NCBI GenBank assembly: GCA_964640665.1
Contig: CAZXHT010000021.1
Span: forward strand, 5,821 to 69,820
From: an uncultured Myxococcales bacterium
GTDB taxonomy: Bacteria > Myxococcota > B64-G9
Direction of reading: 5' to 3'
Length of the DNA stretch: 64,000 nt
How positions within the stretch are numbered: the first letter of the stretch is position 1; each line of letters begins with the position of its first letter. Shown in pieces: positions 1 to 64,000 of the stretch. The position numbers and the translations under genes were made by a program. The notes under the pieces were generated by a model that saw only the letters and a program-made list of their open reading frames with translations, had not been told where the DNA came from and searched no databases.

Positions 1-1
1 C

Positions 2-1627
2 ACCGCTGTCGTCGACCTGCACCTTGCCGGTGAACGGAAGCACCTCGATGCCGACGTCCCCGTAGTCATGCAGGTCCTCGCGGGTGATGTCGATCATGGC
101 GCAGTCGGGGAAGTCGGGTTGGTCGAACGGGTTGCAGCAGTTTCCGGGATCGCCGTTGGGGCCGCACTCGCAGCAGGCGTTCAGGAAGCGGATCAAGATG
201 CTGTCCCAGACCTCGGTGCCCGAGACCAGCTCGCGCGGATTGAGGTGCACGAGCTCCATGGTGCCCTCGGCCCGCAGTTCCTTGAGCATGTTGATCAAGT
301 TGTCGAAGACCGCGATCAGCGAGCCCACCCAGTCGGGGACGTACTCGTGGATGACATCGCACAGCAGGTCGTCGATGAAGCCGATCCCGGTGATGTCACA
401 ATAGTTGATGATCTGGTTGAGCTTGTCGATGATGCCGGAGACGCTGGTCCCGCCCAGGGAGGCCGACATATCGAAGTAGTGCTGGGTGTACCAGGTGCCG
501 CCCAACTCGGGAATGACCACGTCCACCGGGTTGTCCGGCTGGCAGACGCCGTTCACGCACTTGAAGCCCGGGGGGCAATCCTCGTCGTCCTGGCACTCGT
601 CGCCTCCCGTGCACTCCGGCCTGTTCGATACCTCGGGGCAGGGGTAGCACTCGTGTCCCTCGCAGTAGTATCCGTCGGGACAGTCATCGGAGGTGTCGCA
701 GGTATCGGGCAGGACGCCCTGGGGATGGCAGAGATTGTCCTGGCACTCGTAGCCTTCAGGGCAATCGTCATCGGTGTCACACTCCTGGCCGCCGGACTGG
801 TGACACTCGCCGTTGACACAGGTGAAGCCCGCCGGGCAATCGTCGCTTGTCGTGCAACCCATGCGTTGCTTGACGGTGATGGTGAAGGTTACTTTCTCGA
901 CGATCTCGTTTACGCCCTCTGCGACCACCTGGTAGGAGGTGGCCATCGTGCCGGCCTGGAAGATGGTGCTGGCCAGTCCCGAGAGGCTGGTGGCTACCTG
1001 CGGACTGGCTACCGAGGCGTCACCGCCGACCGGCGGGTTGAAGATCGAAAAGCCGATATCCACTCCCCTGACCGGAGTGCTGGTGTCGAGGTTGGTGAGC
1101 TTGACGGTCAGATCGAGAGTTTCATTGACGTAGCAATCGAGTTGAATGGGCCCGACCGGGCTCAGTTGTCGCCGCACCGGCTTGAGCTTGATGGTGAAGT
1201 ACACCCCGTCGGGATCCTGCTGGCTCGAGGCATGCACCCCGAACTCGACAGCCTGCGGGGGCTGCTGGCTCGGCGCCGTCAGAGTCACCGTGGCCAGGCC
1301 GTTGGCGCTGGTGACCATCGAGGCGTTCGAGAGGCTGGCGTCCCCGGGATTTTGCTGGATCTCGAAGTCGACGGTTTCACCGGCAACGGCCCCGACGCAC
1401 TTTTCCAAAAGGACGACCTGTAATTCTTCATGGTCTCCCGGGTAGAGCGTGCGGTTCGGGCTGCCGATGATGCTCAGCAGGCGCTGCCCGCTGCCCTGGC
1501 AACCATCGAGCCCGCCGGCGTCGCCGTCGCCGTTGTTCGACGAACCGCCGCAACCCGCAGCGCCGAGCAAGGCCGAAAGCACTAGTGTCAAGACAAACTG
1601 AAAGTGGCTGGTTTTCATCCTGGCCAT
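2..1627 (-). CDS. Cys-rich lipoprotein with Ig-like (invasin/Big-like) domains; 3' end runs off the window
   Basis: Absent from the ORF track because it has no stop in the window. I translated it by hand from ATG 1627 (GGAGG RBS at 1635-1639): MARMKTSHFQFVLTLVLSALLGAAGC (lipobox), beta-rich segments (VTSANGLATVTLTAP), four CxxxxDCPxG[FY]xCxxxxC units, then a helical/beta domain; the frame stays open to base 2. Confidence 0.8.
   Translation of the reverse strand, partial: MARMKTSHFQFVLTLVLSALLGAAGCGGSSNNGDGDAGGLDGCQGSGQRLLSIIGSPNRTLYPGDHEELQVVLLEKCVGAVAGETVDFEIQQNPGDASLSNASMVTSANGLATVTLTAPSQQPPQAVEFGVHASSQQDPDGVYFTIKLKPVRRQLSPVGPIQLDCYVNETLDLTVKLTNLDTSTPVRGVDIGFSIFNPPVGGDASVASPQVATSLSGLASTIFQAGTMATSYQVVAEGVNEIVEKVTFTITVKQRMGCTTSDDCPAGFTCVNGECHQSGGQECDTDDDCPEGYECQDNLCHPQGVLPDTCDTSDDCPDGYYCEGHECYPCPEVSNRPECTGGDECQDDEDCPPGFKCVNGVCQPDNPVDVVIPELGGTWYTQHYFDMSASLGGTSVSGIIDKLNQIINYCDITGIGFIDDLLCDVIHEYVPDWVGSLIAVFDNLINMLKELRAEGTMELVHLNPRELVSGTEVWDSILIRFLNACCECGPNGDPGNCCNPFDQPDFPDCAMIDITREDLHDYGDVGIEVLPFTGKVQVDDSG
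542..856 (-). repeat. Four Cys-rich modules C-x4-DC-P-x-G-[FY]-x-C-x4-C
   Basis: CTTSDDCPAGFTCVNGEC, CDTDDDCPEGYECQDNLC, CDTSDDCPDGYYCEGHEC, CQDDEDCPPGFKCVNGVC. Confidence 0.8.
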
Positions 1628-1783
1628 GAGTATTCCTCCCTCGGACCCGAAGTTGGGTTCCGCATCTGGTTCCTGCATTCTCATCGTGTCAATTATGACC
1701 GGATCGGCGTAAAAAAAGCAATAGGACGATTGGACCATGGCTGCTATCATTAAATTCTTCGTGGGAAAGGCGGGCAACGGCCG

Positions 1784-2653
1784 ATGGGACGAATCTTGAC
1801 GCTAGTAGCGCTTCTGGCGGCTCCGGCGCCCTTCGTGCTCGACATAAGCGTTACTCCGCCCCGGCCACGGCAAGGGCAGCTGGTGTTGATCGAGGTGGCC
1901 GGGGTGTGCCCCGGAGATCGCGTCGAAGGTACATTCGACGAGCGCAAGTTGCGCTTCTACGTCGATCTTGCCGGTCGGGTCCGGACTTTGGCGGCAGTGC
2001 CTCTGAACCGCAAACCGGGAGAGGTCTCCCTGCTTGTCCGGGTTACCCATCCGGGCGAAGATCCCGTGATCCGCGGGCAGGCGGTGGGAATCGGAGCGGG
2101 AAAGTTTGAAAAACAAGAACTCAGGGTGGCCCCGCGCTTTGTAAAGCCGCCGCCCGAGGTCGCCGGCCGGATAGGCACAGAGCGCCGGGCCATGAAACGG
2201 CTGTGGAAGCAGGCGCCGACGCCGCGCAATTGGCGCGGCTCTTTCGTCTGGCCGCGCAAGGACAGGATCTGCTCGGCCTTCGGGTTGCGACGGGTTTTCA
2301 ACGGCAAGCTGCGCGGCCGGCACTGGGGGCTGGACATCGACGGCAAGGTCGGCCAGCCGGTGCGGGCCATCGGCGCGGGCAGGGTGGTCATGGTGGCCGA
2401 CAGGTACTATAGCGGCGGCACCGTGGTAATCGACCATGGTTTGAGGCTGTTTTCGCTCTACTTTCACCTGTCGGTTTTCGATGTCAAGAAAGGCCAGGTG
2501 GTTGAAAAGGGTCAACTCGTTGGCCAGGTGGGCAAGAGCGGCCGCGTGACCGGCCCGCATTTGCACCTGAGCACCAAGTTGGAAGGCGTCACTTTCGATC
2601 CCGTAACTCTCCTGGATGCCGACCTTTCCGAAAAGGGAGGACGGCAGCCTTGA
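1784..2653 (+). CDS. M23 family metallopeptidase
   Basis: Signal peptide; HxxxD (HWGLD), YxHL (LYFHLS) and HxH (GPHLHL) zinc motifs. Confidence 0.92.
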   Translation: MGRILTLVALLAAPAPFVLDISVTPPRPRQGQLVLIEVAGVCPGDRVEGTFDERKLRFYVDLAGRVRTLAAVPLNRKPGEVSLLVRVTHPGEDPVIRGQAVGIGAGKFEKQELRVAPRFVKPPPEVAGRIGTERRAMKRLWKQAPTPRNWRGSFVWPRKDRICSAFGLRRVFNGKLRGRHWGLDIDGKVGQPVRAIGAGRVVMVADRYYSGGTVVIDHGLRLFSLYFHLSVFDVKKGQVVEKGQLVGQVGKSGRVTGPHLHLSTKLEGVTFDPVTLLDADLSEKGGRQP

Positions 2654-5055
2654 GAACACAAGCGTTCATGCTGGTGTGCGCCCTGATCGCCTGCGGTCCT
2701 CCGTGCCGAGCCGGCAGCCCGCGCCCGGCCGATCCCGGTTATGCCGCGCGGCCGCTCGAGCCGCAATCCGAGCCGCCCCGCACGCCGCTTTGTGCCATCG
2801 TGTCTCCCTCGTCCTCCGCCCCGGCCCTGGTGAACTGGGGTGAATCGTTCGAGGTGACGCTGCTGGACAGTCCCGGCGCACGGGGGCGACCCGCCGGCCG
2901 GCAGCCGGCCGACTGGCTCGTGGCCCTGAGCACGCGCGCCCGCAACCCTTACGGAGACATGGTCGGCCCCCCGCTGGGCATGCGCTTCCCGCTGACCGTC
3001 GCCGGCGTCCGGCGGGACTCGGGCGACAGAGTTGTGCTGACCGTACTGGCCCCGGCCGAGGCTCCCCGCGACGTTTATCATCTTGAGGTTGCAGGCCCCT
3101 CCGGCTTGCGGGCGGTCAGGGTCTTCGCGGTTCGCATGCTTGGCAGGGCCGGGCCAGGGGACGAATTCGGCATCGTCGTCATCGGCGACAACCAGCTTCT
3201 TGATCCGACCACCAAGTTCTCGGGCGCAGATTTGAACAACGGTTCCTACCCGCGCTGTTGCGATGACGCCGCCGAGGCGATGTTCGCACAGCAGGTGGAA
3301 GAGATCTCATTTCTCGATCCGGACTTCGTGATCAACGTCGGCGATCTGCTGTTCGGCATCGACTACCGTAAGGAGTATCGGTACACGCTTTCACGCTGGT
3401 GGAAGGAGCCGATCGCCACCTTCATGGTGCCCGGCAACCATGACGGCATGGCGCTATACGAGCTGGCCCTGAAAGACGGCTGGTGGGCCGAGGCGCTCAA
3501 GAGCGTGCGCTGCGCCAGGTTTATTATCGACGGGGACGTGACGGCGGCCAAGGTATTCCAGGTGCTTGCCTGTGTGTACGGTGACTTGAAGAAAATGCTG
3601 TTCGAGGACCTGGCCCAGGAAGGTCTCGACTACTGGCGCCGTCTCCTCGGACCGCTCGACTATTCGTTCGACGCAGGCCGCTTTCATTTCGTCGGTGTGA
3701 ACTCGTACTCCGGTTCGTCCGAGCGGCGCCACGCCTTCGTGCTGGGGCTACAGTTTCTGGGGCTGGATTTCGGCGCCGCCACCGTGGATAACTACGGCGG
3801 CCAACTCGACGACGGACAACTTGCCTGGCTGCGGCGTGACCTGGAAAGGGCATCGAAAGCCGGCAAGAAGATCGTTCTTTTCTTGCACCACGACGCGCGG
3901 GGCGCACGCGGCGAGAGATGGGGACGGGCTTACCACGCCAACCTGCCTTTTCCCTCAGAGCCATTGGGCCTCAGGAAATTCCAGGAGTGGAACTACGACG
4001 GCACGGAATGGGACTCCAATCCGAAAGACGCGCGCCGGGACGAGACCCAGACGCACAACTCGGCCGTGCGCCTGCTTGGGCTGATTGCCCGCTACGCAGA
4101 CTATGTTTTCACAGGCCACATCCACGACGACGAGACGACCGTGATCGAGCCCGGCCGGGAGATCGTGCCCGGCTCCGGAATCCGGGCCGCCAAGCGTATT
4201 CACTACCTGCGGGTGACGACGGGATCGGCCACGCCGGACGATTCGGATGGATACTGGGGATACCGCCTGCTGCGCGCCCGGGGCAACGCGCTCGAAGATC
4301 TGGTCTACTACCCGACTTTCCGATGGCAATCGCTGCCTTCCGGTAACCTGTGGGTGTCGGGAACGGGAGTGCCGGCCCAAGGCACCTCGGCCGGGAACTT
4401 ACTGAACCGCTTTGGAGGGGGCAAGCTGCTCTACGTTGTGCACTCGGGCTTGCCGCGCCGGGTACGAGGTATGTTGCGTGCCTTCTTGCCGGATGTCCCC
4501 GAGGGCTATCGCTTTCCGGCAACAGGCGGCACGCTGCTGGTGGCCGACGTGGGTCGCGCGGCGGGCGGGCGCAACGTCTACTACCTGCGGGTCGAGCTGC
4601 CGGCGGTACGCTCGGGCGAGTTTCCGGTGCCGGCCGGTGAAGAAGAAAAACTGACGATCGAGTGGGAGCGCGCCGGCGGCAACCGTGCCCCGATGGTTTC
4701 GTTCGAGATCCCCGCCGGCGAGGCCCGGCCGGGCAGGGCGGTTGTTTTCGACGGGTCGGCCTCGCGGGATCCCGATGGAAAGGCTCTTATACAGTACGTC
4801 TGGGACTTCGGCGACGGTCACGGCGCCCGCGGCGCGAAGGTCTCCCACGTCTACCGCCAGGCGGGAGACTACGACCTTGCGCTGACCGCCATAGACGACT
4901 GCGGCGCCTTTGCCCGCTATTCGACCCGCCTGACCGTCGCCCCCGCTCCCTCGTGTTCGCTCGGCTCGGGAGCCTGCGCGGCCACATCGGCATCGCTGGC
5001 CCTCTTGTGTCTGATCATACTCGGCTGGTGGTTGTATCGGAAGCGAACAGGGTAA
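2650..5055 (+). CDS. Secreted calcineurin-like metallophosphoesterase with PKD domain and MYXO-CTERM-like C-terminal anchor
   Basis: GDNQ, GDL, GNHD, HH and GHIH motifs; PKD signature YVWDFGDG...SHVY; tail Cys-linker-hydrophobic helix-RKR; 4-bp overlap with the M23 gene. Confidence 0.85.
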   Translation: MRTQAFMLVCALIACGPPCRAGSPRPADPGYAARPLEPQSEPPRTPLCAIVSPSSSAPALVNWGESFEVTLLDSPGARGRPAGRQPADWLVALSTRARNPYGDMVGPPLGMRFPLTVAGVRRDSGDRVVLTVLAPAEAPRDVYHLEVAGPSGLRAVRVFAVRMLGRAGPGDEFGIVVIGDNQLLDPTTKFSGADLNNGSYPRCCDDAAEAMFAQQVEEISFLDPDFVINVGDLLFGIDYRKEYRYTLSRWWKEPIATFMVPGNHDGMALYELALKDGWWAEALKSVRCARFIIDGDVTAAKVFQVLACVYGDLKKMLFEDLAQEGLDYWRRLLGPLDYSFDAGRFHFVGVNSYSGSSERRHAFVLGLQFLGLDFGAATVDNYGGQLDDGQLAWLRRDLERASKAGKKIVLFLHHDARGARGERWGRAYHANLPFPSEPLGLRKFQEWNYDGTEWDSNPKDARRDETQTHNSAVRLLGLIARYADYVFTGHIHDDETTVIEPGREIVPGSGIRAAKRIHYLRVTTGSATPDDSDGYWGYRLLRARGNALEDLVYYPTFRWQSLPSGNLWVSGTGVPAQGTSAGNLLNRFGGGKLLYVVHSGLPRRVRGMLRAFLPDVPEGYRFPATGGTLLVADVGRAAGGRNVYYLRVELPAVRSGEFPVPAGEEEKLTIEWERAGGNRAPMVSFEIPAGEARPGRAVVFDGSASRDPDGKALIQYVWDFGDGHGARGAKVSHVYRQAGDYDLALTAIDDCGAFARYSTRLTVAPAPSCSLGSGACAATSASLALLCLIILGWWLYRKRTG

Positions 5056-5123
5056 AAGAAGGAAATGACAAATCTTACCCGGTAGGTAATAATTTACAGG
5101 TATTTATTACCCATAGGGTGACG

Positions 5124-5279
5124 ATTAATTTCGGGTCACTGCCGTTTATCTACAATTCTACAGATCCTCCAGAAGACCTGGCTGCCTATGTCGGTACCTA
5201 TCTCACGGAAGAGATTCAGGCCGAAGGGCTGGTGCGACGCATCGAAAACTTTTCGCGTTTTTTACAATTGGCGTCACTC
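5124..5279 (+). pseudogene. Internal fragment of an AAA_14/DUF4143-type ATP-binding protein gene
   Basis: Intergenic frame reads INFGSLPFIYNSTDPPEDLAAYVGTYLTEEIQAEGLVRRIENFSRFLQLASL, matching the GSLP...Y..TYL.EEI.AE.L.R....F.RFL segment I recognise from this family; no start, Walker A or C-terminus. Confidence 0.6.
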
Positions 5280-5341
5280 GTCTTGCCGGCACGTGATTTT
5301 TTCAGCTCTTTGTGGAGTGGGGAAATTTAATCAAATGGGAA

Positions 5342-6586
5342 CTAGTTTGTGCCCGAAGGTGGATCGACGATCTTGCCCATGAACAGCAGGGCCCCGGAGT
5401 GCCGGTCGTGGATCACGAACAGGAACGGCCGATCCACCCGGATCTCGGTCGGAGCGGCCGACAGGCTCACTTCCACCGAGGTGACCGCGGCGGCCTCGGT
5501 TCCTTCCTCGTTGACCTTGACGTAGGTCTTGTGCTTGACCTCGGAGATGTACAGATCGAGGGCCCCGTCGATCCCGGAAAAGTCGGCCTTGGCCGGGTCG
5601 AAGGCCGCTTCCATCCCCAGCGCTGTCAGTACGTTTACCAGCGAGTCCTCCCACTCGAGTTCGAACTTGGGCAGGTAGAGAAGCATCTCATTGTATTCCT
5701 CGAACCTGCCCATCCAGTTTGCCCAGTTCTCCGGGGTCAACTCGGCGACCAGATCGTCGATGTCCTTGTCCTCGCGCGGCAACAACACCGTCATTGAGAA
5801 CAGACCGTGCCCGTAGGCCAGATCCACCGCCTGGAAATCCTCGGTCTGCAGCACCGACAGATCGGCCTTCATGTTCATCATCTCGACCTGCTTATCCCCG
5901 TCGGGTGCGTGGAAGATCATGTCGCTGGTATCGGCCTTGTCGAACTGGAAGGTCCAGTCGCCCTTGAAGTAGATGGCGTTGATCAGGTACATCACCACCA
6001 GCGGGTCGATCGGCGACTCGACAATCTCCTCGATCTTGCCGTGGGTCTTCTCGTTGACCCAGGCGTTGATGGTGTCGGCTGCGCCCGAGTCGCCGAAGTC
6101 CAGGGCGGCGACTACCGCGGCGAAGAAGGTTACGTTGACATCGATGAACTCCTGCAATACCTCGAACCCCAGGCGGTACCAGATCGAGTTGGCGATCTCC
6201 AGGGTCACCGACGAGTCCATGCCGGTCAACAGGGTGATCAGGTCCAGGTAGCCCTGGTTGATTTGCCCGGTGGTCAAGTCGCCGAAGGCGAGGCACTCAC
6301 GCATGCCTTGTTCGGTGGTGCCGCGGGCGCCGTTGTACGTCATGCCCAGGGCCATGGACACGCTCAGGGGGGAGACGAACAGGTTTCCCCCGTCCGATTG
6401 AGCCGCCAGCTCCTGGAAAAATCCGAACCCGAACTGGTTGGAAGCCTCGACCAGGGATGTTTCCTGGGCGCTGAGTTCGCGGGGAGGCTGCCAGTTATCC
6501 CCGCACCCGCTGGTGGCCGTCCCCATCGCCAAGGATACCCCGATCACTCCAGCCAGAGTCAAAACGAATGCAACCGGTTTTCTCAT
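5342..6586 (-). CDS. Serpin family protease inhibitor, predicted lipoprotein
   Basis: NLFVSPLSVSMALGM, INAIYFKGDW, hinge EEGTEAAAVT, DRPFLFVI...LLFMGKI; start ATG 6586 with GAGGTG RBS; TSGC lipobox-like. Confidence 0.95.
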   Translation of the reverse strand: MRKPVAFVLTLAGVIGVSLAMGTATSGCGDNWQPPRELSAQETSLVEASNQFGFGFFQELAAQSDGGNLFVSPLSVSMALGMTYNGARGTTEQGMRECLAFGDLTTGQINQGYLDLITLLTGMDSSVTLEIANSIWYRLGFEVLQEFIDVNVTFFAAVVAALDFGDSGAADTINAWVNEKTHGKIEEIVESPIDPLVVMYLINAIYFKGDWTFQFDKADTSDMIFHAPDGDKQVEMMNMKADLSVLQTEDFQAVDLAYGHGLFSMTVLLPREDKDIDDLVAELTPENWANWMGRFEEYNEMLLYLPKFELEWEDSLVNVLTALGMEAAFDPAKADFSGIDGALDLYISEVKHKTYVKVNEEGTEAAAVTSVEVSLSAAPTEIRVDRPFLFVIHDRHSGALLFMGKIVDPPSGTN

Positions 6587-6633
6587 CTGATCACCTCTTG
6601 AAAATCGTTGGTAAGTCAACTGTCCCTCTCCGA

Positions 6634-6649
6634 AGCAAGTCGCGTGCCA
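6634..6649 (-). promoter_or_regulatory. sigma54 (-24/-12) promoter of the serpin gene
   Basis: Minus strand TGGCACG-CGAC-TTGCT is an exact match to TGGCACG-N4-TTGCW, about 48 nt upstream of the ATG. Confidence 0.8.
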
Positions 6650-6697
6650 TCAGGGGACAGACGCTATCTGAAAAGAATAACAATGTAAAATCAAATA

Positions 6698-6710
6698 TAT
6701 CAACCCATTA
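6698..6710. promoter_or_regulatory. Putative IHF site; overlaps a TCAACCC/GGGTTGA hairpin (6700-6718) that may terminate the gsp operon
   Basis: TATCAACCCATTA matches WATCAANNNNTTR, has an A/T-rich flank and lies about 50 bp upstream of the sigma54 -24 element. Confidence 0.45.
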
Positions 6711-6789
6711 GGGGTTGACCCGGCCCCTTGGGTTCCTCAGATTTCTGAAAACTCCGGACGGGAAAGTCAGGAACCTGTCACCCCGGAAG

Positions 6790-7710
6790 CTACTGCTTGA
6801 GCGGGCGGAACTGGGGCTTGCCGCCGAAGATGCGGCCGAAGATGCTGTAGCGGAAGAATCCGTCCTTGCCCTTGGCGCGGTTGAGCCCGTTGTCGAGAAA
6901 GCTCCTGAGTTCTTCGGGGATCTGCTTGCGGATCTCAGAAAGCTTCTCGTCGGATGGCTTGAAACGCAGGCGGCAGTGCGCCGAGATGTTCTCGGGCTTC
7001 TGCTGCAGCAGGAGGTAACCGTCGAGATTTGCCTCGATATCGTCCGAGCTTACCTTGCAGGCCTTGATGTTCGCCTTGCCCTTCTTGATCTCCAGGTTGG
7101 CCTGGGTCTTTCCCAGCCCGATCCAGGGCAGCGCGACTCCATATACTTTTCCCCGCCCTACCTTACCCTGCACAATATCCAGGCTGATGCTTCCGTGAGA
7201 AGCCTTGATGTCCTTGGGATCCACGTCCAACTTCACGTCGCCGGAAAGCTTGCCGGAAAGCTCCTGGCCGATGACGTCTTTCCAGAAGTTCAGCTTGCCC
7301 AGATCTAGCCCGGCGACTTTGGTCCGCAGGCTCCATTTGTCACCATCCAGGGTGAAGCCGCCGTCGATCCTGCCCTTGAGCATTTCCGAGGAAAAAGAAA
7401 CATCTTTCGTTCCGGTGATCAAACGCAACAACGAAATCCTGGCCGACAATTCATCCAGGCGTATTGCCAGCGGCAAGCTTCCCTGCTTGCCCTCCTTGAC
7501 CAGGCGGATCCCGGTGGCCTCGAAACCGTTGGGGAACAGGGTGCTCATTTCAGCGATGGTCATCTTCATGCCCAGTGTTCGTTCCGCCTGGCGGGTGACC
7601 ATGTCGCCGATGATGCGCACCGGAAAGCCGTGCACCAGGAAGAAAAGCAGGCAGCCGATGAAGAACAGCGGATAACAAACAATCTTTAGAATCTTTTTTC
7701 GCATGATCAC
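6790..7710 (-). CDS. gspN: Type II secretion system protein N
   Basis: N-terminal TM (YPLFFIGCLLFFLVHGFP), beta-rich AsmA-like body, last gene of the gsp operon. Confidence 0.8.
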   Translation of the reverse strand: MIMRKKILKIVCYPLFFIGCLLFFLVHGFPVRIIGDMVTRQAERTLGMKMTIAEMSTLFPNGFEATGIRLVKEGKQGSLPLAIRLDELSARISLLRLITGTKDVSFSSEMLKGRIDGGFTLDGDKWSLRTKVAGLDLGKLNFWKDVIGQELSGKLSGDVKLDVDPKDIKASHGSISLDIVQGKVGRGKVYGVALPWIGLGKTQANLEIKKGKANIKACKVSSDDIEANLDGYLLLQQKPENISAHCRLRFKPSDEKLSEIRKQIPEELRSFLDNGLNRAKGKDGFFRYSIFGRIFGGKPQFRPLKQ

Positions 7711-8327
7711 GAACCCGTTTTCTTGGTTGCGGCCTTGGCCGGCGTTTCTTCTTTCTTTACTTCCTTGAGCTGGAACTTGGATACGATGAAGGTCACGTCG
7801 AGCCGGCTGGGCTCCCTGAAGTTGTTCTTGATGTGCAACGTGCGCACCGCAATGCTCTCGGCCTTGCGCTCGAGTTGAACCAGGAAGTCGACCAGCCGGT
7901 CGATGGTGATGCGCGGAATCTTGACCTCGACCCGTTTCTCATCGACCTTCGTCTCGGCATTGGCGCCCGCGGAGCGCGGGTTCATCTCCATTTCGTTGGT
8001 GTCGATCCCCAGCCGCTGGGCCATGTTCTCCAGCGTGCCCATCAACTGGATGTTCCCGGCCTTGCGGATTCGTTTCTCGGACTCCTTGCGGGCCAGTTTG
8101 GCTTGCTCGAACTGTGCGCGCATGTCGATCATCTTGGTCAGTTTACCGGTCTTGTCCTCGATGCGTCGATCGAGCCCTCGCAGGCTCGAGGAGACCCACA
8201 GCGAGACCATCACTCCGACGAACAGGACGAAACAGACGGCCAGGCCGCCCACCATGAACTTCTCCCGGCGCGAGAGCCGCTCGAACGCCGCCAGCATTTC
8301 TTCGTATCTCTTGCCGAGCACGGCCAT
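7707..8327 (-). CDS. gspM: Type II secretion system protein M
   Basis: LSRREK + TM + coiled coil + ferredoxin-like tail (VEVKIPRITIDRLVDFL); ATG 8327 with GAGGT RBS. Confidence 0.8.
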   Translation of the reverse strand: MAVLGKRYEEMLAAFERLSRREKFMVGGLAVCFVLFVGVMVSLWVSSSLRGLDRRIEDKTGKLTKMIDMRAQFEQAKLARKESEKRIRKAGNIQLMGTLENMAQRLGIDTNEMEMNPRSAGANAETKVDEKRVEVKIPRITIDRLVDFLVQLERKAESIAVRTLHIKNNFREPSRLDVTFIVSKFQLKEVKKEETPAKAATKKTGS

Positions 8328-8344
8328 GACAACCTCGTAGCAGG

Positions 8345-9922
8345 TCAGCACCCGAAGGCGATGGTGAAACGGAATTCGACTTCCGATCCATCCGCCGTTT
8401 TCTGGGTCTTCCCTGTTTGAATTTTCTTGAAGCAGTTGTATTTTTCGAGAGCGGTTCTGATCTTTTCAACGGCTTCGAAGCTGTCGGTGAAGGCGGTCAG
8501 TTGGATGCGCTTGGGGCTGATGCTCATGTCCTTCATGCGCAGCTTCGTCTTTTCCGGGATACGCTTGTGCATCTCGCGCAGCACGTCCACGGCGCTCACT
8601 TGCGGGAGGGGATTTGTCTCCGGCGATATCTTTTCTTCCATGATCGACATGGCGACTTCGAGATCGTCGTAGGGCTTGCCCAGGATGGCCTGGGTGACCT
8701 CCTTCATGCGCGTGTTGAGAGCCTTTTCCGTGGATGAGAGGCTCAGGTAGCGTGTCGTTGCCAGCCCGATGGCGAGGAATATTGTGATCAATGTGGCTGC
8801 CACCAGGTGTACGACCTTTCCGCGCATGACCGCGAAATCGCCCTTGAAGGCAAAGGGTCCCTTGCGCAGATTGAGAAACCCGCGCCGGCCTCCCTGGTGG
8901 GCCTGCAGCGCCAGGCCCAGGGACTTGACCCAGCCGCTTGCACTGCCACTCTCATCCTGGAGGTGCTCCATGCCGGGCAGTTCGAAATGCTCGGCCCGGA
9001 TTACTTGTGCCTCAAGGCCCAGTTCCTCGGACAGGTAGCCGTCGAGATTCCTGATGGTAGCGCCGCCGCCGCAGAGCCAGATCCGGGAGACCCGACGCCG
9101 GGTCAGTGCCTGGTGGGCGGACAGGGTCTGGCGCAACTCGCGGATCAGGGTAGCCGTGGCGCGGCGCACGGCGTCCGAGATAAGTACCTGTTCGGGAGTC
9201 GCGGCGGTCTTGCCCGCGCCCTCGACGAAGGCGCCCTTCCGTTTGCCGTCCTCGGCTCTGGCGTGCTCGACCTTGAAAGCCTCGGCGAGTTGGGAAGTAA
9301 CCTCGTGACCGCCGCCGGACAGCGTCCGGGCGAATTCCACGCCGGCCGGGCCCATGATGCACAGGGACGACAGACGCTGGCCGATATCGAGCACTGCCAC
9401 CGAAGTATCGGGATCGTCGCTGCCTGGAAGCATGTCGAAAAGGCTGCTGTATGACAGGCTCTCGGGGCCGATCAGGCGCGGGTCGATGCCTGATTGTCCG
9501 AGGGTATCCAACCAGCCCGAAAGTAACTCGGTCTGGCACACCGCCACCAGCAGGCGCGATCCACCTTCTACTGCATCGCCGGCAACCAGGTACTCGAAGA
9601 CGACTTTGTCCAAGGGAAAGGGAATCAGGCTTTCCAACTCGAACCCGATGGTTTGGGCAATCCGCTTGCGGTCGGAAAACGGCAGGGTAAGAGGGCGGAT
9701 GGACACCTCGTTGCCGGGCAGGGCGGTTGCCAGCAGGTCTCCGTGGCCGCCGCTGTCGAGTTGGGAAAGCGCTTCGGCCAGGCGGGCTTGCCGAGGTCTG
9801 TCGTCCTGGGGCACGGGGACCACGCTGAAGTCGACCACCTCGACCGTGCGAAAGCTGCTGCGCAAACGCACTCTCTTTATCGATTCGTGTCCCAGATCCA
9901 GCCCGACCGTCATCTGCGCCAT
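8345..9922 (-). CDS. gspL: Type II secretion system protein L (PilM/PilN-like)
   Basis: VGLDLG actin-like start, LDIG, IWLCGGGA, LNLRKGPFAF + TM + PilN-like domain. Confidence 0.85.
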   Translation of the reverse strand: MAQMTVGLDLGHESIKRVRLRSSFRTVEVVDFSVVPVPQDDRPRQARLAEALSQLDSGGHGDLLATALPGNEVSIRPLTLPFSDRKRIAQTIGFELESLIPFPLDKVVFEYLVAGDAVEGGSRLLVAVCQTELLSGWLDTLGQSGIDPRLIGPESLSYSSLFDMLPGSDDPDTSVAVLDIGQRLSSLCIMGPAGVEFARTLSGGGHEVTSQLAEAFKVEHARAEDGKRKGAFVEGAGKTAATPEQVLISDAVRRATATLIRELRQTLSAHQALTRRRVSRIWLCGGGATIRNLDGYLSEELGLEAQVIRAEHFELPGMEHLQDESGSASGWVKSLGLALQAHQGGRRGFLNLRKGPFAFKGDFAVMRGKVVHLVAATLITIFLAIGLATTRYLSLSSTEKALNTRMKEVTQAILGKPYDDLEVAMSIMEEKISPETNPLPQVSAVDVLREMHKRIPEKTKLRMKDMSISPKRIQLTAFTDSFEAVEKIRTALEKYNCFKKIQTGKTQKTADGSEVEFRFTIAFGC

Positions 9923-9935
9923 TGCATTCTCCCGC

Positions 9936-11153
9936 TCACATCTCTCGCCAGTAAAGAATCTCTTGTCCCGAGGCCGTGTTCTTGAGCACCGTGCGGATCG
10001 TTACCGCCACCTCGCCTACTTGCCCGATCGCCTTGACCGAGAAGGTGTCGCTGAAAGGCGCTAAGTTTTTCAAGAAATAGGGGCTGAAGGTCGGCCCCAT
10101 GCTGTTGAAGAAGCCCTGGATGGCCTCTTTGTTGGGAACCATGAAAGTGGTCATCTGCATCAAGTTGCGAAACTCGAAAAACAGGGACAAAACCTCCAGG
10201 AGTTGCGGCAGACCTTGCTCTGTGCACAACGCCAGATTCTCGGGCTGCATGCAGAGCAACGAAAGCATCATCAGTGGATCGTTGACCGAAGTCAGGTTCA
10301 AAAGCAGAGCCGGGTCGGTACAGACCGTGAACTTGTCCCGGAACTCGTCCATGAAATCGTCGCCGATGCCCCTGATCATGTACAGTTCGTCGACGCTGAA
10401 GAAGGGGTCGTTCTTGTTCTCGTACGGATTTGCCAGCATGTCATAGAGCGAGTCTTCGTCGGAGGTGCCGGGCACGAACAGGACGGCTTGCGAGAAGGGA
10501 TTGACCACCAGCGCGTCGAGGTTGAAAGTGTCGATTGTCGTGTTGGCGTCGATCCAGTCGTGCATGGCCATGGCAATCTTGTCGGGAGAATTCAACTGGC
10601 CGTCGGCGTCTTCCTCTTCGAACATCACCTTGTAGCGGGGGTTGCCGATCAGCGCCAGGATCTGGGCCGTGATCGGGGCCGCGATGGAAGTAATGCTTTC
10701 GAGGGCGTTTATGTTGATCTTGCTGTACTCGTCGGTTATCTCCCCGTAGAAACTTCCGTCGAAATCTCCGAAGCCCCGCTTATCGCCCAGGTTGAGCCCC
10801 TCCAGCCCGAAGGCCGAGCCCAGTTCTCCGGATGTCAGGGCCTTGGCCAGGTCGCTCTCGATTGGGATGATCTGGTAAAGCTTGAGGACGCCGCCGGTGA
10901 AACGATCAACCTGTCCCTGGAAATGCAGCACCAGGCGGGAAAGGTTCACCGCCGAGCGGGCCAGGTAGTGTGCCTTGACCCGGTCCCTGACGTTGGCGGC
11001 GATCTGGACGTCGATCCTGGTTTGGTAGGCGAAGTCAACCACGATGGCCGATAAGATCGCCACTGTGACCAGCACCATCAGCAGGGCCATCCCGCGATTG
11101 TTTCCGGCGAGTCTGCGAACCTGCACGCTTCTTTTTCGATCGCTGATCTTCAT
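9936..11153 (-). CDS. gspK: Minor pseudopilin K
   Basis: RGMALLMVL prepilin site lacking E5, KININ, HhH-like DELYMIRGIG. Confidence 0.9.
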   Translation of the reverse strand: MKISDRKRSVQVRRLAGNNRGMALLMVLVTVAILSAIVVDFAYQTRIDVQIAANVRDRVKAHYLARSAVNLSRLVLHFQGQVDRFTGGVLKLYQIIPIESDLAKALTSGELGSAFGLEGLNLGDKRGFGDFDGSFYGEITDEYSKININALESITSIAAPITAQILALIGNPRYKVMFEEEDADGQLNSPDKIAMAMHDWIDANTTIDTFNLDALVVNPFSQAVLFVPGTSDEDSLYDMLANPYENKNDPFFSVDELYMIRGIGDDFMDEFRDKFTVCTDPALLLNLTSVNDPLMMLSLLCMQPENLALCTEQGLPQLLEVLSLFFEFRNLMQMTTFMVPNKEAIQGFFNSMGPTFSPYFLKNLAPFSDTFSVKAIGQVGEVAVTIRTVLKNTASGQEILYWREM

Positions 11154-11860
11154 TGTGAGCGCTTTATAAAATTGGCCAAGGGTTTCAAGGTGAAGATCCT
11201 GGTGATGACGGCAAAGGGCGTCTCCTTGTCATACTCGTCGACAACGATCAGGGTTATTCGCACCATGCGCGGCAAGCGGTTCAGCCGTTCGATCTGCGAG
11301 CAGTCCCACTCGTCGACCCAGTCATCCTTTGTCTCGTCCCACAACTCGATGCGCATCTCCTGGACGTCGGGGCAGAGCACCTGCGCCACTCCGCCCTCCT
11401 CCGGCTCGCCGTCGATACGCGCCTTCTCGCGGCGCATCAGGTTCATCTTCGACGAGTCGTCCGGATCGCTGGCGCCGAAATAGGTGATCACGTTCTGATC
11501 CGATTCGTGGGCGTCGCGGAACAGCCGCAGGTGCGAGAAGGAGGTGAACACCATGTGATCCAGCTTGCCTTCCTGCTCGACCTTGAAAAGCGTGCGCTGG
11601 CGGTGCTCACCCGTGGGAGTGTCCAACTCGCGACAGTCGTAGACGAAAGCCGACGAGATTTCCCGCGACATGCGCTCCAGCGCCACCCTGACCGTATGAT
11701 AGCGTTCTTGTGCCTGCATCACGAACTCGCGCGAATCGAAGGCGCGCGCAAAGCTTCCGGCGACGAGCGTCATTATCATGCCGGTGATCGTCAGCGCGAT
11801 CAGCAACTCGATTAAAGTGAAGCCGCAATTTCTATTCTTGGGCGTCACGCTCGACCTCAC
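11150..11860 (-). CDS. gspJ: Minor pseudopilin J
   Basis: GFTLIELLIAL prepilin motif, LNRLPRMVRITL tail, operon position. Confidence 0.88.
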   Translation of the reverse strand: MRSSVTPKNRNCGFTLIELLIALTITGMIMTLVAGSFARAFDSREFVMQAQERYHTVRVALERMSREISSAFVYDCRELDTPTGEHRQRTLFKVEQEGKLDHMVFTSFSHLRLFRDAHESDQNVITYFGASDPDDSSKMNLMRREKARIDGEPEEGGVAQVLCPDVQEMRIELWDETKDDWVDEWDCSQIERLNRLPRMVRITLIVVDEYDKETPFAVITRIFTLKPLANFIKRSQ

Positions 11861-12666
11861 TTGCCCATCGGCGAAAAACGGCCCGGGACGCCCTTGTTGA
11901 TGGACGTCTTCGCGCCGGGCGGCAGGTTGGTCGCGCCAGGCAGGCCCGAGCCCGCGGCCATGCCGGGCTGGGTCCCGGGCGTCATGCCGGGCTGCGCCCC
12001 CGCCCCCGACGGGGCCTGGGGCACCCTGACCAGGTGGGTGGACAGCACCAGCTGGTAGCCGGGGCCGCCTTCGCCCCAGGAGACCGTTAATTTCTCGAGA
12101 CGGATGGACTCCTCGAGCATGGTGGCCAAGGCGTCAACCTGTCCCCGCAACATCTCCGGGTTCAGCATGGATGCCAGGCCGCCCATTCCGCCCCCGCCCG
12201 CAGAGCCCTTGCCGAGCAGTCCCTGCTGCTCGAACATGCCCTTGAACTGGCCGAACTCGTCCGAGCCTTTGAGCTTGTCGAGGGCTGATGCGGATTTGGC
12301 TTCCTCGCCCTCGCCGCCCAGTCCTGACGAGGACAGCATGTGGTCGAAGGCCGCATCGAGCGGCAGCTCCACCTTGAGAACTTCCAGCTTGAACTGGAAA
12401 TGCGGATACCCCTGGTCGTCGAAGTCGCCCTCCTCGGTGTCGTCCATGTCAGGGAAGCCTTCCTTGGTGAGTTTCTCCTCGGCTTCTTCCATCTTGGCCT
12501 GGGCCAGGAAGGTGGCCACGGTGAGTTGCTTGCCGTAAGTGCTGAGATTAATGGCGCCGCTCTGCACCTGCAGCAGGGCCACGTATGAAGTAGCCAGGAT
12601 ACCCAGGGCGACCATAACCTCGAGCAACGTCGAGCCCCGCCGGGCGGCTGTCAGCCGACCGATCAT
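11857..12666 (-). CDS. gspI: Minor pseudopilin I with Gly/Met-rich insert
   Basis: RGSTLLEVMVALGIL prepilin motif, operon position. Confidence 0.82.
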   Translation of the reverse strand: MIGRLTAARRGSTLLEVMVALGILATSYVALLQVQSGAINLSTYGKQLTVATFLAQAKMEEAEEKLTKEGFPDMDDTEEGDFDDQGYPHFQFKLEVLKVELPLDAAFDHMLSSSGLGGEGEEAKSASALDKLKGSDEFGQFKGMFEQQGLLGKGSAGGGGMGGLASMLNPEMLRGQVDALATMLEESIRLEKLTVSWGEGGPGYQLVLSTHLVRVPQAPSGAGAQPGMTPGTQPGMAAGSGLPGATNLPPGAKTSINKGVPGRFSPMGK

Positions 12667-13313
12667 TCCTCGGGGCCCTCCACGTACTGGGGGTAGATCT
12701 TGACGCTGCCGAGCAGCGCCTCGACCGACAGGGTGTAGATGTCCCGGTCGTCGTCAACCAGGTGGATAACCGCGCGCTCAGTCATGCCGGTCGGAAAACA
12801 GTACAGGTAAGCCCGTCCGGTCGTGACCCTGTCGTCCTGGTGCGCCACCCAGACGTCATCGATGGAAATACCGTCTGGCAGGCCGGCCTTCTTGGTTATC
12901 GGCCCAGCGAAGTCGGCAAATGAAGCGCGGGACTTCGGCTTCCACATATCGCCGCTCTCTATGAATGAGCGGCCCATGAAGCGCCGGGCGCGATCATTTT
13001 CTTCGGGAGGCTGCAACTCACCGTCGCTCACCCGGGTCTTCTCGCGCTCGAGCAGGAACTTGTCGCTGGAGCTTTCGACCCAGTAGCTGTTCTCGTCCAG
13101 GTCGAAAACCACACGGAAGGGAGAGTTTTTCCTGGCCGCCAGATCGTAGGTGTAACGAATGGCGCCCGCCAGCCTGGAGGCCGAGGTCTTGAGGTTCATG
13201 CCGGTGATGTTGCTGACCGAGGGGATCACCATGGAGATGATCATCACCATCAGCGAGATGGTGATTACCAGCTCGATCAGCGTGAAACCGTGATTTCGGG
13301 GTCTGCCTGCCAT
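12663..13313 (-). CDS. gspH: Minor pseudopilin H
   Basis: GFTLIELVITI prepilin motif, CFPTG motif, operon position. Confidence 0.82.
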   Translation of the reverse strand: MAGRPRNHGFTLIELVITISLMVMIISMVIPSVSNITGMNLKTSASRLAGAIRYTYDLAARKNSPFRVVFDLDENSYWVESSSDKFLLEREKTRVSDGELQPPEENDRARRFMGRSFIESGDMWKPKSRASFADFAGPITKKAGLPDGISIDDVWVAHQDDRVTTGRAYLYCFPTGMTERAVIHLVDDDRDIYTLSVEALLGSVKIYPQYVEGPEE

Positions 13314-13340
13314 GCGGCTCTCCGTTGCCGTCCAATCTCC

Positions 13341-13748
13341 TTACTGTTCGAGGGAAAGGTCTTTGTCGAAACCCTCCCCACCCGAGGCGCCGTCGGCCCC
13401 GAAGGACTTGATGGTGTACGAGCGGGCGTTATGGCGCACGTACTGGAACTCGTTGCCCCACATGTCCTTTGGGAGACTTTTCATCACACCCTGGGTGACC
13501 AGGATCTGTAGCCCCTCCTCGGTGGATGGATAGGACACCGACCTGATCTTGTAGGCGTCCAGGGCTTCCTCGACGTTGTGCATCTGGATCTTGGTCGCGT
13601 CGACCTTGGACTGCTCCTGCTGCCTGACGAAGAAGACCGTGATCAGGGTTGCCATCATGCCCATGATGGCGATGACGACCATGATCTCGATCAAAGTCAT
13701 GCCCCGCACATCCCGGGCAACCATCCGTAGCTGCTTGTTCTTTTTCAT
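13341..13748 (-). CDS. gspG: Major pseudopilin G
   Basis: GMTLIEIMVVIAI, YPSTEEGL, LPKDMWGNEFQY, SFGADG..GGEG.DKD. Confidence 0.93.
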   Translation of the reverse strand: MKKNKQLRMVARDVRGMTLIEIMVVIAIMGMMATLITVFFVRQQEQSKVDATKIQMHNVEEALDAYKIRSVSYPSTEEGLQILVTQGVMKSLPKDMWGNEFQYVRHNARSYTIKSFGADGASGGEGFDKDLSLEQ

Positions 13749-13785
13749 TCCGTATCCTCCGGCTCTCTTTTATATTATCAACTGT

Positions 13786-14334
13786 TTAGGCTTCTTCTTC
13801 ACGCGGCCGTTTCCGCCAGCTTCGGTAGAGATAGCCGACCAGGATCAAGGAACCCGCCGTGATCGATATGTCCGCCAGGTTGAACGTCGGCCAGTGGGCC
13901 CGGCCCGCCCAGGAGACGTCGATGAAATCCATTACCTCGCCCCGCACAACACGATCGGCCAGGTTGGAGATCGCGCCCCCGAGAATCAACCCTAACGATA
14001 TCGAGGTGGTCCTGGACCAGCCGAGTGTGCGCACGGCGAAGGTGACTATTGCAAAAATGGCCAACACGCCCAGGGCCAGCAACACCGGCAGACGCAAATT
14101 GTCCGGGAGGTTGGCGAAGAGCCCGAAGGCCCCATGTGGGTTGGACCGAAGCTGCAACTCGAAAAACCCCGGAACCAGTTGCAGCGGGCGGCCGGGTGCC
14201 AGGAGCGAGCCTGCGATCCACTTGCTGATCTGGTCCAGCATACCGGCGGTCAGCCCGATCGTCAGCACGACGACGGCGTGATAGACGCGGTACCCGGCTT
14301 TATTCCGGCCGGGGGTTTGTGGATCGCGGTTCAT
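13786..14334 (-). CDS. lspA: Lipoprotein signal peptidase II
   Basis: DQISK, N..GAFGL, SNLADR, VMDFI and FNLAD (both catalytic Asp present), four TM segments. Confidence 0.9.
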   Translation of the reverse strand: MNRDPQTPGRNKAGYRVYHAVVVLTIGLTAGMLDQISKWIAGSLLAPGRPLQLVPGFFELQLRSNPHGAFGLFANLPDNLRLPVLLALGVLAIFAIVTFAVRTLGWSRTTSISLGLILGGAISNLADRVVRGEVMDFIDVSWAGRAHWPTFNLADISITAGSLILVGYLYRSWRKRPREEEA

Positions 14335-14338
14335 TGTG

Positions 14339-15556
14339 TCACCTTACGAACTCGTTGAGCTGCATGATAGGCAGCAGGATCGACAAGACCATGAAGGCGA
14401 CTGCGCCGCCCATGAAGACGATCATCAGCGGCTCAAGCAGCGTGGTCAAGGCGTTGATGCGGTTCTCGGCCTGATCCTGGTAGCTTTCGGCAACGTTGTT
14501 CAACATTTCTTCGAGCTGGCCCGAACGCTCTCCCACGGCGATCATGTGGATCACCAGGGGGGGGAATTCTCCGCTGCGCCTGAGCGGGGCGGCGATGCTC
14601 TCGCCCTCCTTGATGCTGTCGCGGGCGTCGTCGATGGCCCGGGCCAGGATCTTGTTGTTGACAATCGAGCGCACGATCGAAAGAGCCGTCAATAGCGGCA
14701 CGCCGCTTACCAGCAGCGTCGATAAGGTCTTTGCGAAGCGCGAGATGGCCAGCATGCGAATGATCTTACCGGCGATAGGCATATCCAGCATGAAGCGATC
14801 CCAGCGCAGGCGCCCCCGTTCGGTCTTGATGTACTGGATCAGGCCGATGATGCCCAGCACCAGCAACACTAAAATGAGCCACCAGTAATCCCTGACGAAG
14901 TTGGCCATGGTAAGGAGCACCTTGGTCGGCAAGGGCAGGGCTGCCTTGCGGTCGGCGAAGATCTTGGTGATCTTTGGTATAACCACGACCATCAGGATGG
15001 TTAAAATGCCCATCCCGATCATTACCATGATTGCCGGGTAGGTCATCGTGCCGATCACCTTGGAGCGCAGCTTCGCTTGGCCCTCGGTGAAATCCGCCAG
15101 ACGGTTGAGGACGACATCGAGGGCGCCCGACGACTCGCCGGCGCGGATCATGTTGCAATACAGTTCGGGGAAGACCTTGGGATGGTGACCCATGGCGTCC
15201 GCCAGCGAACTGCCCTCGTTCACCCGCTGCTTGACCTGTGCTGTGACCATCTTTAAAGTCTGGTTCTCGGCTTGATCGATGACAGCGCTGAGGCTCTCGA
15301 CCAATGTCACGCCGGCCTTGAGCAGGGTTGCCAGTTGGCGCGTGATCACGGACAGCTCGCGTGTCGATACTCGCGCCGTCAGTTTTTTCAGATCGATCTC
15401 GCCGCGCTTGGTGCGTTCTTGCTGCTGCTGGATCTCCGTCGGAAAGACGCCGTCCTTGCGCAGCAGAGATTGCAGGGTGCGGATGCCGTCCGCGTTGCGA
15501 ATACCGCTTACGGCCTTGCCTGAACTGGATACACCCTTGTAGTGGTAGACGGCCAT
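14339..15556 (-). CDS. gspF: T2SS inner-membrane platform protein F
   Basis: TRQLATLLKAGVTL, GESSGALD, GERSGQLE, LLEPLMI. Confidence 0.95.
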   Translation of the reverse strand: MAVYHYKGVSSSGKAVSGIRNADGIRTLQSLLRKDGVFPTEIQQQQERTKRGEIDLKKLTARVSTRELSVITRQLATLLKAGVTLVESLSAVIDQAENQTLKMVTAQVKQRVNEGSSLADAMGHHPKVFPELYCNMIRAGESSGALDVVLNRLADFTEGQAKLRSKVIGTMTYPAIMVMIGMGILTILMVVVIPKITKIFADRKAALPLPTKVLLTMANFVRDYWWLILVLLVLGIIGLIQYIKTERGRLRWDRFMLDMPIAGKIIRMLAISRFAKTLSTLLVSGVPLLTALSIVRSIVNNKILARAIDDARDSIKEGESIAAPLRRSGEFPPLVIHMIAVGERSGQLEEMLNNVAESYQDQAENRINALTTLLEPLMIVFMGGAVAFMVLSILLPIMQLNEFVR

Positions 15557-15562
15557 GATAGC

Positions 15563-17278
15563 TTAGAACGTGTCCTCCTGGGTTACCCTGAGAACTTCCT
15601 CGATCGTTGTGATGCCCCGCGCTATCTTGTCGGCTCCGTCCTCGCGCAGGGTAAGCATGCCCTTGGACATGGCTGCGTGTTTGATCGTACCGGAGTCCGT
15701 GTTCTTGAGCACCAGCCCGCGGATGTCGTCATCGACCACCAGAAGCTCGTAAATTCCCAAACGGCCGAGGTATCCGGTCTTGAAGCACTTGGAGCAGCCG
15801 ACGGCCTTGTAGATCGACTCGGGCATCTGGACTCCGTCGTCACGCAGCCCCAGCTTGTTCCATTCGTCCCTGGTAGGTTTAACTTGCTTGCGACAGTGCG
15901 GGCACATGGTGCGCACCAGGCGTTGGGCCAGGATGGCCACCAGGGATGACGCCGCCAGGAACGGTTCGACACCCATGTCGACCAGGCGCGTGACGGCTCC
16001 GGCGGAGTCGTTGGTGTGCACGGTCGAGAAGACCAGGTGACCGGTCAGCGATGCCTGGATGGCGATCTCGGCAGTCGGCAGGTCGCGTATCTCGCCCACC
16101 ATGATCACGTCGGGATCCTGGCGCAGGAATGATCGCAGGACGTTGGAAAAGGAAAGATCGATCTTCTCGTTGACGTGGATCTGGGCGATGCCCGGCAACT
16201 GGTACTCGACGGGATCCTCGACGGTCAGGATGTTGATCTCGGGCGTGTTGATCTTGGTCAAGGCCGCGTAGAGTGTCGTCGTCTTGCCGCTGCCGGTCGG
16301 GCCGGTGACCAGGACGATGCCGTGGCTGAGGTGAATGAGCTGGTTCATCTTGCGCAGGTTGCCCTCGTTCATCCCCAGCTCGTTCAAATCGAGCAACACG
16401 GCCGTCTTGTCCAGCAGGCGCATGACCACGCGCTCACCCTGCACGGTGGGAACCGTGCTCAGGCGGATGTCGATGTCGCGCCCGGCCAACTTGATGCGGA
16501 TGCGGCCGTCCTGTGGCAGGCGCTTCTCGGCGATGTTGAGCCCGCCCATGATCTTCACCCGCGAGGTGATGCTCGACTGAAAACGCTTCGGCGTGCGCAG
16601 GATCTCGTAGAGGATACCGTCGCGGCGGAAGCGCACCGAGATGTCTCTTTCCATCGGCTCGATGTGGATGTCGGAGCAGCGCTCCTTGACGGCCTGGAAG
16701 AGCAGCGAGTTCACCAGCCGGATGATGGGCGCCTCGTCCGAGGCATCCAGCAAATCTTCAGGTTCTTCCAGTTCCTGTGCCAGCGAGTCGAGATCGGTTT
16801 CTTCGAGGTCGTCCACCAGCGCCTCGGCCTCGCCGGCCGCTCGGTCGTAGAGGCGGTTGATGCCGTTGAGAATGGTCTGACCGACGGCCAGCACCGGCCT
16901 GATGGGCTGGCCGAGCAACACCCTGACATCGTCCAGGGCGAAGGTGTTCAGCGGATCGGCCACGGCGACGATGACTTCCTCGCCATTCTGTCCCAGGGGC
17001 AGGACGAGTTGCTGCTTGGCGAAGTTGATCGGTATGCGGCGCACAAGTTCGGGGTCGACCCCGTCGATGTCGATGTCGTCGACCACCGGCAGGTCGAGTT
17101 GGGTCGCCAGTGCCTGAACCACGTCCTCCGCCGAAGCGGCCTTGATCGAGACCAGGATCTCTCCGATCCTGCCTCCACGCTCGGCCTGCGCGGCAAGCGC
17201 CTGTTCGAGTTTCTCCTCGTCGAAGCCCGTCTGTTCGAGAAGGATCTGACCGAGCTTTCTGGTGTCACCCATTGTCAC
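15563..17278 (-). CDS. gspE: T2SS ATPase E with N-terminal MshEN-like segment
   Basis: SDIHIEP, Walker A GPTGSGKTT, LRQDPDVIMVGEIRD, TGHLV, CxxC...CxxC. Confidence 0.95.
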   Translation of the reverse strand: MTMGDTRKLGQILLEQTGFDEEKLEQALAAQAERGGRIGEILVSIKAASAEDVVQALATQLDLPVVDDIDIDGVDPELVRRIPINFAKQQLVLPLGQNGEEVIVAVADPLNTFALDDVRVLLGQPIRPVLAVGQTILNGINRLYDRAAGEAEALVDDLEETDLDSLAQELEEPEDLLDASDEAPIIRLVNSLLFQAVKERCSDIHIEPMERDISVRFRRDGILYEILRTPKRFQSSITSRVKIMGGLNIAEKRLPQDGRIRIKLAGRDIDIRLSTVPTVQGERVVMRLLDKTAVLLDLNELGMNEGNLRKMNQLIHLSHGIVLVTGPTGSGKTTTLYAALTKINTPEINILTVEDPVEYQLPGIAQIHVNEKIDLSFSNVLRSFLRQDPDVIMVGEIRDLPTAEIAIQASLTGHLVFSTVHTNDSAGAVTRLVDMGVEPFLAASSLVAILAQRLVRTMCPHCRKQVKPTRDEWNKLGLRDDGVQMPESIYKAVGCSKCFKTGYLGRLGIYELLVVDDDIRGLVLKNTDSGTIKHAAMSKGMLTLREDGADKIARGITTIEEVLRVTQEDTF

Positions 17279-17289
17279 AGGCTCCCGTG

Positions 17290-20115
17290 CTACTCCACTT
17301 CCAAGCGGCTATCATGCTCGGCGGGTTGTTCAGTCGCCCCGGGCGCTTCCGGGGGTTGCTCGAGCGGTGGTGGCTCGGCCTCTTTGGTTGTCGGGATGGC
17401 CGCTGCGTCAACATCTTCGTCGGGGCCTTTAGCGGCAGCCGCTTGAGGGGTCACGACGATTTCCTTGCCCGTTCCTTTACCGCCGTTTTCGATCTTGGAG
17501 AGCTCTTTGGTAAGAGTAAGGTGGATGTCGGCCAGCGGGCCGTGCCGCTTGCGAAAGTCGATGAAGGATTTGTACTCGGGCCCCTCTCCGTAGAAGCGCT
17601 CGATGAACTCCTTGCGCTCTGCCATCTTGCGCTCGAAGATGGCCCTGAAATCTTCGGGGCCTTCGATTACGTGTGGCGTCAAGAACAGAAGCAGGTTGGT
17701 TTTCGTTTTTTGCTTCTTGCGCGTTCGGAAAAGCCAACCTATCACCGGAATGTCGCCGAGCACCGGAATCTTGGTCTCGCCCACGTCGACCTTTTCGCGG
17801 ATCAGGCCGCCGATAACGACGGTCTGCTCGTTCTGGACCTCGACCACCGTCTTGGCCGAGCGCTTGGTGGTGGTCGGGCCGAGAGGGTTGGAGGTGTCCT
17901 TGACCTCGCTTAGTTCTTCTTCCAGCTCCAGCCTGATCATGTTGCCCTCGTTGATCTGCGGCTTGATCTTCAGTGTCAGGCCGACCTCCTGGCGGTTGAT
18001 GGATCCCATGCCCATGCCGCCCAGCATTCCCCCCAGGCCGCCGAGACCGCCCATGCCTTGGTTGATACCCGAGGTGGCAGAGCTCGTTCCCGCCAGCGAG
18101 GCCAGTCCGGCCAGAGAGCTCATTCCCCCGCCGTAGCCCCCGTAACCGCCGGGCATGGGGATGTTCTCACCGACCTTGATTTCGGCCTCCTCGTTGTCCG
18201 AGGTCAGGATGTGCGGCGTGCTGAGCACGTTGACGTTGGAGTCGGTCTGCAGTGCCTGGAGCATGACGCCGAAGGAAGGCAGCGCGATGCCGGCTAAAAT
18301 GCTGTCCTCGCCCGCCAGCTCGGGGCCGCGGATACCCCCCAAAAATCCAAGCAGGCTGAGGTTGGGCGCCAGCGAGTTGAAGTTGGATCCCTGAGACTTG
18401 AACTGGCTGCCGAAGAACAGCGGCACGGTCTCGCCCGCGATCTGTGCGGCGGCTCCGGTGTGGAAGGTGAGGCCGGTCTCCTTGGAAGTGTCCAGGTTGA
18501 CTTCCATGATGACCGCCTCGACGAATACCTGGCGCCGGGGGATGTCCAACTTCTTGATCACCTTCAGCATGCTCTTGAAATCGTTGGGGTTGGCGACGAT
18601 GACCAGCGAGTTGGTAGCCTTGTCGGAGGTCACTTTGACCTCGCCCTGAAACAGTTCGGCTGCCTTCGGCGCCCCCCCTGTCTTTCCCCTGCTCTTGCCG
18701 CGCTTCGATGTCGTCATGCTGTGCCGGCCGGGAGTTCCCGAGGCCAGCGAAGTCAGCGTGGAGGCCAACTCCTCGGAGTCGGCGTGCTCCAGGTAGATCA
18801 CCTGGATCTGGCCCTCGCCGGGGATGGGAACGTCGATCTGCTTGATCAGGTCTTCGATCTTGGAAAAGGCACGGACCGGCGCCACCAGGATCAGCTTATT
18901 GGTTCGCTCGTCGGCGATGACTTTTGAGAGGGTAACGCCGCTATCGTCCCCGGATTCCGCCCGTCCCGGGGGCACCGTGCTCTTGCTTCGTCCGGGGCGC
19001 ACCGGCTGGATGCGATGGCTCTTGGTACGGCCGCTGGAGGATCCTCCCTTCTGGCCGAAGATTTCCTCCAGGGTCTGGGATAGCTCGGTGGCCTCGGCGT
19101 ATTCCACCTGGATCACGCGGATCTCTTCCTGGCCCAGGGGCGTATCGAGCTGCTTGAGTATCTCCAACAGGCGGTGCATGTTGTTGCCGGTGTCGGAGAT
19201 GATCAGCGTGTTGGTCGGGGCGTAGGGGTAGCTGTCGCCGTCCTTGCTGGTTAGCTGCTTGACCGTGCCGTTGACCGTGTTGGCGTCTACGTACTCGAGC
19301 TGTACGACCCGGGTGACCATCAGGTCGAGAGCCGGGATATCGACCTTCTCGCCGATGAAGGTGGGGATGGTATCCTTGGTGGCGTCCCTCTTCATCTGAA
19401 TTTTAAGGAAGTTACCGACCTTGACGACCGTCATGTTGTTGACGTTGAGCGCGGACAAGAACGCCCTGTAGGCCTCGTCGGCCGTGACCGGCGTGTTGGA
19501 TAAAATTGTGATCTTGCCGCCGCGGATGCTGTCACCGATAATGAAGTTCTTGCAGGTCTGCTTGCTGATCCACTGGACGATTTCGAGCACTTCGGCTTCG
19601 TTGAAGTTCATCATCACCCGCATGCGGGGGGGCAGCGGGCGGCACCTCTTCTCTTTGGTTGATACCTTTGATTTGGCGCCCGCGCTCTTGTCGGAACCTT
19701 CAGCGGAGCCTTTGTCGGCGCCGGTCTGTGTCGATTCGGCGCCGCGCAGGTGGCGGGTCGGGGAGCCGGGCCCGGTAGCGCGAGGCGGCGTTGACAATTT
19801 GCCCGGAGGCGTCGGGCGGCGCAGCTTCCCGGCCGGCTGGATACCCCGGCGCAGTCCCGGCTTGATCGGCTTGATGCGCGATGATGCAGGCGTTGGGCGA
19901 AACGCCGGCGTGCGCTTCAGCTTCTTGAGGCCCTTCATCTTGGTGGTCACAGGGCTCTCTGGCTCGCTTTTCTCCTGCGCGAGCAGCAGCGCCCGGTCAT
20001 TTCCGCGGGCGCCGCCTTCGCCGTCGTTGCCGTGGTCAGCGCGGGCTGGGTTTGGCGCGGCCGTGAGCAGACCAAGAACGGCGATGGTTACAGAAATACG
20101 GTGCACGATGGTCAT
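17290..20115 (-). CDS. gspD: T2SS secretin D
   Basis: Low-complexity leader, N0 (MNFNEAE), N1-N3 repeats, RRQVFVEAVIME, NVLSTPHILT, KIPVLGDIPVIGWLFR. Confidence 0.95.
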   Translation of the reverse strand: MTIVHRISVTIAVLGLLTAAPNPARADHGNDGEGGARGNDRALLLAQEKSEPESPVTTKMKGLKKLKRTPAFRPTPASSRIKPIKPGLRRGIQPAGKLRRPTPPGKLSTPPRATGPGSPTRHLRGAESTQTGADKGSAEGSDKSAGAKSKVSTKEKRCRPLPPRMRVMMNFNEAEVLEIVQWISKQTCKNFIIGDSIRGGKITILSNTPVTADEAYRAFLSALNVNNMTVVKVGNFLKIQMKRDATKDTIPTFIGEKVDIPALDLMVTRVVQLEYVDANTVNGTVKQLTSKDGDSYPYAPTNTLIISDTGNNMHRLLEILKQLDTPLGQEEIRVIQVEYAEATELSQTLEEIFGQKGGSSSGRTKSHRIQPVRPGRSKSTVPPGRAESGDDSGVTLSKVIADERTNKLILVAPVRAFSKIEDLIKQIDVPIPGEGQIQVIYLEHADSEELASTLTSLASGTPGRHSMTTSKRGKSRGKTGGAPKAAELFQGEVKVTSDKATNSLVIVANPNDFKSMLKVIKKLDIPRRQVFVEAVIMEVNLDTSKETGLTFHTGAAAQIAGETVPLFFGSQFKSQGSNFNSLAPNLSLLGFLGGIRGPELAGEDSILAGIALPSFGVMLQALQTDSNVNVLSTPHILTSDNEEAEIKVGENIPMPGGYGGYGGGMSSLAGLASLAGTSSATSGINQGMGGLGGLGGMLGGMGMGSINRQEVGLTLKIKPQINEGNMIRLELEEELSEVKDTSNPLGPTTTKRSAKTVVEVQNEQTVVIGGLIREKVDVGETKIPVLGDIPVIGWLFRTRKKQKTKTNLLLFLTPHVIEGPEDFRAIFERKMAERKEFIERFYGEGPEYKSFIDFRKRHGPLADIHLTLTKELSKIENGGKGTGKEIVVTPQAAAAKGPDEDVDAAAIPTTKEAEPPPLEQPPEAPGATEQPAEHDSRLEVE

Positions 20116-20129
20116 GGCTGGATACCTTT

Positions 20130-21059
20130 CTACTCTATCGTGTAGCTGAGCTTCTTGGACTTGCCGCGACGGGTGACTTCGATGTCGACGGACCTGGCGC
20201 TCTTGAGCTTCTGGTAGATCTCGAGCGCCTTGTCCGGGCTGTTGATCGCATAGCCGTTGATCTTGTGAATAATGTCGCCGTTCTGGATGCCGAGCTTGCT
20301 GTAGACGGAGCCCGGCCTGATGGCGAACAACTTGAAGCCGTTGGCCTCGCCGTTCTTGAAAGACGGGACGATGCGGGCCTGCATGGCGATGTTGTTGAGG
20401 TTCGATAAAGTCTTGTCGATCTCGCTGCGGTCGATGGTCCAGGAGTCCTTACCGCTTTTCTTGATGCCCTTGCCGAGAGCGGATGCCTTACGACTGTGGG
20501 GCCTTGTGGCCTTGTGCCCGGGTCTCTTGGGACCGGCCTTCTCCTGGAGTTCGAGGTACTCGTTCACGCCGTTGCGATTGATGACCACCTTGCGCGAGAG
20601 AATGGCCACCAGCCGGGCCTCGTCCATCAGGTCGTCACGGATGCGATAGACGTCTGTCTCAGACGAGGTCAAGTCGGTGATCATGGCCATGGACCACTTG
20701 GGGTTATCGGGGGCGACCACGGTTCCGACCAGCGCGGCCCTGAGATCGCTGGGCTGGCCTTCGCCGGCCAACAGATCCCTTGCGGCATCTTCCGATAACT
20801 CAGGCCCGGAGTTCTCGGGGACGGGTTCGGCCATGGTCGAGTTGAAGTAGTTACGCTCGATAATGACCTGGTTGTCGTCGGAAATCTTATTTTGGCGGTT
20901 GGCGAGCCGCTTGTTCTTGGAGCCATGTACCGCGAACGACGGCAAAGCACGCAACTTGTGGGCGACGACCACGTTGATGGTTCCGGCCAGCAGCCATGCG
21001 CCCAGGGCTAGAAACAGCAGGTTGACAGTCCAGAAATATTTCTTCATGAATGTTTCCAT
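20130..21059 (-). CDS. gspC: T2SS protein C with PDZ domain
   Basis: N-terminal TM, HR domain (LVGTVV...SMAMI), PDZ (GFKLFAIRPGSVYSKLGIQNGD). Confidence 0.92.
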   Translation of the reverse strand: METFMKKYFWTVNLLFLALGAWLLAGTINVVVAHKLRALPSFAVHGSKNKRLANRQNKISDDNQVIIERNYFNSTMAEPVPENSGPELSEDAARDLLAGEGQPSDLRAALVGTVVAPDNPKWSMAMITDLTSSETDVYRIRDDLMDEARLVAILSRKVVINRNGVNEYLELQEKAGPKRPGHKATRPHSRKASALGKGIKKSGKDSWTIDRSEIDKTLSNLNNIAMQARIVPSFKNGEANGFKLFAIRPGSVYSKLGIQNGDIIHKINGYAINSPDKALEIYQKLKSARSVDIEVTRRGKSKKLSYTIE

Positions 21060-21101
21060 AAGTTTGCCGCCTCATTGCTTTCCTTCTCACTTCATTCACA
21101 G

Positions 21102-21117
21102 AGCAAGCCGCATGCCA
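21102..21117 (-). promoter_or_regulatory. sigma54 (-24/-12) promoter of the gsp operon
   Basis: Minus strand TGGCATG-CGGC-TTGCT, about 43 nt upstream of the gspC ATG. Confidence 0.75.
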
Positions 21118-21153
21118 AACGCCACACCAGCCGGCAATGTGTGCCGGTGTTTG

Positions 21154-21166
21154 CAACAGATTGAAA
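21154..21166 (-). promoter_or_regulatory. Putative IHF site upstream of the gsp sigma54 promoter
   Basis: Minus strand TTTCAATCTGTTG, one mismatch to WATCAANNNNTTR, with an A-rich flank. Confidence 0.4.
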
Positions 21167-21321
21167 TAAATGGATAAAACAAAAAGGGAAATCCGAACCC
21201 CGCGCCTCGCGAGCGGCGCCCGCTGGACAAAATGACAAGTCCTGAGCCATCGCCCGGCGGTATTTGACATATTGTCAGGAATACCCGGGCCGGAAGATTG
21301 AAAAAACTGTTCCGGACTTAG

Positions 21322-21906
21322 TCAGGAGAGGTTTACCTTCTCGGCTTTTCTGACCGCTTTTCTTGCCGATCTGCCGGGGAAAAGCTCTATGGCGCTGTCC
21401 ACGAGGTCGTCCTTTGTTTTTCTGAGGGCGTCGAAATCGCGGACGATTCCATCCATGGTGCAGGTAATGCCTTCGTCGTTCATCCAGGTGCCGGGATAGG
21501 TCATAAGCAGTTGGCGGATACATTGTCGGCGTTCCGGTGTCAGGTAAGACATTACATTTTTCTGCTCCCTCGTCTCCACGCAAACCGAGTTGTCGAACTC
21601 GGCATCGCCGGTGACCAGCGCGCGAAGGTTGTGTTTTCCGGCCTGATGTTGCATGACCATGACGCCCAGACCAAGCCTGGCGGGGAAAGCGATTCTGAAA
21701 ATCGTCCGGCCGGGCCCTCGTTGTTTTTCGCTGGTTTGTGACTCCACTGATAACGAAAATCCCTGGATCTGACCGCGCAACACGCCTCCATCGTCGGTAA
21801 GCCCCAGGCGGCCGGCCGGCTCCGGTTCACTTTTCTTTCTCAGCACCAAGATCACGATGATAGACAAAAGCACCAAGAATCCGACGACTGGAATCAACCA
21901 GGACAT
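21322..21906 (-). CDS. Hypothetical bitopic membrane protein
   Basis: N-terminal TM (WLIPVVGFLVLLSIIVILVL) followed by RKK and a globular domain; ATG 21906. Confidence 0.7.
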   Translation of the reverse strand: MSWLIPVVGFLVLLSIIVILVLRKKSEPEPAGRLGLTDDGGVLRGQIQGFSLSVESQTSEKQRGPGRTIFRIAFPARLGLGVMVMQHQAGKHNLRALVTGDAEFDNSVCVETREQKNVMSYLTPERRQCIRQLLMTYPGTWMNDEGITCTMDGIVRDFDALRKTKDDLVDSAIELFPGRSARKAVRKAEKVNLS

Positions 21907-22015
21907 GCGTCTTCTCCTTGACACGGGCCGGAACAAGGGACGAAACTCTTGTGAACACGAACCCGGATAAGATACTGAACATTCAGGCCATATACATTAT
22001 GAGGGGTGTGAAGCC

Positions 22016-23119
22016 ATGTCAATAAGACTTGGTGACTTGTTGCTGAAAAACAAGTTGATCAACGAGCACCAACTCAAGGAGGGCTTGCATGCTCAGACTA
22101 TTTTCGGCGGTAAGCTCGGTACCAATCTGGTCGAGCTAGGATACGTCAACGAGCATGATCTGGCCAAGCTGCTGAGTGCCCAGCTTGGCATGCCCTGCAT
22201 CGAGGCCGGCGATCTCGACAACATCGACAGGGAGGTTTTGAATCTCGTGCCCGTCAAGCTGGTGCAGAAGCACACGGTTCTCCCGCTCGAGGTCGAGGGA
22301 CGCACGCTGCGCCTGGCCATGTCTGATCCCACCAACTTTCCCAGCGTCGACGAGATCTGCTTTGCGACCGGGCTGACGGTCGATCCGCGAGTGGCTCCCG
22401 AGATACTGCTCGTATACGCTATCGAGAAATATTACGACGTGCCGCGAAATGTTCGTTTCGTTCGCATGGCAGGCCTGAGCCAGAACCTTGCCGAGACAGC
22501 CACTGCATCGGCCTCGGCGGTGCCGAAGCTTGATGGCGCCTCCGCCGAGCTTCTTGCTGCGGAGGAAAAAGAGTTAGGATCTGCGACCTCGAACGAAGAA
22601 ATGGCCGTGGATGGTTTTCCGATCCACCAGGTCGTGACACAGTTGGCGAGAGCGGGACAGGTTTCGGACATACTCGATGTGATTCGAGCCTTTGTATCCG
22701 AAGACTTCAAATACGCGGCCGCGTTTCTGTTCAACGGAGAGATCGCGGTCGGCGGGACGCATGTCGGCGGCAAGCTTGCGATCGACGAGTTTCAGGAGTT
22801 GTCCTTTCCGGTAAACAGCAGCCAGTTGCTTTTCAATGTTTGGAACTCCAAGGAAACTTTCCATGGCCAGCCGAGTATATCGGGCGTGGACCACTGGTAC
22901 TTTTCGGAGCTCGGGTTTCCGGAAGACAGGCCCATCCTCTGCATTCCCGTGATTACCAACGGCAAGGTCAGCTGCATGATACTGGCTTGCGAGAACAAGA
23001 AAGGCGAGCTGCTGGACATGCTGGACATCTACTCTGTGCTGGTCAAGAAACTCAGCTACGCTTTTGAGCTTCTGGTGCTGAAGAACCAGATTCTCGATCT
23101 CTCGGAAATTGACACCTGA
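22016..23119 (+). CDS. Stand-alone MshEN/T2SSE_N domain protein with GAF-like C-terminal domain (no ATPase)
   Basis: RLGDLLLKNKLINEHQLKEGLHAQ...KLGTNLVELGYV tandem MshEN motifs, LPL...LAMSDP; no Walker A; tail LCIPVITNGKVSCMILA. Confidence 0.8.
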   Translation: MSIRLGDLLLKNKLINEHQLKEGLHAQTIFGGKLGTNLVELGYVNEHDLAKLLSAQLGMPCIEAGDLDNIDREVLNLVPVKLVQKHTVLPLEVEGRTLRLAMSDPTNFPSVDEICFATGLTVDPRVAPEILLVYAIEKYYDVPRNVRFVRMAGLSQNLAETATASASAVPKLDGASAELLAAEEKELGSATSNEEMAVDGFPIHQVVTQLARAGQVSDILDVIRAFVSEDFKYAAAFLFNGEIAVGGTHVGGKLAIDEFQELSFPVNSSQLLFNVWNSKETFHGQPSISGVDHWYFSELGFPEDRPILCIPVITNGKVSCMILACENKKGELLDMLDIYSVLVKKLSYAFELLVLKNQILDLSEIDT

Positions 23120-23215
23120 CATCTCGATTAGCTCTGCAAATAACGCATCTTGAATCGCCAACGGGTGTGTGCTAGAAATGAGCGTCTGGCGGCCAGGCCC
23201 AAAAGTGCGGAATCC

Positions 23216-24145
23216 ATGCGTGATGTTATCAAGATAGCGGTGGTCGGAGCGGGGTATTTCGGTTCATACCACTGCCGGAAAATCGCCGGCCTTCCCGGGG
23301 CCAGGCTGGCTGCGGTGGTCGACATCGACGGTCGACGCGCCGCGGAGATTGCCGGCCGCCACGGAGCCGAGTCGTTCGCATCCCACACGGATCTGATCGG
23401 CCGGGTGGATGCGGCCGTCGTGGCCGTGCCGACTTCACGGCACCACGCCGTAGCCGCCGATCTGCTGGCCGGCGGGATCCACCTGCTGGTGGAAAAACCG
23501 CTGGCCACCAGCGAGCGAGACGCGGAAGATCTCTGTCGCCTGGCCGATGCGCGATCGCTCAAGTTGCAGGTCGGCCTGATCGAGCGCTTCAACCCGGCCG
23601 TGGTCGAGGCAGCCAGGGAGATCAAAGCGCCCCGCAAGATATCCATGCAACGCAGCGGACCCTTTCCGGGCCGCGGGGGGGACAGCGACGTCGTCTTCGA
23701 ATTGATGACCCACGATCTGGACATCCTCTTGCAACTCGCCGGGGCGCCCGTCAAGCGCGTCGCGGCCAGCGGTCGTGTCGTCTGCACCTCACATGTCGAT
23801 GAGGCCGAGGCCGAGATCGAGTTCGCAAACGGTTTGATGGCTTCGATATTTACATCCCGCGCGAGCGCCGACAAGGTGCGCCGCTTCACGGTCGAGGATT
23901 CCGTCGGAACGCTCGAGGTCAACCTGGCACAGGGAAGCCTGCTTCGCACGGTATTCCACGACGGCCGGCTGGTTCGCAAGCTGCGCGAGCTTCAACCGGC
24001 GGACGCCCTCCTCGAACAGGACCGCGCTTTTATCGAAGTTCTGCAAAACGGCCAGCGGCCGTTAGTCGGGGGCCGGGCCGGCAAGGCGGTCGTCAGCCTG
24101 GCCGCCCGCGTCCTTCTGAGCATTCAGAGCGGAGACGGTTGTTGA
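23216..24145 (+). CDS. Gfo/Idh/MocA oxidoreductase (GnnA-like)
   Basis: IAVVGAGYFG, VEKPLA, ERFNP, LMTHDLD; TGATG-coupled to lpxB. Confidence 0.85.
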   Translation: MRDVIKIAVVGAGYFGSYHCRKIAGLPGARLAAVVDIDGRRAAEIAGRHGAESFASHTDLIGRVDAAVVAVPTSRHHAVAADLLAGGIHLLVEKPLATSERDAEDLCRLADARSLKLQVGLIERFNPAVVEAAREIKAPRKISMQRSGPFPGRGGDSDVVFELMTHDLDILLQLAGAPVKRVAASGRVVCTSHVDEAEAEIEFANGLMASIFTSRASADKVRRFTVEDSVGTLEVNLAQGSLLRTVFHDGRLVRKLRELQPADALLEQDRAFIEVLQNGQRPLVGGRAGKAVVSLAARVLLSIQSGDGC

Positions 24146-25266
24146 TGGCCGGGGCGGCTGTTTCGATCTTGATGGTGGCGGGGGAAGCATCGGCGGACTC
24201 TCACGGGGCCAAGGTGATCGCACGCCTGACCGAGCGCCTGCCGGGGGCGAGCTGTTTCGGCCTTGGCGGCGAGCGCATGCAGGCCGCAGGCTTACGTCCT
24301 GTGGCGGATCCGTCGGTCTTGAACGTGGTCGGCATCAGCGAGGCGCTTTGCGGGCTTTGGAAGATAAGGCGGGTGTTCAAGAGGGTAATGAAAGAAGTCG
24401 AGCAACGCGCCCCGCTGGTAGCCTTGCTAATGGACCTTCCGGATTTCAACCTGCGACTTGCCCGCAGGCTGAAGCGCGTCGGCGTGCCCGTGATCTACTA
24501 CATTGCCCCCCAGGCTTGGGCATGGCGACGAGGCCGGGTGCGGCAGATCCGCCGCCGGGTGGAGCGTCTGCTTGTGGTGTTTCCCTTCGAGGAACGTTTT
24601 TTTTCACGCTACGGCATCCCGGTGGAGTTCGTCGGACATCCGCTCGCTGAAGATGCGCAGGCTGATTCCGTCGTCCACCCTGGGCGGGTGGTTCTGCTTC
24701 CGGGTAGCCGGACCCGGGAGATCGAGCGCCTGCTGCCCGCGCTGCTGGGCGCCGCCGGTATTATCGAAGACCTCGAGCCCGACCTGCAGTTCGTGCTGCC
24801 GCTGGCACCGGGCCTGGATGGCGATTTCGTGCGGCGCGAGATCCGGCGATCGGGATTGGATGTGCGTCTCTCGGAGGCAGGTGCCGCTTGTGAGCTTGCC
24901 GGCGCGCGCCTGGCGCTGGCCGCCTCGGGAACGGTGACCCTGGAGGCCGCCCTGGCTGGTGTTCCGGCCGTGGTGGTCTACCGGGTTTCCCGTCTGACCC
25001 ATGCCATGGTGCGCCCTTTTTTCAGGCTACGGCATGTGTGCATCGTGAACATCCTGGCCGATCGTCGACTTCTCCCGGAACTTCTCCAGGGCCGGGCCCG
25101 GGCCGAGGAAATTGCATCTGCGGCCCTGCCCCTGCTGCAGGACGGGCAGCCTCGGGAAGAGGCCCTGAGTGGTTTAAGAACGGTAAGCGCGATGCTGGGA
25201 ACCTCCCGTTCGTCCGAGAGGGTTGCCGAAATAATCGCCGGCTACGCGCCAGGAGAGGCCAAGTGA
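24145..25266 (+). CDS. lpxB: Lipid-A-disaccharide synthase
   Basis: VAGEASADSHG, DLPDFN, PQAWAWR, FVGHPL, LLPGSR, ASGTVTLE, PELLQ. Confidence 0.95.
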   Translation: MAGAAVSILMVAGEASADSHGAKVIARLTERLPGASCFGLGGERMQAAGLRPVADPSVLNVVGISEALCGLWKIRRVFKRVMKEVEQRAPLVALLMDLPDFNLRLARRLKRVGVPVIYYIAPQAWAWRRGRVRQIRRRVERLLVVFPFEERFFSRYGIPVEFVGHPLAEDAQADSVVHPGRVVLLPGSRTREIERLLPALLGAAGIIEDLEPDLQFVLPLAPGLDGDFVRREIRRSGLDVRLSEAGAACELAGARLALAASGTVTLEAALAGVPAVVVYRVSRLTHAMVRPFFRLRHVCIVNILADRRLLPELLQGRARAEEIASAALPLLQDGQPREEALSGLRTVSAMLGTSRSSERVAEIIAGYAPGEAK

Positions 25267-25997
25267 GTCTTTCGGTCATCAAGCCCGCGACTTGCGATAC
25301 GCTGGTGGTTGTCCCGACCTATTGCGAGAAAGACATGATCGTCGAGGTCGTCTCGGCCATTGCCGCCAGCGTCAACTGCGACGTGCTGGTCGTCGATGAC
25401 GACAGTCCCGATGGAACCGCCTCGCTGGTGCGTGGAACCTTCGCCGACGATGCGCGCGTATCGTTGCTCTGCCGCCGGGGTCTGCCCAGGGGCCTCGGTG
25501 CGGCCTACCGCGACGGTTTTACGCTGGCGCTCGAGGCGGGCTATGCGTACATCGTTCAGATGGACGCCGATTTCTCGCATGATCCGGGACGCCTTCCTGA
25601 CATGCTGGCGCAAGCCCACCAGGCCGACCTTGTCATAGGTTCGCGTTACATGGCCGGCGGAAACACCGCCGGCTTCGGTCGCCTGCGGCGCCTGGTGAGC
25701 AAGGGGGGCTCCTGGTACGCGCGCCGCGTGTTGGGGCTTCCCGTCAGGGATGTGACCGGAGGCTTCAAGTGCTGGCGGGCCGAGGCGCTGGCGGCGGTGG
25801 ATGTCGCCTCGACGACGTCCCGGGGCTTCGCCTTTCAGATCGAGATGAACCAGCGCGCGCACCGGCGCGGTCTGAAGATCGTCGAGCTGCCGATCAGTTT
25901 TTCAGACAGGCGCCGGGGCTCTTCGAAGATGTCGGGAAAGATTTTCATCGAGGGCCTCATTGCCGTCTGGCGCCTGCGGAAAACGAGGCGCAAATGA
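25263..25997 (+). CDS. GT2 polyprenol-phosphate sugar synthase (DPM1/Ppm1-like)
   Basis: VVPTYCE, VDDDSPDGT, QMDADFSH, GSRY, DVTGGFKCWR, GFAFQIEM; GTG start overlapping the lpxB stop. Confidence 0.9.
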   Translation: MSLSVIKPATCDTLVVVPTYCEKDMIVEVVSAIAASVNCDVLVVDDDSPDGTASLVRGTFADDARVSLLCRRGLPRGLGAAYRDGFTLALEAGYAYIVQMDADFSHDPGRLPDMLAQAHQADLVIGSRYMAGGNTAGFGRLRRLVSKGGSWYARRVLGLPVRDVTGGFKCWRAEALAAVDVASTTSRGFAFQIEMNQRAHRRGLKIVELPISFSDRRRGSSKMSGKIFIEGLIAVWRLRKTRRK

Positions 25998-27460
25998 ACA
26001 CGGCCGGGCCAGGCTCTTACGTCGTCCGCTTCTGGATCGTGCTCGGCGCTTTTGCGTTGTTACGCGCCTGGTTCGCGGCCGGCGTCGATTTGAGCCCCGA
26101 TGAGGCCTACTACTACGAATGGTCGACTTCGCTTCAGTGGGGCTATTTCGATCACGGGCCGCTGGTCGCCTGGCTGATTCGTTTGGGTACCCTCGTCGCC
26201 GGACACACGGAGTTGGGTGTCAGGCTGGGTGCGATCTTGTGTTCGTGTCTCACTTGCTGGATGGTTTTCCTGGTTGTACGCGAGTTGCTAAACGACGAGA
26301 GGCATGCTTTCTGGGTAGCGCTTCTGATGTGCGTCTGCCCGATTTTCGCGGTCGGAGCCGTGGTGCATACGCCGGATGCCGCCCTGGCGGCCGCCTGGTC
26401 GCTGGCCGCCTGGTTCGCGCTGCGAGCCTATCGGGACGGCCGGATGTGGCACTGGATTGGCATGGGTGCCAGCGTCGGCCTGGCGGTGTTGGCCAAGCTG
26501 ACAGGTCTGTTTTTCATTGTCGGCCTGGCGCTGTTTTTATTCTCGTGCCAGGCCGGGCGCCAGAGGCTCAAAGGCCCGGGTCCGGCCATGGCGCTGCTTG
26601 TGGCGGCAGTCATGGCGATGCCCATGCTGTTGTGGAACGGAGCGCATCAGGGCGGATCCCTGACCTTTCAGTTGCAGCACGCCACCGGCTGTGTGGCTTT
26701 TCTCCCCGAGGGCTTGTTGTCTTTTCTCGGCGGACAACTCGGAGTATTGAGTCCCTTCCTGTTCGTCTGGGTTACGCTGTTTTTCGTTTTCGCCTGGCGC
26801 AGGGCAACCCGCTTCGGGCGCCCGGAGGCATTCTTGCTCTGGTGTCTAGGCGCGCCTCTGTTTTTTGGATTGCTGCTTTTATCTGTGGTTCACAAGGTCG
26901 AGGCCAACTGGCCGGCGGTGGCGTATATAACGGCCCTGCCGGGGGCGGTCTGGGCGTGGACAGGGGGGCTTTGGTACTTGCGCAGGCAAAGGCTCTGGTA
27001 TGCCATGACCGCTGGCCTGGCACTGCTTATCAGCCTGGCAATTCACCTGCAAACGATCCAACCTTTTCTGCCGATCGATCCCGGGCGCGACCCCACCGCC
27101 AGGTTGCGGGGATGGAGTGAGCTTTCGGCCGAGGCGGCTGGCGAGGCCGTCAAGCTTGGGGCTGGGTTGGCCAGTGAAGGCTATGCTCCCGTCAGTGAGT
27201 TACGATTCTACGCCTGGCAAGAAGTCGTCTATGAACCTTCCGCGACCCGTCTGTCGCAATACGATCTCTGGCCGCAGGACATCAGGCCCGCGAATTTGCT
27301 GTATCTCCAGCCGCTGACAAGCCCCGTGCCCCCACGTGTCTGCGCGGGCGCGCGAGACAGGTGGCTGCTCGACAAGGGCTTGGCGGCGAAATCATGGCGC
27401 GCGGCCCGATACCGCTGGTGGGTCTGCGAGGGTGTGAAATACGCGCGGGGACGACAATGA
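25994..27460 (+). CDS. GT-C glycosyltransferase (ArnT/PMT family)
   Basis: LSPDEAYYYEWS...GYFDHGPL, multiple TMs, TPD, EANWP; ATGA-coupled to the GT2 gene. Confidence 0.88.
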   Translation: MNTAGPGSYVVRFWIVLGAFALLRAWFAAGVDLSPDEAYYYEWSTSLQWGYFDHGPLVAWLIRLGTLVAGHTELGVRLGAILCSCLTCWMVFLVVRELLNDERHAFWVALLMCVCPIFAVGAVVHTPDAALAAAWSLAAWFALRAYRDGRMWHWIGMGASVGLAVLAKLTGLFFIVGLALFLFSCQAGRQRLKGPGPAMALLVAAVMAMPMLLWNGAHQGGSLTFQLQHATGCVAFLPEGLLSFLGGQLGVLSPFLFVWVTLFFVFAWRRATRFGRPEAFLLWCLGAPLFFGLLLLSVVHKVEANWPAVAYITALPGAVWAWTGGLWYLRRQRLWYAMTAGLALLISLAIHLQTIQPFLPIDPGRDPTARLRGWSELSAEAAGEAVKLGAGLASEGYAPVSELRFYAWQEVVYEPSATRLSQYDLWPQDIRPANLLYLQPLTSPVPPRVCAGARDRWLLDKGLAAKSWRAARYRWWVCEGVKYARGRQ

Positions 27461-27786
27461 ACGACTTGCCTCCCGGACAAGCTGAAAGGCCCGAGCGGAT
27501 GTCCCGGGCCGCCTATCTCGGGGCCGCGGCCGGACTGGTGGTGGGGGTGATCGTGATCGAGTCGCTTGCCGCCTTGATGGTTGGTTTGGCAGGGGTATAT
27601 ACCGCCCAAGTCATATGGGAGGTAGGCTCGCCCCTGGCCGGCCTGCTGGGAGCGATTGCTGGCGCCTTCGGATTTCATCGTGTCTTTCGCGGGCAGTTCC
27701 TGGCGCCGCTCGCGATTCTGCTGATGATTCTCTTGCTGGCAGCCATGACGGCTTTCTACTGGATTGGTTTTCCCTGGGCTGTTTGA
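27457..27786 (+). CDS. Small hypothetical membrane protein (about 3 TM)
   Basis: ATGA overlap with the GT-C gene; hydrophobic segments. Confidence 0.6.
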   Translation: MNDLPPGQAERPERMSRAAYLGAAAGLVVGVIVIESLAALMVGLAGVYTAQVIWEVGSPLAGLLGAIAGAFGFHRVFRGQFLAPLAILLMILLLAAMTAFYWIGFPWAV

Positions 27787-27859
27787 CAGTTGCGAGCCTG
27801 GGTGCTAGCTTCCCCGGAGTTCGAGTCCGCTTGCTGAACCGCAAAGATGGAGTACATAG

Positions 27860-28093
27860 ATGGAAGACAAAGAGAAAATCGAGAAAGTGATCGAGGAGAA
27901 GATCCGCCCTTACCTGGAAGCTGACGGGGGAGGACTCGAATTGGTCGGGTTCGACGCCGAGAGCGGAGAAGTCCAGGTGCGCCTGGTTGGAGCCTGCGCC
28001 GGTTGTCCCGGGGCGCAGATGACTGTTTCCATGGGTATCGAGGCTGTTTTGAAAGAGGAGTTCCCCGAAGTAAAGCGCGTCGTGGCCGTCTGA
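27860..28093 (+). CDS. NifU/NfuA C-terminal domain protein
   Basis: IRPYLEADGGGLELV, GACAGCP (CxxC). Confidence 0.9.
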   Translation: MEDKEKIEKVIEEKIRPYLEADGGGLELVGFDAESGEVQVRLVGACAGCPGAQMTVSMGIEAVLKEEFPEVKRVVAV

Positions 28094-28121
28094 ATTTTCT
28101 GTGGCGGGTGTTTCCTGAATA

Positions 28122-28787
28122 TTATTTCAGGCCCTCGTTGTTTCTCAGCGCCTGATCCTTGATCGAATCGAGGCTGCGTAAGTTCAGGCGCTTATGTTCT
28201 GCTTGGCGCTGGGCCTCCGAGCTGGCGCGCCATTTAGCAATACCAAAAGCGGCGCCGCCCAATAACGCGACGATCGTAAGAACGATGGCCGCAATCTTGA
28301 TCTGGCGTTTGTAAGAGCGTCTGGGACGTGAGACCGTGACCGGCTTGTAGCGCGACTTTTCACGTCGCACGGGTTTGTGATCGGAGTCTTTGAGGTGAGC
28401 GGAAGGACCGGCCGAGCCCGGCAGGCCTGGAGCCTGTGGTGGTTGATCCGTCGCATCGGGAGCCGCTGGAGGTTGTGTGACTTCCTGGATTTTTTCTGCG
28501 GGTTTTTGAGTTTCACTCACAACCGGAGTTTCGGAATCGCCCACGCCACCCAGATCGACCATGCCGAAATCCACGGAGGCCGGTGCATTCGTTGTCACCG
28601 GGATCTCCCGGGTTTGTGATTCCGGCGCCGGTTGGTTAGCGTTGAGCGGTAAGATTTTTATACCCGAGCCCTTGTTTTGCTGGGCAGCCCCGGCATGCTG
28701 CAGCACGGCCTGCTCCGCGCGCCTTGCTGCCGCGGAAAGTTCATCGCTCCTGCCCTTTTTGGCATCGTCGCCATCGTTCGATCTCAT
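28122..28787 (-). CDS. Hypothetical protein: disordered N-terminus, C-terminal TM and coiled coil
   Basis: Pro/Ala/Gln-rich 150 aa, TM IAAIVLTIVALLGGAAFGI; RBS GGAG upstream. Confidence 0.65.
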   Translation of the reverse strand: MRSNDGDDAKKGRSDELSAAARRAEQAVLQHAGAAQQNKGSGIKILPLNANQPAPESQTREIPVTTNAPASVDFGMVDLGGVGDSETPVVSETQKPAEKIQEVTQPPAAPDATDQPPQAPGLPGSAGPSAHLKDSDHKPVRREKSRYKPVTVSRPRRSYKRQIKIAAIVLTIVALLGGAAFGIAKWRASSEAQRQAEHKRLNLRSLDSIKDQALRNNEGLK

Positions 28788-28861
28788 GCGTTCTCCTGCC
28801 CTGAATTGCTCTTGTATTACGAACGATTATACAGACGAGTGTCGGGGGTGCAACAATATTC

Positions 28862-28889
28862 TTGACCTTGTAGGGTTATGTAGTATAAA
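28862..28889 (+). promoter_or_regulatory. sigma70-like promoter of the PilZ gene
   Basis: TTGACC-N16-TATAAA in an AT-rich divergent intergenic region. Confidence 0.4.
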
Positions 28890-28918
28890 CTACTACAATA
28901 TCCGACACGGGAGGATTC

Positions 28919-29326
28919 ATGACCAGGATTATGGAAGACAGGCGCGGGGCAGAACGACGTCCATTCAGGGAAGGCCGCAGGCGCTATCCCAGGGTACGCC
29001 TGGCGCTTCAGGGGTTCTACTCGAGCGACGACAGGGCGCTTTTCTTATCGAGCCGCAACGTCAATCTCCGGGGCGTCTTTGTTCCCACGGTCGTTCCCGA
29101 CAGGATCGGCTCGCGCGCGACATTGCGTATCGATACGCCGGGGAATGTGGCCATGCTGAAGATTCCCGCCCGAGTCGTCTGGTCGAACGCGGATCCGCAA
29201 AGAGGGCCTCTGGGCATGGGACTCCGCTTCGAGGGTCTTTCAGGCTGGAGGTTGAAACGGATTGCCTCGTTGCTGGTCAAGCGGGCGGGGCTAAGTGCGT
29301 TGCCGGGCACCAAAATAAGCTTTTGA
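28919..29326 (+). CDS. PilZ domain protein
   Basis: RRRYPR (RxxxR), NVNLRG (degenerate D/NxSxxG), ARVVWS, GMGLRF. Confidence 0.85.
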   Translation: MTRIMEDRRGAERRPFREGRRRYPRVRLALQGFYSSDDRALFLSSRNVNLRGVFVPTVVPDRIGSRATLRIDTPGNVAMLKIPARVVWSNADPQRGPLGMGLRFEGLSGWRLKRIASLLVKRAGLSALPGTKISF

Positions 29327-29394
29327 TTCGATGCAACCCTGTGGTACCTTGTTCGTCCAACTAAGGCAGAAGGTTCCTAAACCCGCAAGGTACT

Positions 29395-30342
29395 ATGGCG
29401 CAACAAGGTTCCAGCGGCAGGCCCGAGGCAAGTAAATTAGAACCACCCGCCGGTGAGTGGCTCTTCAAGCTACATGACGAAGTGCTCGGTCCCGTCCCCG
29501 CGGCCGAGATCATCGAAAAGATGTTGACGGGCGAGGTCGACGAATCAACCGGGATCTCGCTGGCCGAGGGCGAGTGGAAGACCATTCAGGCGGTCAAGGC
29601 TTTCCACCCGTTCCTCTACCAGGCCAAGGCGAAGATCCGCGCGCAAAGGGCCAGGCTGGAAGCCGAGTGCGCCGCGCGCAAGCGAAAGAATCGCAACATG
29701 ATCAACGTGGGCATCGGAGCGGCGATACTGGTCGCGCTGAGCTTTGCGGCTTCCTACCTGATCATCGTCAATCGCCCCTGGAGAGGCGGAGAGGTGTTGA
29801 CGGCCTGGGCATCGAGGCATGTTCCCCTGCTGTCCATCCCGGCGGCGAGAGCCGCTACCAGGAAGAGCGCTGAAGACGACTCGGCCATCAACATCGATCA
29901 GATTCTGATTGACGATGCCCCGACTCTGGTGGCCATCAGGGCGACGAAGAAAAAGAAAAAGCACCCGGGAAAGAAAAAGATCGTCGAGAAGCCTGAGCAC
30001 GACGGCAAGACAGGCAAGCAGCCCAAGGAGGTCAAGATCGCCTCCACCGGCAAGCTGTCCAACGAAGAGATCACCGGCTTGGTCTATTCCAAGAGCAACC
30101 TGCGCAGGTTATATGGGTGCCTGCAAAGGGAGATCAGACGCAACAGCGATCTGGCTTCTCCGGTGGTGATCGATTTTACCATTGCCAACGACGGGCACAT
30201 CAGCCGGGTACGCATGGAAAGCCCGGGGCTCGATGGAGGGTCGTTGCACAGGTGTTTCCGCCAGAAGCTGACCTCATTGAAGTTCCGCGCCTTCAGCGGC
30301 CAGGTGCGCAACGTGACGATGCCCTTCAATTTCAAGCGTTGA
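29395..30342 (+). CDS. GYF_2 + TM + AgmX/PglI (TonB-C-like) domain protein, GltJ/AgmX-like
   Basis: WLFK....LGPV...I......GEV GYF_2 pattern, central TM, Lys-rich linker, C-terminal YGCLQRE..VVIDFTI..DG.I...L..C...FR.F.G....VTMPFNF. Confidence 0.78.
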   Translation: MAQQGSSGRPEASKLEPPAGEWLFKLHDEVLGPVPAAEIIEKMLTGEVDESTGISLAEGEWKTIQAVKAFHPFLYQAKAKIRAQRARLEAECAARKRKNRNMINVGIGAAILVALSFAASYLIIVNRPWRGGEVLTAWASRHVPLLSIPAARAATRKSAEDDSAINIDQILIDDAPTLVAIRATKKKKKHPGKKKIVEKPEHDGKTGKQPKEVKIASTGKLSNEEITGLVYSKSNLRRLYGCLQREIRRNSDLASPVVIDFTIANDGHISRVRMESPGLDGGSLHRCFRQKLTSLKFRAFSGQVRNVTMPFNFKR

Positions 30343-30580
30343 TCCCGTATCGACCGCGCCGCAGCGCACCCAATGCCCAGAGCGCCACCTTCTCCAATCC
30401 CGCTGGTCAAAATAGCACTCACCAATATCGGCGAAACCCTCAGGCGCTTCCTGAACTGACAAGCCGGTCCAGACCCTCTTCCGGTCAAATCTGCTACTGA
30501 TATCGCTCATGAAACAATGCTGGTTCTAACAGGAAAAATGGGGCGTGATTTTTTTGATGTCACCACCGTATTATCCGGAG

Positions 30581-30600
30581 TATAATGATTCTGCAGAATC
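30581..30600 (+). promoter_or_regulatory. TATAAT -10 box abutting a perfect 14-bp palindrome
   Basis: TATAAT (30581-30586) immediately followed by GATTCTGCAGAATC (30587-30600). Confidence 0.45.
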
Positions 30601-30696
30601 CGGGATCGGCACCTTGAAAACATACGCGCACACCCAAAAGGCGGGTGCTGTTTGACTGCGCTGTCACGAATCGGCCCGGAACAGTCGGCCTGGGGA

Positions 30697-30799
30697 GTGG
30701 ACCTGTGATGACAACACGGATTACTTTCAATTCGAAGGAGGCGAATTACAGGCTTGCCAGCACTCGGGAAGCGTTTTTTTGCTTCCCGACGTGGTCCAC
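30697..30799 (+). ncRNA. Candidate structured RNA/leader (alternatively a coding relic)
   Basis: Nested helices: GTGGACC/GGTCCAC, CCTGT/ACAGG, AATTCG-AAGGAGG-CGAATT, TCGGGAAGC-GTTTTTTT-GCTTCCCGA; no known family recognised. Confidence 0.3.
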
Positions 30800-30833
30800 C
30801 AATTAAATCGAAATTTTGGTCAAGGATTGAGCG

Positions 30834-31379
30834 ATGACCACAAGAGATGTCTCTTTAGATAACGAATTAGATCGAAATTGTGATTTTAATCTTGTTGAGC
30901 ATAAATTTATGACGAACCCCTGCACTCCTCCTATCGGCGAAGACGAAATTAATGTCATCCGTATAAATGCACCAGAGATTGTCTGTTTTGATGCTGATCC
31001 GAGTACAATAGAGTATCTTGATGAACGGAATTTAACATTTTATTTATGCGGCAATTGCGCATTTTCGGCTGGAATCAAAACAACCTTAGGAATTGAGGAT
31101 CACTTTACTTATGCGATGATTTATACTGCATCAGACATAAACAGATCTATCAGCTATTCAGGCCAATTTCCGATTCGCGGTTCTCGGATGCAAAAACCAG
31201 CAGAATTAAAATCAAATGTTTCCCTTCCTTCAGATCTAATTATTGGCGAACGATTTAACCCAAACTTAGCAGAAGTCTTTCAGCTGCCTCCGGTAGAGAC
31301 CGAATATTTTATCCATGTTTCATTGGGTCCTTACAAATCAAACATTCTAAAGGTTGCGGTTAAGCAAAAGATAGAGTGA
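30834..31379 (+). CDS. Low-GC orphan hypothetical protein
   Basis: 181-aa open frame at roughly 35-40% GC (32% and 43% in two 60-nt lines counted) against about 62% flanks; C-terminal FNPNLAEVFQLP...SLGPYKSNILKV. Confidence 0.75.
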   Translation: MTTRDVSLDNELDRNCDFNLVEHKFMTNPCTPPIGEDEINVIRINAPEIVCFDADPSTIEYLDERNLTFYLCGNCAFSAGIKTTLGIEDHFTYAMIYTASDINRSISYSGQFPIRGSRMQKPAELKSNVSLPSDLIIGERFNPNLAEVFQLPPVETEYFIHVSLGPYKSNILKVAVKQKIE

Positions 31380-31486
31380 TCTGCGCATAATTTTAGGTAT
31401 ACTGGAATATACATGCCGGCATCAGGAATAACGGTTAGTTGCTATCCATTCGTCTATTTTGCGCGCCTACACGATGCCATTAAATT

Positions 31487-33562
31487 TCAAGCTTTAGTCA
31501 CGACTCGTCCGCGTCGCAGGGCGCCCGCAAGCAGCGCCAAAAATACCAGCAGCAACGGTTCGACAGGCGATGGAGCAGAGCCGCATGAGCAGCCCGTCTG
31601 GTTCTCCTGGCAACGGCTCTCGCCCGAGCAATGCATGCCGGCGGCGCAATCCGTGTCGGCATCACAGATTCCTACGTGCAGCGCCATGGCGACTGCCTCT
31701 AATGCGTCAACCTTACCGTAACCCCAACGGGCGTTCGGCAAGTTGCTGCCTGTGAACTCGTCTTGGCGGGCGGTGGCCGACAGGATCTTGGCTACCCCGT
31801 TCGGGTCGAGGGTCGGATCGGCCTCTAATAGCAAGGCTACTATCCCGGCCACGTGTGGACAGGCCATGCTGGTGCCGCGCATGGCTATGTGCCCGGCGTC
31901 TATAGTGGTGCCCGCCTCGAGCGAGGATGTATGGCAGCAAAGCGCCGCCACGATGTACTCCCCGGGCGCGGCCACCAGCGGCTTTACGCCTGTGGCTTCG
32001 GGATCGGCCGATGGGCCGCGCGAGGAGAAGAAAGAGATCTGGCCCGGGGCGATTTCGGGGTGCATGATCAGGGCGCCGTCTATGTCGGTCCAGTGTGAGC
32101 GGGTGGCGTAGGATGCAACGGCGATTATTTTGCGGGCGACCGCCGGCATGCCTATTGTCTTACTGTTGTCGCCGGGGATCAGGCCGTCGGCGTCGCTGTC
32201 CGAGAAGCGGGCCGGCGGGGTGAGAAAGCCCGAGGCCGCGCTCCAGGCGTCGAAGGCGCCTGTGCCCGAGGCCTTTATAAACCAGACGTAGTCTCCGGGG
32301 TTGCCGGCGTAGGTTTGCGCGTCGGGCTCGACCACGATGTCGAGCTGCAGCTTGCCGTTGCCGGGGTCGGGCGCTCCGGCCGGTTCGAAGTAGACCGTGC
32401 CGAGCTCCACGCTGCCGTCGGTGAACACAAACGATCTGCCGGCATCGAGCGCGCCGATAGCATCGCTATGGGCGACCTCGGTTCCGTTTTTCTGCACTCC
32501 GATCGAAAAGCGTAAATCTGAATTGGCAGCTTGCCAGATGGTGAACAGCGCCGAGCCGACATCGAAGCCGTTGAAGACTTCGAAAAGCGTTTTGCCCACC
32601 GAGCCCGCCGGATCGTATCCCAGGTGAATCAGATCGGATCCCTCGTTGCCGGCCGCGGCCACGATGATCTTGCCGGGACCGGTCAGATCCGAAAGCGCCC
32701 GGGATTCGAGCGAGGATCCGTCGTGCGGCCCGTAGTGTCCGCCCAGGCTCAAGTTGATCACCATCGGCCGGTTGAGTTTTTCACTCTCGGCAAACAGCCA
32801 GGCGACCGATTCGATCAGCAGGCCGAAGTCTAACGAGGCCACGGCCATGATGTTGGCCTCGGGAGCCATGCCGCGGTAGGTGTCCGACGAACTGGCCATG
32901 GTGGCGCTGACGTGGGTGCCGTGGCCGATGGCGTCGATGCTGTCGCAGGTGCCCTTGATGATGCGGCTGCGGTCGCACAGGGCGCCTGTGTCCTGGCCCT
33001 CGGGCGGATCGCCGCTGGCCGCGAACTGGTCCCAGATCTGCAGCACCCGCCCGCGCCGGCCGCCGAAATCCTCGTGCTCGTAGTCGACCCCGGTGTCCAC
33101 CAGGGCGGCGATTACGCCCTTGCCGGTAATCGGTAACGGCAGTCCTACGCCTGGGCCTCTCTCGACCTGGTCTGCCCGCACGTCCGGGCGGCTGAGATCG
33201 AGAAGCAGCCGCCGGGGCGGCATGGCCTCAATGCGCTCGACCTCGGATCTTCCGGCGATGCGCGAAAGCAGCGCAACTGGAGCCCGGACAGGAAGTATGT
33301 TGCCGACCGGTCGCCCGGTGTGGGCGCCTACGCCCGCCCTTCTTACGGCCGCGGCCGTGGCGCCGGGATCGCGCGTCAGTACCAGCGCCGGGACGAGCGC
33401 CGGCGAGATCTCTCGATCTGAGATCTTGCCGGCAGCAGGCAGGAAGGCACCGACAAGGCGGCCGTCACGCCCGAGAAGTCTAAGGTAGGGGTTGAGTTTT
33501 TCGCCCGCCCGCGAGGCCGGTCCCGCGAGCATGAAGCACAACCCGACAAGCAGCATGCGCAT
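31487..33562 (-). CDS. S8 subtilisin-like serine protease with MYXO-CTERM-like tail
   Basis: VDTG, HGTHV, AAGNEG, GTSMACPHVAG; tail Cys module + GCSCG + TM + RRGR; ATG 33562 with GGAGG RBS. Confidence 0.93.
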   Translation of the reverse strand: MRMLLVGLCFMLAGPASRAGEKLNPYLRLLGRDGRLVGAFLPAAGKISDREISPALVPALVLTRDPGATAAAVRRAGVGAHTGRPVGNILPVRAPVALLSRIAGRSEVERIEAMPPRRLLLDLSRPDVRADQVERGPGVGLPLPITGKGVIAALVDTGVDYEHEDFGGRRGRVLQIWDQFAASGDPPEGQDTGALCDRSRIIKGTCDSIDAIGHGTHVSATMASSSDTYRGMAPEANIMAVASLDFGLLIESVAWLFAESEKLNRPMVINLSLGGHYGPHDGSSLESRALSDLTGPGKIIVAAAGNEGSDLIHLGYDPAGSVGKTLFEVFNGFDVGSALFTIWQAANSDLRFSIGVQKNGTEVAHSDAIGALDAGRSFVFTDGSVELGTVYFEPAGAPDPGNGKLQLDIVVEPDAQTYAGNPGDYVWFIKASGTGAFDAWSAASGFLTPPARFSDSDADGLIPGDNSKTIGMPAVARKIIAVASYATRSHWTDIDGALIMHPEIAPGQISFFSSRGPSADPEATGVKPLVAAPGEYIVAALCCHTSSLEAGTTIDAGHIAMRGTSMACPHVAGIVALLLEADPTLDPNGVAKILSATARQDEFTGSNLPNARWGYGKVDALEAVAMALHVGICDADTDCAAGMHCSGESRCQENQTGCSCGSAPSPVEPLLLVFLALLAGALRRGRVVTKA

Positions 33563-33634
33563 CAACGCCTCCTGGTGTGAAGTGTTCGTATTGATTTAAT
33601 GATGTATATTATCGGCGGGCAAAAAGAAAGGGAG

Positions 33635-33669
33635 TTGAAAAGTATGAATACATGTATTATAATTCATAC
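33635..33669 (+). promoter_or_regulatory. sigma70 promoter of the TA locus with overlapping operator
   Basis: TTGAAA-N17-TATAAT overlapped by the inverted repeat GTATGAAT-N12-ATTCATAC. Confidence 0.75.
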
Positions 33670-33684
33670 CTGAAGGAGAATACG

Positions 33685-33906
33685 ATGAAAGCCAAGGTAG
33701 CGGAGCGCGGCCAGGTTACCATTCCCAAGGCATTGAGAAAGAAGCTGGGAATCAGGCCTGGCACGGTACTGGAATTCAGCGATGAAGGCGGGCGGTTGGT
33801 CGCCACGAAGGAAGAAGCGGCAGACGCGTTGGACGCCGTGTACGGTGTTCTGGGCAGCGGCCGCAAAACGGACGACATCGTGGCCGGGCTGCGGGGCGAG
33901 GCATGA
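33685..33906 (+). CDS. AbrB/MazE/SpoVT family antitoxin
   Basis: MKAKVAERGQVTIPKALRKKLGIRPG; ATG 33685 with AAGGAG RBS; ATGA overlap with the toxin relic. Confidence 0.92.
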   Translation: MKAKVAERGQVTIPKALRKKLGIRPGTVLEFSDEGGRLVATKEEAADALDAVYGVLGSGRKTDDIVAGLRGEA

Positions 33907-34138
33907 TAACGGCCGTCGACACCTGTATTCTCATAGATGTTCTTGAACCTGATCCACGCCATGGACCGGCATCGCGCGATGCATTGCGCTCCTGCATGCG
34001 GCAGGGGGCGCTCGTATCGTGGCCGATTTCCTGATCGGCGGCCATGCGCTCGAGCAATGCGATCGCCTGCTGACCCGGGACCGTGGCTTCTATCGACGGT
34101 TCTTCAAAACGCTGAAACTTGTCATACCCGCTTCTTGA
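33903..34138 (+). pseudogene. vapC: PIN-domain (VapC) toxin with internal deletion and frameshift
   Basis: MITAVDTCILIDVL...GALV in one frame (stop at 34034), then RIVADFLIGGHALEQCDRLLTRDRGFYRRFF in another; the middle of the PIN fold is missing. Confidence 0.85.
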
Positions 34139-34162
34139 AGCCTTGCCACTCATGTTCGATTG

Positions 34163-34194
34163 CGAACAGACGTGCGCTTTCGCACGGATGTTCG
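34163..34194. other. Hairpin/inverted repeat (terminator or activator-binding site)
   Basis: CGAACA-GA-CGTGCG-CTTT-CGCACG-GA-TGTTCG. Confidence 0.45.
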
Positions 34195-34261
34195 TCTTGG
34201 GTCAATCGCCGGTTCACCTGAATAGGCGCAGTTTTCAAGCAGATCCGTAGCCGGGCGCCAG

Positions 34262-34277
34262 CGGCAGGAATCTTGCT
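34262..34277 (+). promoter_or_regulatory. Probable sigma54 promoter of the EGF-repeat gene
   Basis: CGGCAGG-AATC-TTGCT (GG-N10-GC; two mismatches to consensus), about 42 nt before ATG 34319. Confidence 0.5.
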
Positions 34278-34286
34278 TGCGAAACA

Positions 34287-34296
34287 GGGGGGGGGG
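34287..34296 (+). repeat. G10 homopolymer at the predicted transcription start
   Basis: Ten consecutive G between the promoter motif and the GGAGG RBS. Confidence 0.9.
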
Positions 34297-34318
34297 AATT
34301 GAAATCCGGAGGCTTCCG

Positions 34319-36712
34319 ATGAACAGAACGGCTCTCTCTTTGTTTTCCTGGCTTTTCGCAGCCTTTTTGGCGCTTTCGGGATCTGCTTGCTCGAGCGGTT
34401 CGGGCGGCACCTTGCTGCCGGTCGGTTCGCCGTGCGCCTCGGACACCGAGTGCGCCCGGCCCGGGACTCCGCAGTGCCTCACAGACGGTCTCTACCCGCT
34501 TGAAGCACTGGCCGGCTCTTCCAATCCGACCGCGCAAGGACTGGCCGGTATCGGGGTGCCTCTTCCGGGCGGCTACTGTTCGACTGTCCCGCCCTGCGTG
34601 ACGAACGCGGACTGCGGCACTGGCGGAAGTTGCTTCTTTCCACTGTGCCACGTCGATCCCGACTACTTCAACACCCTGGTGGACGCCTTGGAGCTTTCGG
34701 CAACAGACGCCGCGGTCGTTGCGGGATTCATCGACTATGGCCGTTGCCTGCGCGCCTGCGTCACCGGCGCCGATTGCGGCCGGGACGGCTATGTCTGCGC
34801 GACGCCGATCGAAGATTTCCTGTCGCTGGTCGACGGGGCCGACATGGGCACCTTCTGCGTCGGCGAGCAGCCGGCCTCCTGCGATCCAAATCCCTGCCTG
34901 CACGGGAAATGCTCACTGGTCGATGGGGCCACAAGCTGCGAATGTGATGCCGGCTGGGAGGGAGACCTGTGCGACAGCAACCATGACGACTGCGATCCCA
35001 ACCCGTGCCAGAACGGCGGAAGCTGCACCGACGGCGTCGACTCGTACACCTGCACCTGCCCCCAGGGATACAGCGGCTCGAACTGCGAGAACCAGGCTTC
35101 GGGTTGTGACGACAACCCGTGTCTCCACGGCAGCTGCTTAGACGGCGGGGCCGGAAGCTACACCTGTAGCTGCGATGCGGGCTGGGAAGGGGCGAACTGC
35201 GACACCGATGTTGCAGACTGCGCGGCCGATCCCTGTCTTCACGGTACCTGCACCGAGGGAATGCCGGGCACGGGCGAGTTTTCATGCGCTTGCGATTCTG
35301 GCTGGCAGGGCACGTTGTGCGACGCAGACATTCCCGACTGCGCGGCCGATCCATGTGTCCATGGTACCTGCAGCGAGGGGACACCGGGTACGGGCGAGTA
35401 TAGCTGCGCCTGCGAAGCCGGCTGGGAGGGCGACGACTGCACGACCAACCACGACGATTGCAACCCGAACCCATGCCAAAACGGCGGAAGCTGCGCCGAC
35501 GGCGTCGACGGCTACATTTGCACATGCCAGGCGGGTTACACCGGGACCAATTGTGAAAACACGGTCAGCGGCTGCGCCGACAATCCCTGCGTGCATGGAA
35601 GCTGCCAGGACACCGGGCCGGGAACCTATAGCTGCAGCTGCGATGCGGGCTGGGAAGGAGTAAACTGCGACACGGACGCACCCGATTGCGCGGCCGACCC
35701 GTGTGTGCACGGTACATGTAGCGAGGGAACTCCGGGCACGGGCGAGTTTTCCTGCGCCTGCGATGCGGGCTGGCAGGGGACTCTGTGCGACGCGGATTTT
35801 CCCGACTGCGCTGCCGACCCGTGTGTGCATGGTACATGCACTGAGGGCACGCCGGGCACGGGCGAGTTTTCATGCGCCTGTGACAGTGGCTGGGAAGGAA
35901 CCCTGTGCGACGTGATGACGGATCTTTGCACGCCGAACCCCTGCCAAAACGGCGGCAGCTGCTCGATCAGCGCTCCGGGCGTATACGTCTGCGCCTGCGT
36001 CGGCGGCTACAGCGGGACGAACTGCGAGATCGCCCCGACAACCGAGTGCATTCTGACCTACGACCTGGTCGCCGGTAACGGAGACGACGGTAACAACTGG
36101 ACCGGTTGCAACATCCGCATCCGGGACACTTTTTTGGGGATGGGAGACGGCACACACGCCATCGGCCCGGGGCTTTTGAAGATTCGCGTTCCCAGCGACG
36201 GCGGTCAAAACCCGGCCGCAGGCCTGGCAGAGGTCCTCTATTACGAACTGGCACAGGAGTTCACCACCGTGAGCGCCGGCACTACCATCATCACCGACGT
36301 GGACGGCTTCTCGCCCGTGCTCGGTCAAACCGACAACACCAGCGAGCTGTCCACGGGCAGCCTGACCCTGGGCGCCAGTCCCGAGGTTGCCTGGGATGCC
36401 TGCGACTATCCGCCCGGCTACAACAACACAGAGAATTCGTTTACGCCCGACGTTGTCGGCACGGGTCCGGGCTGTCTGGATCCTTACCGTAGCGTGGGCA
36501 ACGTCAACTGCTCAGGGGCGTTCTGCGGTGCAGGGGGGTTGAACTCCGGCGACAACCCGCAGGACGAGACTTGGGAGCAGGCGCTTTCCACGCTGAGCTT
36601 CAGCTCCGATCTGACGAGCTTGAGCATGGATTTCATGCTGGTCCCCAACCGCTCGCCGAGTCGCACCTATATAAGCTGGGAAGGCATGTTGATCGATATC
36701 AGCTGTCAATAG
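34319..36712 (+). CDS. Lipoprotein with Cys-rich N-domain, 10 tandem EGF-like repeats and an uncharacterised C-domain
   Basis: MNRTALSLFSWLFAAFLALSGSAC lipobox-like; repeats such as CDPNPCQNGGSCTDGVDSYTCTCPQGYSGSNC. Confidence 0.9.
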   Translation: MNRTALSLFSWLFAAFLALSGSACSSGSGGTLLPVGSPCASDTECARPGTPQCLTDGLYPLEALAGSSNPTAQGLAGIGVPLPGGYCSTVPPCVTNADCGTGGSCFFPLCHVDPDYFNTLVDALELSATDAAVVAGFIDYGRCLRACVTGADCGRDGYVCATPIEDFLSLVDGADMGTFCVGEQPASCDPNPCLHGKCSLVDGATSCECDAGWEGDLCDSNHDDCDPNPCQNGGSCTDGVDSYTCTCPQGYSGSNCENQASGCDDNPCLHGSCLDGGAGSYTCSCDAGWEGANCDTDVADCAADPCLHGTCTEGMPGTGEFSCACDSGWQGTLCDADIPDCAADPCVHGTCSEGTPGTGEYSCACEAGWEGDDCTTNHDDCNPNPCQNGGSCADGVDGYICTCQAGYTGTNCENTVSGCADNPCVHGSCQDTGPGTYSCSCDAGWEGVNCDTDAPDCAADPCVHGTCSEGTPGTGEFSCACDAGWQGTLCDADFPDCAADPCVHGTCTEGTPGTGEFSCACDSGWEGTLCDVMTDLCTPNPCQNGGSCSISAPGVYVCACVGGYSGTNCEIAPTTECILTYDLVAGNGDDGNNWTGCNIRIRDTFLGMGDGTHAIGPGLLKIRVPSDGGQNPAAGLAEVLYYELAQEFTTVSAGTTIITDVDGFSPVLGQTDNTSELSTGSLTLGASPEVAWDACDYPPGYNNTENSFTPDVVGTGPGCLDPYRSVGNVNCSGAFCGAGGLNSGDNPQDETWEQALSTLSFSSDLTSLSMDFMLVPNRSPSRTYISWEGMLIDISCQ
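34880..36025 (+). repeat. Array of 10 six-cysteine EGF-like repeats
   Basis: Six-Cys EGF spacing in every unit; units 4, 5, 8 and 9 are near-identical at DNA level. Confidence 0.9.
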
Positions 36713-36717
36713 CACGC

Positions 36718-36755
36718 AAAAAACACAAAAAGAAAGGGCGAGTGCGCGCTCGCCC
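36718..36755 (-). terminator. Rho-independent terminator for the minus-strand OMP gene
   Basis: GGGCGAG/CTCGCCC stem with an A-tract on the plus side (U-tract on the minus transcript). Confidence 0.6.
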
Positions 36756-36768
36756 AATCCCCTGGGAG

Positions 36769-36804
36769 CGGACCAGCGCGGGAGGAGGGACCCACGCTGG
36801 TCCG
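36769..36804. repeat. 10-bp perfect inverted repeat (REP-like hairpin)
   Basis: CGGACCAGCG-N16-CGCTGGTCCG. Confidence 0.55.
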
Positions 36805-36871
36805 ACTTATGACTACATCATACTACACTGTAGGATATGAGTCAAGAAAACAGCAAAGTTCTTTATTGTGG

Positions 36872-37516
36872 CTAGCTGCCGGCCTGGAAGTGGAAGGTCG
36901 TGGTTGCCAGTATCGAGGTAAACAGAGCGCTAGGCGAACTCGACAGGGAGTAGTCTTCGTCGCCCCAGTCCACCACCCAGCGGTTGTAGAAGGGCACGCT
37001 GAAGCGCAGTTGCACCCCGACCGAGAACCAGGGTGTGACATAGTAACTGCCGGTCAGGCCGCATTCGAGCTCGCCGCCGTCCATGCCGCGGTTGAAGTTG
37101 CCGTCGGAGTGGCCGCCGCCGATGATGGAATAGCCGCCGCCCAGAAATACGGTGGCGTCGTAGTCGCGCTCGGGCAACCAGAATTGCAATGGGTGCAAGT
37201 GAGCGACAACCGAGACGTGGCCCGAGCCGCCGATGTCGTCCCCGCTCAGGTTCCAGCCGTGGCCGGTGATTCCCATCTCGATCGATGCGTAGCCCTTGAT
37301 GTTGTAGGCCATGCCGAAACGAATCGCCAAGCCGTCGTCGAGCGTTTCGGTCAGGCGCCGCCCGTCGTTGCGCTGGATTTCCCTAAGCGAAGAGTTCAGC
37401 GAGCTTTCGGACAGCGACCAGATCCCGCCGCCGATACCGATGCCGACCGAAAAGCCCTCGCGGGCCGCGGCCGGGAGACAATAAATTAAAACAAGAACAG
37501 CAAGCGTTCTTTTCAT
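36872..37516 (-). CDS. Small outer-membrane beta-barrel protein
   Basis: Signal peptide, alternating aromatic/Gly strands (GFSVGIGIGGG, YDATVFLGGGYS, FSVGVQLRF). Confidence 0.75.
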   Translation of the reverse strand: MKRTLAVLVLIYCLPAAAREGFSVGIGIGGGIWSLSESSLNSSLREIQRNDGRRLTETLDDGLAIRFGMAYNIKGYASIEMGITGHGWNLSGDDIGGSGHVSVVAHLHPLQFWLPERDYDATVFLGGGYSIIGGGHSDGNFNRGMDGGELECGLTGSYYVTPWFSVGVQLRFSVPFYNRWVVDWGDEDYSLSSSPSALFTSILATTTFHFQAGS

Positions 37517-37519
37517 CGA

Positions 37520-39700
37520 CTAATGGTGCCGGCGCCTTTTTCGCCGCCGGCGTTTCTTCTTCTTCTTGGTCTTCTTCTCTTTCGCCAAGCGCTCAGCGGC
37601 CTCTTTCTCTACCTGCTCGAGCGTCTTGCCCTCGCGCAGCCCCTGAGCCTTGTAAAGGTAGATCTGCTCCTGTTTCTCTCCCTCGGGGCCGCCTAAGTAC
37701 TTGAACACCTTGGCAATGTCTTCGTAGACCTTGGATACCTTGGGGCCCGGCTCGGCCGCTTTCTGCATCATCATGGCGCATTTGGCCAGCTTGTCGAGCG
37801 CGTTGTTGGGGTCTTCGCTGTCTAAGTAGATTAATCCCATCTGGCAATAGACCTCGGCCCGTTCGCCGCCGGGCAGCATCAGGCTGTCCTCGAACGCTTG
37901 ACGCGCCTCGTTGTAGAAGGAAAGCTTCTGCTCCTGCTTGTCCTTGGCGTCTCCCAGCTTTTCGGCCATTATCCGGTAGCAGACACCCTTGTAGTAACGC
38001 GCCTCGGGGCTAAGCTCGTCGACCTTGATCGCTTTTTCGAACTCGCTCATCGCGGCCTGCATGTCGTCCATGCGCATGTAAAGATCGCCGACTTTTATTT
38101 GGTAGGCCACGGTTGGCTTCAAGGCTCGCTCAAACTCTCTCAGCTTCTGGATTGCCTGAGTCTTTTCGCCGAGTACGAACTGACTCTCGGCGCGATCGAA
38201 GTAAACCTTGGGCAGACGCGGGTCGAGTTGCAAGGCCCGTGCAAATTCGGCTTCGGCCTTGCTGCCGTCCTTGTTCAGACCGGCCAGGCGTCCGGCCAGG
38301 TCGTGAGCCTCGGCACTCTCGTCGTAGGCCGCGAGCGACTTCCTGAGCCAGGTGTTCGCGCCGGGGACGTCGTCCGTGGCCAGGGCATACTCGGCGCGCA
38401 CCAGGTAGCGCAGCCCGTTCATGGGAGGCGAAAATTCGGAATCGGGGTGGCGCGAGGCATCCAGGAATTCGTCCAGCACCTTCTTGGTAAGCCCCAGATT
38501 CTTGCCGCGTTGAATGTAAGTATACGCCCGGCGCAGGTTCGAGAACATATGGGCCGGGTTCGTCCTTATAGCGTCCTTGAAGTAGCGCATGGCGCGCGGC
38601 AGGTTGCCCTCGCGCAGGTAAACATCGGCGAACAGGGCCTGGTAATGCGGCGAATTACCCGAGAAGCGCGCCGCCCGGCTGTAATCTTCACGGGCCTCCT
38701 TGATCTTACCCTGCAGGAGGCGCGCCCTGGCGCGGACACCGAAGACGCTGGCGTCGAGAAAGATGTCCCTTTTCTTGATGGCTCGATTGATAATCTCGGA
38801 AAGGAACTTGTCGGCCTTTTCGATCTCGCCCTTGTCGATCATGAGCAGGGCCTTGAGCGCGAAGCGCTCCGGGTTGGGCAACTCCTGGTCATTCATCCAG
38901 GCCAGCTGTTTTACGAGCTTGGGTTTGAGATCTTTCTGAGCATGGTTCTGCCACAGGTTGGCGCGAACCCCGGCCAGGCGCATGATCGTCTTGGGCTCGT
39001 CCTCGTCAAGCACGTAAGCCGCCTCGAGGTTACCTAAGGCCCGTTCGAGATCGCCGAAATTATCATGCGGTACCAGGGCGGAGGCCTGGTCGAGCTTGTC
39101 GCGGACTTGCACGCGGATGGCCACGTGGTGGTTGTACCAGATGGCCACCACGACCACGACTGCGGCAACGGCCAGGAGCTGGGCCAAGGTGCGCCACAAC
39201 GGTTTGGGCGGGTCCTGGACGGCGGGCTGGCGGCGAGGCAGCCATGCCTCCGACGGCAGGCCGTTCGACCCCTTGAGCGGCGGGATCTTCTCGTCCAGGG
39301 ACTGCAAGAGCGCGCGGGTGTGCAAATCTCCGGGCACGATCTCCAGAGCGCGCATCAACTCGGAGATGGCCTTATGGTCTTGCCCGCGATCAAGGAAGAT
39401 TTCACCCAGCGCGCGGTGTGCCACCGCCGAATCGGGAGTGGACTTGAGCACCTTCTTCAGGACGATCTCTGCTTTCGGATCGTCGTAGGCCTGGTAGTAG
39501 GACATCCCCAAGGCCAGCAACCCCGAAGGGGCGTTAGGGTTGCTCTTCAATCCGCGCTTGCAGGCCGCGATGGCCTGTTGGGGCAAGCTACGCTCGAGGT
39601 ATGCCTTGGCAAGCGGTACGAAGTTGCCAGGATCTGCCTGAAAATCGGCCTCGAGTCTGTCGATGTCCACCCCGGGACCGCCACCTTTTGCTTCAGCCAT
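37520..39700 (-). CDS. Bitopic multi-TPR protein
   Basis: N-terminal TPRs, TM (LLAVAAVVVVVAIWY), long TPR array, basic tail; ATG 39700 with GGAGGT RBS. Confidence 0.85.
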   Translation of the reverse strand: MAEAKGGGPGVDIDRLEADFQADPGNFVPLAKAYLERSLPQQAIAACKRGLKSNPNAPSGLLALGMSYYQAYDDPKAEIVLKKVLKSTPDSAVAHRALGEIFLDRGQDHKAISELMRALEIVPGDLHTRALLQSLDEKIPPLKGSNGLPSEAWLPRRQPAVQDPPKPLWRTLAQLLAVAAVVVVVAIWYNHHVAIRVQVRDKLDQASALVPHDNFGDLERALGNLEAAYVLDEDEPKTIMRLAGVRANLWQNHAQKDLKPKLVKQLAWMNDQELPNPERFALKALLMIDKGEIEKADKFLSEIINRAIKKRDIFLDASVFGVRARARLLQGKIKEAREDYSRAARFSGNSPHYQALFADVYLREGNLPRAMRYFKDAIRTNPAHMFSNLRRAYTYIQRGKNLGLTKKVLDEFLDASRHPDSEFSPPMNGLRYLVRAEYALATDDVPGANTWLRKSLAAYDESAEAHDLAGRLAGLNKDGSKAEAEFARALQLDPRLPKVYFDRAESQFVLGEKTQAIQKLREFERALKPTVAYQIKVGDLYMRMDDMQAAMSEFEKAIKVDELSPEARYYKGVCYRIMAEKLGDAKDKQEQKLSFYNEARQAFEDSLMLPGGERAEVYCQMGLIYLDSEDPNNALDKLAKCAMMMQKAAEPGPKVSKVYEDIAKVFKYLGGPEGEKQEQIYLYKAQGLREGKTLEQVEKEAAERLAKEKKTKKKKKRRRRKRRRHH

Positions 39701-39785
39701 CGCAACCTCCGGGCAAGGAGCCAAAAAGGTCATAAGATACGAGAATTTTCCAGTCGGAACTTGCATAGCAGAGGCCCGAACCGGT

Positions 39786-39824
39786 TGTCAAGAGTTGACA
39801 CGTACAGAAGGCCTGTCCTAACCT
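39786..39824 (+). promoter_or_regulatory. Back-to-back TTGACA boxes; plus-strand sigma70-like promoter of the cyclase operon
   Basis: TGTCAA-GAG-TTGACA palindrome; TTGACA-N18-TAACCT. Confidence 0.4.
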
Positions 39825-39869
39825 GCAAACTTACTCGTCTTCGAGGTCGGTGCGAAGGGGCCCCAAACA

Positions 39870-42197
39870 TTGCTCAAGCGAATATTTTCATTTACGGGCT
39901 TCAAACTCGGCCTGCTCATCACCCTGCTATTCTGTGCAACCAAGCTTCCCACTTGCGGGCTCACCGAGAGTGGGGCGGTGCAGTTTTTAGACAACATCGA
40001 AAACGCCTGGCTCGACGAGAAGTTCGATATTCGCGGTCAGGGTAGTTCTGACGAATTCCAGAAAAAGGCCCATGTAGTAATAGTGGCCATCGACGAGAAA
40101 TCGACTCGCATGCCCGGTTTGGGTCTGTGGCCCTGGCCGAGATCGAAAATTGCCGAGATGGTAGCACAGATCAACAAATGCGGTGCGAAGGTGATCGGCT
40201 TCGACGTGGTTTTCTCCGAGCCTGACGCCTCGCGAACCGAGCCGGTTGTGCGGCAGATCAAGGAGGCCTATGCCAAGGCCGAACCGCGGGATACTGGTTT
40301 CGAGCGGCACCTTGACGAGATCTATGCCGGCGTTCAGGGAGATCGGGCCCTGGCCAATGTATTGGAGAACGCCGAAAACGTCGTCCTGGGATATTTTTTC
40401 TTCTGCTCACACAAGGAGATCATCAATCTCGATCCCCGAGACATCCAGGCAGGCAAGGAGAGCATCGGCTTCGGGACAATCTCGTTCGCGGTCAAGCCCG
40501 AAGGACACTCTTGGGACGAAATGCGCGGCTCGTTCCCACAGGCGCTGGGCGTCCGAGCAAATCTACCGATATTGAGCGAGGCCGCTGATTCGTACGGCTA
40601 CTTCAATCAGATACCGGACGGAGATAGCATCTATCGCCATGTCCCGATGGTCATGGTATATGACAAACACTTCTATCCTTCTCTGTCGCTGCAGGTCCTT
40701 TCGAGCTACTATGAACAGCCGGTGGAGTTGCTGGTCAACACGTTCGACAGGAAAACGTATTACCCCCGCTATATCGGACTGTACCTGGGCCCGATCGGGA
40801 TGCCCGGCCCGAATCATGTTGAAGTTCCGGTCGAGAGAGGTGCGTTGTTCAGGGTCAACTACTATGGCAGGAATAGGATGTTCAGGCATATCTCGGCCGG
40901 CGATATCATTCACGCTGACCAGGAGGCCTGCCGGGCGGTAAAGGACAAGGTCGTGCTGGTGGGAGCCACGACTATCGGAATCTACGATCTGCGGCCGACC
41001 CCACTGGAGGATTCATTCCCCGGCGTCGAGATCCACGCCAGTGTGATCGAGAACGTGATCAGGCAAGATTTCATGCTGCGCCCGGCGATTTTCTATTTCT
41101 ACGAGGCGCTTTTCATGCTCCTTGCGGGAATCCTTTTCAGCTGGCTGCTCATGCGTTTTCGTTTGACGATCGGACTGGTGATAACCCTGCTTTCACTGGT
41201 CGGGTTGGTGTTATCAGATTTCTTTTTCCTGTTTCGTAACGGCATTCAGGCCCACGTCGTGCTGCCGGTGATGCACCTGGTGGTGCTGTTCGCCGGCATC
41301 GCGGTCTACCGCTATGCCACCGAGGAGCGCGAGAAGAGCAAGATCCGGCATGCCTTCCAGTTCTACCTTTCCAGGGACGTCATCGAGGATGTCATGCGGG
41401 ACACCAGCAAGCTCAAGCTGGGCGGCGAGCGGCGCGAGTTGACGGTCATGTTCTCCGACATCCGCGGGTTCACCACCATCTCCGAGAAACTCGATCCCGA
41501 GGCGCTGACCGAACTGCTGAACGAGTACCTCACCCCAATGACCGAGATTGTTTTTGCGCAGCATGGCACGTTGGACAAATACATAGGCGATGCATTAATG
41601 GCCATTTTCGGCGCCCCGCTGCCTTTCGACGATCATCCCCATGCCGCTTGCCGCGCGGCTCTGGAAATGATGGAGACCCTTGCGCGCCTGCGCCAGGTGT
41701 GGGCCGAGCGCGGCCTGCCCGAGATCGACATCGGGATCGGCGTCAACACCGGAGCCATGTCGGTGGGCAACATGGGTTCTGCCAGCCGCTTTGACTACAC
41801 CGTTCTGGGCGACAACGTCAACCTGGCCTCACGCCTCGAGGGGCTCAACAAAGTCTACCACAGCCACATTATCATCAGCGAGTTCACCCGCGCCGCGGTC
41901 GGGGGGCACTTCACCTGCCGCGAACTGGACGCCGTGCAGGTTAAGGGCAAACAACGCCCGGTGAAGATCTATGAGCTGGTTCACCGCGGGCCGCCGGATC
42001 CGGAGAAGGACGCCTGGATCGGCGACTTCGAGGAGGCTTTACGCCTATATCGTTTGCAGCAGTGGGACGTTGCGGCGGCGGCCTTTGGCAAGCTTGCGGA
42101 CCCGGTTTCGGTTATGTACACGCAGCGCTGCCGGCAGATGGAAGAAGATCCGCCCGGCCCGGACTGGAACGGCGTCAGCAAGATGACATCCAAGTAA
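39870..42197 (+). CDS. CHASE2-domain class III adenylate cyclase
   Basis: AIDEKS...WPWPRS CHASE2, PGVEIHA, 3 TMs, FSDIRGFT, DKYIGDALM, YTVLGDNVNLASRLE (K/T specificity pair, class IIIb). Confidence 0.93.
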   Translation: MLKRIFSFTGFKLGLLITLLFCATKLPTCGLTESGAVQFLDNIENAWLDEKFDIRGQGSSDEFQKKAHVVIVAIDEKSTRMPGLGLWPWPRSKIAEMVAQINKCGAKVIGFDVVFSEPDASRTEPVVRQIKEAYAKAEPRDTGFERHLDEIYAGVQGDRALANVLENAENVVLGYFFFCSHKEIINLDPRDIQAGKESIGFGTISFAVKPEGHSWDEMRGSFPQALGVRANLPILSEAADSYGYFNQIPDGDSIYRHVPMVMVYDKHFYPSLSLQVLSSYYEQPVELLVNTFDRKTYYPRYIGLYLGPIGMPGPNHVEVPVERGALFRVNYYGRNRMFRHISAGDIIHADQEACRAVKDKVVLVGATTIGIYDLRPTPLEDSFPGVEIHASVIENVIRQDFMLRPAIFYFYEALFMLLAGILFSWLLMRFRLTIGLVITLLSLVGLVLSDFFFLFRNGIQAHVVLPVMHLVVLFAGIAVYRYATEEREKSKIRHAFQFYLSRDVIEDVMRDTSKLKLGGERRELTVMFSDIRGFTTISEKLDPEALTELLNEYLTPMTEIVFAQHGTLDKYIGDALMAIFGAPLPFDDHPHAACRAALEMMETLARLRQVWAERGLPEIDIGIGVNTGAMSVGNMGSASRFDYTVLGDNVNLASRLEGLNKVYHSHIIISEFTRAAVGGHFTCRELDAVQVKGKQRPVKIYELVHRGPPDPEKDAWIGDFEEALRLYRLQQWDVAAAAFGKLADPVSVMYTQRCRQMEEDPPGPDWNGVSKMTSK

Positions 42198-42230
42198 TGA
42201 CAGAAAGACAGTTGCTCATGGAGGTTTCTC

Positions 42231-43478
42231 GTGCCATCGCAAGACGTCAAGGAACTTACCCGCTTAAAGGATCGCGCCGCACGCCGCATGGCCAAGGGTG
42301 ACTGGTCGGGTGCGCTCGAGGCTCTTCTCGCGGCTCGCAAACTGGCGCCCAAGGACACCTTCGTGGCCCGCAAGGTGGGCGACATGTACCAGCGGCTGGG
42401 CAAGAAAGAAGGGGCCGTCGACGCCTACGGAAAGGCTGCCGCGCTCTTCGCCAGCGCCGGGTTTCTGTTCAAGGCCATCTCGGTGAACAAGATCATCCTC
42501 TCGATCGATCCCGACCACAAAGGCGTGCAGCGGACACTGGCGACGTTGTACGCCCGGCGGGAAGGACCGGCCGCGGCGCGGGCTCCGGAACTGATCGAGA
42601 TCGAGCCCATGCCGATGCCGGCCTTCGAGATAGACATGGAACTGGCCCGGGTGGACAGGGACAAGCTGCCATGGACGCCCTTGCTTTCGGATCTCGACGA
42701 AAGCGAATTGGACCGGGTGATTGACAAACTGGTCCCGGTCAATGCCGCTGCGGGGACGGTCGTCTGCCGTGAGGGCGACCCCGCCGACTCGATCTACGTG
42801 ATTTCCCACGGGCTGGTGCGCGTATCCGGACGGGATTCCGGCGGTACGCCCGTCTGGCTTGTGAACCTGCGCGAGGGAGAGTTCTTCGGCGAGTTCGGCT
42901 TCTTCTCGGACGGCAAACGGCATGCCGACGTCGTGGCCGTGGAGGACACCGAGCTACTGCAGATCGGCCGCAGGGAGATCGAGGAGATCCTGACCGAGTT
43001 TCCCCGTGTGCGTCAGGTTCTCGAGAAGTTCTACAATTTACGGGTGGTGGACACCCTGCTTGCCAAGAGCAAGCTGTTTGGGAGTCTCGCCCCGGACCAC
43101 CGCCGGGATCTGTTGCTCGAGGCGGCCCTGGAGGTGCATGCAACGGGTTCGATGATAATCCAGGAGGGCGACGACGGCGAGAGCCTCTACGTGATCAAGA
43201 GCGGAGAGGTCGAGGTGTACACTGCCCTGGGGCAAGAGCGTATCGACCTTGCGGTTCTGGGCCCGGGCGAGATCTTCGGCGAGATCAGCATTTTGACCGG
43301 AACGCCGACCACGGCCAACGTGATTGCCCGAACCAGGACGGAGCTGGTCAAGTTCTCCAGGTCCGAGGTGACGGCCATGGCCGACAAGCACCCGCAGCTT
43401 CAGCACCTGCTCTCCGAGACCAAGGACCACCGCGTACACGAAACCGTACAGCGGATCCAGACAGAGGGGTTCGTGTAA
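42231..43478 (+). CDS. TPR + tandem cyclic-nucleotide-binding domain protein
   Basis: N-terminal TPR-like helices; CNB1 EGEFFGE...KRHADV; CNB2 PGEIFGE...PTTANV; GTG start with GGAGG RBS. Confidence 0.88.
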   Translation: MPSQDVKELTRLKDRAARRMAKGDWSGALEALLAARKLAPKDTFVARKVGDMYQRLGKKEGAVDAYGKAAALFASAGFLFKAISVNKIILSIDPDHKGVQRTLATLYARREGPAAARAPELIEIEPMPMPAFEIDMELARVDRDKLPWTPLLSDLDESELDRVIDKLVPVNAAAGTVVCREGDPADSIYVISHGLVRVSGRDSGGTPVWLVNLREGEFFGEFGFFSDGKRHADVVAVEDTELLQIGRREIEEILTEFPRVRQVLEKFYNLRVVDTLLAKSKLFGSLAPDHRRDLLLEAALEVHATGSMIIQEGDDGESLYVIKSGEVEVYTALGQERIDLAVLGPGEIFGEISILTGTPTTANVIARTRTELVKFSRSEVTAMADKHPQLQHLLSETKDHRVHETVQRIQTEGFV

Positions 43479-45145
43479 TGAGCAAGACAACGAAGAAAAA
43501 CGTCCGCATAAGAAGCGACCACACCCGTTACGGCCTCCAGCACGAACTCGACCTCTACAAGGCTCTGGGCGATGTCGGTGGAAAGAACTTTTCGATCGAC
43601 AGGCTGCTGACTCGGTTTCTCTCGCGGGCGATGAAATTCTTCAAGACGAATGCCGGCACGATTTTCACAGTCGATGCGGGCAGCGGGGATCTGATCTTCA
43701 GAATAGTGCGCGGCCCGGCGCGCCGGAATCTGACCGCTAGGCGACTGCGCGCCGGGGAGGGCATCGCCGGCTGGGTAGCCAAGAGCGGCAAGCCCCGGCT
43801 GGCCAGGGACGTGCGCACCGATCCCCTATGGAAGAAATCGCTGGCCAGGGAGGCGGGCTTTCCCACCAAGGACATCCTGGCGGTTCCCATTCGCACGCGC
43901 TCCGGCGGCATCGTCGGAGTGATCGAATTGCTGAACAAACAGGTCCATCCGGGTTTTTCGCGTCAGGATCTCGACAACCTGACGAGCATCTCCGGGTCGG
44001 TCGGGGCCGTGCTGGAGAACGCCCGCCTGTGGGGAGAGGCCCGCCGGCGAAACAAGCAGCTTGCGCTGCTCAACAAGGTCGGCCACCTGATAAACTCCAG
44101 CCTCGATCCGCGCCAGGTACGTCTGAGGACGATCGACGCGGCCATTCGCCTGGTCGGGGCCGCGGCGGGCTCTCTTCTGCTGATCGACCAAGAAAGCGGC
44201 GAGCTGTTCTTTGAGGTGGCGCTGGGAGAAAGGGCGCGCAAGATCCGCAAGGTGCGCCTTGGCAAGGGAGAGGGAATAGCCGGTTGGGTGGTCAAGCACG
44301 GCAAGCCGGTCGTCATCCAGGACTGCTGCAAGGATCGACGCTTCAGTCAGAGGGTGGATCACGTCTCCAAGTTCGTCACCCGCGACATGATCTGCGCTCC
44401 GGTAAAGGTCAAGGGCAGAACGATCGGAGCCATCCAGGCGATCAACAAGAAAAGCGGCAGCTTCGACGACAAGGACATGGAGTTGTTCGTCCTGTTGGCC
44501 GATCAGGTCGGCGTCGCCATGGAAAACGCCCGCCTGTTCGAACGGCTCCAGCAAACCTTCCTGGAGACGTCCGAGGCACTGGCCGAGGCCATCGAGTTGC
44601 GTGACGCGTACACCGGCGGGCACACCCGGCGCGTGACCAGGTACTCACTGGCGACCGGGATTGAGTTGGGACTGGACGAGCCCGGGCTCGAAGAACTGCG
44701 CCTGGCGGCCATTCTACACGACATCGGTAAGCTGGGTGTGGATGACAACGTGTTGCGCAAGCCCGGGCGGCTCGACGAAAAGGAGTTCAGGCAGATGAAG
44801 AAACACCCCCGGTTGGGAGCGGCCATCCTCGATCGCGTCCAGTACCTAAGGCCGGTATTGCCCGGGATTCGCTCGCACCACGAACGTGTCGACGGCAGAG
44901 GCTACCCGGATGGATTGCGCGGCAAAAAGATTCCGCTGGTTGCGCGTATCATCGCCGTCGCCGACACTTATGATGCCATGACGTCCGATCGGCCCTACCG
45001 CAAGGGGCTCCCGAAAAAGACGGCCGTCCAGGAATTGGTCGACTGTTCCGGGGGTCAGTTCGATCGCCGTGTCGTCGAGGCCTTCCTGCGGGCCTACCGC
45101 TCGGGTACGATTACCGGGCGGCGCGAGCGGTTTCGCCTTCGCTAG
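43478..45145 (+). CDS. GAF-GAF-HD-GYP phosphodiesterase
   Basis: Two GAF repeats, RDAYTGGHTRRV, LHDIGK, HHERVDGRGYP, VADTYDAMTSDRPYR; TAATG-coupled. Confidence 0.93.
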   Translation: MSKTTKKNVRIRSDHTRYGLQHELDLYKALGDVGGKNFSIDRLLTRFLSRAMKFFKTNAGTIFTVDAGSGDLIFRIVRGPARRNLTARRLRAGEGIAGWVAKSGKPRLARDVRTDPLWKKSLAREAGFPTKDILAVPIRTRSGGIVGVIELLNKQVHPGFSRQDLDNLTSISGSVGAVLENARLWGEARRRNKQLALLNKVGHLINSSLDPRQVRLRTIDAAIRLVGAAAGSLLLIDQESGELFFEVALGERARKIRKVRLGKGEGIAGWVVKHGKPVVIQDCCKDRRFSQRVDHVSKFVTRDMICAPVKVKGRTIGAIQAINKKSGSFDDKDMELFVLLADQVGVAMENARLFERLQQTFLETSEALAEAIELRDAYTGGHTRRVTRYSLATGIELGLDEPGLEELRLAAILHDIGKLGVDDNVLRKPGRLDEKEFRQMKKHPRLGAAILDRVQYLRPVLPGIRSHHERVDGRGYPDGLRGKKIPLVARIIAVADTYDAMTSDRPYRKGLPKKTAVQELVDCSGGQFDRRVVEAFLRAYRSGTITGRRERFRLR

Positions 45146-45222
45146 ACGAAAGGGCTGGACAGGATGTGCCATTGAAAGTTACAAGGGTGTTGGCATAGAA
45201 CTCATTTCGGGAGCCAGGTTCA

Positions 45223-45873
45223 ATGAGCGGTGAGAGCGACAGGTTATTCGAGCGTTTCGGCAGGGAATTCCCGGCTGGAACGGTCGTGTTCAAGGAGGGC
45301 GACGTCGGCAACGAGATGTACGTCATCCAATCGGGCAAGGTCAACGTCACCAAGGCCGTACGTGGCGTCGAGAAAGTGCTGGTGACGCTTGGCGCGGGGG
45401 CTTTCTTCGGCGAGATGGCAATCATCAACCAGAAACCGCGATCGGCGTCCATTGTCGTGGTCGAGGACGCCCGCCTACTGGTGATTGGCCCCAAGACATT
45501 CGAAACGATGATCAGGGGCAACTCCGAGATTGCGGTGCGCATGATCAAGATCCTGGCACAGCGGCTGCAAGAGGCAGACGAGCAGATCGAGAACCTGATG
45601 CTCAGGGATCACAACAGCCGGGTTGTTCACTTTCTCACCCACCTGGCCGGCAAGGGCAAGCCGGTGGCAGGCGGCGTCTTCGTGGAGGTGGACGCCGCGG
45701 GCCTGGCGAGAAAGATCGGGCTGCAGGAAGAACAGGTCGGCGAAGTGCTCGGCAAGTTGATCAACGCCAAGCTGATTCGCGTCCAGGAAAGTGGCTACCT
45801 GATCCACGACGTGGGGCGCCTGCGCGAGTTTTTGGAGTTTCTGGAGATGAAGGAAAAGTTTGGGGACATCTAG
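45223..45873 (+). CDS. Crp/Fnr-family protein
   Basis: CNB with FFGEMA...PRSASI, C-helix, C-terminal winged-HTH-like region. Confidence 0.88.
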   Translation: MSGESDRLFERFGREFPAGTVVFKEGDVGNEMYVIQSGKVNVTKAVRGVEKVLVTLGAGAFFGEMAIINQKPRSASIVVVEDARLLVIGPKTFETMIRGNSEIAVRMIKILAQRLQEADEQIENLMLRDHNSRVVHFLTHLAGKGKPVAGGVFVEVDAAGLARKIGLQEEQVGEVLGKLINAKLIRVQESGYLIHDVGRLREFLEFLEMKEKFGDI

Positions 45874-45897
45874 CGCCGCGGGGCTATTCTTGCGGAA

Positions 45898-46674
45898 ATG
45901 CCTGCTCACCTGGAAATAGAGGTTCTCGGTTGTCATGGCGGTGAGATGGCGGGTTTCTTCACGCCTAGCCTGCTGATCGACCGGAACATAATGCTGGATG
46001 CCGGCTCCTTCGGTAGTATTTTGTCGCTTCAACAACAGCTCGAAATAGACCATTTTCTGATCAGTCACGCGCACAGCGATCACATCAAGGACCTGGCTTG
46101 CTTCGCCGACCTGGTCATCGGGAGAAGAAAGACCGCCGTCAAGGTACATGCCTCGCCCGGTGCCATGGAGGTGATCCGGGGCGATTTGTTCAACAATCGC
46201 ATGTGGCCCGATTTTTTCTCCCTCCCCAGTCCCGAGCATCCCGTTCTGAAGGCGGCCGTGTTCAAGCCGGGCAGCTCTTTCAAGGCGGGGCACCTGCGGG
46301 TGCATGCCATTCCGGTAAGTCACCCGGTTGAGTCGATGGCCTTCATCATCCGGGGGCCTGGGGGGTCCTTCGTCTATACCGGTGACACAGGGCCGACCGA
46401 TCGCCTGTGGAAATCGGTCAACAGGCTCAAGGATCTCAAGCTGTTGATGATCGAGTGCAAGTTTCCCAATGCGATGCAGATCATTGCCGAGGCGGCCGGC
46501 CATTTGACACCGCGCACACTGGCCAGTGAGCTTGCCAAGGTCCGCGACGATTCGGTGCCCGTCCTGCTCTACCACCTCAAGCCCGATCGCATGAGCGAGA
46601 TAGTGCAAGAGATTTCATCTCTCGGCGATTCCCGCCTCCATATCATGAAGATCGGCGAGCGGATCAGAGTGTGA
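45898..46674 (+). CDS. MBL-fold (class II-like) 3',5'-cyclic-nucleotide phosphodiesterase
   Basis: VLGCHGG, LDAGS, HAHSDHIKDL, SHPVES, YTGDTGP, HLTP, YHLKP. Confidence 0.8.
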   Translation: MPAHLEIEVLGCHGGEMAGFFTPSLLIDRNIMLDAGSFGSILSLQQQLEIDHFLISHAHSDHIKDLACFADLVIGRRKTAVKVHASPGAMEVIRGDLFNNRMWPDFFSLPSPEHPVLKAAVFKPGSSFKAGHLRVHAIPVSHPVESMAFIIRGPGGSFVYTGDTGPTDRLWKSVNRLKDLKLLMIECKFPNAMQIIAEAAGHLTPRTLASELAKVRDDSVPVLLYHLKPDRMSEIVQEISSLGDSRLHIMKIGERIRV

Positions 46675-46677
46675 TCG

Positions 46678-48039
46678 ATGCGCATCGAGCAGGTTACCTC
46701 CTTTCTCTACTCTTTGAAGCCCAAGGGCATCCGCTTCGGGTTGGAAAACACTCGTCTCGTGCTGGACAGGCTCGCCAGGCCCCAGGATGCTTTCGAGGTC
46801 GTTCATATCGCCGGCTCCAACGGCAAGGGCTCGACGGCCGCGTTCGTCGAGTCGATGCTGCTGAGTGGCGGGGTCCGGGTGGGGCTCTACACATCTCCAC
46901 ACCTCGATCATTATCGCGAGCGGTTTCGGGTGGCGGGTAGAGCCGTCGCCGATGCGGTTATCGAGCAGACCATGGATGTCATGCTGGCGGACGGCCTGGA
47001 TCTCGACCCAACCGAAGTCTCCGCCTGGATCGATGAGCGCGGTCTCGCAACCAAGATGGACTCGCGTCACTGGTATCACAATCGCGGCGAAGCCAGCCGG
47101 TTTTGCCGGCTGACTTTCTTCGAGTGCACTACTATCCTGGCCGCTCTGATCTTCGCTCGCCTGCGCGTCGAGGTGGCGGTGATGGAGTGCGGCATGGGAG
47201 GCCGTCTCGACGCCACGAATGTTTTTTCGCCGACGGTGGCCGCAATCGCCCCGGTTAGCCTGGAGCATACCGAATGGCTGGGAGACACGCTTGCGGCCGT
47301 TGCCGCGGAGAAGGCCGGGATCATCAAGCGGGACGTGCCGGTCGTTTGTGCCCGCCAGGAGCCCCAGGCCATGGAAGTGATCGCCGCTAAGGCCTGTGAA
47401 AACGGGGCACCGCTCTTCGTCATGGGCGATTCCTTCGACGCCGAGGGAGAATGGTCGCAGGCCGTGTTCAGGCTCGGCCAAGAGCGCCTGGGCCCGGTTC
47501 GATTGGGACTGGTCGGCCGGCACCAGGTGGATAACGCGGCCCTGGCGCTGGCCTGCCTGCGCTTTTCGTCGCCCGTACTTTTCCCCGGCCGGGACGCTGC
47601 TTGCGAAGGCCTGCGGAAAGCCAGATGGCCTGCACGCTTCGAAGTCTTGGGCGCCGACGGCGAGTGGATCCTCGACGGCGCTCACAACCCGGCGGGAGTG
47701 CATGTTCTGGTAACGACTGTCACGGACATCTTTCCCGATCGCAAGCTGCGGGTGGTGTTCGGTGTGCTCGGCGAGAAGGACGTCGAGTCGATGTTGCGCG
47801 AGATGGAGACCGTCAGCGAGTCGATCGAGCTTGTCATGCCGCCGGATGCCCGCGGGCGCGATCCGGCCGGGTTGGCGTCGCTGGTTCATAGGCCGCACGC
47901 CGTCCACGAATCGGTAGGCGCCGCGCTTTCCAAACTGGCGCGGCAAGAAGGGCCGCCGGTGCTGGTGACCGGTTCGTTGACCGTCGCAGGAGAGGCCAGG
48001 AGATGGTTGCTCGGGCGCAATGGTATCGACGCCTTATGA
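46678..48039 (+). CDS. folC: Folylpolyglutamate/dihydrofolate synthase
   Basis: HIAGSNGKGST, TSPHL, LTFFE, GMGGRLDATN, EKAGIIK, HQVDNA, LDGAHNP, VTGSL. Confidence 0.93.
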   Translation: MRIEQVTSFLYSLKPKGIRFGLENTRLVLDRLARPQDAFEVVHIAGSNGKGSTAAFVESMLLSGGVRVGLYTSPHLDHYRERFRVAGRAVADAVIEQTMDVMLADGLDLDPTEVSAWIDERGLATKMDSRHWYHNRGEASRFCRLTFFECTTILAALIFARLRVEVAVMECGMGGRLDATNVFSPTVAAIAPVSLEHTEWLGDTLAAVAAEKAGIIKRDVPVVCARQEPQAMEVIAAKACENGAPLFVMGDSFDAEGEWSQAVFRLGQERLGPVRLGLVGRHQVDNAALALACLRFSSPVLFPGRDAACEGLRKARWPARFEVLGADGEWILDGAHNPAGVHVLVTTVTDIFPDRKLRVVFGVLGEKDVESMLREMETVSESIELVMPPDARGRDPAGLASLVHRPHAVHESVGAALSKLARQEGPPVLVTGSLTVAGEARRWLLGRNGIDAL

Positions 48040-48043
48040 TGGG

Positions 48044-48083
48044 TTAATTGATATTAATTATGTATAATTATGCAAAATTTATA
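48044..48083. promoter_or_regulatory. About 10% GC tract of four phased 10-bp units
   Basis: TTAATTGATA TTAATTATGT ATAATTATGC AAAATTTATA (4 G/C in 40 nt). Confidence 0.55.
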
Positions 48084-48200
48084 GGTAAGAAACTTGTCCG
48101 GGGTGGGCAAGTGTGGTAGCGTCCTTGTGAGAAAGAAGCGAACGCAGCACCCACATTCCATAGTCGGGATGTGTTATTCGTTCCAGCCGGAGGGCCGAGC

Positions 48201-49676
48201 ATGTCTAATGGTAGAAGCGTGCGGGTAGGCGTGATTCTCTGTTTGCTTACTGGCGTCTGGGGCTTGCAGGTCGAGGCCGCCACGCAGAACCTGATCAGCG
48301 GCGTGCGCGTTACGCAGAACGGCCGGGACACGATTGTCGAGATTGCCAGTGAGCGGGCCCCGAATTTCACCACTTTCAAGCAGGACGTTCCCAGACGAGT
48401 AATTGTCGATGTCGCCGAATGCGGCTTGACCGGAGTTCCGGCACGCATTCTAGGAGACGGGCGGCTGGTTGCGGGTATATCCACCGCGCAGTTTGGCGGG
48501 GCCCCGCACGGGATCTCGCGGGTGGTGATCGGCTTACTCAAGGATGCCGAGTACCGGGTAACCATCCGTGGCGGTTCACTGTTCGTGCACATTTCGGAGG
48601 GGACAGGCGGCCTGCTGGTTTCGGCCGGGGTTCCGACCGCGCCACCGAGGAAAGTCAAGCCCGCCACGGTTGCCTACAACTCGTCGACCAATGACCCGCG
48701 GGATTTGGCCTTGGCCGAGGAACTCGCTCCGCCGAAAGCCGTAAACGCCGGTGAACCGGCCGGCGAACCGGCCAGCGATCCGGAGCCCACAAGCAAGAGC
48801 GTTCCTTCGGCGGACGAGGCCAGCCCGGAGATGACTATCGAGGTTCCTCCCGAGCCAGTCCCTCCCGAGACAGCCCCTCCCGAGAACTCCATCGATCGAG
48901 AGCCTGAGCCAATGAAGGTGGCCATGGTTTCAGAGACGGTCGAGCCGAGCCCGGTTGAATCGGCCGTGCCGCCGCCTGCCACGGAAGCGCCTGCGGCCCC
49001 GGCCGTGACAGTGGCTCAGGAAGATGACACGGGATCTTCGGCGGCGGGCGAGGAAGGTGATGAAGTTGAAGAAGTGGAAGAAGTTGAAGAAGTGGAAGAA
49101 GTGGAAGAAGTTCCGGTCGAGGTGATAGAAGAGCCTGCCGATTCGGGGGAAGCGGTCCCGCCGCCACCCGAGGAAGAAGTGACTCCGCCGCCTCCGCCGG
49201 AGGAAGAGGCTGTACCGCCGCCTCCGCCTGAGGAAGAAGCCGCACCGCCGCCTCCGCCACCCGAGGAAGAAGTGGCTCCGCCGCCCCCCCCGCCTCCCGT
49301 GGAAGAAGCAGTCCCGAGCGAGGAGAGGGTGGAAATCTCGTCGGCGATGAAGGACATGACCTGGGTGGGGTTCCAGCAAACTCGCGATGCCACGCGTGTC
49401 TACGTCAAGACGAACGAACAGGTTACCTACCGGGTTACCGAAGAGAGTGACAATCTCATCGTTCTCGAACTCGAAAACACCCGTATTCCCCTCAGGAACA
49501 ACAGCCGCTTTCTGGATACTCATTTCTTCGACTCGGCCGTCACCATGATCACACCGCACGAGATCGAGGGTGTCACACGCTCGGTACGCATCGAGATTCA
49601 GTTGAAGAACCGCGTGCCGTATAAGACGGTTCAGGAAGAGAACATGGTGTATGTCAATTTCGAAAGGTCCCAGTAA
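48201..49676 (+). CDS. AMIN - acidic Pro-rich linker - AMIN periplasmic protein
   Basis: Signal peptide; PRRVIVDV...SRVVIGL AMIN; C-terminal TRVYVKT...VRIEIQL AMIN; ATG 48201 with GGAGGG RBS. Confidence 0.8.
   Translation: MSNGRSVRVGVILCLLTGVWGLQVEAATQNLISGVRVTQNGRDTIVEIASERAPNFTTFKQDVPRRVIVDVAECGLTGVPARILGDGRLVAGISTAQFGGAPHGISRVVIGLLKDAEYRVTIRGGSLFVHISEGTGGLLVSAGVPTAPPRKVKPATVAYNSSTNDPRDLALAEELAPPKAVNAGEPAGEPASDPEPTSKSVPSADEASPEMTIEVPPEPVPPETAPPENSIDREPEPMKVAMVSETVEPSPVESAVPPPATEAPAAPAVTVAQEDDTGSSAAGEEGDEVEEVEEVEEVEEVEEVPVEVIEEPADSGEAVPPPPEEEVTPPPPPEEEAVPPPPPEEEAAPPPPPPEEEVAPPPPPPPVEEAVPSEERVEISSAMKDMTWVGFQQTRDATRVYVKTNEQVTYRVTEESDNLIVLELENTRIPLRNNSRFLDTHFFDSAVTMITPHEIEGVTRSVRIEIQLKNRVPYKTVQEENMVYVNFERSQ
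49062..49112 (+). repeat. 9-bp tandem repeat GAAGTKGAA x5.7 (EVE)
   Basis: Read directly from the sequence. Confidence 0.9.
49152..49316 (+). repeat. Five (A/V)x-polyPro-EE units with P4, P5, P5, P6, P7
   Basis: AVPPPPEEE VTPPPPPEEE AVPPPPPEEE AAPPPPPPEEE VAPPPPPPPVEE. Confidence 0.85.
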
Positions 49677-52116
49677 CCTGGCTTGTTCGGTCGGCCTGAC
49701 TTCAACCTATATCCTGATCATCATGGCAATGCTGTCGCCCATCCGGGTGGCGGCCGAGGAACGCCCTGGAGATCTTCGATGCCTGCGATCGCCTCCGGGG
49801 CGTGTACGTATCGAGGCCGGAACCCTCTGGGCCCGGACGAAAGGCGGGCCGGTGTTGCTGACCGGAGGGGTAGACATCAGTGGAGAGGGCCTTACGGCCC
49901 GCGCAGACTGGTTGGAGTATTATCCCGGGCAAGACAAGATCGTCATGGCCGGCTCGGTGCGGCTGGTAGAAGGCAATTCGATCCTGCTCGGCCAGCGGGT
50001 GGAACTTAATCGCCGTCTTTCAGGCGCCTTGGTTCGCGGCGCTATTGTCCTTGTTAAAGAAGGTGGCCGACGGGTTCTGTCCGCCGGGGCCACGGCGAGC
50101 GAACTCATGTCCGCGGGGATCAATGCCTTTACCCTGCAGGGCGAGCGTCTGGTTCGCTCCGAGGGACGTTACATTGTCAACGGCGCGCGCTTCACGGCCT
50201 GCGATTGCGGGTCGCAGGCTCCGTCGTGGGAGGTTCGGGCCAGCCGGGCCGACGTCGTGCCGGGCGAACGGGCCTGGTTGATATGGCCGGTACTCTACCT
50301 GAAAGGCCTGCCGGTCTTCGCTCTGCCGGCGGCCTATCTGCCGCTGAGCCGGCGCCGAACGGGTTTGTTGTTTCCTCAGTTGAACTACTCGGGTCGCGAC
50401 GGATTTGTTGTGGGAGAGTCGCTCTTCGTAACCATGGGACGCAGCGCGGACACGACCCTGTCCGTGGACTGGTTCGAGGAGCGCGGCTTCCGCGAGCGTG
50501 TGGAGTTCAGGGCGCGGCCGAGTTGGGCGAGTCTTGTGGAAGCAGGGTTGATGTACATGTACGACGAGAAGATGGCGCAAGAAGAGTCGACTGAACGCCT
50601 GCGGCATCGCTACTCTATAGAGGTCGACGCCCGGGCGGGTCCTGCCGCGGGAACATTTATCTCCGCCTCCATCCGCCTGTACTCGGACAGCAACATCAAT
50701 CGCGACTTCGCAAGCGAGATGGCCGGGCGGGCGGCCGACTTCGCGCCCTCGATGCTGCTTGTGGAACGTCCGGGAAATGACATGCGTCTTTCTGTAGACG
50801 CGACCTACCGCCAGGATCTCAGGCCCTGGGCGGCCGCTCTCTTCGCCTCCCAGGATGGAGATGCGGAAGGGAGCAAGACGCATGACACCATCCAGCGCCT
50901 GGGAGCATTTTCTATGAGCCTGGCACCGCTTGGGCCTTACGGCTGGCCGCTGTTGTTTTCGGCCGAGGTCGAGGGCGCCAACCTGTCATCGATCACGGCC
51001 GGCTTCAGGGATTGGGGCCCGGATGGCACGCCCGACGCCAAGGAGCCGCGCTACGCGGATCCGCTCGGCGCCGACTACGGAGCCGACAACGGGGCGGGTG
51101 GAGAAGCTGACGGAGTACTAGGTGTAGGCGAATTACGGCGCGCTTTCAGGTTGCTGATCGAGCCGCGTGTCAGCCTTCCGCTGCGGCTGGGTCGCTTTGC
51201 GATGCTTACGGCCACAGCCAGCCACCGCCAGATGGCCTACCTGCCGCACGGACCCGGGACTGAAACCGTGGACCCCGACCCGTCCACTCGCGGCCTGACC
51301 TTTGCTCAACTGTCATTGAACAGCGAGCTTTCGCGCTCCTATGGTACCGGTGATTCACGCATTGGGCACGTGCTGTCGCCATGGGTTCGCCTGCTGGGCG
51401 CCTGGCGAGGGCTCGAATCGAGCGGGCCGCTCGTCTATCTCGATTCGAAAGATCGCCTCATGGCGGATGCGCAACAACTCCTTTTCGGTCTGGACAACGC
51501 ATTTTACAGACGCGCTGCGAAGCGGGGCTTCAGCCGCTGGCTGTGGTTTTCGCTCATGCAGGGGGTCGACCCGGGAAGGGGTAAACTTTCGCAACTGGCC
51601 ACCGAGGTGAGCTTCACACTGAAACCGCTGACGGGCGACGCGCAACTCTCCTATGACTGGAACGAAAACAAGCTGGCCGAAGCCGACGCCGGCGTGAGCT
51701 TCACAGACCGGCGCGGCGACCGGGTGAAGGTTTCTTACCTCTACCTGCCTTCGGTGCGTGATCCCTCCGGGCGTCCCTTGCCGCTTGGCGAGCGAACGCA
51801 GCGCGAGGAGGGCTTGTTGTTCGGGGCGCCAGGCGAGTACTACCGCGCGCTGGGGGAGAGCCTGCACGTGATCGAGGCGACCGCCACGGCGGAGTTGGCC
51901 TGGGGCCTGGCGGTCAGCCTGGGAGGAAGCCTCGACCTGAGGGAGACGGCTTTAGCCTGGTACGGCGGCGGTGTCCGCTATCAGTCGAATTGCCATTGTT
52001 GGGGATTCTCGTTGACGGCACGCATGCTGCGCGGCCAGGATTTTCCCGACATATTCTTCCTGTTGGACCTGGCTTACCTGGGCGCAGCCGGGGTGGGAAA
52101 CAATACGCGCTTCTGA
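49651..52116 (+). CDS. lptD: LPS-assembly protein LptD
   Basis: OstA-like N-domain, FTACDCG...PSWEVRA, LPVFALP, RRTGLLFP, barrel ending YQSNCHCWGF. Confidence 0.85.
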   Translation: MSISKGPSNLACSVGLTSTYILIIMAMLSPIRVAAEERPGDLRCLRSPPGRVRIEAGTLWARTKGGPVLLTGGVDISGEGLTARADWLEYYPGQDKIVMAGSVRLVEGNSILLGQRVELNRRLSGALVRGAIVLVKEGGRRVLSAGATASELMSAGINAFTLQGERLVRSEGRYIVNGARFTACDCGSQAPSWEVRASRADVVPGERAWLIWPVLYLKGLPVFALPAAYLPLSRRRTGLLFPQLNYSGRDGFVVGESLFVTMGRSADTTLSVDWFEERGFRERVEFRARPSWASLVEAGLMYMYDEKMAQEESTERLRHRYSIEVDARAGPAAGTFISASIRLYSDSNINRDFASEMAGRAADFAPSMLLVERPGNDMRLSVDATYRQDLRPWAAALFASQDGDAEGSKTHDTIQRLGAFSMSLAPLGPYGWPLLFSAEVEGANLSSITAGFRDWGPDGTPDAKEPRYADPLGADYGADNGAGGEADGVLGVGELRRAFRLLIEPRVSLPLRLGRFAMLTATASHRQMAYLPHGPGTETVDPDPSTRGLTFAQLSLNSELSRSYGTGDSRIGHVLSPWVRLLGAWRGLESSGPLVYLDSKDRLMADAQQLLFGLDNAFYRRAAKRGFSRWLWFSLMQGVDPGRGKLSQLATEVSFTLKPLTGDAQLSYDWNENKLAEADAGVSFTDRRGDRVKVSYLYLPSVRDPSGRPLPLGERTQREEGLLFGAPGEYYRALGESLHVIEATATAELAWGLAVSLGGSLDLRETALAWYGGGVRYQSNCHCWGFSLTARMLRGQDFPDIFFLLDLAYLGAAGVGNNTRF

Positions 52117-52120
52117 GTGT

Positions 52121-52744
52121 TCAGTCTTTCCGGCGGATGCCGTCGAGGAACATCTTGACCAGGCTCGATTTAAGCGCTTCGAAATCGTCCGCGCCGGGGG
52201 TAAGGGTGTTCAACAGATATCCGGTCAGGACGAGTTCAAGTGCACCGAAGAAACAGTAGGCCATGAACTTGGGGTCGAGACCGGGCTGGATTTCGCCTGT
52301 TTTCTGGTGATCTTCCAGGATCTCGGCCAGGCGGTTGAAGACCCTCTCGTAGACCTCGATCTGGGGCTTTTTCAAGAACTTCGAGGATCGTGCGATCTCG
52401 ATCACCGTTACCTGGATGATCTCCGGTGCAAGCCGATATGCATCGCAGATGAACGAAACTATTGCCAGAAGCCTTTCATCGAGGCTTTCGGACTGTTCGA
52501 CGGTGGTGTCGATTACCTTGCTCAGAAGCCCCCAGTTCTCGTCGAAGATCGAGCTGAGGATCTCTTCCTTGTTCTCGAAGTAGTGATAGACCAGTCCGTA
52601 GGCCACCTCGGCCTCGGTCGCTATGTCCGATATCCGGCAGCGGGCAAAGCCCTTCCTGGCAAAAACGGTGACCGCCGCCTTCAGAATCTTGCGCCTCTTT
52701 TTCTGGGTTGCGCTCTTGCGGTTTCTTGTAGTGCTTTTGGCCAT
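52121..52744 (-). CDS. TetR/AcrR family regulator
   Basis: ILKAAVTVFARKGF...ISDIATEAEVAYGLVYHYFENKEEIL. Confidence 0.93.
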   Translation of the reverse strand: MAKSTTRNRKSATQKKRRKILKAAVTVFARKGFARCRISDIATEAEVAYGLVYHYFENKEEILSSIFDENWGLLSKVIDTTVEQSESLDERLLAIVSFICDAYRLAPEIIQVTVIEIARSSKFLKKPQIEVYERVFNRLAEILEDHQKTGEIQPGLDPKFMAYCFFGALELVLTGYLLNTLTPGADDFEALKSSLVKMFLDGIRRKD

Positions 52745-52764
52745 CTGTAGTTTGCCTGAAAAAG

Positions 52765-52780
52765 TTGACGCCCGTGTCAA
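52765..52780. promoter_or_regulatory. Putative TetR operator
   Basis: TTGAC-N6-GTCAA between the divergent tetR and OMP genes; a second TGTCAA half-site at 52812-52817. Confidence 0.4.
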
Positions 52781-52840
52781 AAAATGGCATTTAGCTCCGA
52801 CTGGCGCATGCTGTCAATTGTTTTTATTAGGAGGAGCGAT

Positions 52841-53350
52841 ATGAAACGTCTGTTGTTGGTGATCTTGGTGCTTGCCTGGGCAAGTATTCCGGGCGCGGTG
52901 TCGGCGGCAGCCTCGGATGGGAGTTCGGTGGGACTGGGAGTGTCTTTCGGCACGGCCCTGCCCCAGCACAAGACCGACGAGGTTGAGTTCGACGACTGGG
53001 ATGCAAGCTTTGCCTGGGGTTTCTACGTCAACATTCCCGTGGTGTGGACCTTTCACATCACGCCGTCTGCGGAACTGTACCAGTTCGATAAGATAAACGC
53101 GACGGACGTCAACATCGCCTTCAAGTTCATTATTCCGGCATGGGTGTTGAATCTCTATTTCGGAGTGGCTCCGGGAGTGACCACAGTGGCGGACAAGCAC
53201 ATCTTCAACGTGGGCGGCGTGGTCGGAGTGGCCTTCAACCTGTTTTCAAACCTGGATATGTTCGTGGATGCCAAATACAAGATTCTGATCGAGGGAGATT
53301 CGAACATCAGGGTCTTGCACGCCAATGCGGGAGTGCTGTGGCATTTTTAA
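52841..53350 (+). CDS. Small outer-membrane beta-barrel protein
   Basis: Signal peptide, amphipathic strands, terminal GVLWHF BAM-type signal; AGGAGG RBS. Confidence 0.8.
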   Translation: MKRLLLVILVLAWASIPGAVSAAASDGSSVGLGVSFGTALPQHKTDEVEFDDWDASFAWGFYVNIPVVWTFHITPSAELYQFDKINATDVNIAFKFIIPAWVLNLYFGVAPGVTTVADKHIFNVGGVVGVAFNLFSNLDMFVDAKYKILIEGDSNIRVLHANAGVLWHF

Positions 53351-53404
53351 AAAAATATATACCATTATTTCAACAGGATATGTCTCCATCCGCCAGTTGA
53401 CCGA

Positions 53405-53433
53405 TTGATCGATTCCGTCTCCGGGAGTATAAA
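53405..53433 (+). promoter_or_regulatory. sigma70-like promoter of the flp pilin
   Basis: TTGATC-N17-TATAAA. Confidence 0.45.
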
Positions 53434-53497
53434 TGTACCATGGCGTTGAGTAGTGAAGAACTTGTTCAATTCAAATAGAAACCGAAAGGAGAAAGTC

Positions 53498-53752
53498 ATG
53501 TTGAGCAAACTGAGAGGACGCAAAGGTCAGGGTATGACCGAGTACATCATCATCGTGGCGTTGATCGCCATCGCGGCCATCGGCGTCGTCGGTCTGTTCG
53601 GCGACAACATCCGCGCCCTGTTCTCCACCTCGGCCAACGCGCTGGCCGGTAACGAGAAAACCGGCACGGACACCAACCAGGCCGGCAAGAAGATGTACAA
53701 GCACAAGACCCTCAAGAAGTTCGGCATGGACAACGAACCGACCGGTTCATAA
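53498..53752 (+). CDS. flp: Flp (type IVc/Tad) pilin
   Basis: RKGQG|MTEYIIIVALIAIAAIGVV Flp motif; AAAGGAG RBS. Confidence 0.92.
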   Translation: MLSKLRGRKGQGMTEYIIIVALIAIAAIGVVGLFGDNIRALFSTSANALAGNEKTGTDTNQAGKKMYKHKTLKKFGMDNEPTGS

Positions 53753-53766
53753 GAGTTCCCCCAAGG

Positions 53767-53803
53767 TACCCGGAAGGCATCCCCAATGGATGCCTTCCGG
53801 GTA
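53767..53803 (+). terminator. 16-bp perfect stem-loop after flp
   Basis: TACCCGGAAGGCATCC-CCAAT-GGATGCCTTCCGGGTA followed by TGCTTTCT. Confidence 0.7.
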
Positions 53804-53838
53804 TGCTTTCTGAGCAGGTCCGTCAATCAGAAAAAATC

Positions 53839-54090
53839 ATGATTGGAAAGAGGTTGTGTAGTGCTTTGCTCCCCGGGCCTGGCGCGCTCTTGGCGCTGGG
53901 GGTGGCTTTATCTGACGCGCTGGCAAAGCTCGGCAGCTTCGATCTTTTCTTCAACATTTCCTCGGGCCGTTGGATCATCTCCCATGGCTTTCCCGGAAGC
54001 GATCCGTTCATCGTCACCAGCCTCCGGGTCCTGGTTCCCGCATGAATGGGCCTACGGAGTTCACATGGGGGTTGTGCGAGAGTTTCCCAG
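53839..54090 (+). pseudogene. Frameshifted N-terminal relic of a GT-C-like multi-pass membrane protein
   Basis: DLFFNISSGRWIISHGFPGSDPF, then after a +1 shift at about 54010, SSPASGSWFPHEWAY; fits the D.wwH...Gr.i....p..DPFS....g.W..HEW pattern; truncated before cpaA. Confidence 0.5.
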
Positions 54091-54108
54091 ACTATATAAT
54101 ACCGCACC

Positions 54109-54630
54109 ATGGACGCCATCGACATCATTATCAATATACTTATCGTAGCCGTCGCGCTCACCGGCGCCGTCACCGACGTCGCCAAGCGCAAGATCTACGA
54201 CTGGCTCACCTACCCGGCGATCGCCGCCGGCTTGATCTTGCAAACAATCGGTTACGGCTGGGGCGGCATTTTCGGGTTCGGGTTGATCTCGTCGCTGGCC
54301 GGGGCCGCGTTTTGCATGTTGGTATTCGGAGCTTTTTGTCTGTGGGGGCGGGGCTTCGGCTTCGGAGACGTCAAGCTGATGGCCGCCCTGGGCGCATTGG
54401 CGGGGTTCGTGCATGGACTGAGGGTGGCCATGTTGACGACTTTAATCGGGGCTGTCATGGCTCTTTTCAGGATTGTCTTTGGCAAGGACGCGCTGATCGA
54501 TCCGCAACGCGCTTCCCGGAAAAACGGGCGGCGCTCTCGTCTCTCGCTGACGATTCCTTATGGGATTGCAATAGCCCTGGGCGCAATCTGGGCTACCTGC
54601 ATGCGTTTTGGCTTCCTGGAACTTTTCTGA
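54109..54630 (+). CDS. cpaA: A24 prepilin peptidase (CpaA/TadV)
   Basis: VTDVAKRKI and GFGDVKLM catalytic Asp motifs, IPYGIAIALG tail. Confidence 0.9.
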   Translation: MDAIDIIINILIVAVALTGAVTDVAKRKIYDWLTYPAIAAGLILQTIGYGWGGIFGFGLISSLAGAAFCMLVFGAFCLWGRGFGFGDVKLMAALGALAGFVHGLRVAMLTTLIGAVMALFRIVFGKDALIDPQRASRKNGRRSRLSLTIPYGIAIALGAIWATCMRFGFLELF

Positions 54631-54681
54631 CAGGTTTTTCTTTGGCGACCTCTTCCCTCAAAGGGTGCGAGACTGTCTTTC

Positions 54682-55584
54682 ATGATCAAGGAGTCCTCAT
54701 CGAATCCTGACTTGCAGCACGCGCTGCAGGATCTTAGCCGGCGCTTTGGCCCGGAGGGCGGTTGTGCGCCCCGGCCCGGCGAGGTGGCCGCGCGGCCCGA
54801 TGCCACTGCATGGGCTTGTCTGGCTTTGGGTAAAAATAATAATGCGAGCGCGCTGGTGCGGGGGGCTCGGGACTTTTTGACCACACGGCAAAGCGAAGAC
54901 GGGCGCGTCTGCCTCCTGATAGAAACTCCTGACGTGTATTGGCCAACGAGCTTGGCCATCCTGGCATGGGCGGGCTCGGCGGCTCACTGGCAGGCCCGGA
55001 AGCGAGCGGCCCGGTTTTTACTGTTGAACACGGGCCGGCATTATCCTCGGCGGCCGGAGGCTCCCACGGCCCACGATACCGCTCTGCGCGGATGGCCTTG
55101 GGTGGCCGGGACTCATTCATGGGTCGAGCCGACAGCCTTGGCCATGATAGCCCTGGATCAGTGTGGCCTCTCCCTGCATGAACGGGTGGCCGAGGCAACC
55201 CGGATGTTGATCGACCGCCAAATCCCGGACGGCGGATGGAATTACGGCAACACCGTGATTTACGGCACTGTCCTCGATCCCTTGCCCCAGACCACGGCAG
55301 TGGCCCTGGCTGCCTTGGCCGGGAGGGTGGAGCGCTCTACGGTAGCTCAGAGCCTCTCTTATTTATTAAAGCAGGCCCCTGCCTTGCACACGCCGCTTTC
55401 ACTGGGTTGGGCAATATTGGGGCTCGATGCTTGGGGCGAGCGGCCGGCGCGGGCGGTAACTTGGTTGCTCGAGTGCCTGGGCCGGCAAGATCGAACCGGC
55501 GGCTACGACACCGAGAGTTTGAGCCTGTTATGTTTGGCAGCCTCGGGGTCGGCCGCCTGGTTGTATGGGAAAAGTGGACCATGA
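54682..55584 (+). CDS. Prenyltransferase/squalene-oxidase repeat (alpha/alpha barrel) protein
   Basis: QSEDGR and QIPDGGWNYGN QW-like motifs, T(A/S)LA.LAL repeats. Confidence 0.72.
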   Translation: MIKESSSNPDLQHALQDLSRRFGPEGGCAPRPGEVAARPDATAWACLALGKNNNASALVRGARDFLTTRQSEDGRVCLLIETPDVYWPTSLAILAWAGSAAHWQARKRAARFLLLNTGRHYPRRPEAPTAHDTALRGWPWVAGTHSWVEPTALAMIALDQCGLSLHERVAEATRMLIDRQIPDGGWNYGNTVIYGTVLDPLPQTTAVALAALAGRVERSTVAQSLSYLLKQAPALHTPLSLGWAILGLDAWGERPARAVTWLLECLGRQDRTGGYDTESLSLLCLAASGSAAWLYGKSGP

Positions 55585-56609
55585 AAATGACCGAAAATGG
55601 AGGAAAAGCGAAATCGAGTCGGGGCCTGGACCGCCGCCATTTTCTGAAAGCCAGCCTAACCGGCGCCGTGCTTGGCATGGGTGCCGGCCTGGGCTGGCAG
55701 CTATTGCCCGGCAGAGACAAGCCGGTCACTTTCATCGCCCGGGCTTCTGATTATCGGGTGGACTTTGGCCGGCTACTGCGTTTGGGTTTGCAAGAACTTG
55801 GATTGGGGCCGGCGCAGATTCGACATAAGCGGGTGCTACTCAAGCCCAATCTGGTAGAACCACATGAGCGTGCCGAGTGTATCAATACCCATCCACAACT
55901 CGTGCGCGGTGCGGCCGAGGCCTTCTTGCGCCTGGGTGCCCAGCAGGTCTTGGTGGCTGAAGGGCCCGGACACCGGCGCGACACCTTGGTGGTACTGGAA
56001 GAATCTGGCCTGGCCGAGGTTCTGGCCGAGGACCGGATTCCGTTTATCGATCTCAACACCCAGGCGGGCTGGACCCTGCCAAATCGCGGCGGCTGGACCG
56101 ATCTGCCGGTTTTTCACTTACCTGCCCTGCTGAAACAGGTCGACTTGATTGTGTCCTTGGCAAAAATGAAGACCCATCATTGGGCGGGTGTGACTCTTTC
56201 TATGAAGAATCTTTTCGGAGTCTTGCCGGGCATGATATACGGTTGGCCCAAGAATGTCCTGCACCAGGCAGGGCTGCAGGCTTCCATTCTGGATATCACC
56301 GCCAGCTTGCGCCCGCAACTTGCCATTGTCGACGGCGTCATCGGCATGGAAGGCGACGGTCCCATCATGGGTAGCCCCAAGGAGGCAGGAGTGGTAATCA
56401 TGGGCCGCTCGTTGCCTGCGGTCGATTCGGTCTGTGCCCGGATCATGGGCATCGATCCGTATAAGATCCCCTATTTGGATACCGCCGCTCGCGTTTTAGA
56501 CCCGAGGGTGAAAAATGGCGTTAGGCAAATCGGAGAGCGCATCGCCGATGTACAGACCCGCTTTAATCTCTTGCCCCGTATTCACGCTCAACGAGGCATT
56601 CGGCTGTAA
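55581..56609 (+). CDS. Tat-exported DUF362 family protein
   Basis: LDRRHFLK twin-arginine signal, VLLKPNLV, THP, KMKTHHWAGVTLSMKNLFG, GMEGDGP; ATGA-coupled. Confidence 0.85.
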   Translation: MKMTENGGKAKSSRGLDRRHFLKASLTGAVLGMGAGLGWQLLPGRDKPVTFIARASDYRVDFGRLLRLGLQELGLGPAQIRHKRVLLKPNLVEPHERAECINTHPQLVRGAAEAFLRLGAQQVLVAEGPGHRRDTLVVLEESGLAEVLAEDRIPFIDLNTQAGWTLPNRGGWTDLPVFHLPALLKQVDLIVSLAKMKTHHWAGVTLSMKNLFGVLPGMIYGWPKNVLHQAGLQASILDITASLRPQLAIVDGVIGMEGDGPIMGSPKEAGVVIMGRSLPAVDSVCARIMGIDPYKIPYLDTAARVLDPRVKNGVRQIGERIADVQTRFNLLPRIHAQRGIRL

Positions 56610-56745
56610 CAGACGGCGTCTTCGCTCCGGATCATGACGGTCAGGCACAATCGCATTTTCCAAAACCCATTTTGGCTTGACATCGGCCTTGCTATGCGAG
56701 ATTCTTCCATGAATATCCCGTATATAGAAGGGAGGTCTGGTTCCG

Positions 56746-58203
56746 ATGAAAGATAGATTGTCTGGCTCCATTGCCTGCGTTCTTTTCGTGTCCGCTGTCT
56801 GTGCCGTGCTTCTCCCACCCGCGAGCGCTAAAGCCGAATCACGCATGGTCCGCATGGTGGTCGGCGAGCAGAAGAGCATGAAATACAAAGGGATAGACAA
56901 AGTGATCGTCGGCAATCCGAGAGTGGCCGACGTCAAGAACATCGGCCGCGACACCTTCATCTTGTTTGCTACGGGCGCCGGCCGCACCAACATGACCATT
57001 CGGCGGCACGCAAAATCCTCGATCAACTTCACCATCCTCGTCAGCAAAGAGGATGTCCAGTCGCTGATGTCAGAGGTGAGGAAGCTGCTCGGTGACCGCG
57101 AGGGCATCTCCATCAGGCCCGTCGGTGACCGGGTGATCTTGGACGGGCGCGCCTTTACCAGCGAGGATTTCAGGCGGGTCAACGATATCGTCAAGCTGTA
57201 TCCCCAGGTCAAGAGCTTCGTCAAGGTGAACCCCAACGCCAAGAAACTGGTGGCCAACCAACTCAACCTCGAGTTGCAGAAGGCCGGCCTCAAGAACGTG
57301 GAGGCCAACGTCGTGGGAACGAAGATCTTCCTGGAGGGCTCGGTCGAGTCGAAGGCGGATCTTCAAAAGGCCGAGATGATTACCAAGGCCATAGGAGAAG
57401 AGGTGGAGAATCTCCTGACCGTGGGCATCAAGCGCATGGTGCTGGTGGAGATCGATTTCGTCGAGATCAAGAAGAGCGGCACCGACCACATCGGCATCAA
57501 GTGGCCGCTGGACATCGACGGCAAGGCGAACGTATCCGTAAACACGACTCGTTTTCTGGAAGGGCCCGGCGCCAACAGCACGATCTTGACGGCCGATGGT
57601 CTCGGATATACTGACTTCGGGTTCGGGTTCATGTTCCAGGACGGATATGCCCGCGTCCTGGCCCAGCCGAAACTCGTCTGTGCCAGCGGGGAGAAAGCAG
57701 AGTTCTGGTCGGGCGGCGAGGTGCCCATTGTCGTCATCACCTCCATGGTCGTCAGCATCGATTACAAGAAGTTCGGCGTGATCCTGAGGATCACCCCGGT
57801 TGCCGACCGCCACGGCAACATCCAGATGGACGTTTTCGCCGAGGTCAGCGACATCGACCGCTCGATCGGTTTCTCTGGTCAGGGTATAGACGTGCCGGGC
57901 TTCGTGCGCGACAACTGCAAGACGAACGTAACCGTCAGGCACGGCCAGACAATCGTGCTCGGCAACCTGTTCCACATCGCCGAGGAGAAGAACGTCGCCA
58001 AGGTTCCCCTGCTGGGGCACATTCCCATTATCGGCGAGTTGTTCAAGTCGAGAATCTTCAAGGAAAAGAAGGCCGAGTTGTGCGTCTTCGTCACGCCGCG
58101 GATCGTCAACCCGGACACTCCCAAGATCCTGAAGATGATCGCCGATATCAAGAGTCGTTACAAGCGGGCCAAGAGTGAAGTGGGATTCGGCATTTTTGAT
58201 TGA
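56746..58203 (+). CDS. cpaC: Tad secretin (CpaC/RcpA) with BON domain
   Basis: VIVGNPRVADV N-domain, BON-like region, LAQPKLVCASGEKAEFWSGGEVP, KVPLLGHIPIIGELFKS. Confidence 0.9.
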   Translation: MKDRLSGSIACVLFVSAVCAVLLPPASAKAESRMVRMVVGEQKSMKYKGIDKVIVGNPRVADVKNIGRDTFILFATGAGRTNMTIRRHAKSSINFTILVSKEDVQSLMSEVRKLLGDREGISIRPVGDRVILDGRAFTSEDFRRVNDIVKLYPQVKSFVKVNPNAKKLVANQLNLELQKAGLKNVEANVVGTKIFLEGSVESKADLQKAEMITKAIGEEVENLLTVGIKRMVLVEIDFVEIKKSGTDHIGIKWPLDIDGKANVSVNTTRFLEGPGANSTILTADGLGYTDFGFGFMFQDGYARVLAQPKLVCASGEKAEFWSGGEVPIVVITSMVVSIDYKKFGVILRITPVADRHGNIQMDVFAEVSDIDRSIGFSGQGIDVPGFVRDNCKTNVTVRHGQTIVLGNLFHIAEEKNVAKVPLLGHIPIIGELFKSRIFKEKKAELCVFVTPRIVNPDTPKILKMIADIKSRYKRAKSEVGFGIFD

Positions 58204-58245
58204 TTACACCTTGTTCTGCGATATTGCTCCTGGAGGCGTGGACAG

Positions 58246-60039
<1,794 letters not shown>

Positions 60040-60075
60040 TACGTCCAAGCAAACGGACCATCAGGTGGTTGTGTC

Positions 60076-62025
60076 ATGGCCAAGATAGTTCTATCCGACC
60101 CCAGCGGTCGCGAAAAGGTGTACGAGCTGACGTCCGAGCCGCAAGTGTGGGGCAGAGGTGAGGACTCGGACGTCATCCTCGGTTCCCGCAGTGTCATCAG
60201 GCATCACATGCGTATCTGGGAAGACGGCGACAAGGTGATGGTGGAGGATCTCTCCGGGGGCAAGGGGATCCTGCTGGACGGTGAGCCGGTTTCAGGCACC
60301 TTCGAGCTGGAGCCCGGCCTGGAGATGGAAGCCGGTGTTTTCGTTTTCAGGATTCACGGGGTCAAGCTGACCACCGCAGTTGACGCTGAAGTGCCGGGAG
60401 AAGAAAAACTAGTGCCCGTCCTGGTCGGCACCAGGGGTGTGACCAAGGGGGTCGAGATCGAGCTTCAGGAGGGCGACAATGATGTCGGGAGAGATCCCTC
60501 CCTGTATGTCGTCATCGATGAGCAATCGATATCGCGCCTGCATGCCAGATTGACTATCAGCCAGGACGGGACGGGTGGAGCCCGCCTGGTGGACATGCAC
60601 AGCTCCAATGGCACTTTCGCAAACAAGAAGAAGATCGACGAGATCGAGTTGCAGTCCGGGGACATTATTCGTTTCGGCAGCGTGGAGTTCAAGTTTCTCT
60701 ATGGAAAGGAGACATCCGCCGCCGCGGCTGCCTTAAAGAAGAGAAAGTTGCTGCTGATCGGCGTAGGCGGCCTCGTCGGCCTTTTTGTGATCATCGGTGT
60801 TTGCGCCAAGCTAAGAGGCGGGCACGGGGAACAGGCCGGGCCGACAGGGCCGGTGGAGGAGGGAGTCCCGCTGGAAATTCGTGTCGATCAGCACCTCGGA
60901 GCGGCGCGTGGCGCCATGGAGCGCTTCGATTGGAAAACGGCCAAGAAGGAAGTCGAGATCGCCAAGGATCTCCTGCCGATATCGAGCGAGGTCAGGAAAC
61001 TAGAAAAGCTCATCGACAAAGAAATGACAAGCAAAGGGCTTTATAAGGAAGGCGTGGACCGCTACGATCTGAGCAAGTGGAACGAGGCACTGGATCTGTT
61101 CAAGAAGATTCCACATGAGAGTGCTTACTACGCCAAGGTCAAGTACAAAATGTCGGAGATTGTCGAGAAGCAGTCCAAATATCACTTGGGAGAAGGCAAG
61201 GGCTATTACCGGGGTCAGCAGTACCGAAAAGCCCAAAGGCACTTTATCGCTTACATGGGTTTGAAGCCTTGTGACAAGAAGGTGTACGAGAAGTGGCTCA
61301 AGAAAACCGAGGGGCGGATGCGCCACTTCGAGATCAGGTACAAGCCCTTCATTTATCATTGCACGGATGCTGCGCAAGAGAAGAAGTCCTCACTCGAGGC
61401 AGGCCTGGATCCTATGGACTTGTTGAAGGCCAAGTATCAGGATAAGAGCATTTTCGAGGCCATCGAACTGTACTTCAAGGGCAAGGCGGAACTGTCGATA
61501 AACAAGCTGCGCAAGATCAAGGTCATGTCAAACGATAATAAGATCGTCGAGCAGGCCAAGTTGATCGAGCGGGTGATGATGGTAGTCAGCGGAAAATTCA
61601 GCGAGGGGACGGGATTGTTGCTGCAGGGTGAGTTGAAAAAGGCCAGGGATAAGTTCCAGACCGTCCTGGTAAACGATAAAAAGATCATGCCACCGGGCGT
61701 GAGAAGCTTCTATTGTGACAACGTGGGAAGCCAACTGGCGAGCAGGTTGTACAAGCAGGGCCTGGAAAAGTACAACCGCAAGGAGTGGGTCAAGAGCTTC
61801 AAATTCTGGAAGGAGTGCCTGGATGTCAGCCCCGACGATCGCAACTGCATGCAGGGGCTGATCAACCTCGAGTCGGTTGCGGGGGAAGCACTCGACTATG
61901 CCCGCCAGCTTGAAATCCGCAAGGACGAGGATGCATTTGACGTCTGGAAGCAGGTCATGCAGATGACCCGTCCGGAATCCCTGCCGTACAAGAAAGCAAA
62001 CCTGAAACTGCGGGAATACGAATAG
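60076..62025 (+). CDS. FHA-FHA-TM-TPR protein (KilD-like)
   Basis: Degenerate FHA1 (GR..SVIRHH..GKG), canonical FHA2 (GR..SRLH..SNG), TM, helical TPR-like C-terminus. Confidence 0.85.
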   Translation: MAKIVLSDPSGREKVYELTSEPQVWGRGEDSDVILGSRSVIRHHMRIWEDGDKVMVEDLSGGKGILLDGEPVSGTFELEPGLEMEAGVFVFRIHGVKLTTAVDAEVPGEEKLVPVLVGTRGVTKGVEIELQEGDNDVGRDPSLYVVIDEQSISRLHARLTISQDGTGGARLVDMHSSNGTFANKKKIDEIELQSGDIIRFGSVEFKFLYGKETSAAAAALKKRKLLLIGVGGLVGLFVIIGVCAKLRGGHGEQAGPTGPVEEGVPLEIRVDQHLGAARGAMERFDWKTAKKEVEIAKDLLPISSEVRKLEKLIDKEMTSKGLYKEGVDRYDLSKWNEALDLFKKIPHESAYYAKVKYKMSEIVEKQSKYHLGEGKGYYRGQQYRKAQRHFIAYMGLKPCDKKVYEKWLKKTEGRMRHFEIRYKPFIYHCTDAAQEKKSSLEAGLDPMDLLKAKYQDKSIFEAIELYFKGKAELSINKLRKIKVMSNDNKIVEQAKLIERVMMVVSGKFSEGTGLLLQGELKKARDKFQTVLVNDKKIMPPGVRSFYCDNVGSQLASRLYKQGLEKYNRKEWVKSFKFWKECLDVSPDDRNCMQGLINLESVAGEALDYARQLEIRKDEDAFDVWKQVMQMTRPESLPYKKANLKLREYE

Positions 62026-62028
62026 CCA

Positions 62029-62820
62029 CTACAGCTTTGGTTTCACATCCGCCTTGGTCTTGCCCGAGCGGATCTCGTCGAGCTTTTTTCTCATGGCGGC
62101 CACGAGTGCCTGGTAGGACTCTTTCTTGATCTTGCGGTTGAACTCGCCGCGGTAATGCCGCACCAGGCTCACGTCCCCGAACTCGACGTCGAAGATCAGC
62201 CAACAGCGCTGCTTGAGGTACAGGTGAAACGTCAGATCCTCGCTGACGGTCTTGCCCTTTTTGTTCTTGGCGCTGGCAACTGCCGTCACGTCGGCCTGGG
62301 CTTCGTCCTCATCGATCTCCTCGTCTTCGTACTCCATCTTGAAGTCTATATTCTTGCTGATGGTGGAGGTGTACGAAGCCTCAATCAGGTCGCGTAGCAG
62401 CTTGGTAAATTTCTCTTGCTCCTCGGGTGAGCGCTTCTTCCAGTGCGGGCCCAGCGAACGTCTTGACAGCTCATGATAGTCGAGAAAGTCATCGACGACC
62501 TTTTTCAGCTTTTCTTTTTGCTGTTTCGCAGCAGGCGATCCCTTCTTGACCTTCTTTCTTAAAATAACGCGAACCTTCTCCGCGCTCTCCCGAATCACCT
62601 GCTGCGGTGAAACAGCGGCCCACGCCATCGGCGTAACCAAGAAACCGGCAAGAACGATGATTGCCGTTATTGTACCACTTACACCGAAAATCTTCGCGGT
62701 TCGCGAAGATTTCCTGAGTACTGCGCGAGTCATTTGATTGCGGCGGAGCCGCGCTGTGGTTTTCATTTTCAGTGCCATTAATATCCTCATGTTTTTTGAC
62801 GCCGCCACCCCTTCACTCAT
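62029..62820 (-). CDS. MlaC/Ttg2D-like periplasmic lipid-binding protein (start uncertain)
   Basis: DYHELSRRSLGPHWKKRSPEEQEKFTKLL..LIEASY, IFDVEFGDVSLVRHYRGEF. Confidence 0.82.
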   Translation of the reverse strand: MSEGVAASKNMRILMALKMKTTARLRRNQMTRAVLRKSSRTAKIFGVSGTITAIIVLAGFLVTPMAWAAVSPQQVIRESAEKVRVILRKKVKKGSPAAKQQKEKLKKVVDDFLDYHELSRRSLGPHWKKRSPEEQEKFTKLLRDLIEASYTSTISKNIDFKMEYEDEEIDEDEAQADVTAVASAKNKKGKTVSEDLTFHLYLKQRCWLIFDVEFGDVSLVRHYRGEFNRKIKKESYQALVAAMRKKLDEIRSGKTKADVKPKL

Positions 62821-63999
62821 TCACTTTCCGTTTTTCGGCGCCCGGCTAAGATCTTCTCCGCTGGCGGCATGCAGGCGATCCAGGGCTACCAGGATATCGT
62901 GGCGTAGCTTGGTCAGACCTATCTTGGAATTGGCATGGGCCGCGATAGAATCAAGGAGATCCTTGGTGTCCGAGATGCCTACTCCGTAGCTCATAAAGTT
63001 GGCTCGCATCCAGGCCTTGGCGGCCCGGTGCCCCTTCTTTTGGATCTTTTGGTCTGCATAGGTCGTGCGGACATCTTCCAGGCGGCGGTCGATTTCGAGG
63101 CCGACGGCTTGTTCGGCCTGGTTGGCCAGGGCTTCGATTTTCGATAAAGACGCCCTGGCCTCGGCCAGCCGGGCCAGCTTCTGGGGAATATCCAAGGTAA
63201 TGCGAAATCCAACCATCAGGGCACCGCCGTAAGTGGTCAGGCCGGCATTCAAGAGAGGGTTTTCGATGAAGTCCTGCACCCATGACCACGAGCCCTGGAA
63301 GTAACCTCCCACGAAGAAGTCGGGGTAGAAGCCGGCCTTTTCGATCTCCACGGAGGCTCGGCGCGCTTCGAGGCCGGCCGTGAGCATGGTAAGTTCCGGG
63401 CGCCTCGCCCGGGCCCGCGCCAGGTAGGCGGTGCGCGGTAGTGTCTTGAAGTCAGGCGCTTCCAACTCCACCACTAACAACTGCCGTTTCGTTCCCAGAT
63501 ACTCGATACCGGTGAGGAAACGTAAAGCGGCCAAGGCCACCGCCTGTCCGCTGCGGGTCTGGGCCAGCAGGGACTTTACCCGGGCGGCATAGTAACGCAG
63601 CTTGAACAGGTCGCGGTCGGTGACGTCTTCGTTCAGATCATCAAGCATCTTGATCAGCTTCTTTTCGACTTCCTTGATCTTCTTGTCTCCATCCTCGAGC
63701 ACTTCGACTGCCGAGTCGGCCAGCAGCCAACCGTAGTAGGCCCGGCGCACCTCCAGGGCCACCTCCTGCCGCGCCCGTTCGATGCCGGCCCGGCCGGCGC
63801 GCATGCCCGCGGCGGCGGCCTGCTTGGCCGAGGAGATCTTGCCGAAGGTGTAGATCGGCAGGTAGCCCTCGATCTTGCCTCCCATGGCCAGGCCGAGGTT
63901 GCCGAAATCGAAGTCGCCGCCTTTCGACGCCGAGCTTACCTCCAGGCCGCTGCAGACGGGATCGTTGTCCGGATCGCAGGCCAGGCGCCGCTCGCTGAC
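62821..63999 (-). CDS. TolC-family outer-membrane efflux protein; 5' end lies outside the window
   Basis: Frame open to the window end; EVRRAYYGW, ARARRPEL, AGFYPDF, coiled coils. Confidence 0.85.
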   Translation of the reverse strand, partial: VSERRLACDPDNDPVCSGLEVSSASKGGDFDFGNLGLAMGGKIEGYLPIYTFGKISSAKQAAAAGMRAGRAGIERARQEVALEVRRAYYGWLLADSAVEVLEDGDKKIKEVEKKLIKMLDDLNEDVTDRDLFKLRYYAARVKSLLAQTRSGQAVALAALRFLTGIEYLGTKRQLLVVELEAPDFKTLPRTAYLARARARRPELTMLTAGLEARRASVEIEKAGFYPDFFVGGYFQGSWSWVQDFIENPLLNAGLTTYGGALMVGFRITLDIPQKLARLAEARASLSKIEALANQAEQAVGLEIDRRLEDVRTTYADQKIQKKGHRAAKAWMRANFMSYGVGISDTKDLLDSIAAHANSKIGLTKLRHDILVALDRLHAASGEDLSRAPKNGK

Positions 64000-64000
64000 C

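Follow-up and report, generated by a model that had tools for sequence, protein, structure and literature searches.

Type II secretion systems (T2SS) handle lipidated cargo in the setting of surface display, as for Klebsiella PulA and for the Myxococcus MYXO-CTERM proteins, e.g., TraA. PulA is cleaved by the general lipoprotein signal peptidase LspA and the MYXO-CTERM proteins are cleaved by the myxosortase MrtX, and we know of no peptidase gene within the gsp operon in either system. The MYXO-CTERM cleavage takes place C-terminal to the Cys in an inverted topology, which would not be expected of an LspA. A membrane aspartyl peptidase gene located beside the platform gene of a type IV filament operon is found with gspO/pilD (MEROPS A24). 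The lspA gene described here, named lspA2, shares this placement, but the two peptidase families are unrelated, and the A24 substrate is the prepilin leader at the cytoplasmic face. For Myxococcota, transport of lipid-anchored proteins to the surface by the T2SS has been reported (PMC11980579).

Extra lspA paralogues beside the housekeeping copy have been described before, with lspA3 and lspA4 in the myxovirescin (TA) cluster of Myxococcus xanthus, which belongs to the same phylum as the organism studied here, and with globF in the globomycin cluster (PMC9943842). These genes lie in biosynthetic clusters, and GlobF carries all 14 highly conserved LspA residues, whereas lspA2 lies between gspF and gspG and encodes a protein substituted at the hinge glycine.

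The window, a stretch of 64,000 nucleotides from an uncultured Myxococcales bacterium, contains a gsp operon with the gene order C-D-E-F-[lspA]-G-H-I-J-K-L-M-N (Table 1). According to the earlier note, lspA is inserted between gspF and gspG, with its start 4 nt downstream of the gspF stop, in an otherwise canonical C-to-N order; the sequence reading and the family models agree with this, with H, I, and N being assigned mainly by position, as they show a prepilin motif only or no match. Family models are above their cut-offs for gspC, D, E, F, G, J, K, and M, including those for the classical T2SS core of C, D, E, F, and G (NF041515, TIGR02517, TIGR02533, TIGR02120, and TIGR01710). GspL is of the PilM/PilN type, its T2SSL match of 23.2 bits being just below the cut-off of 25.5. 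The same H-to-N gene order is found in the relatives. The operon does not contain gspO, and the genome encodes two A24 prepilin peptidases of the PilD type outside the operon.

Table 1. Coordinates of lspA2, its landmarks, and the surrounding gsp genes in the window
Feature	Position	Strand	Evidence or detail
gspC, deltaproteobacterial type	20130..21059	-	NF041515 GspC_delta 312 bits (cut-off 150)
gspD, secretin, 941 aa, type I (non-lipoprotein) signal peptide	17290..20115	-	TIGR02517 568 bits
gspE, ATPase, N-terminal MshEN-type c-di-GMP motif	15563..17278	-	TIGR02533 731 bits; NF053729 42.7 bits (cut-off 38)
gspF, inner-membrane platform protein, 405 aa	14339..15556	-	TIGR02120 493 bits (cut-off 424)
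gspF-lspA2 junction	14335..14345	-	AAGGTG Shine-Dalgarno overlapping the gspF TGA, then CACA (4 nt), then the lspA2 ATG
lspA2, divergent second lipoprotein signal peptidase (signal peptidase II, MEROPS A8), 182 aa	13786..14334	-	Profile matches, AF2 fold
N65-P-H67-G68-A-F-G codons, start of the extracytoplasmic loop	14122..14142	-	Hinge Gly to His, Gly one position later
Catalytic Asp136 codon (Asp124 in P. aeruginosa, Asp118 in S. aureus)	13927..13929	-	Invariant in the clade
Catalytic Asp155 codon (Asp143 in P. aeruginosa, Asp136 in S. aureus), within FNLAD	13870..13872	-	Invariant in the clade
gspG, major pseudopilin, 135 aa, prepilin leader ...RDVRG|MTLIE	13341..13748	-	TIGR01710 104 bits (cut-off 88.85); PF08334 and PF07963 also match
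gspH, I, J, K, L (PilM/PilN-type), M, and N-like gene	6790..13313	-	N_methyl, T2SSJ, T2SSK_1st, PilM_2/PilN, and T2SSM above cut-offs

LspA2 matches the Pfam family Peptidase_A8 (PF01252) with 109.4 bits (cut-off 25) and the NCBIfam equivalog lspA (TIGR00077) with 90.6 bits (cut-off 73.95). The AF2 model, with a pLDDT of 82.3, is predicted to fold into four transmembrane helices and a periplasmic beta-cradle, as in the LspA family, and Foldseek superposes it on the housekeeping enzymes of P. aeruginosa (5DIR; E 2e-11, target-normalised TM-scores of 0.80-0.86) and S. aureus (6RYO/6RYP; 0.76-0.79). By the curated models and the predicted fold, LspA2 is a bona fide LspA. Like these housekeeping enzymes it has the Asp-Asp dyad, and across 45 members of its clade 13 of the 14 highly conserved LspA residues are retained (list from PMC6952399). 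The earlier note had read both catalytic Asp residues as kept, and the alignment bears this out, with D136 and D155 being invariant in 45/45 clade members and in 110/110 other LspAs.

The remaining conserved residue, Gly56 in P. aeruginosa and Gly54 in S. aureus, is the glycine at the hinge of the extracytoplasmic loop. The NPHGAFG motif of LspA2 aligns in HMMER without gaps to NTGAAFS of 5dir, and LspA2 has His67 at the hinge position. In the alignment of the 45-sequence clade, this position is His in 89% and Asn or Asp in the rest of the aligned members, and no member has Gly, which is present in 109 (99%) of the 110 other LspAs and was described as strictly conserved across 485 LspAs (PMC9943842). 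A simple pattern search in the clade proteins obtained from the database search returned His, Asn, or Asp for 32 of 33; in the last one (P0029) the pattern was mis-anchored, and the aligned motif reads N-K-N-G-A-F-G. The changes specific to the clade concentrate at the loop hinge and on the adjacent beta-cradle strand (L62, R63). Of the two motifs that had been called variant in the earlier note, NPHGAFG is a genuine clade-specific variant and SNLADR is ordinary variation, the Asp of the latter being D127, a conserved but non-catalytic residue. The hinge has been tied to the flexibility of the extracytoplasmic loop, suggested as a possible basis of substrate promiscuity, and the loop clamps the inhibitors globomycin and myxovirescin onto LspA (PMC6952399). 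As the hinge glycine is conserved but does not define the family, and the curated models still accept the protein, we class LspA2 as a divergent LspA member.

The genome encodes a second lspA on another contig, in an ileS-lspA-lgt-lgt arrangement, so that the copy in the gsp operon is not the sole one and the housekeeping gene sits elsewhere, adjoining ileS, as had been supposed. Housekeeping LspAs combine an ileS-lspA(-lgt) context with the hinge Gly, whereas LspA2 combines the T2SS operon with His, Asn, or Asp at the hinge and a long stem outside the Myxococcota housekeeping clade. The arrangement gspF-lspA2-gspG is found in 13 of the 18 genomes of one Myxococcota family and on two metagenomic contigs, lspA2 having gspF and gspG as its neighbors in each of the 15 contexts examined. 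The same placement in every one of the genome copies and on both contigs indicates that the arrangement is not a quirk of this assembly. Among 401 sampled Myxococcota genomes, no lspA2 was found outside the family.

The lspA2 clade is monophyletic (support 100/100), with a stem branch of 2.26 substitutions per site. Its tree topology mirrors that of the concatenated Gsp tree, and lspA2 is, judged by these phylogenies, inherited vertically. The dN/dS values of 0.10-0.28 are similar to those of the minor pseudopilins, and lspA2 is under purifying selection across at least 10 genera. LspA2 evolves faster than the neighboring platform and ATPase proteins, with identities among relatives of 45-90% versus 67-99% for GspE/GspF. 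Of the 16 family genomes with an assembled operon, three (G007, G010, and G012) have cleanly lost lspA2 from intact operons, representing at least two independent losses, and no remnants were found in the gspF-gspG spacers of genomes without lspA2. These clean losses from otherwise intact operons indicate that the T2SS does not require lspA2.

In the window, the gspG ATG lies 37 nt past the lspA2 TAA and has its own GGAGGA Shine-Dalgarno sequence. Across the 13 genomes, the distance from the gspF stop to the lspA2 start is 3-14 nt, in most cases 4 nt, and in 6 of them the lspA2 stop and the gspG ATG overlap. The coding strand shows no terminator-like site between gspF, lspA2, and gspG. Both the close, conserved spacing and this lack of a terminator-like site fit a probable co-transcription of the three genes. 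In one metagenome-assembled genome (G006, protein P0020), the reading frame of lspA2 continues into that of gspG, and a putative fusion of this kind would be topologically compatible.

The Gsp proteins of the operon do not show a conserved lipobox when the relatives are compared. Close to its N-terminus, GspN has an FFIGC motif inside a transmembrane helix; the Cys of this motif is replaced by Gly in G005 and by Ala in G012, and most genomes have V or L at position -1 of the would-be lipobox. The signal peptide of GspD is of type I, and the GspD N-termini in the relatives are without a lipobox. GspC and GspM are both transmembrane anchored. The pseudopilins carry standard G|F/M prepilin sites without a lipobox Cys, and with PilD-type enzymes encoded elsewhere in the genome, lspA2 is not needed for their processing.

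Three candidate lipoprotein cargos had also been proposed for the window. Lipobox proteins do exist there, but for none of them does the distribution in the family follow that of lspA2, and none of the three is syntenic with the operon beyond its own genus. The serpin (5342-6586) has orthologues in G007 and G010, which lack lspA2, and is located on other contigs in the relatives. The 801-aa lipobox protein (2650-5055) adjoins the operon in its own genus only; it is absent from the lspA2-bearing genomes G003, G014, and G017 and is present in G012, which lacks lspA2. The EGF-repeat lipoprotein is found in only 9 of the 18 family genomes, with no pattern relative to lspA2. The number of Lgt copies, considered as a sign of a parallel pathway, is 3-5 in every genome of the family, with or without lspA2. 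A crude genome-wide lipobox census, limited to the organism's own genome and by itself uninformative, gave 1008 noisy candidates and no obvious second lipobox class.

The presence of a second, altered LspA inside a T2SS operon suggests that lipoprotein maturation is tied to the T2SS. Our preferred reading, held tentatively at a probability of roughly 0.4, is that LspA2 is an active, specialised signal peptidase II that is co-expressed with the T2SS and matures a subset of lipoproteins. LspA2 would be made with the T2SS from one transcript, with translation that is probably coupled and falls between those of gspF and gspG, and would cleave the signal peptides of some diacylglyceryl-modified prolipoproteins linked to the T2SS. 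These clients may be lipoproteins that the T2SS carries as cargo to the cell surface, or accessory lipoproteins with genes at other sites, with the copy in ileS-lspA-lgt-lgt (LspA1) presumably serving the bulk lipoproteome. The remodelled hinge, in which Gly is changed to His and a Gly follows one position later, may together with L62 and R63 narrow or shift substrate recognition. The reading is favored by the LspA family membership and fold, the intact dyad, the existence of a second copy, the fixed position, the spacing, the vertical inheritance, the selection, the hinge signature, the reported handling of lipid-anchored cargo by Myxococcota T2SS, and the PilD-type enzyme that leaves pseudopilin processing independent of lspA2. 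Counting against it are the lack of a client among the Gsp proteins and the window lipoproteins, the absence of a correlation with Lgt number, and the losses. The earlier note had proposed an enzyme dedicated to linking lipoprotein maturation with export by the T2SS; such coupling may be what the operon position reflects, but an insert in the middle of an operon travels with it whether it is functionally coupled or not.

LspA2 might act on the T2SS itself, either by maturing one of its components (a pseudopilin, the secretin, or GspN) or by serving as a structural part of the inner-membrane platform with no catalytic role. The location of the gene, immediately behind that of the platform protein and ahead of that of the major pseudopilin, fits this. 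In pilus operons the slot beside the platform gene is often taken by the prepilin peptidase, this operon is without gspO, and the in-frame continuation into gspG in G006 (P0020) with its compatible topology is in line with such a role. The standard prepilin sites without a lipobox Cys, the non-conserved GspN Cys in a transmembrane helix, and the type I signal peptides of GspD nevertheless speak against processing, the invariant catalytic residues speak against a purely structural role, and intact operons without lspA2 exist, which together make this reading very improbable. LspA2 might instead be redundant, a passenger that at most adds general signal peptidase II capacity during T2SS expression and has no specific clients. 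Under this reading an ordinary LspA paralogue would have entered the operon once, between gspF and gspG, in the ancestor of the family and would have been handed down with it. The clean loss of lspA2 on at least two occasions with the operon undisturbed, its evolution at a faster rate than GspE/GspF, and the absence of a client or co-varying gene among the window lipoproteins and Lgt copies all agree with this. Against a passenger stand the purifying selection over at least 10 genera, the active site invariant in 45 sequences together with a fixed clade signature at the substrate-entry side, and the conserved tight coupling to both neighbors, and the stem of 2.26 substitutions per site suggests a functional shift over simple redundancy; we regard this explanation as somewhat unlikely.

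The same hinge change could also mark an inhibitor-insensitive spare copy, which would let maturation continue when myxovirescin or globomycin from competitors blocks the housekeeping LspA, with the gsp position being a historical accident. The sole changed highly conserved residue is the hinge Gly of the loop that clamps these inhibitors (PMC6952399), myxovirescin comes from Myxococcota, and the repeated losses would be in keeping with a gene that is useful under certain conditions. The producers themselves carry additional lspA copies that are thought to confer resistance, namely, LspA3/LspA4 of M. xanthus and GlobF of Streptomyces, but these known resistance-type copies lie within the antibiotic biosynthetic cluster, whereas lspA2 has gsp flanks in 15/15 contexts, and GlobF keeps 14/14 conserved residues, so that a hinge change is not the known resistance route (PMC9943842). 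A resistance gene expressed with a secretion operon would moreover be an odd design, and we consider a spare copy unlikely. Among readings that keep the link to the T2SS, a bolder one has LspA2 physically built into the inner-membrane platform of the T2SS as an accessory, where it would cleave lipoprotein cargo at the machine and pass the mature lipoprotein straight to the pseudopilus for surface display, thereby bypassing Lol. We think this decidedly unlikely; if it were true, the family's T2SS would mainly serve to display lipoproteins on the surface, with a signal peptidase of its own, and the in-frame LspA2-GspG read-through in G006 would be a snapshot of proximity.

Full-text literature searches returned no description of a gsp operon with a signal peptidase gene inside it. 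The significance of LspA2 is limited by its uncultured host organisms and by the outcome that no client was found among the Gsp proteins and the window lipoproteins. Because both natural LspA inhibitors known so far bind to the loop whose hinge carries this fixed change, LspA2 offers a naturally occurring test of how LspA recognises substrates and inhibitors, with relevance to LspA as an antibiotic target. How lipoproteins are chosen for surface export by the T2SS versus Lol sorting is poorly understood, and lspA2, kept within the T2SS operon across at least 10 genera, provides a concrete genetic handle on this choice.

As the earlier note had claimed, an lspA gene (lspA2) is embedded in the T2SS operon between gspF and gspG, a position confirmed by the family models and the junction sequence. 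Its ORF scores 109 bits against Peptidase_A8 and 90.6 bits (cut-off 73.95) against TIGR00077, the lspA equivalog. The gspF TGA is followed by CACA and the lspA2 ATG, with an AAGGTG ribosome-binding site overlapping the gspF stop, and the lspA2 TAA lies 37 nt from the ATG of gspG, which has a GGAGGA of its own. No terminator-like site was found on the coding strand between gspF, lspA2, and gspG, and the one promoter-like match in this stretch is at chance level.

GspH, GspI, and GspN are assigned mainly by position. The GspL slot holds a 525-aa PilM_2 plus PilN-type protein with a weak T2SSL match just below the cut-off, so that the inner-membrane platform is similar to the PilM-PilN fusion of a type IV pilus. 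The GspE N-terminus carries an MshEN-type c-di-GMP-binding motif (NF053729, 42.7 bits; cut-off 38), and a further gene, upstream of gspC and divergent from it, codes for a stand-alone T2SSE_N/MshEN-like protein. Three parts of GspD (941 aa) lie outside the model match (residues 169-827): a low-complexity N-terminal extension of ~170 aa rich in Pro, Lys, and Arg, an insertion rich in Gly, and a C-terminal tail that is acidic and rich in Pro.

Coordinates of the features discussed (window positions unless a locus is named)
Feature	Position	Strand	Basis or remark
gspC	20130-21059	-	NCBIfam equivalog, delta type, above cut-off
gspD	17290-20115	-	NCBIfam equivalog, above cut-off
gspE	15563-17278	-	NCBIfam equivalog, above cut-off
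gspF	14339-15556	-	NCBIfam equivalog, above cut-off
lspA2, 182-aa ORF	13786-14334	-	Peptidase_A8 and TIGR00077
gspG	13341-13748	-	NCBIfam equivalog, above cut-off
gspH, I, J, K, L, M and N-like gene	down to 6790	-	J, K, M: Pfam above cut-off
GspL slot	8345-9922	-	
T2SSE_N/MshEN-like protein	22016-23119	+	
801-aa lipoprotein	2650-5055	+	
CpaA/TadV-type prepilin peptidase	about 54136-54465	+	Tad cluster
ileS-lspA-lgt-lgt, own genome	L003 5664-10978		
LspA2-GspG fusion ORF, G006	L009 313-1236		P0020
gspF-gspG spacer, G007	L026 3257-3359		lspA2-less

The T2SS-embedded gene is not the sole lspA of its genome (95% complete, 218 contigs), which has two Peptidase_A8 genes. The other copy, LspA1, is encoded on contig C57 in an ileS-lspA-lgt-lgt cluster with two Lgt genes in tandem; this is the usual setting of a housekeeping lspA, so the expectation of a housekeeping lspA elsewhere, beside ileS, was borne out.

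The GTDB family of this organism comprises 18 species genomes in 13 genera, 13 of which carry lspA2; in two others the contig ends inside gspF (G008) or the operon is not assembled (G004). The own genome and 12/12 relatives carrying the paralogue all have it between gspF and gspG, and so do two deep-branching members from metagenomes, P0029 and P0028, with the order gspD-E-F-lspA-G or F-lspA-G, making an assembly quirk untenable. Among 401 sampled Myxococcota genomes (154 genera), no clade members were found outside the family, the two next-best matches having 36-40% identity, and none of five second lspA copies in other families of Myxococcota is next to a gsp gene. In three family genomes without lspA2 (G007, G012, and G010; loci L026, L027, and L028, respectively), gspG directly follows gspF. 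No lspA remnant was detected in their gspF-gspG spacers of about 40-100 nt: either the gene was lost precisely or it had been inserted precisely in the first place.

A maximum-likelihood tree of 66 LspAs groups the T2SS-embedded copies in a single clade (100/100), which has a long stem branch (2.26 substitutions per site) and falls outside the clade uniting the Myxococcota housekeeping LspAs (98/80). The sister group is weakly supported (72/79) and consists of housekeeping LspAs of other phyla, themselves in ileS-lspA-lgt; lspA2 could thus be an old transfer or a fast-diverging duplicate. The clade topology matches the concatenated GspF-G-H-J-K tree, on which the lspA2-less genomes are scattered, with G012 sister to G013, G007 sister to the group of G005 and the own genome (G000), and G010 on a separate deep branch. 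Presence and absence require a minimum of three changes, and the simplest history is that lspA2 was in the family ancestor, was inherited vertically with the operon, and was cleanly lost two or more times. Pairwise dN/dS values of 0.10-0.28 are comparable with those of the minor pseudopilins, and with 45-90% identity, against 67-99% for GspF and GspE, lspA2 diverges more quickly than the genes beside it. The tight spacing is conserved, a start codon lying 3-14 nt, mostly 4 nt, past the gspF stop in 13/13 genomes, and in six of them the lspA2 stop and the ATG of gspG overlap. In G006, lspA2 lacks a stop codon, and its frame continues across the ribosome-binding site and ATG of gspG to give a 314-aa ORF, annotated by NCBI as one protein. 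Such a fusion would be topologically compatible, since the C-terminus of LspA is on the cytoplasmic side, as is the prepilin leader; it could also be an assembly error.

The AlphaFold2 model of LspA2 (pLDDT 82) folds into four transmembrane helices and a beta-cradle, and the solved structures that it matches significantly are all LspA (5DIR, 6RYO/6RYP; target-normalised TM-scores 0.76-0.86). Both termini are positively charged in the sequence, which fits the usual orientation with both cytoplasmic. Numbering follows the P. aeruginosa LspA sequence, cross-checked by HMMER alignment to 5dir_A. When 45 sequences of the clade were aligned with 110 LspAs from outside it, the clade showed no variation at 13 of 14 highly conserved residues, among them the two catalytic Asp, D136 and D155, which the earlier note had rightly described as kept. 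The fourteenth residue, the N-x-G glycine (Gly56 in P. aeruginosa, Gly54 in S. aureus), is present in 109/110 other LspAs and is replaced in the clade by His (89%) or, in the other aligned members, by Asn or Asp, with a Gly one position later, giving N-P-H-G-A-F-G. Of the two motifs previously singled out as variant, NPHGAFG is therefore clade-specific, whereas SNLADR is ordinary variation, its Asp being conserved and non-catalytic. Further clade-specific positions, L62 and R63, are in the strand leading into N-x-G. Olatunji et al. 2020 (PMC6952399) place the replaced Gly second in an extracytoplasmic loop. They connect the flexibility of this loop with its ability to bind globomycin as well as myxovirescin, suggest that it may mirror promiscuity towards substrates, and report that a Gly54Pro mutant lacks activity.

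That LspA2 acts on parts of the T2SS machine itself is unlikely. A conserved lipobox is absent from all Gsp proteins of the operon, and the pseudopilins have their own processing enzyme, the genome encoding a PilD-type A24 prepilin peptidase on contig C9 and a second, CpaA/TadV-type A24 in the window. A Cys near the N-terminus of GspN is poorly conserved and falls within a transmembrane helix, and GspD signal peptides are type I. As for clients outside the machine, three lipobox proteins, suggested earlier as cargos, do occur in the window, but no link to lspA2 by position or presence/absence was seen for them beyond the own genus. The 801-aa lipoprotein (lipobox LIA|C) adjoins the gsp operon only in the three own-genus genomes, being elsewhere in the family on other contigs or absent. 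Lgt (PF01790) does not track lspA2, with 3-5 copies in every family genome, with or without the gene.

The altered loop is also compatible with an inhibitor-insensitive spare enzyme, a reading that fits the precedent of extra lspA copies in myxovirescin and globomycin producers (PMC9943842). However, those copies sit in biosynthetic clusters, whereas lspA2 lies between gspF and gspG, and GlobF retains all 14 conserved residues, LspA2 only 13. The repeated losses would also suit a redundant passenger, which lspA2 may be.

Full-text searches turned up no account of an lspA within a gsp operon. The evidence supports LspA2 as an active, divergent signal peptidase II expressed with the T2SS, long kept in the family, yet losable. 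Myxobacterial T2SSs are reported to carry lipid-anchored proteins to the surface (PMC11980579). The gene position and the altered substrate-entry loop tentatively suggest, with a probability of roughly 0.4, that the likeliest role of LspA2 is to mature some of the lipoproteins, those with a functional tie to the T2SS.

Follow-up and report, generated by a model that had tools for sequence, protein, structure and literature searches.

A putative cAMP signalling module beside envelope-assembly genes on the chromosome of an uncultured Myxococcota bacterium

Five consecutive genes from an uncultured Myxococcota bacterium encode a CHASE2 receptor cyclase, a TPR-CNB-CNB protein, a GAF-GAF-HD-GYP enzyme, a CRP-like protein and an MBL-fold phosphodiesterase (PDE), which raises the question of whether they form one cyclic-nucleotide circuit and where such a circuit ends. 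The window (the whole stretch of DNA analysed; 64,000 nucleotides) had previously been interpreted in a sequence-only reading, and the ORF coordinates and Pfam matches agree with the five genes and domains proposed there (Table 1). All five lie on the forward strand, with intergenic gaps of 33, -1, 77 and 24 nt; the 1-nt overlap claimed for the TPR-CNB-CNB and HD-GYP genes is the TAATG at 43476-43480. Judged by domain content and conserved residues, it is fairly probable that this run is a chromosomal cAMP signalling module whose products would act as writer, readers and eraser.

Table 1. Features of the locus, with window coordinates and supporting matches
Feature	Coordinates	Strand	Evidence or sequence
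Multi-TPR protein, 748 aa	37520..39766	-	Many Pfam TPR families; divergent from cyclase gene
Promoter-like element 5' of cyclase gene	39795..39824	+	TTGACA, 18 nt, TAACCT
CHASE2 receptor adenylate cyclase, class IIIb (predicted), 775 aa, TTG start	39870..42197	+	Pfam CHASE2 1.1e-55, Guanylate_cyc 5.7e-26
TPR-CNB-CNB protein, 415 aa	42231..43478	+	Pfam weak TPR, 2x cNMP_binding 2.5e-46
GAF-GAF-HD-GYP phosphodiesterase (predicted), 555 aa	43478..45145	+	Pfam 2x GAF, HD_5 1.9e-36; HD and HHERVDGRGYP in sequence
CRP-family protein, winged-helix C-terminal domain, 216 aa	45223..45873	+	Pfam cNMP_binding 1.6e-24, HTH_Crp_2 29 bits (cut-off 27)
MBL-fold class II-type cyclic-nucleotide PDE (PdeE-like, predicted), 258 aa	45898..46674	+	Pfam Lactamase_B_2 69.5 bits, PDEase_II 46.6 bits (cut-off 23.7)
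FolC, folylpolyglutamate/dihydrofolate synthase	46678..48039	+	TIGR01499 folC 336 bits (cut-off 163)
Promoter-like element 5' of AMIN-lptD pair	48094..48122	+	TTGTCC, 17 nt, TG-n-TAGCGT
Secreted protein, two AMIN domains and Pro/Glu-rich linker	48171..49676	+	Pfam AMIN 2e-13, two stretches
LptD-like outer-membrane LPS-assembly protein	49651..52116	+	Weak Pfam LptD, LptD_N; NCBIfam LptD models 3e-15, below cut-off
TetR-family regulator	52121..52780	-	NCBIfam TetR-type matches; convergent

The putative writer is the cyclase, which would sense an extracytoplasmic cue and convert ATP to cAMP. Hydropathy places one membrane segment at the N-terminus and three after CHASE2, at residues 5-31 and 405-483. 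Residues D530, K570, D574, T644, N651 and R655 align with identical residues in P. aeruginosa CyaB (3r5g; 151 bits over the catalytic domain) and are conserved in 12 orthologues. These are the metal, Asn and Arg residues together with the Lys/Thr pair (K570/T644) that had been assigned to a class IIIb enzyme, an assignment that holds, and the predicted product is cAMP.

The five domain types are those expected from the earlier division into a writer, two readers and two erasers, but the count of readers needs revision, as a GAF tandem probably makes a third and one CNB domain lacks its phosphate-binding Arg in the window's clade. The first candidate reader, the CRP-like protein, matches the T. 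thermophilus and M. tuberculosis CRPs, 7pza and GlxR over its full length, with a canonical cassette (FGEMA...RSAS) and a conserved C-terminal RLREFLEFLEMKEKFGDI. Its orthologues are 45-97% identical over all clades, among the best-conserved parts of the module. The recognition helix (QEEQVGE) is acidic, variable and non-canonical, without R-E-x3-R; the output of this protein may be transcriptional. The second reader would be the TPR-CNB-CNB adaptor, in which a TPR-like N-terminal module, widespread and also found fused to PilZ (P0044 and P0045), precedes tandem cyclic-nucleotide-binding domains of the PKA-R/PKG kind; PKG and PKA regulatory subunits are its nearest solved structures. CNB-A retains the phosphate-binding cassette (FGE...R.A), whereas CNB-B reads PTTAN in the window's clade, where the Arg has become Thr, and PRTAT in clade B. 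In the window's clade the protein therefore probably binds cAMP through CNB-A only and would act through its TPR module.

The third candidate reader is the GAF tandem of the HD-GYP enzyme. Both GAF domains are much closer to cNMP-binding GAFs (Lcd1, CyaB2 and PDE2/5/10; 84-44 bits) than to other GAFs (33 bits or less): GAF-B scores 84 bits against the Leptospira Lcd1 GAF (5w10), followed by PDE5, CyaB2 and PDE10, and GAF-A matches GAF-B of PDE2A. The NKFDE-like motif of the GAFs lacks the final Glu, a point against the module reading. There is direct biochemical precedent in Tlr0485, for which cAMP-dependent GAF-HD-GYP activity is documented; by analogy, cAMP binding would probably turn on c-di-GMP hydrolysis here, and a link from cAMP to c-di-GMP is plausible. 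Cross-talk of this kind is already known biology and involves no new principle. The window showed no diguanylate cyclase, and c-di-GMP would have to come from elsewhere.

The cluster had also been described as self-contained, which it is not. The five genes do not make a closed unit, because folC begins 3 nt after the PDE gene and because parts are missing in relatives: L088 lacks the TPR-CNB-CNB gene, L089 lacks both this and the PDE gene, and Stigmatella has crp-PDE only. The co-directional run continues through folC to the genes for the AMIN protein and LptD, with no terminator-like hairpin found between mbl and folC and no internal terminators within the five-gene run. Upstream of the cyclase gene the pattern TTGAC[AT]-N17-18-TA[AG]CCT is kept in L081, L082, L084 and L088 while the remaining intergenic DNA has diverged; the window's copy was omitted by a generic promoter scan owing to its weak -10. 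The module is probably transcribed from this conserved predicted promoter through folC. An internal promoter may lie in the 77-nt gap 5' of crp, in which case the five genes would perhaps occupy more than one transcript. The pattern AAACTTGT[CA]C-N17-18-TGnTAnnnT, kept in the window and in L081, L083, L084 and L088, suggests a separate promoter for AMIN-lptD that the window's clade has kept. On the left, L081-L084 and L088 each have an orthologue of the multi-TPR protein (52-93% identity) in the same divergent position, which distant clade-B loci lack. Within the window's clade the gene is thus conserved to the left of the cyclase gene, and its membership of the module is uncertain.

All parts of the module belong to known types. 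The set is found in several lineages, where the gene for the outer-membrane LPS insertase generally lies downstream. Homologues of lptD lie downstream of the module in L081, L083, L084, L088, L089, L094 and Stigmatella (L087), and in L108, L113 and L115 they come immediately after it, 8 nt away; L113 and L115 differ in their remaining flanks. The folC gene keeps its position in L081, L083, L084, L088, L089 and L087, and the AMIN gene, whose product has a hydrophobic N-terminal segment, precedes lptD in the window's clade, L089 and Stigmatella. The recurrence of lptD hints that cAMP and envelope assembly may be connected in a way so far unstudied. MshEN and PilZ receptors, a type II secretion system (T2SS) and Tad pili had been put forward as nearby outputs. 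Two MshEN domains and T2SS and Tad-like genes are indeed present near the cluster, but Pfam scans of 40 window ORFs and a motif search found no PilZ protein. The T2SS and Tad genes are not conserved beside the cluster in distant loci; the recurrent neighbours are lptD, folC and lol/bam/lpx genes.

It is possible, though unlikely, that the circuit is specifically an envelope-assembly controller, with the CHASE2 cyclase reporting envelope or periplasmic state and the readers tuning LptD, Lol, Bam and lipid A rather than motility or secretion. In that case the transport machinery would be the target of the TPR-CNB-CNB protein and lptD expression that of the CRP-like protein, with c-di-GMP hydrolysis as a side branch. 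In addition to the recurrent lptD, this is suggested by the osmotic and temperature phenotypes reported for the M. xanthus cAMP mutants cyaA, cyaB and cbpB, and by the lpxB, lspA, mlaC and OEP genes in the window. Moreover, in 22 loci a full-length homologue of the TPR-CNB-CNB protein (29-40% identity) is flanked by lolCE on one side (TIGR02212, 406-457 bits, above cut-off) and lolD on the other, and many of these loci continue with bamA-skp-lpxD-fabZ-lpxA-lpxB. However, adjacency is not regulation, and lptD lies in mixed operons in other bacteria (E. coli). The predicted promoter of AMIN-lptD also argues against such control, as do L090 and L106, which have module genes without lptD, and no CRP-type site was definable.

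Returning to the cAMP module in its general form, its reset would fall to the PdeE-like class II PDE, which would hydrolyse cAMP. The H57-x-H59-x-D61-H62 motif is invariant and reads HTHLDH, the class II signature, in clade B. The predicted structure (pLDDT 93.5) matches YhfI, BA1088, yeast PDE1 (TMq 0.82), RNase Z and Apyc1, and orthologues with about 47% identity in Stigmatella, Hyalangium and Corallococcus carry the NCBI name 3',5'-cyclic-nucleotide phosphodiesterase. The protein might instead be another RNase Z/YhfI-type PDE or a broad, Apyc1-like cNMP nuclease with other nucleotides as its substrates, leaving the module with no dedicated cAMP PDE. YhfI and BA1088, of uncertain substrate, lead the fold matches, and similarity to YhfI and RNase Z is about equal to that to PDE1, Apyc1 also scoring alike. 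Lactamase_B_2 outscores PDEase_II, and the NCBIfam matches (to RNase Z and cyc_nuc_deg_phdiest) are all sub-threshold, that to the cyclic-nucleotide PDE equivalog being far below it (39.7 against 400 bits). SpdA, from the S. meliloti cyaD1 locus, also proved unexpectedly to be a 2',3'-cNMP PDE. Nevertheless, PDEase_II passes its Pfam threshold and is the top-scoring family in the L113 orthologue (63 bits), and PDE1 has the top query-normalised TM-score. The PDE gene directly follows the crp-like gene in nine of the ten loci with both (the exception is L092, with the cyclase gene in between), and in Stigmatella the crp stop abuts its start. M. xanthus reportedly has a class II PDE, PdeE, that hydrolyses both cAMP and cGMP. 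A role other than cAMP eraser is consequently improbable.

The proposed cross-talk had extended to cGAMP as well as c-di-GMP, and only the latter part appears sound. The metal ligands and RxxR motif of the HD-GYP domain are intact, and H382, H414-D415, K418, H443, H467-H468-E469, D472-G-x-G-Y-P and R505-P-Y-R508 are invariant in seven orthologues. That the substrate is 3'3'-cGAMP, alone or with c-di-GMP, is doubtful because the specificity motif RPYR is the canonical Rxx[K/R] of c-di-GMP enzymes, unlike the RxxQ/N that gives PmxA its cGAMP specificity. Among solved structures the closest is PmGH (4mcw, 2e-52), a GAF-HD-GYP enzyme that degrades c-di-GMP, and neither a Hypr-GGDEF nor a DncV-like gene was seen in the window. 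In favour of cGAMP, V-cGAP3 (5z7c, 1.2e-39) is the second-best solved relative, V-cGAP1 degrades cGAMP although it too has Arg at its signature position, and myxobacteria use cGAMP, the synthase GacB being activated by cAMP.

Conservation of gene order bears on whether the genes belong together at all. At more than 20 loci module genes are found again, in other orders or as incomplete sets. In the window's own clade, L081, L083, L084 and L082 (truncated after the HD-GYP gene) share the order, with 58-91% identity. This proves little, as the whole 15-kb block is kept there, including the unrelated folC and the TetR gene, which marks its right-hand edge and is also present at L081, L083, L084 and L088. 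A distant unplaced lineage (L108, L113 and L115) retains the identical five-gene order at 33-59% identity with different flanks, as the proposal of a conserved order predicts, and L113 includes gene gaps of at most 20 nt, or overlaps. Shuffled or partial sets occur in L002, L009, L088, L089, L090, L092, L095, L097 and L106, and the orders in distant loci include cyc-CNB2-HDGYP-crp-PDE, HDGYP-crp-cyc-PDE, HDGYP-PDE-cyc and crp(-)|cyc-cyc-CNB2 (Archangium). Among 30 loci that encode a close GAF-HD-GYP homologue, 16 have another cNMP gene on the same strand within 6 kb, as do nine of the 14 whose flanks extend for at least 3 kb on each side; the absence of a cNMP neighbour from roughly half of these homologues counts against linkage. 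Inherited synteny of independently working genes within one lineage would account for the block in the window's clade, but is very improbable given that the same families come together in distant loci with other flanks, other orders and the tight spacing of L113. Recurrence in varied orders and contexts supports a functional link between the module genes.

The arrangement crp-PDE-(accD)-folC-AMIN-lptD is also present in cultured Stigmatella and is the ancient core; the module is modular rather than fixed. Upstream of this core the cyclase and HD-GYP genes would have been added first and the TPR-CNB-CNB gene later.

The five genes of the module, which encode a CHASE2 cyclase, a TPR-CNB-CNB protein, a GAF-GAF-HD-GYP enzyme, a CRP-like protein and an MBL-fold protein, are co-directional open reading frames at exactly the coordinates of the sequence-only reading, including the single-nucleotide overlap between the second and third genes, and the domains that it had assigned to all five products were recovered with Pfam. 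The G+C content is about 60% throughout the window. The left boundary of the module is real, as the gene upstream of the cyclase gene lies on the opposite strand, and it consists of this divergent gene and a conserved promoter-like box. The right boundary of what had been called a self-contained cassette does not hold: folC follows mbl with no terminator between the two. The observation was therefore confirmed, while its interpretation is supported in part. We favour, with moderate confidence, a cAMP module in which a PdeE-like enzyme is the eraser and the outputs are of CRP, scaffold and GAF-HD-GYP type; our confidence is held at this level because several ligand sites are noncanonical and the evidence comes from sequence.

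Features of the window and of loci (L numbers) with module homologues. cyc, cyclase; TPRCNB, TPR-CNB-CNB protein; HDGYP, GAF-GAF-HD-GYP enzyme; crp, CRP-like protein; mbl or PDE, MBL-fold phosphodiesterase.
Feature	Position	Strand	Description
Large TPR gene	37520-39766	-	upstream of and divergent from cyclase gene
Promoter-like element, cyclase gene	39795-39824		TTGAC[AT]-N17-18-TA[AG]CCT; kept in four diverged lineages
CHASE2 cyclase	39870-42197	+	775 aa; TTG start
TPR-CNB-CNB	42231-43478	+	415 aa; 33 nt after cyclase gene
GAF-GAF-HD-GYP	43478-45145	+	555 aa; gap -1 nt, overlap sequence TAATG
CRP-like	45223-45873	+	216 aa; 77-nt gap before crp
MBL protein	45898-46674	+	258 aa; 24-nt gap after crp
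FolC		+	directly after mbl (3-nt gap); TIGR01499, 336 bits
Promoter-like element, AMIN gene	48094-48122		TTGT[CA]C-N17-18-TGnTAnnnT; kept in five lineages
Two-AMIN-domain protein	48171-49676	+	26-nt overlap with lptD
LptD-like protein	49651-52116	+	after AMIN gene
lptD at module, L108	12596-13138
lptD at module, L113	12608-14941
lptD at module, L115	12652-14823
lptD at module, L087 (Stigmatella)	15806-18355
TPR-CNB-CNB genes embedded in lol operons	e.g. L003:8578-20144		L001, L003-L008, L011-L017, L019, L021, L026, L027, L029, L085, L086
L108, L113, L115			full order cyc-TPRCNB-(GAF)HDGYP-crp-PDE; gaps <=20 nt; flanking genes unrelated
L088			module without TPRCNB
L089			cyc-HDGYP-crp-folC-AMIN-lptD; neither TPRCNB nor PDE
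L094			HDGYP-accD-folC...lptD
Stigmatella aurantiaca			only crp-PDE-accD-folC-hydrolase-AMIN-lptD; PDE start abuts crp stop
L092			HDGYP-crp-cyc-PDE
L106			HDGYP-PDE-cyc
L090			HDGYP-crp-TPR-FecR-FecR-cyc
L009			cyc-TPRCNB-HDGYP-crp
L002			TPRCNB-HDGYP-PDE
L018, L023, L075			Archangium (A. violaceum, Archangium sp., A. lansingense; cultured); crp(-)/cyc-cyc-TPRCNB, crp-like divergent

The cyclase combines CHASE2 (189.5 bits over residues 31-421) with a Guanylate_cyc domain in Pfam. Hydrophobic segments at 5-31 and 405-483 in the hydropathy profile place one segment before CHASE2 and three after it, as in a CHASE2 receptor, and an outward-facing topology is predicted. The catalytic domain is closest to Pseudomonas aeruginosa CyaB (3r5g, 151 bits), followed by other class III cyclases. 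Class IIIb enzymes are marked by two metal-binding Asp residues, a Lys and Thr pair for ATP, and a transition-state Asn and Arg. The corresponding residues D530 and D574 (metal), K570, T644, N651 and R655 align residue for residue with those of CyaB and are conserved in 12 orthologues. The assignment to class IIIb, made earlier from the Lys/Thr pair, therefore holds at the sequence level.

In the TPR-CNB-CNB protein, Pfam detects a weak TPR and two cNMP_binding domains. The closest solved relatives of the tandem CNB region are PKG and PKA regulatory subunits, and the relation is clear at the level of the fold. The phosphate-binding cassette of CNB-A is intact (FGE...KRHA), and all homologues keep its Glu and Arg. 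The corresponding stretch of CNB-B is PTTAN, with Thr for Arg, in the window and its close relatives L081, L083 and L084, whereas the distant, unplaced lineage of L108, L113 and L115 (clade B) keeps PRTAT. The window protein thus departs at CNB-B from the two intact cassettes of a PKA-R-like receptor, and probably only one CNB site binds nucleotide in the window's clade (L081-L084 and L088, the last without this gene). Relatives at 58-91% identity come from Myxococcota metagenome-assembled genomes (MAGs); a profile search of genome contigs with the family alignment gave, among the matches listed, none that was close (all <=40% identity). The N-terminal 135 residues (42231-42635) form a widespread TPR-like module (894 representatives at E <=1e-10) that heads many proteins of 400-840 aa; it also occurs as 8-20 repeats in proteins of about 3000 aa, and two Myxococcota proteins (P0044 and P0045) join it to PilZ. 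Second-messenger receptors seem to reuse it as an output or adaptor module. It also shows a weak match to the N-terminal part of SgmX, a type IV pilus protein.

Pfam finds two GAF domains and HD_5/HD in the third protein. Both GAFs fall in the cyclic-nucleotide-binding subfamily. For GAF-B the scores are 84 bits with the GAF of Leptospira Lcd1 (5w10), 77-78 with PDE5 and CyaB2 and 58 with PDE10, and for GAF-A 45-51 with PDE2A GAF-B, compared with <=33 bits for GAFs that do not bind cyclic nucleotides (haem, NifA and PtsP-type). The classical motif of cNMP-binding GAFs is NKFDE; both window domains conserve NK...F...D without the final Glu. Since both belong to this subfamily, the tandem is likely to be a third cAMP reader, which the earlier count of two readers had omitted. 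Mammalian PDE2/5/10 and cyanobacterial CyaB1/CyaB2 likewise carry a tandem of cNMP-binding GAF-A and GAF-B N-terminal to the catalytic domain, with the NK...F...D motif, and in PDE2/5/10 as in the window the tandem precedes an HD-superfamily phosphodiesterase domain. The window enzyme differs from them in the lack of the last Glu and in its catalytic domain, which is HD-GYP and not a class I cNMP phosphodiesterase or a cyclase.

HD-GYP c-di-GMP phosphodiesterases are defined by an HD dyad, additional His/Asp metal ligands, an HHExxDGxGYP motif and an Rxx(K/R) guanine-recognition motif. All are present in the window enzyme, where HD and HHERVDGRGYP are visible in the sequence and H382, H414-D415, H443, H467-H468-E469, D472-G-R-G-Y-P477 and R505-P-Y-R508 do not vary among seven orthologues. 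Among solved structures, PmGH of Persephonella marina is the best relative (4mcw, 2e-52, residues 195-538), with V-cGAP3 next. PmGH is a GAF-HD-GYP c-di-GMP phosphodiesterase with a trinuclear iron site (PDB 4mcw); it has all metal ligands, the GYP motif and Rxx(K/R) in common with the window enzyme but a single GAF domain, and no operon context with cAMP genes has been reported for it. Hydrolysis of 3'3'-cGAMP had been suggested for the window enzyme. The signature of cGAMP-specific enzymes is Rxx(Q/N), as opposed to Rxx(K/R), and PmxA of Myxococcus xanthus, which is cGAMP-specific, carries RxxQ and is turned into a c-di-GMP enzyme by Q518R (bioRxiv 10.1101/600031). The window enzyme and all six orthologues compared have RPYR, and a cGAMP-specific reading is therefore disfavoured; PmxA also differs in architecture (Cache-HAMP-HD-GYP). 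Dual c-di-GMP/cGAMP activity is possible by analogy with the Arg-type V-cGAPs.

The CRP-like protein matches cNMP_binding and, barely, HTH_Crp_2 (29 bits, cut-off 27) in Pfam, and aligns over its full length with solved CRPs (Thermus thermophilus, Mycobacterium tuberculosis, 7pza and GlxR). Its CNB cassette is that of the CRP/FNR family (phosphate-binding Gly-Glu ... Arg-Ser/Thr-Ala), with a canonical FGEMA...RSAS, and FFGEMAIINQKPRSAS is conserved in 13 orthologues. DNA is contacted in Escherichia coli CRP by R180, E181 and R185. The presumptive recognition helix of the window protein, QEEQVGE, is acidic, varies among orthologues and has neither Arg contact. Since the Arg-Glu...Arg contacts are missing, DNA binding is putative and a target site is not predictable. 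The best-conserved C-terminal element (within residues 140-216) is instead a terminal helix, written LREFLEFLEMKEKF or RLREFLEFLEMKEKFGDI, that is absent from canonical CRPs; the protein may act through protein contacts rather than DNA.

The MBL protein scores 69.5 bits with Lactamase_B_2 and 46.6 bits with PDEase_II (PF02112; cut-off 23.7), so that the class II profile is passed although Lactamase_B_2 scores higher. HxHxDH and the further metal ligands are invariant in 36 homologues; the signature of class II phosphodiesterases, a family that includes yeast PDE1, Vibrio fischeri CpdP and M. xanthus PdeE, is HxHLDH, and the motif is HTHLDH in clade B and HAHLDH in L084 but HAHSDH, with Ser for Leu, in the window. 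The AlphaFold model (pLDDT 93.5) matches YhfI, BA1088, yeast PDE1 (4ojv, with the highest query TM-score of 0.82), RNase Z and Apyc1; the resemblance in fold to YhfI and RNase Z is just as close, and a PDB sequence search gave weak matches only. With NF041851, the NCBIfam equivalog for cyclic nucleotide-degrading phosphodiesterases, the score is 39.7 bits against a cut-off of 400 and covers the C-terminal half only, which places the protein outside that equivalog group. NCBI applies the name 3',5'-cyclic-nucleotide phosphodiesterase to orthologues, about 47% identical, from cultured Stigmatella, Hyalangium and Corallococcus. The best reading remains the class II-like phosphodiesterase proposed earlier, in agreement with family profile, motif and fold but not with the equivalog model; cyclic nucleotides are the predicted substrate.

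In M. xanthus, of the same phylum, PdeE is reportedly a class II phosphodiesterase (Kimura 2011) and CbpB is reported to have two cAMP-binding domains (Kimura 2005); they are putative orthologues of the window genes by family and phylum only. The receptor cyclases CyaA/CyaB and GAF-mediated action of cAMP on cyclic dinucleotides add to the resemblance, although in M. xanthus the components were described singly and not as one cluster. GacB of this species is a cAMP-activated GAF-Hypr-GGDEF protein (bioRxiv 10.1101/600031). For Tlr0485, a 2020 report describes a GAF domain in which cAMP binding switches on c-di-GMP hydrolysis by HD-GYP. Tlr0485 resembles the window protein in architecture, a cNMP-type GAF fused to a complete HD-GYP, and the mechanism proposed for the window protein would be the same; it has one GAF, as do the clade-B relatives, where the window protein has two. 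Unlike the gene for Tlr0485, the window gene adjoins those for a presumptive cyclase, other putative cAMP receptors and a putative cAMP phosphodiesterase. Bd1971 of Bdellovibrio bacteriovorus, a CNB-EAL protein, is a cAMP/cGMP-dependent c-di-GMP phosphodiesterase (PMC6717892), so that in this predatory 'delta' bacterium, too, the breakdown of c-di-GMP is under cAMP control, but here the CNB sensor and EAL catalytic domain share one polypeptide and there is no writer-reader-eraser cluster. The cyaD1 locus of Sinorhizobium meliloti, with the CHASE2 cyclases CyaD1/CyaD2/CyaK, the CRP-like Clr and SpdA, a class III metallophosphoesterase proved to be a 2',3'-cNMP phosphodiesterase (PMC4222275, PMC13001267), likewise unites a CHASE2 receptor cyclase, a CRP-family cAMP receptor and a presumptive phosphodiesterase; it belongs to an alphaproteobacterial plant symbiont and has no HD-GYP, no tandem-CNB protein and no link to lptD. 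Given these documented cases, the 'hard-wired cross-talk' from cAMP to cyclic dinucleotides of the sequence-only reading is partly upheld, as an instance of a known principle. With all components in studied families and the GAF/HD-GYP step shown elsewhere, no new principle is involved.

The terminator scan found no terminator-like hairpin at any gene end from cyc to folC and a single weak hairpin in the folC-AMIN gap (48152-48173). A generic promoter scan gave nothing above chance, but promoter-like elements conserved among diverged lineages precede the cyclase and AMIN genes; the 77-nt gap ahead of crp is conserved in part. The most likely transcription units are cyc to folC, with a possible internal start before crp, and AMIN-lptD. 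An Rfam scan of the whole window found no riboswitch or other RNA family, and no shared CRP-type palindrome was found across orthologous intergenic regions. Two candidate CRP-type sites were rejected: TGTCA-N5-TGACA at 39786-39800 more plausibly represents a pair of back-to-back -35 boxes, and the AT-rich palindrome at 48055-48070 lacks sequence conservation. A sigma-54 reading of CTGGACAGGATG ahead of crp was discarded because the GG-GC spacing differs between the window and L083. The palindrome TAATTATGTATAATTA at 48055-48070 is one of several perfect palindromes in an AT-rich stretch (48040-48093) immediately upstream of the AMIN-lptD promoter-like box in this 60% G+C genome; L081, L084 and L088 have comparable AT-rich DNA there, without a conserved motif.

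Among the close relatives, L081, L083 and L084 keep TPR(-)/cyc-TPRCNB-HDGYP-crp-PDE-folC-AMIN-lptD/TetR(-) in full, and L082 ends after the HD-GYP gene. The whole 15-kb block is conserved there at 58-91% identity, so gene order alone proves little. The same five-gene order recurs in clade B (G+C 44-60%), where identity to the window is 33-36% for the cyclase, 39-41% for the CNB region, 51-55% for HD-GYP, 57-59% for the CRP and 42-45% for the phosphodiesterase; named trigger-factor relatives of this lineage are just 33-34% identical. Elsewhere, the order is reshuffled or partial. At 16 of the 30 loci with close GAF-HD-GYP homologues another module-type gene lies within 6 kb on the same strand, as it does at nine of the 14 such loci with at least 3 kb of flank on both sides. 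This recurrence in shuffled orders and differing contexts argues for a functional link between the module genes, and also for a modular set in place of the fixed five-gene cassette envisaged earlier. It also shows how circuits of this kind are built up stepwise, with crp-PDE as the first part, cyclase and HD-GYP as the second and TPR-CNB-CNB as the last. In the literature searched, neither the clustering of all parts, nor the stepwise modular composition, nor the association with lptD and lol was found described. The value of the finding lies in a writer, three reader types and an eraser in one compact, recurrent and modular cluster. It would be a natural minimal system in which to follow how a single cAMP pulse is divided between a receptor resembling a transcription factor, a scaffold-type receptor and an enzyme that degrades c-di-GMP. 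The crp-PDE-folC-AMIN-lptD core occurs in cultured, genetically tractable myxobacteria, with the crp-PDE orthologues of Stigmatella ahead of accD-folC-AMIN-lptD, so part of the system is directly testable. In L113 a large TPR gene (3010-5475, minus strand) is divergent from the cyclase gene, as in the window's clade, but is fused to a Ser/Thr kinase, and the two divergent TPR genes are not detectably orthologous.

The recurrent theme of the neighbourhood is outer-membrane biogenesis. lptD lies downstream of the module in the window's clade, L089, L094 and Stigmatella, behind folC and AMIN in Myxococcota, and is the very next gene, with 8-nt gaps, in clade B; in L113 and L115 lptD seems to share an operon with the five module genes. 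Homologues spanning the full length of TPR-CNB-CNB (29-40% identity, N-terminal module included) lie between lolCE (TIGR02212, 406-457 bits, over the cut-off) and lolD (best model TIGR02211, slightly under the cut-off) at 22 loci, which belong to MAGs labelled Deltaproteobacteria, Thermodesulfobacteriota, Syntrophobacterales and Zetaproteobacteria/Mariprofundaceae or to metagenome contigs. In about ten of these loci bamA-skp-lpxD-fabZ-lpxA comes next, in several also with lpxB, and L085 has three tandem TPR-CNB-CNB copies. The window itself also encodes lpxB, lspA, mlaC and an outer-membrane efflux gene. In the window lineage, the TPR-CNB-CNB gene is part of a module that is either operonic with lptD or immediately upstream of it. 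This placement, and that of TPR-CNB-CNB inside lol operons, was unexpected, and a text search of the literature found no paper joining LolCDE with cyclic-nucleotide-binding proteins. It is conceivable, though rather unlikely, that cAMP regulates outer-membrane biogenesis in Myxococcota and neighbouring 'delta' and zeta lineages, with the TPR-CNB-CNB family as a cyclic-nucleotide-responsive accessory factor of envelope transport machines; we rate this link low, since genes can be adjacent without any regulatory tie and since lptD has a separate putative promoter in the window's clade. If the placement is functional, it would tie second-messenger signalling to the transport of LPS and lipoproteins, processes with few known regulators. 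The AMIN protein may be a partner of LptD; it has two AMIN domains about 230 residues apart, joined by a Pro/Glu-rich low-complexity linker that contains EEVEEV and PPPPEEE repeats.

As outputs, the sequence-only reading had proposed the T2SS, Tad pili and MshEN and PilZ receptors. The T2SS, MshEN and Tad-like genes are present in the window but are not conserved beside the module in distant loci, and T2SS and Tad were for this reason rejected as the best candidates. No PilZ receptor was found in Pfam scans of 40 window ORFs, and regular-expression matches occurred in spurious frames only. The T2SS gene set at 6790-21059 (minus strand) is complete (GspC, D, E with MshEN, F, pseudopilins, K, L-like and M) and encloses lspA (signal peptidase II; 13786-14334). 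Between this cluster and the GFO-lpxB genes lies a stand-alone MshEN-domain protein (22016-23119, 367 aa) that carries KLGTNLVELGYVNEHDLAKLLSAQ, which is close to the c-di-GMP-binding MshEN motif, though Lys replaces the first Arg. Positions 56746-62025 encode a Tad-like secretin, an ATPase of the CpaF type whose N-terminal domain is FHA, and an FHA-FHA-TPR protein; in L088 these genes likewise come after the conserved block. Two eukaryote-like proteins were also noted: a full-length serpin (5342-6619, minus strand, 371 bits) and an 811-aa protein with many EGF repeats (34277-36712), which is found in L081 as well.
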